Below are positions 1 through 64,000 of a DNA stretch of 64,000 bases, in pieces (positions within the stretch are counted from its first letter, which is position 1; each line of letters opens with the position of its first letter). A model generated the notes under the pieces. It did no database searches. It was given only the letters and a program-made list of their open reading frames with translations, and had not been told where the DNA came from. This DNA comes from Macrostomum lignano. Taxonomy: Eukaryota. The position numbers and the translations under genes were made by a program. The DNA lies in NCBI GenBank assembly GCA_002269645.1, contig NIVC01001186.1, positions 123,293-187,292 on the forward strand, in the 5' to 3' direction.

Positions 1-1
1 A

Positions 2-193
2 GCTTGCCGGCACGCTGCACAACCCGGCCATCCGCTGATCCTGCCCCATTTGTGCGAGGTCGGACGCCCTGGTGGCCGCGGTGAAGGACCGCGTGGCCCG
101 GTGCTGCGAGGCCCCGGTGCTGCCCCCTACACCAAAGGGCGGAACCTCCGGCAGCTGCTCTGTCCCAGTCGACTGGAGTCCACCACTGATTGA
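2..193 (+). pseudogene. Possible Penelope-like element (PLE) ORF 3' remnant, frameshifted
   Basis: Stitching frames gives LILPHLCEV/SDALVAAVKDRVARCCEAPVLP/PYTKGRNLRQLLCPSRL, resembling the LPY...Y..xxNLRxLL region C-terminal to PLE RT; a PLE-type hammerhead lies ~600 bp downstream. Confidence 0.35.
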
Positions 194-782
194 ATTTTTT
201 TTATTTTTTTTCCTTTTGATTTTTTACTTCACTTTCCCTACTACTTACCTTTGTCAGACCGTGCCGGTACCTACCAAGCCTTTTATTGCTCCTTTCTTAG
301 AATTTTTTTTATTCTCATCGCTAGCCCAAGCACAGCTTTTGTATATTCTCAGCATTTATTCTGCATCTACATTTCTATTGTTTCTTGACACCCTGTTCTT
401 TTTTATTACACTTTTTACTTTTACTCTTTTGCTTATCGTACAATTGCTCTTTTTAGTTTTTGAGGGCCTGTTCACCTTTTTTATTTATTGAGGTCCATTT
501 TGTAAAGTGCTTAGAGTCACTCTTTCTTTTTAGACACCCTTTTTAGACACCGGTGCAGTCGCACCATTCCATTATTTATTTCGTGTGTAGGATCGCTGCA
601 GCCCACGTGCGGTTCACTTTATTTGTGCACTGTTTTTTATTTTGCATTTTCAACTCTAATAGTGTTTTATCGACTCACACCAAGTGTACATACCGTACGC
701 TCTCTATCTACCTGTCTACTCTCTCTCCCTCTAACCCGCCTATTTAATAACTTTTACAACACCACTTGTCGCTACTTTTCAC

Positions 783-823
783 TTGCCCTGACGAAGAATT
801 TACCTAATTCGAAATATCGGCAA
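783..823 (+). ncRNA. Minimal type I hammerhead ribozyme (Penelope pLTR type), copy 1
   Basis: TTGCC-CTGACGA-A-GAATT(tacct)AATTC-GAAA-TATC-GGCAA: stem I TTGCC/GGCAA, intact core, stem II, palindromic ATAT in place of stem III; predicted cleavage after C818. Confidence 0.8.
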
Positions 824-890
824 CTTAAATCAACTTGACTTGTTTGTCCTTTTTACATGTACCGCGTCCGTGCCTGAGATTGGAGGCGCC

Positions 891-1725
<835 letters not shown>

Positions 1726-2235
1726 CACACGGCGCCATCCACACGGAACTGTGCCTCAATCGAGACTCCGACAAACAGGGAGGTGTCCCTCCCCATGACT
1801 ACGTCTACTGGTGTCCCAGAGACTGTCACCGCCCGGACAATAGTTTCCATCTTGCAGAGACACTTCCTTTTCTTAAAAGGTGGTCTTTAGTCTGCTTTAA
1901 GTTTCGCCAAAGCCATTTGTTTCCCACAATTGCTTTGTCCCCCCCCCCGAGACAAGAGCCTTGCGTTAGGCACTTTGTTGAACAATAGTTCATAAATAAT
2001 TCATTTGGCGTTTCTACGCACCCACCCTGGCACTTGACTCTCCTTTACACAAGTAGAAACCGGCTGAAACAAGTTGGAGTAGAAAAATACTGACAAATCA
2101 GAAATTTTACAGTTTAGAAGTTGATAGAAATTTTGGCTACTAGCTTGATAAATATAGCTGTTTTGGTGTCTCAGTGTATTTTTACGTTTGTCCATGGTTT
2201 TCAAAGGCTATCTTTAAGAAGCGTTTATTAATTAT

Positions 2236-3040
2236 TAATAGACAACTTGTGTGATACAAGCCCTCACTAATAGACAACAGATGTGACACACAAGCACTCA
2301 CTAATAGACAACAGATGTGACACACAAGCACTCACTAATAGACAACAGGTGTGACACACAAGCACTCACTAATAGACAACAGGTGTGACACACAAGCACT
2401 CACTAATAGACAACAGGTGTGACACACAAGCACTCACTAATAGACAACAGGTGTGACACACAAGCCCTCACTAATAGACAACAGGTGTGACACACAAGCA
2501 CTCACTAATAGACAACAGATGTGACACACAAGCACTCACTAATAGACAACAGATGTGACACACAAGCACTCACTAATAGACAACAGATGTGACACACAAG
2601 CACTCACTAATAGACAACAGATGTGACACACAAGCACTCACTAATAGACAACAGATGTGACACACAAGCACTCACTAATAGACAACAGGTGTGACACACA
2701 AGCACTCACTAATAGACAACAGGTGTGACACACAAGCACTCACTAATAGACAACAGGTGTGACACACAAGCCCTCACTAATAGACAACAGGTGTGACACA
2801 CAAGCACTCACTAATAGACAACAGGTGTGACACACAAGCCCTCACTAATAGACAACAGGTGTGACACACAAGCCCTCACTAATAGACAACAGGTGTGACA
2901 CACAAGCCCTCACTAATAGACAACAGGTGTGACACACAAGCACTCACTAATAGACAACAGATGTGACACACAAGCGCTCACTAATAAACAACAGATGTGA
3001 CACAAGCACTCACTAATAGACAACAGATGTGAAACAAGTG
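2236..3040. repeat. 34-bp minisatellite (ATGTGACACACAAGCACTCACTAATAGACAACAG), copy 1
   Basis: Over 20 near-identical tandem units; same family at 34890-35702. Confidence 0.97.
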
Positions 3041-3245
3041 CGCACTTATGACACAAAGGAGAAATATAGAAATCGATTTTTTCGAATTCAATATCATTGA
3101 TAGAAAAATACCTAGATAGATAGATACAACTCATTATCATCAGAGTAGACTTGCTACAAAAAGTATGAAAAATTATCGAGCTCGAATTCACCGTCCAACA
3201 GATGCAAAATATTCATCAACTCGTTTATCTCTTGCACTTAAGATC

Positions 3246-4078
3246 CAGGGGTGTCGCCATGGATTTGATGGTGGGGGGACAATGCCGAAAATCCTGCATG
3301 TACACTATTTAAAAAATCGGTGTTGTCAGCGTCATTTTGGCACCGCAGGCACTCAATTTAGCGCCACAGGCACTCATTTTAGCGCCGCAGGCACTCATTT
3401 TAGCGCCGCAGACACTCATTTTAGCGCCGCAGACACTCATTTTAGCGCCGCAGACACTCATTTTGGCGCCGCAGACACTCATTTTGGCGCCGCAGACACT
3501 CATTTTAGCGCCGCAGGCACTCATTTTAGCGCCGCAGACACTCATTTTAGCGCCGCAGACACTCATTTTAGCGCCGCAGACACTCATTTTGGCGCCGCAG
3601 ACACTCATTTTGGCGCCGCAGACACTCATTTTGGCGCCACAGGCACTCATTTTGGTGCCGCAGGCACTCATTTTAGCGCCGCAGACACTCATTTTAGCGC
3701 CGCAGACACTCATTTTAGCGCCGCAGGCACTCATTTTGGCGCCACAGGCACTCATTTTGGCGCCGCAGACACTCATTTTAGCGCCGCAGACACTCATTTT
3801 AGCGCCGCAGACACTCATTTTAGCGCCGCAGACACTCATTTTAGCGCCGCAGGCACTCATTTTGGCGCCACAGGCACTCATTTTGGCGCCGCAGACACTC
3901 ATTTTAGCGCCGCAGACACTCATTTTTGCGCCGCAGACAAGCCCTCAAGCAAAATTATTGATTTCCACAACGGTTCACAAGGTTGGGGGGGACACAAAGC
4001 ATCGGCATGTTCCCCCATAGTTTTTTCTAGGGTCGGACATATCCCCCCTGTCCCCTACCTTCGGTGGCGACGCCCCTG
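3246..4078. mobile_element. MITE-like element with 14-bp TIRs (CAGGGGTGTCGCCA/TGGCGACGCCCCTG) carrying an internal 21-bp array
   Basis: Inverted termini seen; no clean TSD; a shorter, older relative without the array at ~35739-35853. Confidence 0.5.
3340..3935. repeat. 21-bp minisatellite (CACTCATTTTAGCGCCGCAGA)
   Basis: About 28 tandem units; produces spurious ORFs 3165-4097, 3309-3923 and 3337-4020. Confidence 0.97.
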
Positions 4079-4234
4079 CCCCCCCCCCTCCCAATAAGTA
4101 CATGTAGCTCGTAAATACGCGTTTTACAGATATTGTGCGGTAATTACTTAGTGGTTATTTAAAATTTGAAAAATAGTATATATAGAGAGAGATAGTAACA
4201 TTTTCTAGCATTAAGATAGCATTTTATAGCGACA

Positions 4235-4480
4235 CATTAGCCACAGATTACCAACAAATTAGCAACAGATTAGCAACAGACTAGCAACACATTAGCAACA
4301 CATTAGCAAGACATTATCAAAAGATTAGCAACACATTAGCAACAGATTAGCAACACATTACCAAAAGATTAGCAACAGATTAGCAACACATTAGCAACAC
4401 ATTAGCAACAGGTTAGCAACAGATAAGCAACAGATTAGCAACACATTAGCAACAGATTAGCAACATATTAGCAACAGATT
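4235..4480. repeat. 11-bp minisatellite (CA[G/C]ATTAGCAA)
   Basis: Tandem units; shorter orthologous array at ~38050-38130. Confidence 0.9.
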
Positions 4481-4576
4481 ATCTGATTGTTATTTGAACT
4501 CCATTATTATAAATTTTGTTAGTCCTCCGATGCAAATCTTCTCGTCTCACACTTATAGCCAAGACTGGCAGGCTTC

Positions 4577-7500
4577 TTAGTAGGTGTACAGAGCCAAAAG
4601 CATGGCATCAGCATTGCCGGCCACAGCAGCAAAGCTGCTCGGAATGACCGTTGACTGAAACAGCCAGCATTCGAGTGTGGCAGTCCTGAACAGGACGAAC
4701 AGGCAGTTGGTCATCTGCGAGCAGCGCAGCAGGCATTCAATATCCGACCTCATTTGAGTCAGAGCAGCAATAAGGCTGGTCGATGTCATCGAATAGCTTG
4801 GTTGGATTGCATTGGCAACGACTTCGTTGTCCGGGACGGCTAAAAAAATGATTATTTCATTTATTAGAATTGACAGCTGAGCAAAAACACATTATTAAAG
4901 AATGGCAACATTAGTGTATCCCCCAGTTGCACTGGTGCAGCAGGCTTTGGTTTAATTGTTTATTTCATTTATAGCATTTTGCAGTCAAGTTTGAACTGCG
5001 GGCATTCAAATTAGACAAGAAGGGAAGAGCCAAATTTCAGAATCCGTCCCCAAGTCAAGCAGAACTTTATGTCTGTGGCACAAACTGAAACACACTGACG
5101 GGCACTCAATTTAGACAACGGGCATTCAAATTAGACAAGCAGCGGAAAGTCTATGTGTGCCAGAGAGAAAGACCATGGACAATCCGATTCGTCGCTATGC
5201 AAGAATTTCCAGAGAGAAGCGTGACCTCATTATTGGGGCATGCCAACGTGGTGACTCTGTGGCTGAAATTGCCAACATGTTGGATGTCAAGAGATCATCA
5301 GTGTACAACAGACGCAACACGATCTTGAATTGCCCAGCCAATGCGCCTGAGAACTTGTCTAATTTGAATGCCCCTTGTCTAAATTGAGTGCCCACCAGTG
5401 TGATTTTGTCTAGGCCATAGATAGCATTTGTGCCAGCAGTGAGATCTGGTCAAGCGTCTAATTTGAATGCCCGCAGTTCAAACTTGACTGCAAAATGCTA
5501 TAGTTGAAACTCAGTCTATGGCAATAAATGTTTGTATAGCTTTAGCACTGGTATAAATTGGGAATATATACCATTTCTCTCCCTTATAGAAGAACCAAGA
5601 CATTGGCCATAGACAATCAAATTGGGCATGTGCAGTTAATAATAAAACAAAGTTCATCATCTGAAAACAGCAGCTTCATTACGGGCGCATTAGCCATAGA
5701 CTATAAGCTCCTGTAGCATTTCATGAAAAATATAATGTAAGGCATATGGAGGCATATTGTCCCATGACTGAGCGTGCGTTGAAAAAATTCTTCGTCACAG
5801 CACTGTACTTTATTATCTGCACGCTTTTTGTTCCTGCAGCTAGGAGTTCCTACCATAGACATTTTCTTACTGACCATAGACAATTTCTTGCTATGCACAA
5901 GCTTCTGATCGTGAGTTTGGCCCCATATGGATTCATTATTTCCTAACGGCATGAGAAGCGGCATGACGGCCGGTGAGATCTCCCACCATTTGGAGTGGGC
6001 CGACGTTGAGAAGCTTGTGGACGAGCAGTTACGTCTCCAAGCAACTAGTGTGGACGACAACGAGGAGCTGAACCGCCTATTCGACTCCATCCCTGATTTA
6101 AACGACGACTTGGCCTGGATCGACCTTGACGCATCAATCTGGGCGCTGGAGCAAGAGACCGATGTCAAATCGTCTAAGAAGCATGAGGCTCAATACGTCG
6201 CGAAATTTTGGTGTTAAATTCTGCTGTGTTTTTCCCCTTTGTTTTAATAAACGTTGCTTGCAAACTGCTGTTTTTTGTGGCGCTGTACGCTATTATCTGC
6301 GCGCTTTTTCATTATCTGCACGCTTTTTCATTATCTGCACGCTTTTTTCATTATCTGCACGCTTTTTCATTATCTGCACGCTTTTTTCATTATCTGCACG
6401 CTTTTTCATTATCTGCACGCTTTTTTCGTTTTCTGCACGCTTTTTCATTATCTGCACGCTTTTTTCATTATCTGCACGCTTTTTCATTATCTGCACGCTT
6501 TTTTCGTTTTCTGCACGCTTTTTTCGTTTTCTGCACGCTTTTTTGGCTACGCCGCATAAGGGTTGGGCCATAGACTGTAAGATTAATGCACGCTTTTTGG
6601 ACCAAAAACGCACGCTCAGTCATGGGACAGTATGAAATACATACTTCATCACTTGATTCAGCCACTCTCTCAACAGTGACTGCCGCTCAACAGGTTAATT
6701 CCCGATCTTAAATTTTAAATTCGATTCTTTTCGAATATCCTACTTACCCACGTAGACGTCAACCTCGCAGAAATTGAAGTAGACCTGAGTGCTGGCGGTC
6801 AGACCAGTTCGATTCTTGTACAGAGCCAGGTAGCGACCAACGACAGGGGACGAGCAGGTCAGGCTGATAGGATTTGTAGCATCGGTGGGCGCTCCAGTAA
6901 AGTAGAAACAACGTTTGAATAGGTTCTCGCTGAAGCTGGACCAAGCGGCCGCGTCCGATGATATGCCTGCGAGTGGCAGGAGAATTTCGGTGAGCTAAAG
7001 CTGGTTGCAAATTTTATGGAGCATGGATTATTAAGATAGCAGAATTTTCCTACCTAGGAATGAGTCATCTTGTCGATATCTGTAATTTTTGTCCAAGCTA
7101 CAGTGAGAACTGTAAAATACTGAGAACTGTAATCCTGAGAACTGTAAAATCCCAAGAACTGTAAAATCCCGAGAACTTAGGACCTCAGGACTGCAATCCT
7201 GAGAACCGTAATCCTGAGAACAGTAATCCTGAGAACTGCAATCCTGAGAAATGAGGACCTGAAGACTGTAATCCTTAGAAACTGTAACTTAAAAAATAGT
7301 ACTGTGATGATGGAAACAATGCCATTATCAGTCCTGTTTAAGAGAAACTTTCCTAGAAAGAAATTAAGACAACGAAAGCAGCTCAACTCACTCACCAAGG
7401 CTAATCTGGGTAAACCGAACCTCGTCCGCGCTATCCAGTCGGTTCCAGACATTGACCCCGGCGATTCGGTAGGACTGCAGCAGGTCCAGCATCCACCAGG

Positions 7501-9203
7501 GCACCGTGTCGCTGCCAGAGTTGCACACGCACTGAGCGGCGTTCACATAATGCCCATCAGTGTTGCCATTGTAGGCCAGCTCGGCAGACTGCACCGAAGT
7601 TAGCTGGGACGAAATTTTTGCCGGTAGAAACTTCGGCATCAGGACGGTTCGAGCTGAGCGTTGGGACGAGTTGTGTCGTTATAGAATTTATGACCTTCTA
7701 GACTAAAGTCTTGCAGAGCCGACAGCTCAGCCGCAGCCATTGCACGGCGGATCTGAAGGCTGCGTACGGCTGTTCAGTCCAAGGACTGGGGAGGAAGGGT
7801 CGCCACACACAGTCTCAATTACCCCAGCTAATGCTGGCACCCATTTTATAGCTGGTTGAACTGAAACAATGCAGATTTAAGCGTCTTGCTCAAGGACACA
7901 AGTTGTTCCCAGTGAGATTGAGAATCGAACCCCCGACTTTCGAGTCGTAAGGACTGACAATCAGAAAGTCAAGGGAGACTGTACATATGATAGCCAAGGA
8001 CCACTAGAAGAAGATGGACGGGACACTTCGTTTCTTGGAAAATTTATTAAAGGCTGATTTTCACGGAAAAATGCACTAGCGAGATAGGAACTTTTCACTT
8101 TTTCCACTTTAAAATGGTGATAGCTTTTTATTAGAAGCAGATACAAAGCTCTTCTTTTGATATAACTTACAAAACATGTTGCTTCGACGGATTTAATAAA
8201 GATTTTTTTCATGAATAATTGATCTTCATATTATTTTAGTTACTAGCTATATATCATGCAGCAATATAGTCTAAAGCTAACTAGTGACTAACTTGAATTT
8301 TACAATATCTGTTTAATCGAATGCATCTATTTATTAGCAATATATCATAAAAAACAGTTGGCTATAATTATATGCCCAATTCACTGCTTATTCATTATAG
8401 TTTTATACTTTTTATATAAAATAAGTGTATTTAAATATGTAGCTACCTTAGATATACTACTAGCTATGCCTAGACCTGGGCATATAATTATAGCCAACAG
8501 TTTTTTAATGATATATTGCTAATAAATAGATGCATTCGATTAAACAGATATTGTAAAATTCAAGTTAGTCACTAGTTAGCTTTAGACTATAATTGCTGCA
8601 TGATATAGCTAGCTAGTAACTAAAAGTCTAAAATAATATGAAGATCAATTATTCATGAAAAAATCTTGATAAAATCCGTCGAAGCAACATGTTTTGTAAG
8701 TTATATCAAAAGAAGAGCTTTGTATCTGCTTCTAATAAACAGCTATCACCATTTAAAAGTGAAAAAAGTGAAAAGTTCCTATCTCGCTAGTGCATTTTTC
8801 CGTGAAAATCAGCCTTTTAATAAATTTTCCAAGAAACGAAGTGTCCCGTCCTTTTTCTTTTAGTGTTCCTTGATGATAGCTCGTATATCAGTGGTAAGCC
8901 GCGAATGGGCATGACAGAGACTTTGGCCATAGACTACGCCTGTCTATGTCCATAGTTTCGTATTGATAGGCTGAGTCGCATTCTGAGTCTTCAATCATAG
9001 TCTATGGCCATGTTCTTATTAACACCGCTCGTGGGGGAGCGTATAAGGGGGAACCTCGTTTGGTTTGACAGTTAATTCTCATTTAGATCGTCAAAAGCGA
9101 TGCAACGACTAGATAGCTAGCTGTAAAAAATGATAAACTCACCGTCCAGACAGACGAAAGAAATATTTAACAAAGTAAACAGAAGCAGAACGAGTTTCTC
9201 CAT
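4577..9203 (-). CDS. Secreted F-type lectin (fucolectin) domain + PAN/apple domain protein, paralog 1; exons 9143-9203, 7396-7653, 6748-6966, 4577-4839 (266 aa)
   Basis: All introns GT-AG, all phase 1, open frame. Signal peptide MEKLVLLLFTLLNISFVCLD; FTLD motifs AELAYNGNTDG, PWWMLDL, VNVWNRLD, GRYL, FCEVDVY; PAN-like CLLRCSQMTNC...C; same exon structure in paralog 2. Confidence 0.85.
4972..5500 (+). mobile_element. Non-autonomous Tc1/mariner-type element with bipartite inverted repeats and an HTH remnant
   Basis: ~45-bp TIRs (TAGCATTTTGCAGTCAAGTTTGAACTGCGGGCATTCAAATTAGAC) flanked by TA; inner IR pair ~5098-5140/5353-5400; ORF MDNPIRRYARISREKRDLII...SVAEIANMLDVKRSSVY is a transposase N-terminal HTH. 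Confidence 0.75.
5758..6629 (+). mobile_element. Non-autonomous Crypton-related element with 23-bp TIRs and truncated recombinase N-terminus
   Basis: TIR TGTCCCATGACTGAGCGTGCGTT; ORF 5927-6217 (EELNRLFDSIPD...LEQETDVKSSKKHE) aligns by eye to the N-terminus of the 39909 recombinase (EELEKLFSSDPE...LERDNECHSTVSKE); internal 19/20-bp array contains CTGCACG. Confidence 0.55.
6285..6545. repeat. 19/20-bp minisatellite (CATTATCTGCACGCTTTTT[T])
   Basis: Tandem units. Confidence 0.92.
7095..7290. repeat. 15-bp minisatellite (CTGTAATCCTGAGAA), short degenerate array in lectin intron 2
   Basis: Same unit expanded at 42715-43335. Confidence 0.88.
7716..7955 (-). mobile_element. tRNA-derived SINE with CORE-like central domain (family 1)
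   Basis: Reverse-complement homolog of 12300-12560; B box GGTTCGATTC. Confidence 0.75.
7995..8872. mobile_element. Foldback MITE, nearly the whole element a palindrome, 8-bp TSD ATGATAGC, CAAGG...CCTTG termini (P- or hAT-like)
   Basis: TSD at 7987-7994 and 8873-8880; arms of ~400 bp. Confidence 0.85.
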
Positions 9204-9480
9204 GACGAGCAGGGGCTGCAATTAGAGCTGAGTTGGGCTGTCTGTCTATCAGCTGAAAAGAGAAGAGTAGGCTTAGTTTAAGAAAGGCTTCGCCCCAACT
9301 AGGCCTTAGCAACTATTTGTTGTTAGGCTTTCTAACAAACTATCTTTCTGTCCGTAAGATCTTTCATGAGGTCTTCAACCCCATCTAGCATTGGCCTACC
9401 AATGATGGGCAGGTATAGGAAATGCAGAGTACATTTACAGTGTTGTGTAAACCCGTCTGTTGAGGGATTATGTAGAGATT

Positions 9481-9540
9481 ATAGCCTAGTGGTTAGAGCG
9501 TCGGACTCACGACTGGAAAGTCGGGGGTTCGATTCGCGTT
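9481..9540 (+). mobile_element. Isolated tRNA-like SINE head (A box TAGCCTAGTGG, B box GGTTCGATTC)
   Basis: Similar to the head of SINE family 1; no convincing acceptor stem. Confidence 0.55.
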
Positions 9541-10079
9541 GCGTGTCGCCGACTGTGCGACAATGTCACTTAAAGTCCCGTTCCTAATGAAAAATTTGAC
9601 TGCCTATCAAATATTCAAAAAATACAAAATATATATTTCCAACATTTCCAAATCGTAGATAGGCTAAGGAAGTTAAACATCAAGAGCTGGTATAGACATA
9701 AAGTATTGAATGATTGCATAAAAGTTGGGAGAGAGACGAAGGCTAATTTTTTGTAAGTAACACGCCGATGACGAGTACTGGGAGTCTGTGTTGACTTCTC
9801 CTAGCCCACCTGCCCCTACTGCTATGTGCCAGTATCATTTTCTCATGGAGTCCGCTATGGAAATTTGTCATATAATTTAGGAACAGCATTCACCTAAAAG
9901 CTCTGTAACCAATAGCAACAAAAACCTGTCCTATACACTCTCTTCGCAGGAAAGAATTTCCTCAAACATTTTTTTATTAAGAGCCCGCGCTACTGAAAGG
10001 GGGCCTCAGGCGCTCTCAAAAGACTTCCTACTCAGCTAAAAAAAAGTCTTGAATCCTACCCCAAGCGTACCCACGCATC

Positions 10080-10445
10080 TGACGTACTGTGCTCTCTGGG
10101 ATTTGGTCGGCAGTTTTCTTGGTGACAATCTACTCGGAGCCTCGGCGACTGAGCCTGCAGCCATTTGCTCGGCTTCGTCTGCCAGTTCGTGGAGCCGCCT
10201 GCCGCAACCAAGTCAGCCGGCTGCTGGACTCCAGCTGAGTTCAAGATCGAACCCGGAACGACACTTACTACTGCTACGATGAGCTGCAGCCGGTGGACTC
10301 GCTGAAAGCCTGCCTGATACGAGCCTCCCTGTGTGGCAGCAGGTGCCGCAGCGCTCTGCGTACAACAGCCGGCTGGCCGCCTGCCGCCTGCTGCAGTTCG
10401 CCGACGCTCCGGTCGACCCGAAAATCGAGAGCAGCCTGGACTTGG
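10080..10445 (+). pseudogene. Possible frameshifted PAN/apple-like secreted protein remnant
   Basis: Stitched frames give SLKACLIRASLCGSRCRSAL/YNSRLAACRLLQF with PAN-like Cys spacing; GC-rich; needs frameshifts. Confidence 0.3.
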
Positions 10446-11937
10446 TCAAGCTGGTCAGGGGCTGAGTGGGTCAGGCTGGTCAGGGTCTGAGTGGGTCAGG
10501 CTGGTCAGGGGCTGAGTGGGTCAGGCTGGTCAGGGGCTGAGTGGGTCAGGCTGGTCAGGGGCTGAGTGGGTCAGGCTGGTCAGGGGCTGAGTGGGTCAGG
10601 CTGGTCAGGGTCTGAGTGGGTCAGGCTGGTCAGGGGCTGAGTGGGTCAAGCTGGTCAGGGGCTGAGTGGGTCAAGCTGGTCAGGGGCTGAGTGGGTCAAG
10701 CTGGTCGGGGCTGAGTGGGTCAGGCTGGTCAGGGTCTGAGTGGGTCAAGCTGGTCAGGGTCTGAGTGGGTCAAGCTGGTCAGGGTCTGAGTGGGTCAAGC
10801 TGGTCAGGGTCTGAGTGGGTCAAGCTGGTCAGGTTCTGAGTGGGTCAGGCTGGTCAGGGTCTGAGTGGGTCAAGTTGGTCAGGGGCTGAGTGGGTCAGGC
10901 TGGTCAGGGGCTGAGTGGGTCAGGCTGGTCAGGGGCTGAGTGGGTCAAGCTGGTCAGGGGCTGAGTGGGTCAAGCTGGTCAGGGTCTGAGTGGGTCAAGC
11001 TGGTCAGGGGTTGAGTGGGTCAAGCTGGTCAGGGGCTGAGTGGGTCAAGCTGGTCAGGGTCTGAGTGGGTCAGGCTGGTCAGGGTCTGAGTGGGTCAAGC
11101 TGGTCAGGGGCTGAGTGGGTCAAGCTGGTCAGGGGCTGAGTGGGTCAAGCTGGTCAGGGCTGAGTGGGTCAAGCTGGTCAGGGGCTGAGTGGGTCAAGCT
11201 GGTCAGGGGCTGAGTGGGTCAAGCTGGTCAGGGCTGAGTGGGTCAAGCTGGTCAGGGGCTGAGTGGGTCAAGCTGGTCAGGGGCTGAGTGGGTCAAGCTG
11301 GTCAGGGGCTGAGTGGGTCAAGCTGGTCAGGGGCTGAGTGGGTCAAGCTGGTCAGGGGCTGAGTGGGTCAAGCTGGTCAAGGGCTGAGTGGGTCAAGCTG
11401 GTCAGGGGCTGAGTGGGTCAAGCTGGTCAGGGGCTGAGTGGGTCAAGCTGGTCAGGGGCTGAGTGGGTCAAGCTGGTCAGGGGCTGAGTGGGTCAAGCTG
11501 GTCAGGGTCTGAGTGGGTCAAGCTGGTCAGGGGCTGAGTGGGTCAAGCTGGTCAAGGGCTGAGTGGGTCAGGCTGGTCAGGGGCTGAGTGGGTCAAGCTG
11601 GTCAAGGGCTGAGTGGGTCAGGCTGGTCAGGGTCTGAGTGGGTCAAGCTGGTCAGGGGCTGAGTGGGTCAAGCTGGTCAGGGGCTGAGTGGGTCAGGCTG
11701 GTCAAGGGCTGAGTGGGTCAAGCTGGTCAGGGGCTGAGTGGGTCAAGCTGGTCAGGGGCTGAGTGGGTCAAGCTGGTCAGGGTCTGAGTGGGTCAAGCTG
11801 GTCAGGGGTTGAGTGGGTCAAGCTGGTCAGGGGCTGAGTGGGTCAAGCTGGTCAGGGTCTGAGTGGGTCAGGCTGGTCAGGGTCTGAGTGGGTCAAGCTG
11901 GTCAGGGGCTGAGTGGGTCAAGCTGGTCAAAGGCTGA
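10441..11937. repeat. 25-bp satellite (GGTCAAGCTGGTCAGGGGCTGAGTG), ~60 units
   Basis: Direct reading. Confidence 0.98.
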
Positions 11938-12299
11938 GACTAATCTGAAACAATATTAATTGGTTTAGGAAAAGATACATTTTTTGAAAAAATGAAATTT
12001 AGAAAGAACTTTCATTTTATCAATCTTCGGAAAGTAAAAACACTTTTCTACTGTCAAACCTTGTGAAAATATTTTGGCTCAAGTGATCACGACTTATTTT
12101 ATTTGCTGTTCTGAATTTCGATAGATTTCATGCAAAATAATAAGTTGAAATAAGAGTTTTAAATTCAGTATCTTAGCATTTAGCGATAAGTATTGAATAT
12201 TTAAAAATAAATGGACACCCACAGTACACCTCCAATACTCCAAGACACCTTCAACACTACACTGTTGAATTGTGCGAAGTTTTTCAAATCATAGTAGTT

Positions 12300-12560
12300 A
12301 AACCGTCGGACTCGCGACTTGAAGGTCGGGGGTTCGATTCCCAGTTCCACTAGGAAAGATTTGTGTCCCTGAGCAAGACACTTAACTCTGCATTGCTTCA
12401 GTTCACCCAGCTGTAAAATGGGTGCACGCATTAGCTGGGGTAATTGAGGGTGTGTGTGGCGACCCCCCAGTCCTTGGACTGAACAGCCGTACGCAGCCTT
12501 CAGATGCGCGGCGCAAATAGCTGCGGCTGAGCTGTCGGTTGCACATCTGGCCCAATCAGG
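12300..12560 (+). mobile_element. tRNA-derived SINE with CORE-like domain (family 1)
   Basis: tRNA-like head, then TGTGTCCCTGAGCAAGACACTTAAC...CTGTAAAATGGG resembling the CORE-SINE consensus. Confidence 0.75.
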
Positions 12561-12924
12561 GGAAGGTGTAATCAATTATTATTCAACGATTATTACAGCT
12601 GAAAGTTAAGAAAAATTACCTATACACTGCGATTGTTTTTTTTAAGATTTTTGCAACTTCATTGGTTACATATATAAATAAAGCAATAAATTTCAGTTTT
12701 TCTTTACAATTCACGTTAGTTGTCATACCTGCAAGAAATTATTTTTCTATTTTATTCAATTCCTTGTACATGTTAGTGTTGGCTCGTACCGTACTCACCG
12801 ATAATTTTGTTTTCCTAAAACTACTAATAGTAATAAAGATAATTTTGAAAACTTTCTTCTCAAATATAAATTCTATTATTAGTAGCAAGTGTCATTGTCT
12901 ATAGCAGCAGGGTCTACAAAGTTT

Positions 12925-13267
12925 TCTAGCCGGGTGTTTAATTGCTATAGCCGGGTGTTTAATTGCTATAGCCGGGTGTTTAATTGCTATATCCGGGTGT
13001 TTAATTGCTATAGCCGGGTGTTTAAATGCTATAGCCGGGTGTTTAATTGCTATAGCCGGGTGTTTAATTGCTATAGCCGGGTGTTTAATTGCTATATCCG
13101 GGTGTTTAATTGCTATAGCCGGGTGTTTAATTGCTATAGCCGGGTGTTTAATTGCTATAGCCGGGTGTTTAATTGCTATAGCCGGGTGTTTAATTGCTAT
13201 AGCCGGGTGTTTAATTGCTATAGCCGGGTGTTTAATTGCTATAGCCGGGTGTTTTATTGCTATAGCT
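12925..13267. repeat. 21-bp minisatellite (AGCCGGGTGTTTAATTGCTAT), left part of the array split by the Polinton
   Basis: Continues in the same orientation at 28047-28180. Confidence 0.95.
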
Positions 13268-13379
13268 AGTAGTAGTAGGGGAAATTGGGACTCTGTCGCA
13301 GGAATTTCCGTGGGAAAACCACGGGCCTATAGTGTGTAAACATAGCGCCTATGGAAATGCATTGGTGGACTCTGCCGCA

Positions 13380-14180
13380 GGGCATAAATACATTCTCACC
13401 TGCATTGATGTTTTGTCTAAATTTGCAATGGCCAGAGCACTGAAGTCTAAGAGCGCGGCAGAAGTAAAATCTGCGTTTGAGAGCATGCTGAAGAGCTCAA
13501 AGCGGCAGCCGCGCACTGTCCGCACAGATCAGGGTCTATGCAATTTTTTGCCAGTTCTGCATGGACCGGGAGATTCTGGCGTTTCCAACTAGCAGTGAGC
13601 AAAAAGCAGCCATCATTGAAAGATGGAACCGAACTTTAAAAAGCAAGATGTGGCGTTACTTTACTCACAACAGCACTCTACAATGGCTTGATGTGCTGCC
13701 TAAACTGGTCAAGTCCTATAACAATACTTTCCACAGAAGCATCAAGACTGCACCAATGAATGTTAGCAAAGCAAACGAGACTGAAGTGTGGATGAACCTT
13801 AATGATGGGAAAGCGATTGAGACAGTTGAGAAACTGAGAAAACCGAAGTTCTGTAAAAACCAATCAGTGCGGACTTCCAATGCACCCAGACTTTTCAGGA
13901 AGGGATACAAGGCGAACTGGAGCGAAGAGGTGTACACCATGCACCAAAGCATTATCCCTACATGTACAGGATTCGAGACATGAAGGGGGAAAACATTCGA
14001 GGCCTCTTCCACGAGCATGAGCTGCAAGCTGTTCCGGACTCACAGCGGCTGTATGTAATCGAGAAGGTTCTGAAGACTGAGAAGTGGAAGGGTAAGATCC
14101 GATATCTCGTCAAGTGGGCCGGCTACAACTCCACTGACTGGGTGGATGAGAAGGACTTAAGAAAAGTGCAAGATACCGAC
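13380..14180 (+). pseudogene. Polinton retroviral-like integrase with C-terminal chromodomain, 5'-truncated and frameshifted
   Basis: GHKYILTCIDVLSKFA, VRTDQG, AAIIERWNRTLKSKMWRYFT, YVIEKVLK...YLVKWAGY. Confidence 0.88.
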
Positions 14181-14199
14181 ATTGTGCAGCCATTCCCAA

Positions 14200-14947
14200 C
14201 TATGAGAGGCATCATCATTAGCAGTGAAAATGCCGAAGGTACTCCTAGTGACTTTCATTTTCACCTGCCTTCACCTATTTACTTGGATCAAAATGTGGAC
14301 TGAGGCAAGTCTGGCTGAAATCCATCTGCCTGCTGCATGGTTCAATGTTGACGAGCCTTACTGCTTCACTGTCTCAGATGGAAGAGAGCATGAGACCCTG
14401 GTTCTTCAACCCCGGACGCTTTGCTAGAGTGGAGGAACTGGTTGAGCGCATGAATGAGCTGATGGCCAACTCTGAGTCACTGTTCTTCGATGCAACGAGC
14501 GACAGGGAGTCTGAAATGGAAGCTGATGAGTCCGGTTTAATGGGGCGGAGCAGCACTAGAGATATTGGCATAAAGTTTGAAATCCAAGAGTTGAGAACGG
14601 TAGTGCTCAACAACACGGCTCGAGCAGAATTGCTCCTTCCATCAAGTAAAATTCTGCAGTGGCTGGGATTCGGAAACCAGCCTGTGAAGATCCCACCTGG
14701 ACGGCAAGTGTCACTCTGCTGCATCGGTTGTCCGCCCACCAACCTGATCAACTTGCACTGCAGCATTGTGGAGCGAACAAACTGCAACTGGAACTCCGTG
14801 TTGCGAACTGTGAGCATGTCATCCGATGTCGAATGGGGCAGCTACATGAGCAAAGTGTTTAAGAAAGCAATTTTCTTCCCAATTCAGAAAGCTAATTTCC
14901 ACATGGAATTAGATTTCAACTGTGTGACATCTTTGGCTACTCACTGA
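14200..14947 (+). pseudogene. Polinton minor capsid (penton)-like protein, frameshifted
   Basis: TPSDFHFHLPSPIYL..W EASLAEIHLPAAWFNV N-terminal motif and VLRTV...F..I C-terminal motif typical of Polinton mCP. Confidence 0.6.
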
Positions 14948-15005
14948 CTGCTCGGAGCAGCAGCCCTGTTCTGCTCACAGTTCATATTCGGGAAAGGCTA
15001 ATACA

Positions 15006-15495
15006 ATGAACTACCAACAGCTGATTCGTCAGTATTCAGGGAGTCTGGCAGGAAGCCAAAAGCCGGCGCTCTATGGCTGTGGGAGTTTTCCAGGAATCAT
15101 GACTTATCAGCCTCCTCCAGAAGCTTCCACACAGTCATTATCGCTATCAAAGCCAGCCCATACCACCACCAGCGGCAGCAGCAGTAGAAACAGCAGAAGC
15201 AATAGAAACTGACCAAAGCAGCGACTAGTCAAACAGGGTAGTAAGAAGCAGACAAAAAAGAAGAAAAAGAGTAAGACTGAGAAATCACCGAAAAGAAGCC
15301 AGTCAGGGCGAAATAAACCTAAGAAGGGAAGGTCTAAAACTCAAAGCAAGAAAACAGACAAAGGAAATAAAAAAGTGAGCAAAAAGACTGTGAAACGTGT
15401 ATTGGACTCGCTTTCATAGCAATGGCTTACGGATTCAACCCCAGACTCGATTTGTTCAAGTCCCCCGTGCTGCAGACTGCCATTGAAAAATTATT
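15006..15495 (+). pseudogene. Polinton small/basic ORF remnants, followed by the major capsid protein N-terminus (15421-15495, truncated)
   Basis: Lys-rich stretch, then MAYGFNPRLDLFKSPVLQTAIEK resembling the LDLF..P.TQT.IE start of Polinton MCP. Confidence 0.5.
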
Positions 15496-15499
15496 CTCC

Positions 15500-15630
15500 A
15501 GGTGATTTTTCATAAGGCGATTCTTCTCAAGGCGATTCTTCTCATGATAATTCTTCTCAATGTGATGCTTCTCAAGTTGATTCTTCTCAAGGGGATTTTT
15601 CTCAAGGTGATTCTTTTCAAGGCGATTCTC
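15500..15630. repeat. 15-bp degenerate minisatellite (GATTCTTCTCAAGGC) at the capsid breakpoint
   Basis: Direct reading. Confidence 0.8.
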
Positions 15631-16633
15631 ATTATTGACATTAATTTTCCTAAGTCTAATGACGTCACCGGACTTAAGTGTATGATAGCTCATCGTAAGG
15701 TTTGCTTTTCTGAACTAATTATAAGGTGTTTCGGCGTTGTGAACTTTCGGTCTAATGAAACCAAAACTCGAGTCAGCTTAGAATAAAATAAAGTCTTTGT
15801 GTCCAGTGCGCGAGCACTCGTGGACACGGCAGTATAAAGAATTTATGATAGCGCGAAAATTTAAATAGGAAAGAACGTGCAAAAGCTTAGCTGGTAAACA
15901 GAAAAACTCATGCAGGGTATTTAGTAAAATATAGTTTAACTACTACAAGTAGCAGTTGCTGGAGAAACTAGAAATCTAGGACGTTTCGAAACCAATAACT
16001 ACTTCATAATCTATAGATAATTGCAGCTTGTTAATTGGTTTCGAAGTGCTTTAACTTAACAGGTACTCGTAGTAGCTAACTGCAGGAATCTCAAGGATCG
16101 ATCGCTTTTGCACATCGGAACCCTGACCTGCTGAGGTTCAAGTCGAACAAGTCTCCACCTGCGACTACTAGGAGAAAGATTGCTAAGTACACAAGCCAGT
16201 GCGAGATCTATAGACGTTGCATTCAAGGCAGGAAAGATATCTAAAAGAGAGATCTGAAAAGTACATAGTACATAGTCGATTTTTTAAAACAAATTAAAAG
16301 GAAACTAAAAATGTGTAGTTTAAACAAAACATCTAAAAACTTTCGAGACTTTCAAAAAATACAAAATTTGAAATTCAAAAGAAAGATATTTCTTTTATGA
16401 TGACAAGGTCAGAATGACAAGAATGAAAATGCTATCATTTTTGGTCACAGAAACAGCGCAACGAAATCGAACTCGGCGCATTTTGCGCACAATTGATCAG
16501 AAGTGCCACGGCTTCTAGTCAAAAATCCATTAATGAAAGAAAATTATCTGCAAAAAGTAGAATATCTTCAACTTCGAAATCATACGAAATGTATCAGAAA
16601 GCTAAAATTCTGAATAAAATTCAATTAAAATCA

Positions 16634-18654
16634 TCATTCCACATCCGGAAAGTTGATGAAGTGCCGGCGAGGCCAACCAGATTTGCTGATCACCTGCGTC
16701 GCCTCAGTCTGAGAATTAAAGCTGCTCTGCTGCCGGTCCGACGAAGCGCGGCCGCTGAACAGCCGACTGCCGCCTGTGATCGGCAGGTAGCCGCCAATCA
16801 GGATTCGCTTCTGCTTACCCAACCACCTGCCCAGCATCCTGCTCAACAAACTCCTGATGCAGCTGTAGTCTCGCTCGATAATCTCGGCCACAGTCAGCAT
16901 GATCAAGTACCTGTTCTCTACCTCGTGCTCGATGACGTGGTTCACGGCCGAGGACAGAACTCCGACCACGAAGTTGATGAATAGGATGGGCACGAACAGG
17001 ACGTAGGTCACGTGGGTGATGAGGAGGTCGATTCGGTCGATCTCGGGCAGGTAGAGGCTGGTGTCGATAATGTTGAGGGACACCAGGAAGGTCGTGTAGA
17101 ATGCCTTTATGTAGCCACTTAGTGCGTTAGCATTTGTAGTTGAATTAGACACGAGAGACATGGGTTCGCTTCCGTGGAACATGCGCGCAAATATTGCCGT
17201 AATACAGAGGTAGAACGTGAAAAACATGAGAAAAGTTGTTAAACTACGATGAAAACTGCTCATTACGGCGGATATTGACGGCAGAAGGCGCATGAACCAG
17301 AAAAGCAGGCTTAGACTCATTAGAAGAAGAAGTCTTATGCCAGAACCTTGCACAGTGTAGACCGCCTGATTGAACAGAGCGCAGCTACTTCGAATGTCGA
17401 CGTGCAGCCAAAGGAGCAGCGCAGCAGTGGGCAGCGACACGGAGCATGGCAGCAGCCACGACAGCAGATCTCTGTAGCTCCTTCGGGGCCGCCTTGGGTA
17501 GCCGACCTTCCTTCTGTTTTTAAATTATTGATTTTCCATTACAAAGAATAAACAGTCATGTATGCACAATATAGCCTAACTTTGGTTACTAACCTAAACA
17601 TTTCCTTTCTTAGCAGACCTGCTGCTGCGAAGAGCAGAAAGAGCAAAGAGCTTGACAGGCATGTAGAAAGTACGAGAAGAAAGGATGCAGGATTCTCCAC
17701 CCCTTGCGATGACGCGCTAAAACAGTATTTAAAAAATAGGGCCTTCATACCCGGACCTGAAAAGATGGTGACGGACAGCAGTTGCAAGAAAATAAGACAA
17801 GCAATAACTATTATGATCCACCGGTTGCGGTCGTACAGCGCCTCGACCCAGCGCCTCCACAGGAAGCCGTTGCGGAACACGCCCGCCGCCTTCAGCTCCG
17901 CCAGGGTGGCCTGGCTGTACACGTCGAGCAGCACGCAGATCGGGCTGGTGAAGAATGCCGGGTTCTCGCCGAACCAGTCGGTCACATCGACGCTCACTCG
18001 CTCTCGAATGCCTACCGAGTCCGAGTGCACCTCGCTGCTGGCCAGGTGGTGCAGCATGATGTACTCGACATGACCGGCCAGTCCGAGAAACACGCCCCAG
18101 CTCATTGGCGTCATCCCTCGGCTGCTGACCTGCAGCATCTCGGCCTGCTGTTGTCTGGTGAACAGGCGGCGATGAAAGAGCTCGACGAGATCTCGGCCGG
18201 TACTGCCGCAGTCCGTCGGCTGCTCCGTGCGCTGCTCCGTCCCGGACATGAAGCTGACGGCGCTCAGCAGCATGTGGTAGGCCGTGAAGCCTCGCTCTCT
18301 GATCTTAGCAAAGTCCACCGTGTCCTTTCCGCTGTCCGAGGTCTCGTGCATGAGGCGCAGACACCACTGAGCGTTGTAGAACATGGCGACGAAGAACGGG
18401 TTGGTGGGGAACGGAATGTCGCTGTCGTCCTGCTCTGGATCGCCAGACCCGATCCAGTCGGCTTGGTTTCGAGCTCGAGCTCCTCGGTGGTCGGAGCTGG
18501 CGAGAAATGCGGCCCAGTCCGAGGGTCCGAGAGAGTCGCGGAACTCTTTGAGGTCGTCAGCGTTGTCGTCGGCGATGCAGCGGACGAACGCGAGCCAGTC
18601 GTCAGTGTCCGTCAGGAACTCCTTAGCATCCAATTGATCGGTTTCTTTTTCCAT
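16634..18654 (-). CDS. Divergent TRPV-like cation channel; exons 17594-18654 and 16634-17513, 80-nt intron (646 aa)
   Basis: GT-AG intron 17514-17593 joins the two ORFs in frame; degenerate ankyrin motifs (GFTAYH, GMTPMSWG); several TM helices; pore-like FYTTFLVSLNIID; S6/TRP-box-like ILFINFVVGVLSSAVNHV...IIERD. Confidence 0.75.
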
Positions 18655-20553
18655 TACTGAGCAAGATCGCAATTCTGCGCTGCTTTATCGCTTTTTTAAT
18701 GTGCCGTGAGTCTGGGAAATTCAGACCCGCTCGACATATTAATAGAGATTCAGCCGCATTTGGTACGCCAGTTTTCCAGACTTTCCAAAGTCAACAGCTG
18801 AATCGTTTTTATCTGATTAGAAAACGTGTGAACTGCCTAGCATTGGATTCTTTTTAACCAAACAAAAGGCTGTGCGTGTGCAAATTTACCCAGTGCCAAG
18901 CAAGTTCATCACTGTTTTCTCCCACATTAATTAATATCGTGACAATTTTTGGCGTTGTTTGCCATGCATTAATGCTATTTACTTGGAATTACAATTACCA
19001 ACAAGAACAAGTTACGAGCGTATTGTCTCGTTTCATGGTCTAATTTTATACGATTACAGACAAAATCACTTTGGGTGTTGTTAGGGAGGGGGGGGGAGGT
19101 GCGGACGCCTCAATCAATTCGATTTGACCTCTTTGTTAAGCGTGGTTGGTGCCCGATCTGGGAATGTTTCTGCTGTCTCCGGTGCTGGGTCACGCAGCCT
19201 GCTTGTAATCACCCTGAAGTCTCGCTAGCTATTTCGCGATGTGAAACCTTGTATGTATGTACGTTGTACGTTGATAATTTTAATTGTTGCCGCTTTGTCG
19301 TAGTGTCAAGGATGCTTAACCTTTGTAGATGTGAAACTTAGATATGTGGAATTTTGACGTGAAGTCGGATGCTTTTTAATTGCGACACAAAATTAAGCCG
19401 TTACACATGTGCATATACCTATTGTTACGACAAAGTGATCTTCACTAGCTACTACGCTCTCGAGCATAGCGGACGAACGTATGTTTGCGTCAGACTGACG
19501 TTGGAACCTGAGCGGGTGAATCGCGTAGCCTAACTCGTTCAGTCCGCGTCATATGAGTCCCTGTTACCGTACACACTCGTTTTACGGTTCCAAAAGGAAA
19601 TAGTGCAAAACGGAAACTCACTTTTACTCGGCCTTGCGTGTCATATGTGGGTGACTTTAGCGTCGTTGGCTATTATTGAATGTATACTTTCGGATCTAAA
19701 GTTTTTTATCAGACTGTTCTAAAGGTCTTATCGGTGAAGCCAATAGGCGCCCTCTCTCTCGCTCATCACATCATTATTTTTATATAAATACATGTATACA
19801 ATTACTACTTAGTCTTTTAGGGTCAGGGATTCGGCAATAGAGCAGCCGTGAAACTTATAATTGGCTAGGAAACGTGAAAACATGACAAGGCACGGGGCTT
19901 ATGGGAAAAAAATTGGGTTGCACACAGAAGGGCAGCCAATCAGAGTTGGGTACGGAGCGGGCCGGGGTAGAAAGAATGGGGAGGGGGCAGGCAGCTAGGC
20001 TGGGGGGTTGATGCAAACCCCTCTGGGGGGGGGTTGGTGCAAACACGTGGGCCGATGCGGTATGTGAGCGATATGTCGGGCACACTTGTCGAAAACTAGA
20101 GATTGCTCATCAGTACTAATGTACCCGAGCACAATACTAATTAAGATGTTTATGTTATGCTGTTTTTAACGATAATGTGCGTTAATCTTTGAAGAAGCTG
20201 CTGCCAAGCCAGATTTTCCTGCCGACTATTTAATTGAAACGGCTACTGGACATTCCCCTCCAGCGTTCCCCCTCGGTGGTGTTTCCTCTGCGTCTCTAAA
20301 ATGAAAAATGAAATGGGCAGCGGCACAAGAAAGAACTTTAGTGGCATTACTAGCAATCAGCGCCCCCCGTTGGGGAGCCAAAAAAATGCAGTACAAGTTT
20401 TTTTTAATAAACTACATGTAAGCGTCTCTTTGCATTGTACATTGTAAGCCTTGACATGTCAGAAAATCCCCCCACAAGCCTTAGCATATCAACCCCCTTG
20501 ACATCTTAGCAATGCCCCATAAGCCTTGAAATCCTAAAAAATCTGTCAACCTT

Positions 20554-20603
20554 CTAACCCTAACCCTAGCCCTAACCCTAAACCTAACCCTAACCCTAAC
20601 CCT
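20554..20603. repeat. Short interstitial (CCCTAA)n telomere-like tract
   Basis: About 8 units with variants. Confidence 0.85.
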
Positions 20604-21466
20604 CAGCCAGAATCATTTTCTGCTTTGATCTGCAAACTATAAGCTTCTGCAAATGCCTGCTTTTTCACAATGGCTCATTCGTTCCCAGTGGCGCAAAAAC
20701 AATGAGCATGCTAATTTCCGACTTTTCCTTGCTTGTCCGTTTTCTGTGCTAATAATAATAACCATATTTTTCTATAATTAAATAAAAGGACGACAGATGA
20801 ACAAAAATTTAATAATTTTGCATGCATATGCCACGTATTAAGATGCGTGCATTTTAATCAATATACCTGAACTTCGATCGACTTTTTCTTTATTTTCATA
20901 ACTGAAATCGCAATATTAGTTTGAGTATAGAAAATTGAATCCGACCACCACCAACTCAAGAAAAAAAGCACACCTATCGCTCAGATTATGCACTGCTAAG
21001 ACAAATAAAAACGAAAAAGAACAAGCAGAAATGAAAATGGAAGCAAATATTTATCTGATAATCATTGGATAATGGTTACAAAAATATGAGTAGCAAAGCT
21101 AGCAAAGATTAAAAAGGACAGTAACTCAATTCATTCAATTGCTCAAAAATTCAAGGATAATAAAAAAGGGGAAGCCAGACCAATATGCCGCAAATTATTC
21201 CAACATGGCTTTCACAAGTTCGCATTGAAATAAATCTGGAGCAACTCAACCCGAAAATGTTACATTTAGTTAGTTGCTTAGAGACTACAAATATGTAACT
21301 AACTGAATTGGCTCTATTCGTTCCAGCATTGTCATTATCATCATCCTTCATCATCCATCATCATCATCATCATTCAGATTAATTAAACCACAGAAACAAT
21401 TCATGGAGTACATAAGTAAGAAGTCAATAAATTTCAAGTGCAAAAGTTACACAGATGTGCAAAGCA

Positions 21467-22349
21467 TCACTCTAAGCAGTCCGCTGTCCTTTTCGGACTA
21501 CCCCTGATTGACAGCTGAAAGTGGCCGAACGGAAGACTTGAGTTCGGGCCAATCCATGCTCGCTTGTCCTCCCAGATACTGAGAGCGTTGCTCAATGGTG
21601 AAAACGCGATGTTTCTCACTTCCAATTCGACGAACAGTGAGCGACAGCTTTGAAGCCCCCTTGAAAATCTTGACATAGCACGCTTCGTTGGATGCATTTT
21701 GCTTTTGCTTTGCATGCCGCCGAGCTTTCAGCGAGGAAAGAATAGAGCTTGGGCCTTAGCAGCACCCACTCAATCTGTTGCAGTCCACCAGCTTCATCTT
21801 TAATGCAGCCTAGCTTGGCCTTTAGCCGATTCGAGAAGAGAGGATGATTAGTGAAAAAATTGGAGGTGTCCAAGCAGCACTTCTCTCTGCAAACTAAGGT
21901 TCTCTAAGCTAAAAAACAACGAGTCTGTATCGCCACCGAAAACTCGAACTCTCGCTCCATCACGGAATTCTAGCATGAGTTTTATTTTGTCATAGTAAAG
22001 TCGATACATGATGATCTTGGAGCGATCTAGAACACACTGCCCCATGAAGATTTGGGCGATCAAGAGTTACTTCGTGCTTTTGAAGCTCAAAGATGCTGAG
22101 TGACGGCGTAATGATTGTGAATGATGCGACATTTGGTTGTGAAGAAACAGTCTTGGCTTTTTTCTTGTCACTGCACACTCTGATGTCCCGCCGCTTGCGC
22201 ACGTTCTCCATTGTTTTGCCAAACGGGGAGTTATTTTTCAGTTTATAGAAATCCTTCTCGAAATCACTTTTCGCCATAGAGCGGATCAGAGCTTGAGAAT
22301 GCCAACAATTTGAAAGTTGCTCATAAAATATAAAACTAGGCCATTTCAT
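21467..22349 (-). pseudogene. Polinton protein-primed family B DNA polymerase, C-terminal half, frameshifted
   Basis: KLKNNSPFGKTMENVRKR, GDTDSLF, LDTSNF, KLGCIKDE, LRPKLYSF, EDKR...LPFGH. Confidence 0.9.
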
Positions 22350-23529
22350 TTAAAAATCATTAGGTCTGATTCTGTTATATGATTTATCAGATTCATAGCT
22401 TATATTTCATACAATTTGCAAACTAAAAAATCTAACTCACTGTTGGTCCCAGGTTCGAAACTGAAATCGGCAGACTCCAGCAGCGAGCCCTGGTCCTGTT
22501 GAGTTCCGACCCGAATCCACCATTAGCAGCAGTCAGTTCGATGGACCGGACAGCTCAAATCTTTTCGATTTTGTGGAAATCAGATGCTGGAATTTAGTTA
22601 CAGATGCTAGCAATTATTCTATAGGGATCAGCATAGCGGTCTGTCAACGTATAATCCATAGACTCAAGACTATTGAAGCATCAACTCAAAATAAAACCAA
22701 AAGCTCCTGATCAAAAGCAATCAACCCTATCTTTTGTCCAAATATTAATCCAAATTCACGCAGAAAAGGATTAAAAGTCAAAACCAGTCATGCACATTCC
22801 GTAGCATTCAAAGCCATCATGCTCATATTATTTTATTTCGAATTAAATATTTGCAAAATTAATGAAAGCAAATAGAAGCACTAAAAACTTTAAACAAAAT
22901 TTGCCGGGTACATTATTGAAAATATGAGGCACAGAGCGACGAGCATTTATTTTATAGCTTTAAAAAATTATTGGGTTCCGGATAGCTGATAAACACATTA
23001 ACAGTAGAGCATAGTACGGCCCTATAAGATAACAGCCGAAAAACCACAATTGTCATTTAGATAGTATGTACCCCACTTCTCACCTCTTTAATGCAGGAGA
23101 ACATAATCCCTGTAATGAGAGATCGCATTAGCTAATTCGAAACTGTAATTGTGCTTTCGAAAATTTGTTTCCAAGCTACAACTGAACAATATCCATTTTT
23201 GACTTTGTAAGCCACTTATATTGTAAACAATAGATATCGTATAGTCTTTCGGCTGTTAATCTCTGCACATTAATCACTACAAACTATATAAATTACACAT
23301 TAAAGAATTACACATTTTTTGATGATTAACCAAACCTTTTTTAGCGATAAATGAATGCAAAATTATGAGTTGCTCAGTCGGATTCGAAAGTTACCCTGGA
23401 AAGTTGAATAGACATACAAATTGGGCTGCACTCCAGAAGAAGCAGTCTCAGCCGCACCCGTTGATGCTCCTGCCATTGCTTCCGCTTCCATAGTTGGCGG
23501 TTGAGCAGGGCCAGATTCGAGCTCGCGGA

Positions 23530-23700
23530 GAATGTCAGAAATGATCGGCGGGGAGCAACAGCGGCGGCAGGCAGCTCAGCGGTGATCGGCGGGGGAGCAG
23601 CAGCGGCGGCAGGCAGCTCAGCGGTGATCGGCGGGGGGGCAGCAGCAGCGGCAGGCAGCTCAGCGGTGATCGGCGGGGGAGCAGCAGCGGCGGCAGACAG
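23530..23700. repeat. 36-bp GC-rich repeat, ~4 units, within open frames of unknown function
   Basis: ORFs 23374-23823 (-) and 23501-23872 (+) show 12-aa repeats. Confidence 0.75.
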
Positions 23701-24829
23701 CGCAGCGGTGACCATCATCGATGGCCAACCACATACACTCGAGATAACCTGGCTCAGTGAGCTCTCAGGTTCTCGGATTCGCTCAGCAGCCCTGCGCCCC
23801 TCTTCCTGCTCTGCCACCTCCAAAGCGATGATGCGGGCTTGCTCCGAGCCTCAGCCGAGCTCCAATTTATGACGATGTGACCTCCATGTCTTTTTGATTG
23901 GCCTCTAGCAGTAAAAATTTCGATGGATTTACATTCGTAGCAGATCAGCCAGCGTGTGATGTTGCAGGTCTCACGAGCAGTGTGCTCATACGGTTTGAAC
24001 CCACCGAGTCGGCTTATATTGCATGTAGTGCAAACCTCATGCACATAGGATGGGCAACGTGTCCTGCTCATTATTGTTTTTTAATAGAACTCGAACGAGT
24101 ATTGATTAAACACAATCAGACTTAAATGGGGCAAGTAGAAAGTTTTTCAGTCCTTATATCCGAATCACCAGGCGATTCGCCCTATATGCACACACACAGA
24201 TATGTTTACACGTTACATATGTGTATACACTAATTATTTTCTTACCGTTATTGAACAACAGTAATAAAACTGATAACATTCCCCAGTCCCCAGTCATATC
24301 AGCTAGTTTTAAAGACCACCACCCCACTTCCCCGCCGCCAAGTCAGCAGTATCAATAAAAACAATAACAAGGCAATAAGCTTTGCAAGCTCACTTTCACA
24401 AAAATTTTGTCCAATTCAAGTTATTCATTTACTAAGATCCATTTAGTTCATTTAGTTCATTTACTAGAGTGCGGAGGAACTCATCACCAAACAGTACACA
24501 CAGTCACCATCTAAGAAGCCTCTCTTTGAATTGTTTATATAAATTCAGAATTGCTTAACATTTCCTTCAGGACTCATTTTATATGTAGCGAAATTGCAAC
24601 AATTTTCCTATTTTGTTTCAGTAGAATGCTCATATAGTAGCACATACAAATGTTCACAGAACTCTTGCTGAGATGAAAGGCAAATGAGATGGAAGTGAAA
24701 GTTTACAAACTTTAGGAAAACATATTTTCAAAACATTTTTTGGTCGGCTCAATACAATGCAGTTTATTTTGAGTCCAGAGTCCATGCCATGCATCAAAAC
24801 ATCGGCTATGCCCCCCCCCCCCCTAATTT

Positions 24830-25030
24830 CCGTGGCATTCCCCGCGGCAGAGTTCTCCCATGCAAACACATAGGCCTATGTACTCTCACTTGGCCCTATG
24901 GAATTTCCATGGCTTTCCCTGCGGCAGAGTCCACCAATGCATTTACATAGGCGCTATGTTTACACACTATAGGACGTTGGTTTTCCCACGGAAATTCCTG
25001 CGGCAGAGTCCACATTTCCTATACTACTAC
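24830..25030 (-). repeat. Internal copy of the Polinton terminal inverted repeat
   Basis: Reverse complement matches 13268-13382 over ~110 bp; repeated GGACTCTGCCGCAGG subunits. Confidence 0.85.
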
Positions 25031-25040
25031 AGCTAGTTTT

Positions 25041-25312
25041 ACCGAACGGAAGACTTGAGTTCGGGCCAATCCATGCTCGCTTGTCCTCCCAGATACTGAG
25101 AGCGAGCTTACGTTGCTCAATGGTGAAAACGCGATGTTTCTCACTTCCAATTCGACGAACAGTGAGCGACAGCTTTGAAGCCCCCTTGAAGATCTTGACA
25201 TAGTCGTCGTGGGAGACTTCGTATGTTTCGTTCTTCAGCACGCTTCGTTGGATGCCTTTTGCTTTGCATGCCGCCGAGCTTTCAGCGAGGAAAGAATAGA
25301 GCTTGGGCCTTA
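25041..25312 (-). pseudogene. Second, shorter PolB C-terminal fragment
   Basis: LRPKLYSFLAESSAACKAKGIQRSVLKNETYEVSHDDY...LPFG; retains a segment deleted in the 21.6 kb copy. Confidence 0.88.
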
Positions 25313-25317
25313 GCGCT

Positions 25318-28016
25318 GAGAATTGATTTGAGAAATGTTGAGAAACCCAATATTGAGAAATATTGAGAAACCCAATATTGAGAAATATTGAGAAACCCAA
25401 TATTGAGAAATATTGAGAAACCCAATATTGAGAAATATTGAGAAACCCAATATTGAGAAATGTTGAGAAACCCAATATTGAGAAATATTGAGAAACCCAA
25501 TATTGAGAAATGTTGAGAAACCCAATATTGAGAAATGTTGAGAAACCCAATATTGAGAAATGTTGAGAAACCCAATATTGAGAAATGTTGAGAAACCCAA
25601 TATTGAGAAATGTTGAGAAACCCAATATTGAGAAATATTGAGAAACCCAATATTGAGAAATGTTGAGAAACCCAATATTGAGAAATATTGAGAAACCCAA
25701 TATTGAGAAATGTTGAGAAACCCAATATTGAGAAATGTTGAGAAACCCAATATTGAGAAATGTTGAGAAACCCAATATTGAGAAATGTTGAGAAACCCAA
25801 TATTGAGAAATGTTGAGAAATATTGAGAAACCCAATATTGAGAAATGTTGAGAAATATTGAGAAACCCAATATTGAGAAATGTTGAGAAACCCAATATTG
25901 AGAAATGTTGAGAAACCCAATATTGAGAAATGTTGAGAAACCCAATATTGAGAAATGTTGAGAAACCCAATATTGAGAAATGTTGAGAAACCCAATATTG
26001 AGAAATGTTGAGAAATATTGAGAAACCCAATATTGAGAAATGTTGAGAAACCCAATATTGAGAAATGTTGAGAAACCCAATATTGAGAAATGTTGAGAAA
26101 CCCAATATTGAGAAATGTTGAGAAACCCAATATTGAGAAATGTTGAGAAATATTGAGAAACCCAATATTGAGAAATGTTGAGAAATATTGAGAAACCCAA
26201 TATTGAGAAATGTTGAGAAACCCAATATTGAGAAATGTTGAGAAACCCAATATTGAGAAATGTTGAGAAACCCAATATTGAGAAATGTTGAGAAATATTG
26301 AGAAACCCAATATTGAGAAATGTTGAGAAATATTGAGAAACCCAATATTGAGAAATGTTGAGAAATATTGAGAAACCCAATATTGAGAAATGTTGAGAAA
26401 CCCAATATTGAGAAATGTTGAGAAACCCAATATTGAGAAATGTTGAGAAACCCAATATTGAGAAATATTGAGAAACCCAATATTGAGAAATGTTGAGAAA
26501 CCCAATATTGAGAAATGTTGAGAAACCCAATATTGAGAAATGTTGAGAAACCCAATATTGAGAAATGTTGAGAAACCCAATATTGAGAAATGTTGAGAAA
26601 CCCAATATTGAGAAATGTTGAGAAACCCAATATTGAGAAATGTTGAGAAACCCAATATTGAGAAATGTTGAGAAATATTGAGAAACCCAATATTGAGAAA
26701 TGTTGAGAAACCCAATATTGAGAAATGTTGAGAAACCCAATATTGAGAAATGTTGAGAAACCCAATATTGAGAAATGTTGAGAAATATTGAGAAACCCAA
26801 TATTGAGAAATGTTGAGAAATATTGAGAAACCCAATATTGAGAAATGTTGAGAAACCCAATATTGAGAAATGTTGAGAAACCCAATATTGAGAAATGTTG
26901 AGAAACCCAATATTGAGAAATGTTGAGAAACCCAATATTGAGAAATGTTGAGAAACCCAATATTGAGAAATGTTGAGAAATATTGAGAAACCCAATATTG
27001 AGAAATGTTGAGAAACCCAATATTGAGAAATGTTGAGAAACCCAATATTGAGAAATGTTGAGAAACCCAATATTGAGAAATGTTGAGAAACCCAATATTG
27101 AGAAATGTTGAGAAATATTGAGAAACCCAATATTGAGAAATGTTGAGAAATATTGAGAAACCCAATATTGAGAAATGTTGAGAAACCCAATATTGAGAAA
27201 TGTTGAGAAATATTGAGAAACCCAATATTGAGAAATGTTGAGAAATATTGAGAAACCCAATATTGAGAAATGTTGAGAAATATTGAGAAACCCAATATTG
27301 AGAAATGTTGAGAAACCCAATATTGAGAAATGTTGAGAAACCCAATATTGAGAAATGTTGAGAAACCCAATATTGAGAAATGTTGAGAAACCCAATATTG
27401 AGAAATGTTGAGAAACCCAATATTGAGAAATATTGAGAAACCCAATATTGAGAAATGTTGAGAAACCCAATATTGAGAAATGTTGAGAAACCCAATATTG
27501 AGAAATGTTGAGAAACCCAATATTGAGAAATGTTGAGAAACCCAATATTGAGAAATGTTGAGAAACCCAATATTGAGAAATGTTGAGAAACCCAATATTG
27601 AGAAATGTTGAGAAACCCAATATTGAGAAATGTTGAGAAACCCAATATTGAGAAATATTGAGAAACCCAATATTGAGAAATGTTGAGAAACCCAATATTG
27701 AGAAATGTTGAGAAACCCAATATTGAGAAATGTTGAGAAACCCAATATTGAGAAATATTGAGAAACCCAATATTGAGAAATGTTGAGAAACCCAATATTG
27801 AGAAATGTTGAGAAACCCAATATTGAGAAATATTGAGAAACCCAATATTGAGAAATGTTGAGAAACCCAATATTGAGAAATATTGAGAAACCCAATATTG
27901 AGAAATGTTGAGAAACCCAATATTGAGAAATATTGAGAAACCCAATATTGAGAAATGTTGAGAAACCCAATATTGAGAAATATTGAGAAACCCAATATTG
28001 AGAAATATTGAGAAAA
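25318..28016. repeat. 2.7-kb satellite of 15-mer GAGAAACCCAATATT and 10-mer GAGAAAT[G/A]TT (25-bp basic unit)
   Basis: Direct reading; source of the 887-1023 aa spurious ORFs. Confidence 0.98.
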
Positions 28017-28046
28017 TTGTATTGAGTCCACATTTCCCCTACTACT

Positions 28047-28180
28047 GTAGCTGAGTGTTTATTTGCTATAGCTTGGTGTTTAATTGCTATAGCTTGGTGT
28101 TTAATTGCTATAGCTTGGTGTTTAATTGCTATAGCTTGGTGTTTAATTGCTATAGCCGGATGTTTAATCGCTAGCCGGAT
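28047..28180. repeat. 21-bp minisatellite (AGCTTGGTGTTTAATTGCTAT), right part of the split array
   Basis: Same orientation and unit family as 12925-13267. Confidence 0.9.
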
Positions 28181-28660
28181 GCGTCCACAGTAAACACAAG
28201 ATGAAATGCCAACTTAATGTGGGTACAGCTACGCTTCTGTTGTTTATATAATACTATACTTGGCCCCTTGTAGAAGACATTATGCAAATTTCGGCAGGTG
28301 AGGCTCACCTGTCTGTAAAATTAAACCTGAGAAAAGCAAACAAAAATTACATGCACTGTATCGCAGTTTTGCCACCCTTTTGCTTGAAACACCAATAAAC
28401 CTTTTAGAAGCGGGCAAGCAAAGTAATGCGAGAAATAATGCTGGTTCAACGGATGTTACGTTGCAAAAATTGCAATTTGCAATGTACGCCATTATACTGT
28501 CTGCATGGCACACAGTGAATCCGTAAATGATACACGGATAGACGGCTTTACATCATTTTCTGTTTAAAATAAAAAGTATCTGTTGGCCAGCACTGCAAAA
28601 GAAAGTTTCTGAAAAAATAAGTAACAATTTTACGAAGTTCACCGTTTATATAGTTCGACA

Positions 28661-30818
28661 ATGAGCTCAAACGCTAATGACGATGTAAGTTAGTAACTCA
28701 AGTTTTGTGTAAAAATCGTGTAAAAATTGGAGATGACGTCATATATGGACTATTTGTTTGCTAGTGACAACTGTCACTGGCAGTCAATTGTTACTGACAG
28801 TCAAATGTCACTGGCAGTCAATTGTCACTGACAGTCAATTGTCACTGGCAGTCAAATGTCACTGGCAGTCAAATGTCACTGACAGTCAAATGTCACTGAC
28901 AGTCAAATGTCACTGACAGTCAAATGTCACTGACAGTCAATTGTCATTGGTAGTAAAATTTAAACCCTATAAGCTTTCCCTAAACTTCAAGACATTTGAC
29001 AGAAGAGTTGATTAATATTTCGTTTTTTAGTTGACGACAATTTCAACCCTACAGGCCGACATCACCACGGAGCGTCAGCACCTGCTATCAAAATCAGAGG
29101 TGCAGCCGACAACGATGGAAATCTCTATGGTGTTCAAGCTGAAGTGCTTCATCTATGCGATGTTGCTGATTGCCCTAGGCTTTGTAACTACTATTGTTGA
29201 AACGCAGGACTTCTTAGAGGACGTCGAAAAAACTGATACAAGCGATCGAGCTGCCAGAACTCGAGGCATCATTAAATGGATTTGCTTTGGTATTAATTGC
29301 GCCTACCTGCTTCCCGCCATAGCTGGACTTCTGTACCTGCAGAGGTGGGCCATAGTGCAAGGCAAACTGCCTCTAGTTGCATTGCAGGTGTGCGACCATG
29401 GGTCTCAATCAGACTTGTTGCAACAAAAAGCAGGAGTTTTGCTTCTGAAGAGCGTTAATCGATATGTCTACCTGCCAAGGAGGCTGAACAGCTCGCCATC
29501 CATGCTCATAATCTTAACGTCACTATTATTCGCGCTATTCTCTTGCTTGTCCATCATATTCGAAATGGCATGCGGAGTTATTGCGTCAATTAAAAGTGCA
29601 GAATTTTTACCTGACGTATTCGGATGCATGATTTTGCTAATTTTTATTATAACTCAGGCGAGGTTTTCTATTCTATACGGCAGGGTTAGCTTCCAATGGA
29701 AGCTGCGCGTAGCCTGCTTAGTTTTTGCCCACGTCATTGCCACAAACATTTCCGCCTGGTTCTTCAGTGTTGGCTTCGAATTGAGTGAAATAATTTCCAA
29801 TGAAACTGCCCACGGGGAGTTTGCTGGCTCCTATTGTACAATGTTTCCAATCATTCGAAGTCTCTATCCGTTCTTAACTGAGTACTACGTGATGAGCGCG
29901 CTCATCGTATTCGGATTTTCGGCCAATGTTGGAAAACTCGGCGTTGCGATTAAAGAAGCTGCAGCTGGAGGAATTCGAATTAGTACCGAGAGCATCCGGG
30001 ATCTGCTGACAAAATCGGGCTCACCGCGCACAGGACACACTTGGCGTGCTGAGCGCTCTATGATGAGGCGGTACTCCAGTCGAATTTCCGTTGGCGTCGG
30101 CTTACTGCTCATCACGCTAGCTGCCGCTATTTTTCTCAGATATCAAAGCACAGACAAGATATACCCGCAGGTAGTGTTCTACTGCATCCTGATCCTGCTA
30201 TACTCGAGCGGTATGGCCTGCAACTGTCTGCTACTAGGAGCAATTAGTACGAGTAGAACTAGCTGTCAAAGGTTTAGCAGTATTCACGGCACTGATCGGA
30301 TTCTACTGTGGCTAGGCGCTCTAGCGATCGCAGTGAACAATATCTACACCATCGGGATGAGTGTTGCTCAAATTTTACGGGAGTATAATGTCTCGTATAA
30401 ATTACCTGGATTGATCCTAAGCGCGGTCTGTTCTTGTATTAATATCGGTCAGAGCTTGCTGCAAGTGTTTACTCTGGAGTGCACTTTGCTCTGCAGGTTC
30501 AGCTCCGGCAAGAATCAATACGGTCAGGCTATGTTGACAGTTCTCATGATAGTAAATGCTGCCCAGTGGCTCGACAACACAATCTGCTTTAGTTTCTTCT
30601 TTCCTAAAAATCAGCTAAACGATGCTCGAGTTCTTTCTCTTCTAACTGTACCCCTGCAGGTGTTTTTCCGTTTCCACTCGATTGCCTGCATGCACGACAT
30701 TAAGAAGCATTGTAACGATTTGCACGCGGCCCATTCAGACAATCATTCGGCACAAGTGGCCGAACAAGCTGTTGAGCGTCTCAATGAAGAACCAATAGAC
30801 TTTCCTGACGACAGCTAG
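28661..30818 (+). CDS. Otopetrin-family proton channel; probable exons 28661-28684 and 29031-30818 (~603 aa)
   Basis: FAHVIATNISAW, SLYPFLTEY, QSLLQVF and FFRFHS motifs; many TM segments. Micro first exon inferred from ATG...GAT|GTAAGT and TTTTAG|TTG, both phase 0. Confidence 0.82.
28770..28950. repeat. 17-bp minisatellite (AAATGTCACTGACAGTC) in the otopetrin intron
   Basis: Direct reading. Confidence 0.9.
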
Positions 30819-31399
30819 TTTTGGACGTTGAAACTTTGATTCGTGACCTTTCTTAGTATACTCTGGATTGGGCATGGCAGGTATCGCACTACGAGTACAA
30901 TGAATGATTAAGTTGATGCAGAATTTTTTGGTTAACTATTTAACGATATTATTTTTTCGCGTTTCGACGATTTTGTAGATTTCAAAAGCAATTTGATAGC
31001 GGTTGTGTTGTCATTATAATTCAATTACATTCAAATCACCCATATTTTAGTGCCACTAGTTATACAGTAATTGTCAAAGATTAGTTTACAGTAAAAATTA
31101 CAATAATTGCTCCTTACTTAAAGTAGCATATCCCAAGGTTAAACTAGAAGCTTTATTTTTTGCTTTCAAATTAAATAAATTCTGCGAGATAAATTTTAAT
31201 TAAGCGCTTTGTCGAAAACTGTAACTTCAGACCAGGGCCTTTGGCAAGGCACTTTAACTTACATGTTTGTTATATCACGAGTAAAGGCATACGAAACTTA
31301 AAACGAAACAACAATTTGTTCGAAATAAATTGTCAGCCAGTAGTGCTGTAGAGTGGTCTACCTCCCACAAAAGGAAGTAAAATTGTTAATCACAGAATA

Positions 31400-31830
31400 C
31401 TGTAAGTAAGCTAGTGCACACATGCGCACCGAAACTTTAACTATGAATCATGTTACTATTTATAGCAGAAGAATGAGTCATGTTATTAATTATAGTATGC
31501 GATGAGTCATGTTACCCCTTATAGCGCAACACATGAGTCACGTTGCTATTTATGGCTTGCCGAATCGTCTATAAATATAAGTGGTCCAAAGCGGACCTGG
31601 AGTCATTCTCCCAATGACAGGAGGAGCTCCGAAGAGGAAGCCTTAGGAGGACTTCCTGAAGACTAACTCAATCGAGACTCGGTAGAGTTCTTGCGGTAAG
31701 CCTTTCTCATTTGCGCCCGTTGTTTGAGTCGACTCACTATTGTTGTCGTGTCTACTGGTGACGAGAACTACTGAAGAGACATTTCATCCGGATTAAAGGT
31801 AATAAATACCTTCATTTGATAACTGGGTTG
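31400..31830 (+). mobile_element. Possible solo-LTR-like sequence with short internal repeats
   Basis: TG start, ATGAGTCATGTT repeats, TATAAATA, AATAAA; no second LTR or clear PBS. Confidence 0.25.
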
Positions 31831-32289
31831 CCTAGCAGTCTACCCAGTTGCCTAGCAGATTTCTAAGAAAAGTCTTGGTAATAAGGAACACATTTAGTGC
31901 GTCGGAAAACGTCACAGGACACGTCACAGTTTTACAAGCGAAAAGAGGTGAGAAAGCGATAGCTCCTAGACAAACCTTTTTATTGATAATTCAGTATGGA
32001 AGGCCAGGTGCATAGTAAATATTGAACCAATAATATCTAAGGAAAGTTGGAAAGCCTCTCTATCGGACCCTCGGGGGGTCTTTTAAGACGTTACAATAGC
32101 AATCCCGCCCGCTCAAGGTTGATGTCTCTCTTGAGTTCCTCTTCTTGTTTTTTCTCTCTTTCCCCTCTTCTCACTTCTCTCTTCTCTCTACCCTCTTCTC
32201 TGCCTTCTCTCCCCTCTCTTCCCTTTCCACTCCCGTTAATAATTCGGTATGGTAGGGCAGGTGCATAGTAAATATCTGATCGATATATA

Positions 32290-32559
32290 CTCAACAACAT
32301 CAAAAAGTCGCCATCACAGAAGATTCCGTCTGTGGTCGCCACTTTTGAGAGTGCAGGTGAAGTCTGTCGCTGTAGACTTGTAGCTACGTCGCGGCAGACT
32401 TAGGTTGAGGGAACGAAGTGGGCGAGCGGTGTGCGAGGGTTGGACGGATTAAAGCCACCCAGATCAGTTTTCTCGTATCTTTTATTTCGGAATAAGTCCA
32501 AGAGAAATTGCTCACTGGCGCATACGAGCGTAGAGTGGCGACTTTTCAATGTTGCTGAG
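32290..32559. mobile_element. TA-flanked MITE (TIR CTCA[A/G]CAACAT[C/T][A/G]AAAAGTCGCCA)
   Basis: Inverted ends, both bordered by TATA. Confidence 0.7.
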
Positions 32560-33399
32560 TATATAATACTTACGGTTAAAAGCACACCCGTAATATTTCT
32601 CAGTAAGTGATTTTTTGGCTAGTCCAGACTCCTAGCTTAAGGCGTCTTTGGAACTGACTAAGATCAGTAGGGGACCAGGGTAGGGAGGGATATCCCGATC
32701 AACATACGTGAACGTTACCAATCGTCTCTATCTCTCTTCCCCTTCCAAAAGTTTTTCAGGCGCCATATGTACAATATTAAAAGTCTCCAGGATCGCAATT
32801 CAACTGTGCTTAGCAACGTCAATTACGAGAGCTCACAACATCACTCATCACTGTACAGTTAGAAATGATTGCTACTCAAAATGGCCTTCTTAACAAAGCA
32901 GCGCCCCCCTTACCCCATTCCAAACCCGTCAAAGCTTAATATCAGTTTTACGCCAATTAGTTAAAATGTTTTTTATTATATCAGTTACCTTCTAAACCAG
33001 CCCACTCGACCACCATGCGAGAGTAACAGCTATATACTACAGAAAGAGCATTTTCTAGTAAAACAAATCATTTTTACAGTTTAAATTTTCGGTTAAAGCG
33101 CGTTTCCGGTGCACTGAGTAAATTGGTTTAATAACACGGATAAAGTGAAATTACGATGTATAACTTTTTTATAACTAGAATCAGTTGCCACTGACTTCGT
33201 TCGCAGGAACGAAGAATATTGCAATGTTTTCTTAGAAATTGTATTAAGAAGTAAATTTAATTTAACAGTTAAACTTTGCTGTTGAAGGAAGGAATAAGAG
33301 ATACAAAAAGCAACAGACTCATACAGTGTGTGAAAAAGATTGGTGAATCGGGACACAGGTAGTTGCGTTAAGGTAGAAGCGCAAGACTGCACGGACAGC

Positions 33400-33830
33400 G
33401 GCAGGTTCAGATAATGAATATAAAAGCAGGTAGCCGGGCTCAACCCTAAGGCTGCTTTCCCCGACGCTGAAACCTCCGGCCCGAGTGCAAGTGCACTTTA
33501 AGCGGCATTGTCGCACGACCGGCGAGAGGCATTACTGCCCATTCTGCCAACTTCCCTGAGCAGGCACACAAGCGCGCGGATACGCACGCAGTCATACGCA
33601 CAGGCACACACTCACACAGGAGTGTACAGCGGCTCTAACTTTATTTATCGTTAGGCATGTACACTTCACTGTGCCTTGGGGGTTGGCCCTCAAAGGCCGT
33701 TAATTGCACGAGCAAACTCAATCTGAGATTCCAATTTAGCCCCAAATTAATGTGACGCACTAGAAATCGAGCCTGGGCCGCTGGCACACCAGAGCGCCGA
33801 GCTAGACCACTGGACTACATCGACGGAGGT
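33400..33830 (-). mobile_element. tRNA-derived SINE family 2
   Basis: Homologous to 47455-47680; tRNA-like head at the right end. Confidence 0.7.
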
Positions 33831-33993
33831 GCATCGGTACAACATGGAGAATGCACGTAAGGAGCCCAAGCAGAAGCATGTAGCTAATAGGTCCCCACAT
33901 ACGTAGGGAGCCTCAGAACTCCAAGACAGCCTACCATCTCTTATTATTCTTCACATATCGAGCCCAGTTAATCCGTTTTGGAGTCTTCCTTCA

Positions 33994-34391
33994 TCACTGA
34001 ATGTAGAAGCCGTATGCCTCGAGCTCGCGCAGGCACAGGTAATCACTGAGATGACTCAGTATGCGAACTTTGCTCCCAGTCATGCCGCAGGTCACGTTTC
34101 TCATTTTGAAATGCTGCGTCACCTTTACGCCGTCCACTAGTATTTCAAAGTTTTCAACCGTTCCGGAGCGTGACCCAGCCTGTTGTACACGGTGACGTAA
34201 GCCACAACAGCCGTCTTGACTAGGTCAGCCCCTCCATTGGTGTGAATGCAGGAGCCACTATCGAAGTTCGAATCCGCATTTCCGTCCATGTTATTAGTGC
34301 ACAAGCCGCCATGGGCTACCGAATGTTGGCTGCAGTTGAATTGTAGCTTCTGAGGAGCTGAAGACGGCTTCACGGTGTTATATACTTTCAC
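33994..34391 (-). pseudogene. F-type lectin domain pseudogene (frameshift; PWW motif deleted)
   Basis: MDGNADSNFDSGSCIHT...VTVYNRLGHAPERL, then in a shifted frame ...CGMTGSKVRI...YLCLRELEAYG. Confidence 0.7.
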
Positions 34392-34588
34392 GGTAACATT
34401 TTACAATTAACCATTACATATGCGAAAAAGTTCGTAGTGATTAAAACGCTCTCTGTGAATCGCCAGCACCAAAGGGCGTCAGCACCAATGATCAAAGCAA
34501 GAGTGAGAGATGTACAGACTACAGCCTTACAGGGACCACGAGCGCAACATTTGCTGTTGTTGCCGAAATGAGAGGACAGCTACAGCTA

Positions 34589-34589
<1 letters not shown>

Positions 34590-34667
<78 letters not shown>

Positions 34668-34781
34668 CCTCTTCACTTGCCCTGACGAAGAAATGTAATA
34701 ATTTCGAAATATCGGCAATTCAACTAAATTGACTTTGTTCAGTCCTTTCCACCGTGTCAGTGCCTGAGATTGGAGGTGCCC

Positions 34782-34836
<55 letters not shown>
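34590..34836. repeat. Two (CT)n tracts (34590-34670 and 34781-34836) bracketing hammerhead copy 2
   Basis: Direct reading. Confidence 0.95.
34677..34718 (+). ncRNA. Minimal type I hammerhead ribozyme, copy 2
   Basis: TTGCC-CTGACGA-A-GAAAT(gtaata)ATTTC-GAAA-TATC-GGCAA; predicted cleavage after C34713. Confidence 0.8.
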
Positions 34837-34839
<3 letters not shown>

Positions 34840-34889
34840 GTATATAAATGGGTGCTTTGAAAAGAACGTTAGTGCACTAATAAACAACG

Positions 34890-35702
34890 TACAGATGTGA
34901 CACAAGCACTCACTAATAGACAACAGATGTGACACACAAGCACTCACTAATAGACAACAGGTGTGACACACAAGCACTCACTAATAGACAACAGATGTGA
35001 CACACAAGCACTCACTAATAGACAGCAGGTGTGACACACAAGCACTCACTAATAGACAACAGGTGTGACACACAAGCACTCACTAATAGACAACAGGTGT
35101 GACACACAAGCACTCACTAATAGACAACAGATGTGACACACAAGCACTCACTAATAGACAACAGGTGTGACACACAAGCACTCACTAATAGACAACAGAT
35201 GTGACACACAAGCACTCACTAATAGACAACAGGTGTGACACACAAGCACTCACTAATAGACAACTGGTGTGACACACAAGCACTCACTAATAGACAACTG
35301 GTGTGACACAAGCACTCACTAATAGACAACAGATGTGACACACAAGCACTCACTAATAGACAACAGATGTGACACACAAGCACTCACTAATAGACAACAG
35401 GTGTGACACACAAGCACTCACTAATAGACAACTGGTGTGACACACAAGCACTCACTAATAGACAACAGGTGTGACACACAAGCACTCACTAATAGACAAC
35501 AGGTGTGACACACAAGCACTCACTAATAGACAACAGGTGTGACACACAAGCACTCACTAATAGACAACAGGTGTGACACACAAGCACTCACTAATAGACA
35601 ACTGGTGTGACACACAAGCACTCACTAATAGACAACAGGTGTGACACACAAGCACTCACTAATAGACAACTGGTGTGACACACAAGCACTCACTAATAGA
35701 CA
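34890..35702. repeat. 34-bp minisatellite, copy 2
   Basis: Same unit as 2236-3040. Confidence 0.97.
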
Positions 35703-36441
35703 TATTAGGAGTCGACTCGATAATCTCTTGCATGCTTACAGAGGCGTCACAAGGTGGGGTGGGGGAGACAAAGCATTGACATGTTTCTTATAGCTTTTGC
35801 TTCATCTGGGGGAGGGACATATCCCCCAGACCCCCCTCGGTGGCGACGCCTCAGCTCGCTTAATAACTACAATACATGTAGATAGTTTTTACGGATATTG
35901 TGCGGTAACGTTCTTTGTGGTATTTTAAAAGTTGTACACCATTTTACCCTCGATTTTGAACAAGGAGAACTTCGAAACTGACAAACTCCTCTTCAATATT
36001 GACACTCTATGGTGGGGCACTCAAAATCAACAATCAATATTGACAGACAAGCTTCATTTTTGACAAACTCTGGTTCAATTTTGACAATGCACGTTTAGTC
36101 AACTTCTCCTGGGAGAATTCGGTAACAAAGTAATCCACTGAAAGCCTGAACGGGGCTGAAGTGAGCTGTGCAATATCAGCTTATTCTGATTTTGCTTTTT
36201 GGATCTACAAGTATTGATAAAATTTATTTTTCTTCATCCTTTACACACACAGACTAAAATAGCCTGACTGGTTGGGCTGCAAAGTCTGATTCTATTTTGA
36301 CAGAGTTGCTTCAAAACTGACACTCTATGGTTTGTGTACCCAAAAAGTCCGCTTCATTTTTGACAACTCCGAATCAATATTGAACAGTTAACAATCGATT
36401 TTGACTAAGACATTTTTTGAAATAGATTTTGACAATTTTTA

Positions 36442-36656
36442 CACCTTTTCACGTTCAATTTTGATCAAAGTCCAGTTCTAAAAAAACTAGCGGAAATTCA
36501 ATTCAGACTGAGGATAATTTTGTCTATGGCTAAACCTTACTTCGGTTAGAATGTTTTGAGCTGGGGTTAGACTGGGCCCCAGTCTAAATTGTCTGAATTG
36601 AATTTCCGCTAGTTTTTTAGAACTGGACTTTGATCAAAATTAAACGTGAAAAGGTG
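36442..36656. mobile_element. Palindromic MITE (CACCTTTTCACG...CGTGAAAAGGTG) nested in the left arm, TA TSD
   Basis: Absent from the right arm at the equivalent TA. Confidence 0.85.
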
Positions 36657-36679
36657 TACTAAGATTTCTCTCTTGAGGG

Positions 36680-37350
36680 GGGGGGGTACTTGCTATTTGG
36701 GAGAGGGGGTACTTGCTATTTGGGAGAGGGGGTACTTGCTATTTGGGAGAGGGGGTACTTGCTATTTGGGAGAGGGGGTACTGGCTGCATGTATCTACGA
36801 GTACATGTATGGGAATCTTTCTATCCAGGGATGCTTGCTATCTGGGTGTATGTTTGCTACCTGGATGATGCTTGCTATCTGCAAGATGCTTGCTATCTGG
36901 GTGGATGTTTGCTACCTGGATGATGCTTGCTATCTGCAAGATGCTTAATTTGCTTTCTAGGGGATGCTTGCTATCTGCAAGATGCTTGCTATCTGGGGGA
37001 TGCTTGCTATCTGCAAGATGCTTGCTATCTGGGGGATGCTTGCTATCAGGGGTATGCTTGCTATCTGGGTGGATGCTTGCTATCTGGGGGATGCTTGCTA
37101 TCTGCAGGATGCTTGCTATCTGGGGTATGCTTGCTATCTGGGTGGATGCTTGCTATCTGGGGGATGCTTGCTATCTGCAGGATGCTTGCTATCTGGGGGA
37201 TGCTTGCTATCTGCAGGATGCTTGCTATCTGGGTGTATGCTTGCTATCTGGGTGGATGCTTGCTATCTGGGTGTATGCTTGCTATCTGGGTGTATGCTTG
37301 CTATCTGGATGGATGCTTGCTATCTGGGTGGATGCTTGCTATCTTGGGAT
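36680..37350. repeat. 23-bp (TACTTGCTATTTGGGAGAGGGGG) and 18-20-bp (GATGCTTGCTATCTG..) arrays
   Basis: Direct reading. Confidence 0.93.
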
Positions 37351-38225
37351 GTTAAATGACCGGTCTTTTGCTAGAGTCCCTTGAGAGAGCAGGGACTCTA
37401 GCAAGCATCCCTGAATAGAAAGATTCCCATACATGTACTCGTAGATACATGCAGCCAGTACCCCCTCTCCCAAGTAGCAAGTACCCCCCCCCCTCAAGAG
37501 AGAAATCTTAGTAAAAATTGTCAAAATCTATTTCAAAAAATGTCTTAGTCAAAATCGATTGTTAACTGTTCAATATTGATTCGGAGTTGTCAAAAATGAA
37601 GCGGACTTTTTGGGTACACAAACCATAGAGTGTCAGTTTTGAAGCAACTCTGTCAAAATAGAATCAGACTTTGCAGCCCAACCAGTCAGGCTATTTTAGT
37701 CTGTGTGTGTAAAGGATAGAGAAAAATAAATTTTATCAATACTTGTAGATCCAAAAAGCAAAATCAGAATAAGCTGATATTGCACAGCTCACTTCAGCCC
37801 CGTTCAGGCTTTCAGTGGATTACTTTGTTACCGAATTCTCCCAGGAGAAGTTGACTAAACGTGCATTGTCAAAATTGAACCAGAGTTTGTCAAAAATGAA
37901 GCTTGTCTGTCAATATTGATTGTTGATTTTGAGTGCCCCACCATAGAGTGTCAATATTGAAGAGGAGTTTGTCAGTTTCGAAGTTCTCCTTGTTCAAAAT
38001 CGAGGGTAAAATTGTGTAAAACAATATATATATAGAGATATTAAAACTTTATTGCATTAAGATAGCAACAGATTAGCAACAGATTAGCAACAGATTAGCA
38101 ACAGATTAGTAACACATTAGCAACAGATTATGTGATTGTTATTTGAACTCAATTATTATAAATTTTGTTAGTCCTCCGGTGCTACTCATCTCGTCTCACA
38201 CTTATAGCCAAGACTGGCAGGCTTC

Positions 38226-41200
38226 TTAGTTGTTGTACAGAGCCAAAAGCTTGGCATCAGCGTTGCCGGCCACAGCAGCAAAGCTGCTCGGAATGATTGA
38301 TGACTGAAACAGCCAGCATTCGAGTGTGGCAGTCCTGAACAGGACGAACAGGCAGTTGGTCAGCTGCGAGCAGCGCAGCAGGCATTCAATATCCGACCTC
38401 ATTTGAGTCAGAGCAGCAATAAGGCTGATCGATGTCATCGAATAGCTTGGCTGGATCGCATTGGCAACTTCGTTGTCCGGGACGGCTTAAAAATTATTAT
38501 TGAATTATTAGAATCGTTAGCTGATTTAAAATGAGGTAGAATGATGTTTCTAGGAAAAAGTTTCAAAAATCTGTACATATGTAGCCATAGCAACTCTGGG
38601 GATCCCTTTATTACACACCGCTAGTCCTTTAAAAGTAGGCCGCATCACCATGGTGGTATTCCATGATAGCAAAATACCTCGGCATCTAGAGGTCAAAGAA
38701 AGTCAATCAATTTCTCTCACTTTGAGAAAAACCAAGAAGGATTGGCCATGGACAATAAAGTTGGGCTTAATCATGGACTTCTATACTTAGCATCTGGACT
38801 GGAAGCGAAAAAATTCGCGTTACCACATGAGGCCATCAGAAATGTATTTAATTTTTTATCGCGAGGCAACGACGCAAATTCAAACTGATTAATTTCATAT
38901 TCAGGCAGGACTACTTGTGATTGGGAACGAATTATATACATGTTGTTATGTATATTAGCAGTGTGCAGAGAAAAAGATGCATGTGTGCATATGTCACTTG
39001 AACAAATCGGTAAGAAACGAGAGTAGGCAGTATTAACAAAGGACTGAACAGCTTAGATGTGACACGAAAGCAGGTCAGTGGCGTGTCAGACAGATTGAAA
39101 AGCATCATCGACACAAATCAAAGTTGTTAGTATGAACTGCCACGGGAAAGTTTAGCCGACTTTCGTTTACTTTTGGCTCCAGCTCCACCAACCGAAATAT
39201 CTTTGACCAAATTTTTCATCATGCAGTTGAAAAATGCGCAAATAATTCCCTCTTTTACATCATGGCCAGCCGTGCACATCATCTGACCCATGAAATGTTC
39301 CAGGTAAATGCTGTCCTCCATAATCTCGTCAACAATGTGACAGAACAGTTGCATCTGGTTGGGCGCGGTCAGCAGCCTTCTGTGCAGTTCATTGCTGATG
39401 ATTTCTCTATGTTAGGCTCAGATGTGAAATTAGGCTCAGATTTGAAATGCAGTGAGCAGATGCGAGAGTACTTGGTGGGTTCAAAGTCCTTCCTCGGATT
39501 CGCCTTGTTCCATTTTTCCAGTAGACTCGGCTTGTTAAGTGGATAACAATGAAACGTCACAGTCCTGTCTGGTGTCAAACTATTAGCGAAGCCACTCCTG
39601 CAGCCGAATGCCGAACACTTATTCACAATAATGAAGGATATGCTTTCATTATGCAGAGTCAAATGAAGAAAGTGAGTTTAGTTGTATTCGATATAAGCCG
39701 CAGCAGCTTTTGATAAATGTAATATTCCTGCACGAAAACGAGCGAAGCGCACGAGTGCATTTTGCCATAGACGCACGAGTTTGCGTGTAGGAAAATCATT
39801 GTCTTTTGACCATAGACAAAGTCATTCCTGCACGGTTTTCGAGAAACGTTAAGAAGAGATGAAAATTGAGTGGAGAGTTTATAGAAAAGTGTATAAAGCT
39901 TATTGACTATGGCGTCTGTAATCGACTCGGCTCTGAATCCTCCATTAATTGATTTTCGCTACGCTACGGTGTCTGGATTAAGTGGCGACGAAATGTTTAT
40001 TGAAAGTGTGTCCAGCAACTTTGAGAGGACGGGCGACGATTTGACTGCACTGATAGCGGATTGCACGTTCAGCGAGGAATTAGAGAAACTTTTCAGCTCG
40101 GATCCGGAAACCTTGTGTAACCTTGACGAATTGGAAAGTCTGGCCGCTCAACTGGAACGCGACAACGAATGTCATTCGACTGTCTCTAAGGAGAAAGCTG
40201 TGATCAACCGCTTGACGGCCTGGTTGGCGAAGAATAATTTAAAAGTGGATTACGCGACTGCTTCGGTGGAAGAAATTGCCAAATGGGTCCGCTACTTCTA
40301 TGCGACTCTGCGTAAGTCAGACGGCAGCTTCTATTCGCCGAATACAATCGTAGGAATTCGAGCCGCACTGTTCAGGTACTTTATGAAATTACGTGGCCTC
40401 AATATCATCGCTCACGAGGCTTTTCATAGCGCGAATTTGATGGTGAAGAATGTTTGCAATGCGTATTTGAAGTCCGGTGGTCGAGTGCAGCATTACGAAG
40501 CCATTGAGTCGGACGACCTTGTCAAGCTTGCTTCTTACTTCGACAGAAGCACTCCAACACGTTTGCAAGAAGAGGTATATTTCAATGTGTTATTTTATTT
40601 CGGCAATCGCGGCAGAGAATGGCTACGAGGTCTCACTGTTCGTTCATTCCGAGAGAAGGCCCTATCAAACGGAGCTATGGCGATCGAGTTGCAAGGCAGC
40701 ACCTCAAAGAATGTAAAAGGCTCGAGTGACATGCGACTCTGCGACGACAATAAACAGGCCTTGATGGTGGCCAAGCCGGAGTCAAGGCACTGTCCAGTTC
40801 AGGCCTTCCAGCTTTATTTGTCGAAAATTACTGCCGTGCCGGGTTGGAATCAGGAGGACTTCTTTCTGCGTCCGAAACCACGAGTGAATGCGGATGGCAT
40901 CTGGTACACCAAAGTACCAGTTGGAATCAACACTTTGGGGCCGTTGCTCAAGAAGATCTCTTCGAATGCAAACCTGTCCAAGATGTACACTCCGCATTGT
41001 GTGCGACCTACAGTTGTTACGGAGCTGCGTGAAGCTGGCTTTTCTGTCGAAAAAATTGCGGAGGTGACAGGTCACAAGGTGAGCAATTCTTTATTCTTAG
41101 TAAGTTTATTGACACATGGACAAGGAATTTATTAAACACCACCTCTATTCACAGAATAGCGCGTCGGTAGAACGATACATCCGGAGAGGCAAGAAGAGGG

Positions 41201-44021
41201 ACTCGATCATGGCAGGGATGAGTGATCAGCTGACAGTCGCTCTAGCTGGAACTATGCCGGCACCAAGTTCTACATTGAGCGAAGCTCCTGCAAGGGCTGT
41301 TACAACTACCGATCCATGCGCCCTGAGCGACGCTCCTACAAGGGCTGTTGCGACTACCGACCCGTGCGGATCAGCGTCAATGTCAACTGTCAAGAAGTCA
41401 CTGGTTGTTGAAGAATCGACCACCACACTTGTAGCAGCCCCCACTAAGCGGATGAAGATTTTGGCAAACGGCGAAACGAATATGTTGTGCAGTTTATTTT
41501 CGAGTAAATGCCGAGAGGGGTGTGAGTAGGTCTATAGACTCATTAACTGTTTCCCTAGTTCCACTTATTATCCTTTTTGTTCTTCCATATTGTTATTGAT
41601 TACATATTCAGTTGCTTCTAAAAATAAATTGTTAAATCGTGCAGGAATGAAGTCATTCCTGCACGATAAGCTAACGTATGTCAAGTGATTTCTACCATAG
41701 ACACAGACATTCCTGCACGATAATAAATCGAAAAAATCATTCCTGCACGCTGTGGTCAAACGACAATGTAATATTCCTGCACGGTCACGAGTGCGGGAAT
41801 GACATCTGCACGAGTGCGCGCTAGCGCACGAGTGCACGATGTCCTTCACGCACGAGTGAACGTGAAGGAATTCCATTGTCGGATGATTCATCGTGCAGGA
41901 ATGCACAAAACCGTGCAGGAATGCATTTCTGCGCCTAATGCTTTTTCAGTGAGATTTTACCATAGACATCCATTCCTGCACGCAAAAGAGTGCAAGAATG
42001 CCATTCTTGCATGGAAAATCAGCCGACAATGCATATCTATGGAAACAATTGGCCTCATGTGGTAATTTTTTTTTGCGAGAATTTTTTCGCTTCCAGTCCA
42101 GATGCTAAGTATAGAAGTCCATGGCTTAATGATAGAACAAAGTACATTATCTGAAAATACCAGCTTTATTACTAGCCATAGACTATAAGCTGCTGTAGCA
42201 TTTCATAAAAAAATAAGCGCACCTCAAATGAAATACATACTTCATTCATTCACTTGATCCCGATCTTAAATTTTAAATTCGATTCTTTTCGAATATCCTA
42301 CTTACCCACGTAGACGTCAACCTCGCAGAAATTGAAGTAGGCCTGAGTGCTGGCGGTCAGACCAGTTCGATTCTTGTACAGAGCCAGGTAGCGACCAACG
42401 ACAGGGGACGGGCAGGTCAGGCTGATAGGATTTGTAGCATCGGTGGGCGCTCCAGTAAAGTAGAAACAGCGTTTGAATAGGTTCTCGTTGAAGCTGGACC
42501 AAGCGGCCGCGTCCGATGATATGCCTGCGAGTGGCAGGAAGAATTTCGGTGAGCTAAAGCTGGTTGCAAATTTTTTATGGAGCATGGATTAAGATAGCAG
42601 AATTTTCCTAACAATGAGTCCTCTTGTGTATCAAAAATACAAATAAGTGATCTGTGATCTGATTTACCTGAAACCCTAATATCCGTAGTTCTAGGAACTG
42701 TAATCCTTAGAGCCGTAATCTTGTGAAATGTAATCCCAAGAACTTATAATCCTGAGAATTTATAATCCTGAGAACTGTAATCCTGAGAACTGTAATCCTG
42801 AGAACTGTAATCCTGAGAACTGTAATCCTGAGAACTGTAATCCTGAGAACTGTAATCCTGAGAACTGTAACCCTGATAACTGTAATCCTGATAACTGTAA
42901 TCCTAAGAACTGTAATCCTGAGAACTGTAATCCTGAGAACTGTAATCCTGATAACTGTAATCCTGAGAATTTATAATCCTGAGAACTGTAATCCTGAGAA
43001 CTGTAATCCTGAGAACTGTAATCCTGAGAACTGTAATCCTGAGAACTGTAATCCTGAGAACTGTAATCCTGAGAACTGTAACCCTGATAACTGTAATCCT
43101 GAGAACTGTAATCCTGAGAACTGTAATCCTGAGAACTGTAATCCTGATAACTGTAATCCTGAGAATTTATAATCCTGAGAACTGTAATCCTGAGAACTGT
43201 AATCCTGAGAACTGTAATCCTGAGAACTGTAATCCTGAGAACTGTAATCCTGAGAACTGTAATCCTGAGAACTGTAATCCTGAGAACTGTAATCCTGAGA
43301 ACTGTAACCCTGAGAACTGTAATCCTGAGAACTGTGAAAGCCTGAAAATTGAGGATCTGAGGACTAAAATCCTTAGATACCGTAACGAGTACTATGATCC
43401 TGGAAGCAATACCATCATTAGTTCTAGAAAACTTTCCTAGAAAGAAATCAATACAGCCTGGAAAAGCGGCTCAACTCACTCACCAAGGCTAATCTGGGTA
43501 AACCGAACCTCGTCCGTGCTATCCAGTCGGTTCCAGACATTGACCCCGGCGATTCGGTAGGACTGCAGCAGGTCCAGCATCCACCAGGGCACCGTGTCGC
43601 TGCCGGAGTTCAACACGCACTGAGCGGCGTCCACGTAATGCCCATCAGTATTGCCATTGTAGGCCAGTTCAGCAGACTGCCCAGACGTGTGCTGGGACGA
43701 GATTTTTGCCGGCAGAAACTTTGGCATCAGGACGCTTCGACCTGGGCGTTGGGATGAGTTGTGTGTCTAAGAGTTATGAACTTCTAGACTAAAAAGTCAT
43801 GCAAGCTCGCGACTCGAGAGATTTAGAATCCACGGAGAGTATCTATACATGTATAATCCTATATACTAAAAATGAGTTTTTGTATGTATGTAGCTATTCT
43901 CATTTACATCCTCAAAAGCGATGCAACGACTAGGTAACTGTAAACTAACTATAAACTCACCGTCCAGACGGACGAAAAGAAGATTTAACAAAGTAAACAG
44001 AAGCAGAATGGATTTCTCCAT
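38226..44021 (-). CDS. Secreted F-type lectin + PAN/apple protein, paralog 2; exons 43961-44021, 43484-43741, 42306-42524, 38226-38485 (265 aa)
   Basis: Exons 1-3 have the same lengths as in paralog 1; exon 4 has an in-frame 3-nt deletion; GT-AG phase-1 introns. Confidence 0.85.
39127..39662 (-). pseudogene. P-element transposase remnant: THAP domain joined to the extreme C-terminus, catalytic core deleted
   Basis: KCSAFGC...FHCYP...W...RICSLHF (C2CH THAP); C-terminal GHD...FFNCMMKN...KRK. Confidence 0.8.
39716..41768 (+). mobile_element. Crypton-type tyrosine-recombinase transposon, apparently complete
   Basis: Starts AATG-TAATATTCCTGCACG and ends CGAC-AATG; subterminal ATTCCTGCACG repeats; YR gene inside. 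Confidence 0.65.
39909..41529 (+). CDS. Crypton tyrosine recombinase (DUF3504/ZMYM-KCTD1-like); exons 39909-41078 and 41155-41529 (~514 aa)
   Basis: FGNRGRE, HCVR and TGHK; after a 76-nt GT-AG intron, NSASVERY supplies the catalytic Tyr; YTKVPVGINTLG motif. Confidence 0.88.
41765..42031. mobile_element. Short non-autonomous Crypton derivative in tandem with the complete copy
   Basis: Same start (AATGTAATATTCCTGCACG) and end (CGACAATG), no ORF. Confidence 0.5.
42715..43335. repeat. 15-bp minisatellite (CTGTAATCCTGAGAA), ~40 units, in lectin paralog 2 intron 2
   Basis: Direct reading. Confidence 0.97.
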
Positions 44022-44519
44022 GACGAATATTTCTCAATGAGCAGGGGATGCAATTAGAGCTGAGTAGGGCTGTCTGTCTATCAGCCAAAAGAGAAGGGTA
44101 GGCTCAGTTTTATCAGTTTAAGTTTTAGCTTTAGTGTAGATTTTACTGTCAGGGCCTCATTAATCATAGAGGGTGGCTGCGACTCCTCATAAACTGAAAA
44201 AGCTCTAAGGCTCTAACCCCACACTGCCGGTTGAATGTCCCCCCCCCTCCACAGAACTTGCATATAGAATATAGAGGCTTTATATTGTTTTTCTGGACCA
44301 AAGTAGTAGAATTAAAAGCCTTGCTATATAATTGGATTTCTCTACCTGAGCGGCTGTATCTGACAATGTATCCGTAAGCCAGCCTAGCCTAATCAATATT
44401 TTATGGATTTGATTCTGGAAGGACGGAGTTTTAGTCCATTCATCCAAACAATTGCTGCATTGCCTACTTTTTTGAAATATTTTATAGCTTGCTTTTTCAC
44501 TGAAAATTTGTAAAGTAGC

Positions 44520-44720
44520 TAAGGAGACACAGAGCTAATAAAAGTAAGCTATGTAGCTAATAAAAGTAAGCTATGGAGCTAACAAGAGTAAGCTATGGAG
44601 CTAACAAGAGTAAGCTATGGAGCTAACAAGAGTAAGCTATGGAGCTAACAAGAGTAAACTATGCGAGCTAACAAGAATAAGCTATGCGCTAACAAGAGTA
44701 AGCTATGAAGCTTACAACAG
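44520..44720. repeat. 22-bp minisatellite (AACAAGAGTAAGCTATGGAGCT)
   Basis: Direct reading. Confidence 0.9.
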
Positions 44721-44859
44721 TGATAAAATCTATGACGCTTACATGGCTTTGTTTAATCCTTATAACAAACTGGTTTGCGTGGTAGCAAGTTATAGAAGCT
44801 TTTATGCTCAGCAGAGTTTACTTGGACTATAGTAATTATTTGCTGCTATAACCACACCC

Positions 44860-45480
44860 AGTCCACTCATCTGTGGACCAGCACCAGCGCTGGTATTAGG
44901 AACCAATCGAACAGCCTGGTTCTCGGTCCCGGCCTTCTCAGTCAAGCCAGGAACAGTCTCAGTCTCCACTGGTTTACATGAGCCGTTGTTAATCGCAGGC
45001 AGGTCAGCTGCAGTCAGCAGAGCAGAGGGCGCTGAACGATAAACTTGGCTGAAATCGAAGCAGTGCCAGGTTGAGAACTCAACCAGATTGATTCGCCCAC
45101 TTGCTCGGTCATGGTCAGCGGGTGGCGTAGGCGGCGACCCCACATGAGGATGTCCGGCGAGCCCGAGCGGTCCCCGCTAGGCCTACTGGTGCGATTGGAA
45201 CAGCAGCTTTTGGAGAAACTATAATCGAATAGAAAGACTTTCATCCATGTGTTCAAACCGCTTTACAGACTTCTCACCAACCACTTAGCCTGTCCGTTCG
45301 ATGCAGGATGATAAGGCGGGATGTGCACCTTCTGGCATCCTACACTTTTCAGCCAATGCGACACTCTCTCCGACCTAAATTCAGGCGCATTAAGATCAGA
45401 GTGCAGCAGGAACTTGCGTTTGGCCATCGCTCCCTGGAGGCTTAAAACTAACTCCAGGTTCGATAAGCCGGCGTGTGGTT
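44860..45480 (-). pseudogene. Ty3/Gypsy LTR-retrotransposon integrase remnant
   Basis: HSDLNAPEFRSE...VHIPPYHPASNGQAK. Confidence 0.75.
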
Positions 45481-47454
45481 TCGGCTGCCTTACGGCGGAC
45501 GAAAATGTCCAGGGGCGTGAGGCAGAGGAAGGCATTGAGGCCGTCAAAGGGAGCAGAGAGCGCGCGAGGCATTCAGAGTCATGCGACACGCGCGTCCCTG
45601 CAACCTCTTTGAGAACTTCGTGTCAGGTTTTGATCTGCAAGGCGCTGTTTACATGTATATATAGTGTCTACGCGGAAATACTGCTAGCTGAAGGCATACA
45701 TGAAAATCCAGGTTCCTTATTAACTCATACCGATCGCGTCGAATTTGCGTTCCTAAAGTTACATGTATTTACCGGCAAATTTTATCAAGTTCAAAAATGC
45801 TGCTCGCCTGATCATTTTTTGTGAAACAATTACTCTTGAGTTTATATAAAAATTTATTGCAGTTACTTAACTCAGTAAGCTTTTGAAATTGAAACAATTC
45901 GTTAAAACCAGAAATTTTATTCCAAATTTAAATGTGGAGGGTGATTCTCATCGAGAGGTTTCGGAGCCCAGTGAAAAAAATGATATGGATTCCATGTGGA
46001 TTTTTCATATGAAATCCATATGTGCATTTGTCTCCGTCCATCCATGTGGAATCAAGATATGGATTCCACATGGAAGATCCACATGGAAGTAATTATGTAT
46101 TTCACATAGAATCCACATTGTCATTGAGTAAGCAGCCATTATACTGGTTGCCATAATAAATTGTTGCATCCTAAATCTCAAAATAATACCAGATCTCAAA
46201 ATTTCATACAAACCCCAGATCTCAATACCATATAAAAGAAACTGAAACACAGATAAAACATTAGCTATAGCCAAAAATATTTCTGCACAAAAATATATTC
46301 AAAAAGGATGTATCAATAAGTAAGGTGTATTTATGTACAGTAGTGAGTCACTAGCACACAAAGAATAAACACACTGATGTAGATATTGATATCTTTAGAG
46401 TTGCGCTGCGCATATGATATAATATATAATTTGAAATTGACATTGTCAATAGCATTAATTAATTAACAATAATATAATGCACCAGAATTAGAACAGTCAG
46501 AAACATGCTGCTGCCAATTGCCAGAATGCTGCTTCGTCAGGTCAGGTGAGCAACCTTAGAAAAGAAAGGGGTTAAATTACAGAATTTTATAACAGATTGA
46601 TAACAGATTTTGTAATAGATTTTGATAGATTTTGATCTTATAACAGATTTTGATGACAGAAAAAAATCAGTTTATAACTAAAACTCACCATTGCTTCACA
46701 AAAGGTAGCATTCGAGATATTAAATTCCAATTCCAAGTAGCTTTGCATGCTTCTTCAAAGGCAAGACCAAGGTGACATCCAAGTTTGAGGATGGGCCATG
46801 TAATGTTAGGCATAAATGAAATAGAAAAATAATTGTTGCCAATTAAGATTGATAGATTATATTGATATAATTCATAAAACTAATTTAAGGATGAATACTT
46901 AATAAAGTTTATTTTAAAATTAACTAGGCCTAAGTCCTAGGTTTATTTTTTAAGCGCAAAGTGTGCATATGCCTTTGCCAGGGGTTAGCGAAATGGGCAG
47001 CAATGCCTCCTCGCTGTTTCCAGATGCACAGAGCCCCTGCAGCTAAGTCAAGTAAGTCAAGTGCACCCTAAATCTTAAAATTGTACCTTGAAAACTGAAA
47101 TTAAAAAGTTGATACAGTTTAGGTGCGATCTCATTACCTATTTTTATGTTGAAGCCTTATTTGCATTGCCTTTTTATAAGAAAAAAAAGAAATTGCATTC
47201 TAAGCCTTAAAATCATAAAACCCTAAAAGTGAGCATAGGGTATGATTTTGCACCTTGTCTCTAGCAAAAAAGAAAACCCTACCTAAGTCAATCAATAAAA
47301 TAAAATTAATAAAATTAAAATAATAAGTATAAAAATAATTAATATATGTTTCTATAAATTTAATTTTTTATTTTAAAATTGATTTTAGACTATAAAGTAT
47401 TTAGGCAAAGCAATGCATGTTTTTCATATTTGCTAGCCTAGTATAATTAAAAGG

Positions 47455-47680
47455 GGGGCCGTAGCCAAGTGGTAGCGCAGCTGCTCTGGTGTGCCAGCAA
47501 CCCAAGCTCGAATCCAAGTGCAATCATATTAATTTGGGGCTGAATTGGAATCTCAGCTTGGCTCTTTGCTCATGCAATTAATGGCCTTGAGAGCCAACCC
47601 CCCAAGGCACAGTGAAGTATACATGCCTAACGATAAATAAAGCTAGGGCCGCTATACATTCCTATGTGAGTGTGCTAGTT
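47455..47680 (+). mobile_element. tRNA-derived SINE family 2, decayed copy
   Basis: Homologous to 33600-33830, with several G>A and C>T changes. Confidence 0.7.
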
Positions 47681-48653
47681 GGCACTTTTTTGGCACTGGA
47701 TGCAACTCGTGCATCTGTATTTTTTTAGATCAAGATGCATGCAAGTCATTTTTTAGCAAAAGTTACAAATAAAACATCATGCAGACATGTATAAATATAT
47801 TGTTTCAATACTTTTTTGCATCTTCATTGAATACTTTCCCTAAATTTAGACCTAGATGCAAGTTGCATCCTGGTTTTTATATTTGTATCCATTTTTAGGC
47901 TTGAGTTGCAAGCTTGCAAGTTGCATCTACATTTTTGCCAATTTTGGCAGAAAAAAACTGATCTGAAAATTAATGAGCTCTGTTGCTCATGGAATAATGA
48001 CATGACATGACTCACTTTATATGTAATCAAATAAAACTGATTTATTTGAAAATGCCCCGGCATTTAAAAAAATAAGCCTAACCTTAATTAATTTTTAAGA
48101 AGATAGCTGACTAGGCCTAATGTCCATAGTCCACACAATTTGCACAAGATGTGGTCATGCACATGTTCAATTTTTGAAATTACGTGACTTATGATTTAGG
48201 CCTAGGCCCTAGTACTACACTTATGACTCATAGCAAGTAGTAAGCCTACTGACTAAAAAGAAGACTAAGTAGTTAGGCCTAGGCCCTACCTAAATCTAAC
48301 TCAAATTTAATTTTTAATACATTTGATTTTGGTCAGGTTAGCCATTTAGCCTAGTTGCCAAGGGTGTACATCAAAATAGCTATATGCAAAATGGCCTCAC
48401 AAAATAGCCAAATATCAACTCAACTTGTGCTAGATATAGTAGATATAGTATACATAGACTTGTGCTAGACATATTATATAGTTCTTAGACTAGGCCAGGG
48501 GTCCCCAACCTTCTATGGGCGGCGGGCCGCATTGACAACTGGCTTGGTGTGTGCGGGCCGCATGCTAATACACAAAACATGAAATACACAAAACCAAGCA
48601 AAAATGTCCATTTCCAAATGTCAAACAAAATCAATGAGATGGCTGGTGCTCCT

Positions 48654-48825
48654 CATACATGCGCAAATTTGGGAATCACCCGGCCGTTTCTATTGGCAAC
48701 ACACACATGTAAGTCGCTATTGGCTGAGAGCAGTCACGTGACTACTATTCCGTCCAATAGCGACTTACATGTGTGTGTTGCCAATAGAAACGGCCGAGTG
48801 AATCCCAAGGTTGCGCCCAAGCATG
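48654..48825. mobile_element. 172-bp palindromic MITE inserted near the transposase stop codon, 8-bp TSD GTGCTCCT
   Basis: TSD at 48646-48653 and 48826-48833; CAT...ATG ends; partial relative at ~53105-53185. Confidence 0.85.
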
Positions 48826-50622
48826 GTGCTCCTTATCCTTCGACAGCAGTTCAACATTTGGCTTGATCGACGAAACAGCGAGCAGCAGTGCATCTTCGAG
48901 GTGGCCGTCAGTCAACTGCGCTCTAGTTTTGCTCTTGGTCAGCTTCATTCGGCTGAAGAGCTGTTCACATGCGTATGTAGAACCAAACATGGCAGCAATC
49001 TTCGTGGCGTGTAGGACGAGGCCTGGAAAGTCAGCAGGCTTGATGCCCTGGCTCCAAAATCCCATTGGGGAGGTGCAGCCGAACTTTGCTTTGAGCTCGT
49101 CAGAACAATGAAGCTCAATGAGCTCCATCTGCAGATTGGCAGGCACTTCATCAGCATCCAGGTCGAAAGGGCTGCTGAATAGCTTCAGCTCCATTGAATT
49201 CGCTCGCAACTCCGAGAAGCGGTTGGCGAACTCGTCCCTCAGGTCCGAAAGGGCGTCAGCGTACTTCTGGGCAGCTGAATTAGTCAGCTCGAAAGTTGCA
49301 AGGTTGGGAAAGTGTGTGAGCTCTCGATTCTTTATCTGTGCTTCCCACAGCCTGAGCTTGGTCTCGAATGCCTTGATCTTGTTTATCATGTCTGGCACAA
49401 GGACGCCACGGCCTTGCAGCTGGGTGTTCAGGGTGTTGAGGTGCCCAGTCAGGTCAACAAGGAAGGCGAGGTCTTGCACCCACGCTGGGTCAGTGAACTC
49501 CTGGACAGCAGCTCCCTTTGAATCCAAGAAGTCGGCTAGCTCCTCCCTCAGATCGAAGACTCTTTGCAGCATCTTCCCGCGGCTGAGCCAGCGCACCTCA
49601 CAGTAATAGAGAAGGTCCCCATACTGTGCTTTGGCCTCTGACAGCAAGTCCCGGAACTGGCGGTGATTCAGGGCCCGAGCTAGCACAAAATTCACCGCCT
49701 TCACCACGACGCCCATAACGGACGTTATGGTGGTCGACTTTGCACAGAGGACTTCTTGGTGTACGATGCAGTGGATGCGCATGATGTCCTGCATATGTCC
49801 CTGGTCCCGGCAGTGCTTTACCAGGAGGGAAGCAAAGCCCTTGGTTGGCCCAACCATGGCAGGTGCACCGTCAGTGGTAATGGCACACAGGCGTGATAGA
49901 TCCAGCTCGAATTCCTGCACCAACTTTAGCACGCACTGCAGGATGTCGGCACCAGTGGTGGTTCCTTGCATTGGCATCAGCCGGACGAATTCTTCCACTA
50001 CGTCAAAGGTGTCCGTGACGCCACGAAAGAAGATGGCGAGCTGAGCTGTGTCCTTGACGTCGGTAGACTCGTCGAGGGCAATGGAGAAGAAACGTGCACT
50101 GTGGCAGCGCTGCTTAAGCGTTGAACGAATGTCGATTGCCATCTCTTCAATGCGGCGAGTGATGGTGGAAGCAGAGAGGCTGATGTTGGTGAAGAGATCC
50201 TTTTTTTCTGGGCAGACTTCCTCTACAGTGGCCATCATGCACTCCTTTACAAATGCCCCGTCGGTGAAGGGCTTTAGCTGGGTCGCTACCAGGTGGGCAA
50301 CTCGGTAGCTGGCGCGCGTGTTGCGGATTGCGGCAGATTGAGCCAGATTCACAGGCTTTTTAAAGAGGGCATTCTGCCGGTCCAAGTTGGCTGCCAAGCG
50401 AGTGAACTCAGTCTTGCGCTTGTCCTCCGGCATGTCCACAAACTTGGCATGGTTCGTGGTGAAGTGCCGCTTCACATTGAACTCCTTGCATACGGCGATC
50501 GTCTCCTGGCAGATGACACACAGCGGCTTCCCCTTGCGCTCCACGAAAAAGAACTGACACCAGTCGGCATTAAAGGAGCGCTTCTCCTCCGCGATCTTCC
50601 TCTTTTTTGCAGCGTGTGCCAT
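48745..50622 (-). CDS. hAT transposase (GTF2IRD2/EPM2AIP1-like), open frame, altered C-terminus
   Basis: BED-like CVIC...RH; LDESTD, TTDGAPAM, HCIVH, VRWLS and STYACEQLFS catalytic motifs intact. Confidence 0.93.
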   Translation of the reverse strand: MAHAAKKRKIAEEKRSFNADWCQFFFVERKGKPLCVICQETIAVCKEFNVKRHFTTNHAKFVDMPEDKRKTEFTRLAANLDRQNALFKKPVNLAQSAAIRNTRASYRVAHLVATQLKPFTDGAFVKECMMATVEEVCPEKKDLFTNISLSASTITRRIEEMAIDIRSTLKQRCHSARFFSIALDESTDVKDTAQLAIFFRGVTDTFDVVEEFVRLMPMQGTTTGADILQCVLKLVQEFELDLSRLCAITTDGAPAMVGPTKGFASLLVKHCRDQGHMQDIMRIHCIVHQEVLCAKSTTITSVMGVVVKAVNFVLARALNHRQFRDLLSEAKAQYGDLLYYCEVRWLSRGKMLQRVFDLREELADFLDSKGAAVQEFTDPAWVQDLAFLVDLTGHLNTLNTQLQGRGVLVPDMINKIKAFETKLRLWEAQIKNRELTHFPNLATFELTNSAAQKYADALSDLRDEFANRFSELRANSMELKLFSSPFDLDADEVPANLQMELIELHCSDELKAKFGCTSPMGFWSQGIKPADFPGLVLHATKIAAMFGSTYACEQLFSRMKLTKSKTRAQLTDGHLEDALLLAVSSIKPNVELLSKDKEHHAWAQPWDSLGRFYWQHTHVSRYWTE

Positions 50623-52179
50623 CTGGAACTATAGAGTTACTGAGTTATAGAGTTACTCCTTGCTACTGGTCCACCATTTTAAGGAACTCTACTGGCATTT
50701 AAGGGCCAATAAACAATGTACACCCATGAAAAAGGGTGTAGAAGAAAAATCGATAAGTTTCTATTGGTTACAAGAACTATGGGCTGGACTAGAGACGAAA
50801 TGCCACCCCCAGCGAGGCTTTGGGCCGCAGACCCGTCAGGCCGTTTCATTGTACAGTGAGAAAGAAGCAGCCAATAAACTGCTAGCGAGAATATACTAGT
50901 GCGGGGGGAGGGAAAGTGGGGGGTTGTGTTGTGCGTCACTCCCCTTCCCCCACGCATGCGTAGCCAGATATGGAGAGAGAGGTTTGAAGCGGTGAGGGGT
51001 TGAATCAGCGGAGGTTGAATCAGCGCACTGTGGGGGAGAGAAAATATCGACTGAACTAAACTAGCTTTCATGAGAGAGAGAGAGGCAGTAGAGCCCTTAC
51101 CCCCAACCCCCACCTCCTTTGCCTTGAACCTTATTGATATTAGCTAGCATTCCTTCCTACTTTTCACTTCAACTCTTGACTGCATGTACATTTGTGCGCT
51201 AGGAGTGGCTAAAATAGCAATCCAAATGAATTGAAGCGTCGCTTCTAGCGGTTGGGGGGGTAAGAGATTTCTGGGCATATTTTCAATACAGCTAGGAAAA
51301 CTTTAACATTTTCGGGGGCCGCAGTGAAATCCAGTGATAGACTCGGCGGGCCGCATGTAATGCAAACTACTGGAAGGTGCCGCGGGCCGCACAAAAAGGG
51401 CTCGCGGGCCGCATGCGGCCCGCGGGCCGCAGGTTGGGGACCCATGGACTAGGCCTAAGTGAGTGAGGTGACAGTTTTTCTCATTGTTTGCTAAGCTGTG
51501 TATAAGCAGACAAAAAGTTTTCTCTTTCTAAAACTCTTCATCTACTAGGAAATAAAGATAGGAATGCAGAGTAAGGTTGGAGCTACCTAACAATCTCTTT
51601 GTTGATATTGTTAAAACTTGCAAGGGTTGGTCTCTTCAAATATGACAATCTATACTAGCTTATATATACATGCCATTATAAAGAAAAGGGTTTAAAAAGG
51701 GAGAAACATGCAACAATAATAGATTTGAAATAATAGGGAGCCTATAGAGACTATTGTCTATTATATAAATTTAATCCCTAATTAATTAGGGTAGAGTCCC
51801 CAATTATTATCTTGCTTGTTCTCTCTTATCCTAGACCTATTTTTGTCACTTGCCAAATCTAGCTTCCTAGTGTTATTCCTAGCAGTATTATATTTTATTT
51901 GTATATATGATTTATTTAGGTTCCATTTTATGAGTTTAAGTTTATATATAGATAGATAGATAAAAAGATGCTAAAGAGTCAGAGAGACTCTTAGTGTTTA
52001 TACACTCACGAAAAAACTCAGAAGTAGGAAGTGGCCTTTTAAGTAAGGTAAGATAGATAGCCTTTTAAGTAGGCTGAGGTAGATGGCCTGAAGGTCACTC
52101 ATTAGTAAAGGTCTTTAGAAATGTCTAAATATATGTATGTCTAGGTCTAGGACAATATGGGTTGCATGGTAGATTGAGC

Positions 52180-52790
52180 ATGATGATAACAAGGGGGTTC
52201 ATTTCACTGCATCCATAGCTATGTAACACATGGCTGAGAAATTGCGCTGTTGCACTAGTAGAATTGTAGCTAGATGTCTAGTTCTTGCCAAAAAATGTCT
52301 ACCATCTGCTTTGCCATGCTGCACTCTTGCCAAAGCCTCCATTGAATCTGTTGAGCATGGTGCACCACCAGGTCACCCAAGCCTTCTTCTGTTCCATAGT
52401 CAGCTCATAAGGCATCTAGCATGTAGAAATCTTGCTTAGGTTGAGTTGTGAATGCAGAATTATCCTGATAGATCCCAATGAGATGCCCACCTCTGCCTCT
52501 ATCTAAGCCGCAGTGACTCAGGCATCATCCTCAACCATGGCCCAAATAGCAGTGTCAACCTTCTCCTTTGTTGTTGCAGAGACAGGCTAGTTGCTGCACT
52601 CCTCATCATCTAGCCTCTGCCTGCCATGTCAAAATTTGGCAAACAATTAAAAAATGGAGGATCTAGATGGTGCTTCATCCCCAAAAGCTCTTCAGAATCA
52701 TTCAAAACTTTCTTGCTATCGCAAATCACTTTTAAAATATAATAAATCATGGCTCTAAAATGACTTCTATTGAGCTCCATTTTGAATTTG
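52180..52790 (-). pseudogene. Decayed mariner transposase
   Basis: HFRAMIYY...FGDEAPSR..F..F..GR; stop codons at former CGA codons. Confidence 0.8.
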
Positions 52791-53269
52791 AAAGAAAAAG
52801 TAGGTATGCTAGCTTGGTTTGCATGCTGCATTGGCTATATATAACCAGTATGTCTAAAATGTTATAGACATTGTACTTGTATAATGTACTTGATGCATAT
52901 GATGTCTGATTTTGTCAGCCGCCTCTCAACTATGCATATCCAGAAACTTATTGCTTATCCCTTGTATGTGAGATTTTAATGCTCCCCTCATGGTTGACAG
53001 CAACCTGGTCAAGAACAGATCTAGATGTTTGAATGCCAACTCTCCTTTGTTGATAGACTTCAGAAAAGCTGATCCTTCTTAATAGCTACTTTGGCATGCT
53101 TGGGTGTAACCTTTGGATTCACTTGGCCATTTCTATTGGCAACACACATGTATGTTGCTATTGGACCGAATAGTAGTCACAATTGGAATGTGAGGTATCA
53201 CTCTGGATTTTATGTTCCCTAAGCTCCTCAATTTGATCTTGAGTAACAGACTGCTGCCAGTCATCTATC

Positions 53270-53640
53270 TGCTTCTGCTAGATGCTCAGAGTGGTTTCAG
53301 CCTAGGAAGATCTACTGTCGAATAGATTGCTACTGTCCATAGCATCACTGAGACTGTCCACAGCATTACTGAGTCCTATGTGATATGGCAAAATTTGATG
53401 ACCTTTGTTTTTGTTGACTTCCACAAAGCCTTTGACTCAATTGTTCACTTTGCTATTGGGTGGCTCCTCTCCTACTAATGTTCCACCAATTCTGGTGGTG
53501 GCCATCATTGACCTCTATTCTGACATCCACACTTTTGTCAAAATGAAGAAAGATATAATCAAGGCTTTCATTACCAGTTTTGGCATCTTGCATCCCCACA
53601 TTTTCTGGGGAAAAACTTACAAATGTTTTCTGTCAAACTG
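53270..53640 (+). pseudogene. Non-LTR retrotransposon (RTE-like) reverse transcriptase remnant
   Basis: GFSLGRSTVE and VFVDFHKAFDSI motifs. Confidence 0.75.
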
Positions 53641-54269
53641 TTGAATTACAGGGTGATAGGCAAAATGGATTACTCACAGTGCACAGTGTTATCTTTTTTG
53701 GGATACCCATTACATATACATACATTGAAAATTTATACATGTATGTGTATATATATGTGTGTATGTGTATGTATATGTATATATATTACATAATTGGTAT
53801 ATATATACGCATATATATTTTCTAAACAATATACATATTAGGTAAATATGTGTATGTGTATATAAGCTATATAAAGCTATGTAAAAATATATTAAAAAAA
53901 TTAAATATTTTGAAAATTTATATAAATGGACAAAGCAAATGAGCAAAGTGTAAAATAAGCCAAAAATTGAAGTATATAATATATACTAACCTATAATAAA
54001 ATGCAATATTCATCATAATTTAACTAGCAAAAAATTCAACATTATACTTGATTATAACAGGCTTCTCTTATAATCTAGATTGTATTTGCTTAAGATTTTT
54101 ATTGCTTCATAATTTTTAAATAGGATTGTACAAAGTCATTAACTATTGTATTCAGTTTTTTAAATGAGTGATAGGGACCATCTTAGTTTGTGCCTCTGTA
54201 GTTGATAGCCTAGTCCTTTTATAGCTAGTGCTCCACTCCCTTTGTAGCTAGTCCCTAGTGACCTAGCCT

Positions 54270-54970
54270 TTGTAGCTAATGCCCCAGCCTCTATATCTAG
54301 TGGTGCCCCACCCCCTCTGTAGCCAGTGCCCCACCTCCTCTGTAGCTGGTGCCCTATCCCATCTATCCCCTCTGTAGCTGGTGCCCCATCCCCCCTATCC
54401 CCTCTGTAGCTAGTGCCCCATCCCCTTATCCCTTCTGTAGCTGGTGCCTCATTCCCTCTATCCCCTCTGTAGCTGGTGCCCCATCCCCTCTATCCCCTCT
54501 GTAGCTGGTGCCCCATCCCCTCTATCCCCTCTGTAGCTGGTGCCTCATTACCTCTATCCCCTCTATAGCTGGTGCCCCATCCCATCTATCCCCTCTGTAG
54601 CTGGTGCCCCATCCCCTCTATACCCTCTGTAGCTGGTGCCCCATCCCCTCTATCCCCTCTGTAGCTGGTGCCCCATTCCCTCTATCCCTTCTGTAGCTGG
54701 TGCCCCATCCCCTCTATCCCTTCTGTAGCTGGTGCCTCATTCCCTCTATCCCCTCTGTAGCTGGTGCCCCAGCCCCCATTCCCTCTGTAGCTGGTGCCTC
54801 ATTACCTCTATCCCCTCTATAGCTGGTGCCCCATCCCCTCTATCCCCTCTGTAGCTGGTGCCCCATCCTGTCTATCCCCTCTGTAGCTGGTGCCTCATCC
54901 CCTCTATCCCCTCTGTAGCTGGTGCCCCATCCCCTCTATCCCCTCTGTAGCTGGTGCCCTATCTCTTTTA
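54270..54970. repeat. 32-bp minisatellite (GTAGCTGGTGCCCCATCCCCTCTATCCCCTCT)
   Basis: Direct reading. Confidence 0.95.
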
Positions 54971-55060
54971 GCTAAATTAATAACGTACATTAAATAAAGA
55001 ATAAATAAAATGTGATGAAATTTCTGACTGCTACAGTAAACCCAATAGCCAATCAATACA

Positions 55061-55565
55061 ATGGAGAAGCCGCAAATCATTGCTCACGTGCAGAAGTCGC
55101 TTAATTACACGCTGTACGACTGCAAGTGGTTGCCAGGTACAGCCAGATTCGCTGTGGTTGGCTCGCATCCCCGAGGCACTGGCGCGCTGCAGATGTACGA
55201 AATTGCCCAAGGCGATGTGACCATTAAATTGGACACCGAAAAGGCCAAATCTTTTAAATGTTGCACCTTTGGCGCCTCGCTACCCGGTCGGAGTCACCTG
55301 GCAACTGGGGATTTCAATGGCCAGTTACACGTATGGGATGTTGACAAGCCGGAAGTGCCAGCTTATTCGGTCAAGGCGCATCAAGAAATTGTCAACACGA
55401 TTGATGCAGTTGGTGGCACCGTAGGCGAGGGCGCGCCAGAAATCGCCACAGGATCTCGGGATGGCTCTGTCCGAGTGTGGGATCCCAGGCAGCCCAATGA
55501 CCCCGTGGCCTGCATGGAGTCGGATGATAAGGCTACGGCTAGGTGAGAGAAATCCTGTTTGCTAG

Positions 55566-55622
<57 letters not shown>

Positions 55623-55643
55623 GTCTATCTATCCATCTATCTG

Positions 55644-55690
<47 letters not shown>

Positions 55691-55747
55691 GTCTATCTAT
55701 CTATCTATCTATCCATCTATCTGTCTATCTATCTGTCTATCTATCTG

Positions 55748-55778
<31 letters not shown>

Positions 55779-55862
55779 GTCTATCTATCTATCTATCTAT
55801 CTGTCTGTCTGTCTATCTATCTACCTATCTATCTATCTGTCTATATATCTATCTATCTTTCC

Positions 55863-55898
<36 letters not shown>

Positions 55899-55914
55899 GT
55901 CTGTCTATCTATCC

Positions 55915-55966
<52 letters not shown>

Positions 55967-55967
55967 G

Positions 55968-55998
<31 letters not shown>

Positions 55999-56748
55999 GT
56001 CTATCTATCTATCTATCTATCTGTCTATCTATCCATCTATCTATCTATCCATCTATCTATCTATCTATCTGTCTATCTGTCTATCTATCTATCTATCTTT
56101 CTATCTACTCATCTACTAATACTAATACTAATATCTAACCAGTCGCCGCCAACCCTAACTGCCCGCAGAGACTGCTGGGCTGTCGCATTCGGGGACGCGT
56201 TCAACTCAACAGAGCGCTGCCTGGTCTCCGGCTACGACAATGGCGACTTGAAACTATTCGACCTGCGAGCCATGGCCCTGCGCTGGGAGACCAACTTAAA
56301 GAATGGCATCTGTGGACTAGAGTTCGATAGACGCGACATACCGGCTAATAAACTGGTGGCGTCCACTTTGGAAGGCAAATTTCACGTGTTCGACATGAGA
56401 ACTCAGCATCCTAATAAGGGATTTGCCAGCCTCACCGAACGAGCTCATAAATCCACTGTTTGGTGCGCCAGGCACCTGCCGCAGAATCGCGACGTATTTA
56501 TGACCTGCGGCGGTTCCGGCGGCCTCTGTCTATGGCAATACAGCTATCCCACTGCTCGCGTTGCTAAGGACTCAGATGGGCTTGACTACGGCGTAGCCGG
56601 CACAGTGGCACTGCTGCAGAATGTCACTCTGAGCACACAGCCTGTGGCTTCGTTCGATTGGAGTCCGGATAAGCTCGGCCTTGGTATTTGCGCTTCATTT
56701 GACCAGTGCCTTCGAGTGCTTATTGTTACTAAGCTGAATAGGCTGTGA
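55061..56748 (+). CDS. WDR92: WD repeat protein 92 / dynein axonemal assembly factor 10; exons 55061-55542 and 56169-56748 (353 aa)
   Basis: MEKPQII.H...NYTLYDCKW; ATGSRDG.V.VWDPRQ; after splicing ...[12 protein letters not shown]; ends [10 protein letters not shown]. Confidence 0.95.
55565..56110. repeat. (ATCT)n / GATA microsatellite filling the WDR92 intron
   Basis: Direct reading. Confidence 0.98.
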
Positions 56749-56939
56749 ATTTCCTTACTGACTTGTGTTATCTACAATGCATATACGCTTCTAGGCAACT
56801 CTTTAGCCGATCCCCCAAAAAAGACCTTGAAACGTCATTAATAGGTATTTGCTGCACTAAAATGTTCCCGAGAATTTCGCAGCCTAACTTGAAGTATCTC
56901 ACTTGAACGGCCCCTATGAATTTTTCTAACCTCAAATTT

Positions 56940-57375
56940 TCCCTAATCCGGCCCTAAGAAATTAGCCTAACAGCCTAATCCGAATCTAAGACTCCCCCCT
57001 AATCCGCCCTCTAAGAATCCTCCCTAATCCGCTCCTAAGACTCCTCCCTAATCCGCCCCTAAGAATCCTCTCTAATTCGCCCCTAAGAATCCTCTCTAAT
57101 CCGAACGTAAGACTCCTCCCTAATCCGCCCTCTTAGAATCCTTCCTAATCCGCCCCTAAGAATCGTCCCTAATCCGCCCCTAAGAATCGTCCCTAAATTG
57201 CCCCTAAGAATCGTCCCTAATCCGCCCATAAGAATCCTCCCTAATCCGCCCATAAGAATCCTCCCTAATTTGCCCCTAAGAATCGTCCCTAATCCGCCCC
57301 TAAGAATCGTCCCTAATCCGGCCCTAAAAATCCTCCCTAATCTGCCGTAAGAATCCTCTCTAATCTGCCCCTAAG
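56940..57375. repeat. ~24-bp minisatellite (TAAGAATC[C/G]TCCCTAATCCGCCCC)
   Basis: Direct reading. Confidence 0.9.
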
Positions 57376-57799
57376 AAACCATATTCTACTGTTTCAATTC
57401 AATTTATTAACTTAAAGCAACATTCCATTAGGAGTAATAAAGTAAAATATTCTACTGATTTGTTAGTAGTATGAAGAGTTAAATACAGTAATAAAATTTT
57501 CTCATTCCGTCCTACGAAAAGTTTCGCAGTGCTTTTTTGTTTACTGACTTTTGCACAATGAATTCCTTGCTTAATAAACGCGTGTTGCTGCAGCTCAGTG
57601 TCTTATGCAAAGGTACATTAGTTTCGACTGTTAGTATACCTGTCAGCTAATTATACTTGTCCATCATTCTGATTTTGTCCGCTAGACTTAATTTGATCGA
57701 TGTAAAACATGCGCGCAAATGTTTAATGCAGTTAAAATTTCTCTTTTGTGTGGTGTTAGTTATTTTTGTTTCGCGTACTTTTCTGGCTGTGTATCTATC

Positions 57800-58405
57800 T
57801 ACCAACTATTTGACTACTAGGTATCCATCTATCTACCAGATATCCATCTATCTACCAGATATCCATTTATGTATCAGATATCCATCGATCTATCTTCCAG
57901 ATATCCATCTATCTAATCTACCAGTTATCCATCTATCTAATCTACCAGATATCCATCTATCTAATCTACCAGATATCCATCTATCTAATCTACCAGATAT
58001 CCATCTATCTAATCTACCAGATATCCATCTATCTAATCTACCAGATATCCATCTATCTAATCTACCAGATATCCATCTATCTAATCTACCAGATATCCAT
58101 CTATCTAATCTACCAGATATACATCTATCTAATCTACCAGATATCTATCTATCTAATCTACCAGATATCTATCTATCTTATCTACCAGATATACATCTAT
58201 CTAATCTACCAGATATCCATCTATCTAATCTACCAGATATCCATCTATCTTATCTACCAGATATCCATCTATCTAATCTACCAGATATCCATCTATCTAA
58301 TCTACCAGATATCGATCTATCTAATCTACCAGATATCCATCTATCTAATCTACCAGATATCCATCTATCTAATCTACCAGATATCCATCTATCTAATCTA
58401 CCAGC
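57800..58405. repeat. 24-bp minisatellite (ATATCCATCTATCTAATCTACCAG)
   Basis: Direct reading. Confidence 0.95.
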
Positions 58406-58426
58406 TACCCATCGATCTAAAACGCA

Positions 58427-58936
58427 TTGCTGGCGGGTCTCAAAGCAGACTCAATACCAGAAGTAGCAGCAACAGCAACAACTCAGTCAACATTGCAGCA
58501 GAATCGCACTACTCACAATATTAGTACAGCTACTAATTGGCAGTCGCCAGCAGCGACAAAGCCTAGTCGACGCTCATTCGACGCTGAATTTGTAGACGAT
58601 CTCGACGCTCCGAACAGTGGAGCGGATTCGAGTGCGCACCGCAGCCGCCGACAGACTCTGTGCGTCAGCGAAATTCATCGACTGCTGCAACTGCCGCCTA
58701 TCGATGAGAATTCTCAGCTGGTGATGAGGTCCCGGTATCGATTCGATGATAGGGCGGCCGCCGCCGCGGCTGCCGCTGCTAAGGATTGCCCATTGCCCAG
58801 CCTCCCGGTGCCTCATCAGCGCAGGTTGAGTCTGCCCTCTCTGCCTATATTGGATAGTGTCAGCGAATTGCCCGAGACTGGAGCGGATGCATCTGGTGGT
58901 TCTTCTGTGCTCAATGCGACTACTCGTTCCAGCTAG
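58427..58936 (+). other. GC-rich low-complexity open frame, possibly a terminal exon of an unidentified gene
   Basis: CpG-rich, 169 codons, no recognisable domain, no ATG. Confidence 0.25.
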
Positions 58937-58964
58937 GGCTTTGTTCAGGAATTTAGCTTAAGAT

Positions 58965-59540
58965 TAGGCTAATGTCTATGGTCTGGCTAAGATCTAGGGT
59001 CTTACTAATGTGCTAATGTCTATGGCCTGTCTAAGATCTAGGGTCTGGCTAATGTCTATGGTCTGGCTAAGATCTAGGGTCTGGCTAATGTCTATGGTCT
59101 GGCTAAGATCTAGGGTCTGGCTAATGTCTATGGTCTGGCTAAGATCTAGGTTCTGGCTAATGTCTATGGTCTGGCGAATGTCTAGGGCCTGGCTAAGATC
59201 TAGGGTCTGGCTAATGTCTATGTTCTGGCTAAGATCTAGGTTCTGGCTAATGTCTAGGGTCTGGCTAAGATCTAGGTTCTGGCTAATGTCTAGGGCCTGG
59301 CTAAGATCTAGGTTCTGGCTAATGTCTAGGGCCTGGCTAAGATCTAGGTTCTGGCTAATGTCTAGGGTCTGGCTAAGATCTAGGTTCTGGCTAATGTCTA
59401 GGGCCTGGCTAAGATCTAGGTTCTGGCTAATGTCTAGGGCCTGGCTAAGATCTAGGTTCTGGCTAATGTCAAGGGCCTGGCTAAGATCTAGGGTCTGGCT
59501 AATGTCTACGGTCTGGCTAAGATCTAGGGTCTGGATAATG
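58965..59540. repeat. 18-bp dimeric minisatellite (GTCTGGCTAAGATCTAGG / GTCTGGCTAATGTCTA[T/G]G)
   Basis: Direct reading. Confidence 0.95.
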
Positions 59541-60284
59541 TACCCTTTGACTTTACTCTGGCAGAAGTTCACATCCAGGATGTGAATAATATATATTCTG
59601 TACTTCTTCTGTATCCCCTAAGTTTAAGCTTATGGAATAGTTTTTCATAGTTGTGCGTTTATTGAACTATCTTCCAAGAAGTTAATATTGCTTTAACTTA
59701 TTTAGCATGCTGTTGATCACATTAATGTTTGGAATTATTCTGTGAGTTTCATATTTTTGCCATTCATTTTTAACGTTTTAATAAAGTGACACCCATTCCA
59801 CTTTTTATTTTCGAACACTCAAATATATATATTTTTATGAAAGTCAATAACGATATTTTTGTTAATAAAATTATTATGCGTCAACTTGAAATAAACATTT
59901 TTCTAAGCATGTAGTTCGCAAGCTGCTTTTGTCGTGTATCGAGTTTTAATTTAGTTGTCTTTGCGTTTAAAAGTTTATTTTTAGATGAAGCATTCAATCT
60001 GTGTTTTCGGCCATAAATCATTGTATGAACATCATAGAGCTCTGTTTAAAACAATTTTAAAAACTCCGTAAAAACTTAGTTTAAAATACCTATTTATATA
60101 AAAATGTCTATGGTAAGATATGAGTAGTCAATACAATTGATCTTGCCAGCTAATTTTTATTGTAAAAAGTTAAAAGCCAATATTTTCTGTGTGCTATTAC
60201 GTTTTAATTTTTTTTGTCTAGCAGTTTATGTACAAAAATGTATAAAGATACTTTATTATATATTTATACCCCCAATGTTGGATA

Positions 60285-60670
60285 CATACACACGCCTGCT
60301 GAACCAACCCCTACCCCCAATGTACACGCCTGCTGAGCCAACCCCTACCCCCAATGTACACGCCTGCTGAGCCAACCCCTACTCCCAATGTACACGCCTG
60401 CTGAGCCAACCCCTACTCCCAATGTACACACGCCTGCTGAGCCAACCCCTACTCCAATGTACACACGCCTGCTGAACCAACCCCTACCCCCAATGTACAC
60501 ACGCCTGCTGAACCAACCCCTACCCCCAATGTACACACGCCTGCTGAGCCAACCCCTACCCCCAATGTACACACGCCCGCTGAGTCAACCCTTACTCCAA
60601 TGTACACACGCCTGCTGAGCCAACCCCTACCCCCAATGTACACACGCCCGCTGAGTCAACCCTTACCCAC
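60285..60670. repeat. 34-36-bp minisatellite (CCTGCTGA[A/G]CCAACCCCTACCCCCAATGTACACACG)
   Basis: Direct reading. Confidence 0.93.
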
Positions 60671-61587
60671 AATCCTTTACAAGTAGTTTATTCTTCATTC
60701 TCTCTTTCAACCTTAAATCATCGATTTAGGAGCTCAATAGAAAAATATTTTTATTTGTCCTTTTTACGTTCAAAATATTGCTTTCTATAAATACCTTAAG
60801 AACCTAAGGTAGCTTGTCTCATTCATTACTGTTTTTAATTAAACTACACTATTGTGTTTATTCAACCTCGTTATACGAGTGCAGTATCGACTACTCATGA
60901 GTAGTTTTTTCGGTGTTATATTTTTTGTCGCTTTGTTTTTATAATCTGGCGTGTGTGCAATAAAAACAGTAATTTTGTTTTTTTGTAAACGATCTCTACT
61001 AGTAAATTAACCATTTTACTGATTATATTATTGTTTTCATGTCATTGATAACCCTTACCGACCTATTTTTAAATCCAGCTTTTTGGTTGGTCCATTTTGC
61101 TTGTATTATTAAACTTTGTCGTAATGGCTGTTTGACATTTATTGAATTAGTCTACGATATATATTAACGTATATATAAGATATTTACTAGTTATACATTA
61201 TACTTTTTCGAAAAAAATCGAAAAAGCAGAACAAAGATTTTTCTTTGTGTTTTTGTAAAAATTGAACATTATTATTTTTGGTTTTAATAGATTTAGTAAA
61301 TCAAAATGGGATCTCACAAGTAGTACAAAAAGTGATAAATGCGTGGGATGTAGAGATGGGATTAACATAGCGATGGGATAGGATAGAAGATCTAGGATAA
61401 GCATAGAAGATATAGGAGATATAGGATAGAATAGAATATATATGATGAGAATAGAAGCTATAGTATAGATTAGAAGAGATAGGATAGAGATAGAAGATAT
61501 AGACTAGGGATACAATATGCACAGAGATAGGATAGATATATTATAGTTAATATCGCACCAATCCCCGTTGCTTGCATGTTGCTAGCC

Positions 61588-62187
61588 ATGTCTTCAACAT
61601 CCGGCGATTCGTCCGCTATACCCGCCCCGGTGAAATGGGCCCAGCGCAACGACAAGCTGTACTTGACAATCTGCTTGGAGGATGTGCAGAACAAGCAGTT
61701 GGATCTCACTAGCAACCGGCTGACCTTCACCGGGGTTGGCGGCACCGACCGCAAGCCGCACTCCACTGTCATTGACTTCTACGCCGAAGTGAACCCCGAC
61801 GAGAGTCTGCAGATGGCCAACGATCGCGAGATAGTGATGAGCATTCGCAAGAAGGAGCCCGGCCCTTATTGGCCCCGCCTGACTGCCGACAAGGTCAAAC
61901 GGCACTGGATCAAAACTGATTTCAATCGCTGGGTTGATGAAGACGAAGGACCTGGCGGAGATGAGGATGGCGGCGGTTTCGGCGCTAACGACAACCAACT
62001 CGAGTCGATGTTGGCCCAGATGGGCGGCGGTTTCGGCGGGGCCGGCGGCGGCGCCGGCGGAATGGACTTTTTGAAAGGCGACGAAGAGGACTTTGATTTA
62101 GGCGACGGCGAAGGTCTGGAGGCTGACGGACCGGATGGGAATGGAAAGAAAGACGGCGAGGATGAGGAGATTCCGCCACTGGAGTGA
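61588..62187 (+). CDS. PTGES3: p23 Hsp90 co-chaperone (prostaglandin E synthase 3 homolog), intronless; alternative ATG at 61576
   Basis: PAPVKWAQR..LYLTI, WPRLTADK...WIKTDFNRWVDEDE, acidic Gly-rich tail. Confidence 0.93.
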   Translation: MSSTSGDSSAIPAPVKWAQRNDKLYLTICLEDVQNKQLDLTSNRLTFTGVGGTDRKPHSTVIDFYAEVNPDESLQMANDREIVMSIRKKEPGPYWPRLTADKVKRHWIKTDFNRWVDEDEGPGGDEDGGGFGANDNQLESMLAQMGGGFGGAGGGAGGMDFLKGDEEDFDLGDGEGLEADGPDGNGKKDGEDEEIPPLE

Positions 62188-62309
62188 ATCGCTGCCAACA
62201 AGCTGTTGCTATAGCTTTGGAAACGAAAATTGCATTCGATTTAATCAGCATTCGGCATTCAATCAAAGACTGTTGTTCTACTATATATACTTGCTGGGGA
62301 AAAGGGGAT

Positions 62310-62900
62310 TAATTTGGATAATCTGCTACCTGATGGGATTGATTAGGATAATCCGCTACTTGATGGGAATTAATTAGGATAATCAGCTACCTGATGGGAT
62401 TAATTAGGATAATCAGCTACCTGATGGGGATTAATTAGGATAATCAGCTACCTGATTGGGATTAATTAGGATAATCAGCTACCTGATAGGATTAATTAGG
62501 ATAATCAGCTACCTGATGGGGATTAATTAGGATAATCAGCTACCCGATGGGGATTAATTAGGATAATCAGCTACCTGATGGGGATTAATTAGGATAATCA
62601 GCTACCTGATGGGGATTAATTAGGATAATCAGCTACCTGATAGGATTAATTAGAATAATCCGCTACCTGATGGGGATTAATTAGGATAATCAGCTACCTG
62701 ATGGGATTAATTAAGATAATCCGCTACCTGATGGGATTAATTAGGATAATCCGCTACCTGATGGCGATTATTTAGGATATCCGCTACCTGACAGGATTAA
62801 ATAGGATAAACTCCTACCTGATGGGGATTAATTAGGATAATCGGCTACTTGATGGGGATTAATTAGGATAATCCGCTACCTGATGGCGTTTATTTAGGAT
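62310..62900. repeat. 31/32-bp minisatellite (GGGATTAATTAGGATAATCAGCTACCTGATG)
   Basis: Direct reading. Confidence 0.95.
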
Positions 62901-63399
62901 AATCTAAAAATAAGTTGTCTCCTTTGACGTTCCATTGCAGTAGTGCGGAGAGATTATCTGTGTAAGTTCCTCTTGTTTAAATTTTATCAGTTTTCAACAC
63001 ACGTAGGCAACCCCCTAAGTAATTCAAACCAGTATAATTATATATTCATCAAAATTCTATATATATATAACTTAGTGTTTCCCAACTACTAAAGCCGGTT
63101 ATTTAAGTTTTCAATTTATTTCTTATAGTATAAAACTTGCAATATAAGTTTTCTACTATTTGCTACTAATTATTAGTATTGTTTTCTCTTGGTTTTGTAC
63201 CGCTTACAGCCCATCACACAGCTTTTTGTCTGCTTGATGTTCTTGTCAGTTTTAATTAAATATTATTAATATATAATTAATACATGATTTGTTCAGCTTT
63301 TTAATTTAGCCAGAGCTTCAATATGCGGTCATATTTGAGTTTCTGGCTTTTGAGCTGACTTAGTGTTGAAGTTTTTGTCTTGTATGTGTTATTTGCGCT

Positions 63400-64000
63400 A
63401 GATAGAGTGAGATACCAGCCTGTAGAATAGGTGAGATACCAGACTGCATACTATAGACTTGGTGACTATACGATTATAGTGAGTAAGATACCAGCCTGCA
63501 TAGAGTGGGCGAGATACCAGCCTGCATAGAGTGGGCGAGATACCAGCCTGCATAGAGTGGGCGAGATACCAGCCTGTAGAGTGGGTGAGATACCTGCCTG
63601 TAGAGTGGGCGAGATACCAGCCTGTAGAGTGGGCGAGATACCAGCCTGTAGAGTGAGTGGGATACCAGCCTGCATAGAGTGGGTGAGATACCAGCCTGTA
63701 GAGTGAGTGAGATACCAGCCTGTAGAGTGGGCGAGATACCAGCCTGTAGAGTAAGTGGGATACCAGCCTGCATAGAGTTGGTGAGATACCAGCATGTAGA
63801 GTGGGTGAGATACCAGCCTGCATAGAGTGGGTGAGATACCAGCATGTAGAGTGGGTTAGGTACCAGCATGTAGAGTGGGTTAGATACCAGCCTGTAGAGT
63901 GAGTGAGATACCAGTCTATATAGAGTGAGTGAGATACCAGCCTGTATAGAGTGAGTGAGATACCAGCCTGCAAAGTGGATGAGATACCAGCCTGCATAGA
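63400..64000. repeat. 24/26-bp minisatellite (GAGATACCAGCCTG[CA]TAGAGTGGG[C/T]), runs off the window
   Basis: Direct reading. Confidence 0.95.

Follow-up and report, generated by a model that had tools for sequence, protein, structure and literature searches.

The window analysed here is a 64,000-nucleotide stretch of the Macrostomum lignano genome in which a degraded Polinton/Maverick element sits within a 21-bp minisatellite and carries a TRPV-like channel gene. All parts that the initial annotation described for 13268..28046 lie where it placed them, including the open 646-aa TRPV-like frame, which has two exons separated by a single predicted GT-AG intron (17593-17514). The minisatellite (12927-13266 and 28048-28173) runs in the same orientation on both sides of the element. 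The inverted arms occupy 13271-13293 and 28024-28046, and the shell between them contains an integrase (rve, chromo), the start of a capsid gene, and PolB on the minus strand (Table 1).

Table 1. Features of the loaded Polinton and its flanks (positions in the window).
Feature	Position	Strand	Remarks
Minisatellite, left half (21-bp)	12927..13267	+	ends in target-site copy ATAGCT (13262-13267)
Left TIR remnant, 112 bp	13271..13382	+	family comparison
Integrase remnant	13380..14168	+	aa 86-355 of family protein; three pieces, shifted frames, chromodomain last
Frameshifted family ORF, putative minor capsid	14202..15006	+	label by position
Short basic family ORF, one stop	15006..15416	+	
Major capsid gene, first 23 codons	15422..15490	+	cut by cargo
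Cargo left end	15490..15629	.	inside 15-bp satellite, longer at donor locus; AT microhomology with Polinton
TRPV-like exon 2	16634..17513	-	later transmembrane helices, pore, TRP-like helix
Predicted GT-AG intron, 80 nt	17514..17593	-	length identical in all five close copies
TRPV-like exon 1	17594..18654	-	degenerate ankyrin-like domain, linker, first transmembrane helices
Upstream donor DNA	18655..20348	-	~95% identical to C890 and C1332; likely promoter
Non-autonomous Helitron 3' stub	20350..20604	-	hairpin and CTAG end facing gene; telomere-like tract
Polinton DNA resuming after later deletion	20605..22283	.	family comparison
Family TBP gene, last 37 codons	20639-20749	+	
Broken PolB 3' part	21470-22283	-	
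Right arm	22284..24863	.	of the loci fetched, C1426 alone matches the first 1.4 kb
Main right TIR	24864..25028	-	then ACAGCT (near-copy of target site) and AGT
Second copy of PolB 3' piece	25042..25314	-	likely remnant of collapsed tandem copy
Filler expanded into 2.7-kb 25-bp satellite	25315..28023	.	
Outer TIR end, 23 nt	28024..28046	-	
Target-site copy GTAGCT (ATAGCT in C3676) and minisatellite right half (21-bp)	28047..28173	+	

In the family to which the element belongs, terminal inverted repeats (TIRs) start AG(T), and the 6-bp target-site duplication is perfect in the copies C106 and C84 and in the sister locus C3676, with one mismatch in the window. Family copies encode a retroviral-like integrase (rve, E 2.6e-16) and a protein-primed PolB (DNA_pol_B_2, E 6.8e-9), both present as fragments in the window, together with an adenovirus-like protease (Peptidase_C5, E 3e-4, just under the cut-off) and a putative packaging ATPase (a P-loop ORF with weak NTPase matches). 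The major capsid protein of the family has no Pfam or PDB sequence match; it resembles double jelly-roll clusters (its neighbours carry PF21738, score 0.97) at a recognition value below the threshold. More than 20 family copies match the left arm of the window copy at 94-96% identity, so the Polinton assignment is not a matter of chance.

Several boundaries proposed initially are revised by comparison with the family. The inverted arms are real, but the family terminus on the left is at 13271 rather than 13268, and the AGT at 13268-13270 is missing from both sister loci. The outer right repeat is just 23 nt long, and the main right TIR had been overlooked; the ACAGCT that follows this inner TIR matches the present target site at 5/6 bases, consistent with rearrangement in place. 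The near-duplication ATAGCT/GTAGCT holds for the window, and in C3676 it is a perfect ATAGCT/ATAGCT. Behind the left TIR remnant, family bases 113-1472 are deleted, a region that encodes the integrase N-terminus and a PC4 gene (identified by Pfam in a family copy). The ORF at 14202..15006, for which a Pfam search gave no match, is presumably the minor capsid gene, as we assume from the usual Polinton gene order. To the right, 23729-24416 is 71% identical to the right part of the family element, and the 25-bp satellite has not expanded in C3676 or at the first right end of C1426, the other sister locus. The protease and ATPase, which had been reported as missing, are missing from the window copy only; both are present in C3676 and C1426, and their loss in the window is a later deletion.

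The moved gene belongs to the TRPV family by profile and predicted fold. In a search with the family profile, the best 60 PDB rows were all TRPV (E to 5e-20), and a predicted model of paralog P0002 (40-43% identical; pLDDT 83) aligns to TRPV structures with TM 0.5-0.58 versus 0.32-0.34 for TRPA1. The model of the window's own exon 1 gave weak matches (best E 0.03, to TRPV4 and ankyrin proteins), single-sequence PDB searches with the channel protein found nothing, and Pfam detected no ankyrin repeats in the window protein. The predicted intron sits at an exon break known from paralogs. On these models, the window gene would encode a TRPV-fold protein with a degenerate ankyrin-like domain, a linker, a predicted six-helix channel, and a TRP-like helix. 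The TRPV-like expansion to which it belongs has 51 matches in the genome; a literature search that covered few subscription journals found no paper on it.

The block of about 6 kb described initially between the viral genes is real, with a true size of 5.1 kb, and it ends in the 3' end of a Helitron. This cargo (window positions 15490-20604) comprises 4.86 kb of donor-like DNA plus the Helitron stub. Positions 15490-20351 are 96.5-96.8% identical to C1332 and C890, which form a tandem TRPV cluster free of Polinton DNA; the 50 kb fetched at each contained no match to the family element. The cargo splits the major capsid gene: in the window, codons 1-23 precede it on the left, and in C3676 codons 23-427 continue on its right from the same A^T point, with the protease and ATPase next. 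There was no loss of target sequence and no duplication beyond 4 bp of overlap. An initial reading, in which the cargo simply replaced the DNA from capsid to TBP, was ruled out by C3676. The insertion point is uninterrupted in 30/30 other scored family copies that reach it.

The Helitron family is abundant (2196 candidates). Its 3' CTAG is followed by T in 20/20 loci, and all 11 long copies followed to the other end, which extend 2.4-6.2 kb, start with TC; the preceding base is A in five, the CTAG of another copy in two, and another letter in four. Six of 18 other copies are 5'-shortened. About 690 bp of the Helitron, plus a likely solo LTR, are retained in C3676, and a 31.8-kb family member later inserted into the same cargo in C1426. 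The right end of the cargo block is internal to the Helitron rather than a Helitron end, and its left end has no CTRR and no stable hairpin; for the cargo as a whole, both the TC start and the hairpin-CTRR end of a Helitron-transduced unit are absent. A donor allele carrying the Helitron was not found.

The loaded unit is present at three contigs, and 3/3 share the same left and right flanks. These flanks were found at three contigs only, every one filled, and the 24-mer spanning the cargo/Helitron junction occurs three times, always at this locus. Genome searches in which 40 candidates were scored each (of 244, 208, 1506, and 1380, so that counts are lower bounds) found no loaded copy with other flanks; these results give no support to the idea of a non-autonomous Polinton that disseminates channel genes. 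The sister copies are 1.2-3.3% apart in the cargo, arm, and left flank. A 2.2% difference between three paralogous genome parts is reported in PMC10733133, and by sequence divergence the three loaded contigs, about 1-3% apart, appear as expected for the three subgenomes of the species. Right-flank distances reach 6% and are discordant between stretches, which makes dating rough. Later deletions differ among the sister copies. Because the assembly contains no empty site, the order in which the Polinton came first and the cargo second is one that we infer.

The moved gene has a pN/pS of 0.21, below 1 (p=6e-5), versus 0.39 for the dead Polinton frames between sister copies, a difference short of significance (p=0.17; codons with gaps or multiple changes were excluded). 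Between the window and C3676 there are 0 indels in 1938 coding bases versus 8 in 1984 non-coding bases (Poisson 4e-4), although homopolymer errors may inflate the latter count. These comparisons do no more than suggest purifying selection on the moved gene. Retention of the reading frame was rejected as proof of selection, as the capsid remainder in C3676 is also open for 405 codons. Three presumed RNA runs contained no spliced joint and covered the exons but also the Polinton arm; they carry letters of the donor or other copies and are neutral on expression. Positions such as 17206 and 18446-18460 distinguish the three moved copies from the two donors. The relocated copy probably amounts to a further channel gene of the ordinary kind, which has its own upstream DNA and lies in a shell no longer able to move itself.

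The absence of other-flank copies among the scored candidates, together with the uninterrupted family copies, points to one insertion before polyploidy, and a single insertion into a resident element is the account held with good confidence. DNA-level insertion of the gene into a Polinton had been one of two possibilities offered initially, and it is supported by the capsid gene split at one point and a donor cluster without Polinton DNA. Break repair is a somewhat better than even candidate for the mechanism. The Polinton would already have resided in the minisatellite, and the donor would have been a TRPV-cluster allele, now lost, in which a Helitron lay 1.7 kb upstream of the gene. Repair of a DNA break likely copied this allele once into the capsid gene; copying would have started and stopped within repeats (the 15-bp satellite and the telomere-like tract of the Helitron), with joining on 2-3 bp microhomologies. 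The insertion likely predates the split of the genome into three subgenomes; the sister copies later acquired different deletions, the window copy losing the protease and ATPase.

The main rival to break repair is Helitron read-through, in which a Helitron upstream of the donor gene read past its 3' terminator and carried the gene into the capsid gene of the resident Polinton, its 5' part being lost afterwards. The Helitron's natural 3' terminus (hairpin, CTAG) is exact and directly adjoins the cargo; the gene follows downstream in the same orientation, and the block sits at an A^T site without duplication. This read-through arrangement counts against repair. The model is described in PMC4289320, the family is abundant and one member later entered this very cargo, and 5'-shortened copies are common. 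The right junction, however, lacks a TC 5' end, and the later deletion must be assumed to end no more than ~3 bp from the original junction; the new 3' end has neither CTRR nor hairpin, and there is microhomology at both ends. Read-through is possible but clearly the less probable of the two.

It is unlikely that the Polinton took up the gene elsewhere and then moved here in trans, in one jump, as a cargo-carrying non-autonomous element, and slightly more doubtful still that it did so with a Helitron as loader. In C3676 both TIR ends and a perfect 6-bp duplication flank the loaded unit, a young family burst (copies 0-0.7% apart in the left arm) could have supplied proteins, and nematode Mavericks move host cargo (10.1101/2022.07.12.499685). 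Yet there is a single site with no source copy found, the cargo destroys the capsid gene (nematode cargo lies between TIR and integrase), and the loaded copy differs from the young family by 2.7-3.4%, so that it had no part in that burst. An assembly chimera, or two independent Polinton insertions on either side of a native TRPV locus, is very improbable. Among the matches listed, no independent read or contig spans the junctions, but the cargo/Helitron junction recurs in three contigs that are 1-3% apart and differ in later changes, one capsid gene is interrupted at just one position, and the native TRPV locus lies elsewhere among other neighbours.

One site in three sister copies makes a one-off gene relocation likely, rather than a transposon that spreads channel genes. 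At this locus a gene was duplicated at the DNA level into a transposon, and the case is well preserved: the donor, the insertion point, and three sister copies can all be examined. The large TRPV-like expansion in the flatworm gains one member, likely working. Its bearing on how Mavericks pick up host cargo is modest, and a second site or transfer between species, if found, would raise its importance. If the element did move in trans with a Helitron as loader, the locus would record Mavericks acquiring intron-bearing host genes, with the donor and both junctions preserved, and a working channel gene would have been relocated by a Maverick outside nematodes.

Among known systems, the gene is closest to TRPV channels (TRPV1-6, Nanchung/Inactive), which are its best match by family profile and predicted fold, and it differs from them in having ~12% identity in structure alignments and in being part of a lineage-specific expansion. 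The models of Helitron capture, read-through, and filler DNA set out in PMC4289320 share with this locus a 3' hairpin/CTAG end adjoining a moved gene, an A^T site, and no duplication, whereas the block moved here lacks a TC start or new CTRR end. Like the Polinton/Maverick (adintovirus-like) elements in PMC8502044, family copies have AGT-starting TIRs, a 6-bp target-site duplication, integrase, PolB, protease, ATPase, and a putatively jelly-roll-like capsid; in contrast, what remains in the window is a relic with deletions and frameshifts, and the family has genes for PC4 and a divergent TBP as well. A literature search with few subscription journals found no paper on Macrostomum lignano Polintons (a Tc1/mariner family is covered). 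The view that Polintons do not carry host genes no longer holds: according to 10.1101/2022.07.12.499685, nematode Mavericks carry intron-containing cargo (wasp protease or krma kinase). As here, an intron-containing host gene lies between the TIRs of a Polinton/Maverick; however, nematode cargo sits between the left TIR and integrase with the core genes still there, turns up in many elements, and moves between species, whereas here the capsid gene is broken and the gene occupies one site, with its donor in the same genome.

A single gene is relocated into a Polinton in the window, and the proposal of the initial annotation that the element could spread channel genes is not supported. The window corresponds to positions 123293-187292 of contig C1186. 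Two sister contigs, C3676 and C1426, hold the same loaded unit, the Polinton with its TRPV-like cargo, between the flanks also seen in the window. Beyond the cargo, C3676 has about 690 bp of further Helitron, broken by a likely solo LTR, and then the capsid gene. The capsid gene restarts there at base 3600 of the family map, whereas its left part in the window ends at 3603; the target GAAAAA^TCCAC is thus intact on both sides, with an overlap of at most 4 bases. Microhomology accounts for this overlap (AT shared with the donor satellite unit, AAA with an internal Helitron tract). The protease and ATPase, initially described as missing from the element, follow the resumed capsid gene in C3676. 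Later deletions in the window and in C1426 run from the Helitron tract up to family base 8062-8064, and C3676 has lost different parts. In C1426 a 31.8-kb Helitron was also inserted and the right side was duplicated in tandem.

Coordinates of the loaded Polinton and other features
Feature	Contig	Position	Remarks
Left arm	window	13380-15491	
Channel-cluster cargo	window	15490-20351	
Helitron 3' end	window	20350-20604	high-copy family
TBP gene remnant	window	20639-20749	
165-bp TIR	window	ends 25028	
Satellite	window	25328-28015	25-bp unit, 2.7 kb
23-nt TIR end	window	28046	
Otopetrin frame	window	29031-30818	open, 595 aa; PF03189, E 1.5e-10
Palindromic or inverted-repeat elements	window	7995-8872	about 880 bp
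	window	35931-38022	512-bp arms
	window	48661-48816	156 bp
Family TBP	C3901 (locus L070)	2470-3030	PF00352, E 4.5e-22
31.8-kb element	C1426	226105-257870	A^TC start, CTAG^T end; inside cargo, downstream of channel gene

Two contigs, C1332 and C890 (the donors), carry a tandem channel cluster, one stretch of which matches the cluster-derived cargo at 96.5-96.8% identity; the two are syntenic, and C621 has a third, decayed copy in synteny with them. Insertion of the gene at the DNA level, the other initial proposal, is supported by the capsid gene, split at one point and continuing in C3676, and by the donor stretches examined, in which no Polinton match was found. The Helitron is absent from the corresponding point of both donors. 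Its family shares a hairpin-CTAG end (20/20 loci) and a TC start (11/11 long copies, chosen for length out of 18 others). By eye, in the flanks of loci L080-L099, TTTAG lies 6-10 bases from the 3' junction at many insertion sites (uncounted, without control), and several copies stand head-to-tail with related Helitrons. Two ORFs of the 31.8-kb element are, judging by their motifs, putative Helitron Rep/helicase genes.

The parent family was mapped from the 16.5-kb copy on C1545 together with three more copies, each of them broken in its own way; its gene order is PC4, integrase, presumed minor capsid, major capsid, protease, ATPase, TBP, and PolB. Its termini begin AGTAGTAGGGG, and the copies on C106 and C84 have 6-bp duplications at their ends. 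The closest named match to a family protein (99%) is from M. lignano. Among the 40 candidates scored out of 244, the left arm matches more than 20 copies at 94-96% identity and further ones at 82%. Family bases 113-1472 are missing from the window copy, whose integrase, presumed minor capsid, and PolB carry frameshifts or stops. At its double right end, the longer TIR is followed by ACAGCT, AGT, a second copy of a PolB piece, filler, and the shorter TIR end; we infer that a tandem copy arose in place and collapsed. The satellite is a dated satellite birth: about 25 bases of filler at the junction expanded only in the window and at one end in C1426, the filler of the sister copies being otherwise unexpanded. 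Many minisatellites occur elsewhere in the window. The otopetrin frame adjoins the element and is partly duplicated in C1426. The family encodes, besides the PC4 protein, a divergent TATA-binding protein (TBP) with archaeal TBPs as best PDB matches and only five close relatives found. A figure legend of PMC8502044 names a TBP in the related MELD viruses; a literature search found no paper on TBP in animal Polintons.

Five full copies of the channel gene at ≥97% were found, three loaded and two donor. Among the 40 candidates scored per flank, neither flank was found outside the three loaded contigs and no site was empty; the cargo/Helitron junction is present exactly three times, and the other 30 family copies with a left arm extending to the insertion point all run on uninterrupted. 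Across cargo, arm, and left flank, sister copies differ by 1.2-3.3% (right flank noisier, 0.2-6%), the cargo differs from the donors by 1.8-3.3%, and the loaded arm differs from the family by 2.7-3.4%, against 0-0.7% among family copies. PMC10733133 reports a genome mostly in three paralogous copies about 2.2% apart, and several channel paralogs likewise form triplets. From these searches and distances, capture likely occurred once, shortly before the subgenomes separated, and the loaded copy stayed out of the family's recent burst.

Repair is favored, with some reserve, as the mechanism: a break would have arisen in the capsid gene and been repaired by copying a TRPV-cluster donor allele that bore a Helitron. 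This fits the two block ends, each of which falls within a repeat at a short microhomology and neither of which is a transposon end. Helitrons start at the 5' end. Helitron read-through carrying the gene into the capsid gene agrees with the orientation and with an A^T site lacking a duplication, but the 5' end would have to be lost and the 3' end non-canonical; it is rather unlikely. PMC4289320 describes Helitron end features and two capture models. That the loaded element reached this place by one trans-mobilized jump is quite improbable, though it keeps a small probability, as the assembly shows neither an empty nor an unloaded allele here.

The channel gene has a single predicted 80-nt intron, equal in length in all five close copies, and a predicted product of 646 aa; the reading frame is open in all three loaded copies (646, 646, and 648 aa). 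The closest named protein (40%) is from M. lignano, which, with the 99% match of the Polinton-family protein, is taken as the source species. The best 60 PDB matches of a family profile are all TRPV, the structure predicted for a full-length paralog matches those of TRPV1/3/5/6 and Nanchung-Inactive, and window exon 1 alone has weak ankyrin/TRPV4 matches. A pN/pS of 0.21 in the moved gene versus 0.39 in dead Polinton frames (p=0.17) suggests purifying selection after capture. Divergent TRPV-like genes are greatly expanded (51 matches genome-wide), and many of them are tandemly clustered; they have either a single conserved intron or no intron.

The relocation is real, well accounted for, and of modest interest. 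Nematode Mavericks are reported (10.1101/2022.07.12.499685) to carry intron-containing host cargo near the left TIR and to move it between species; in contrast, the M. lignano cargo breaks the capsid gene and remains at one site.
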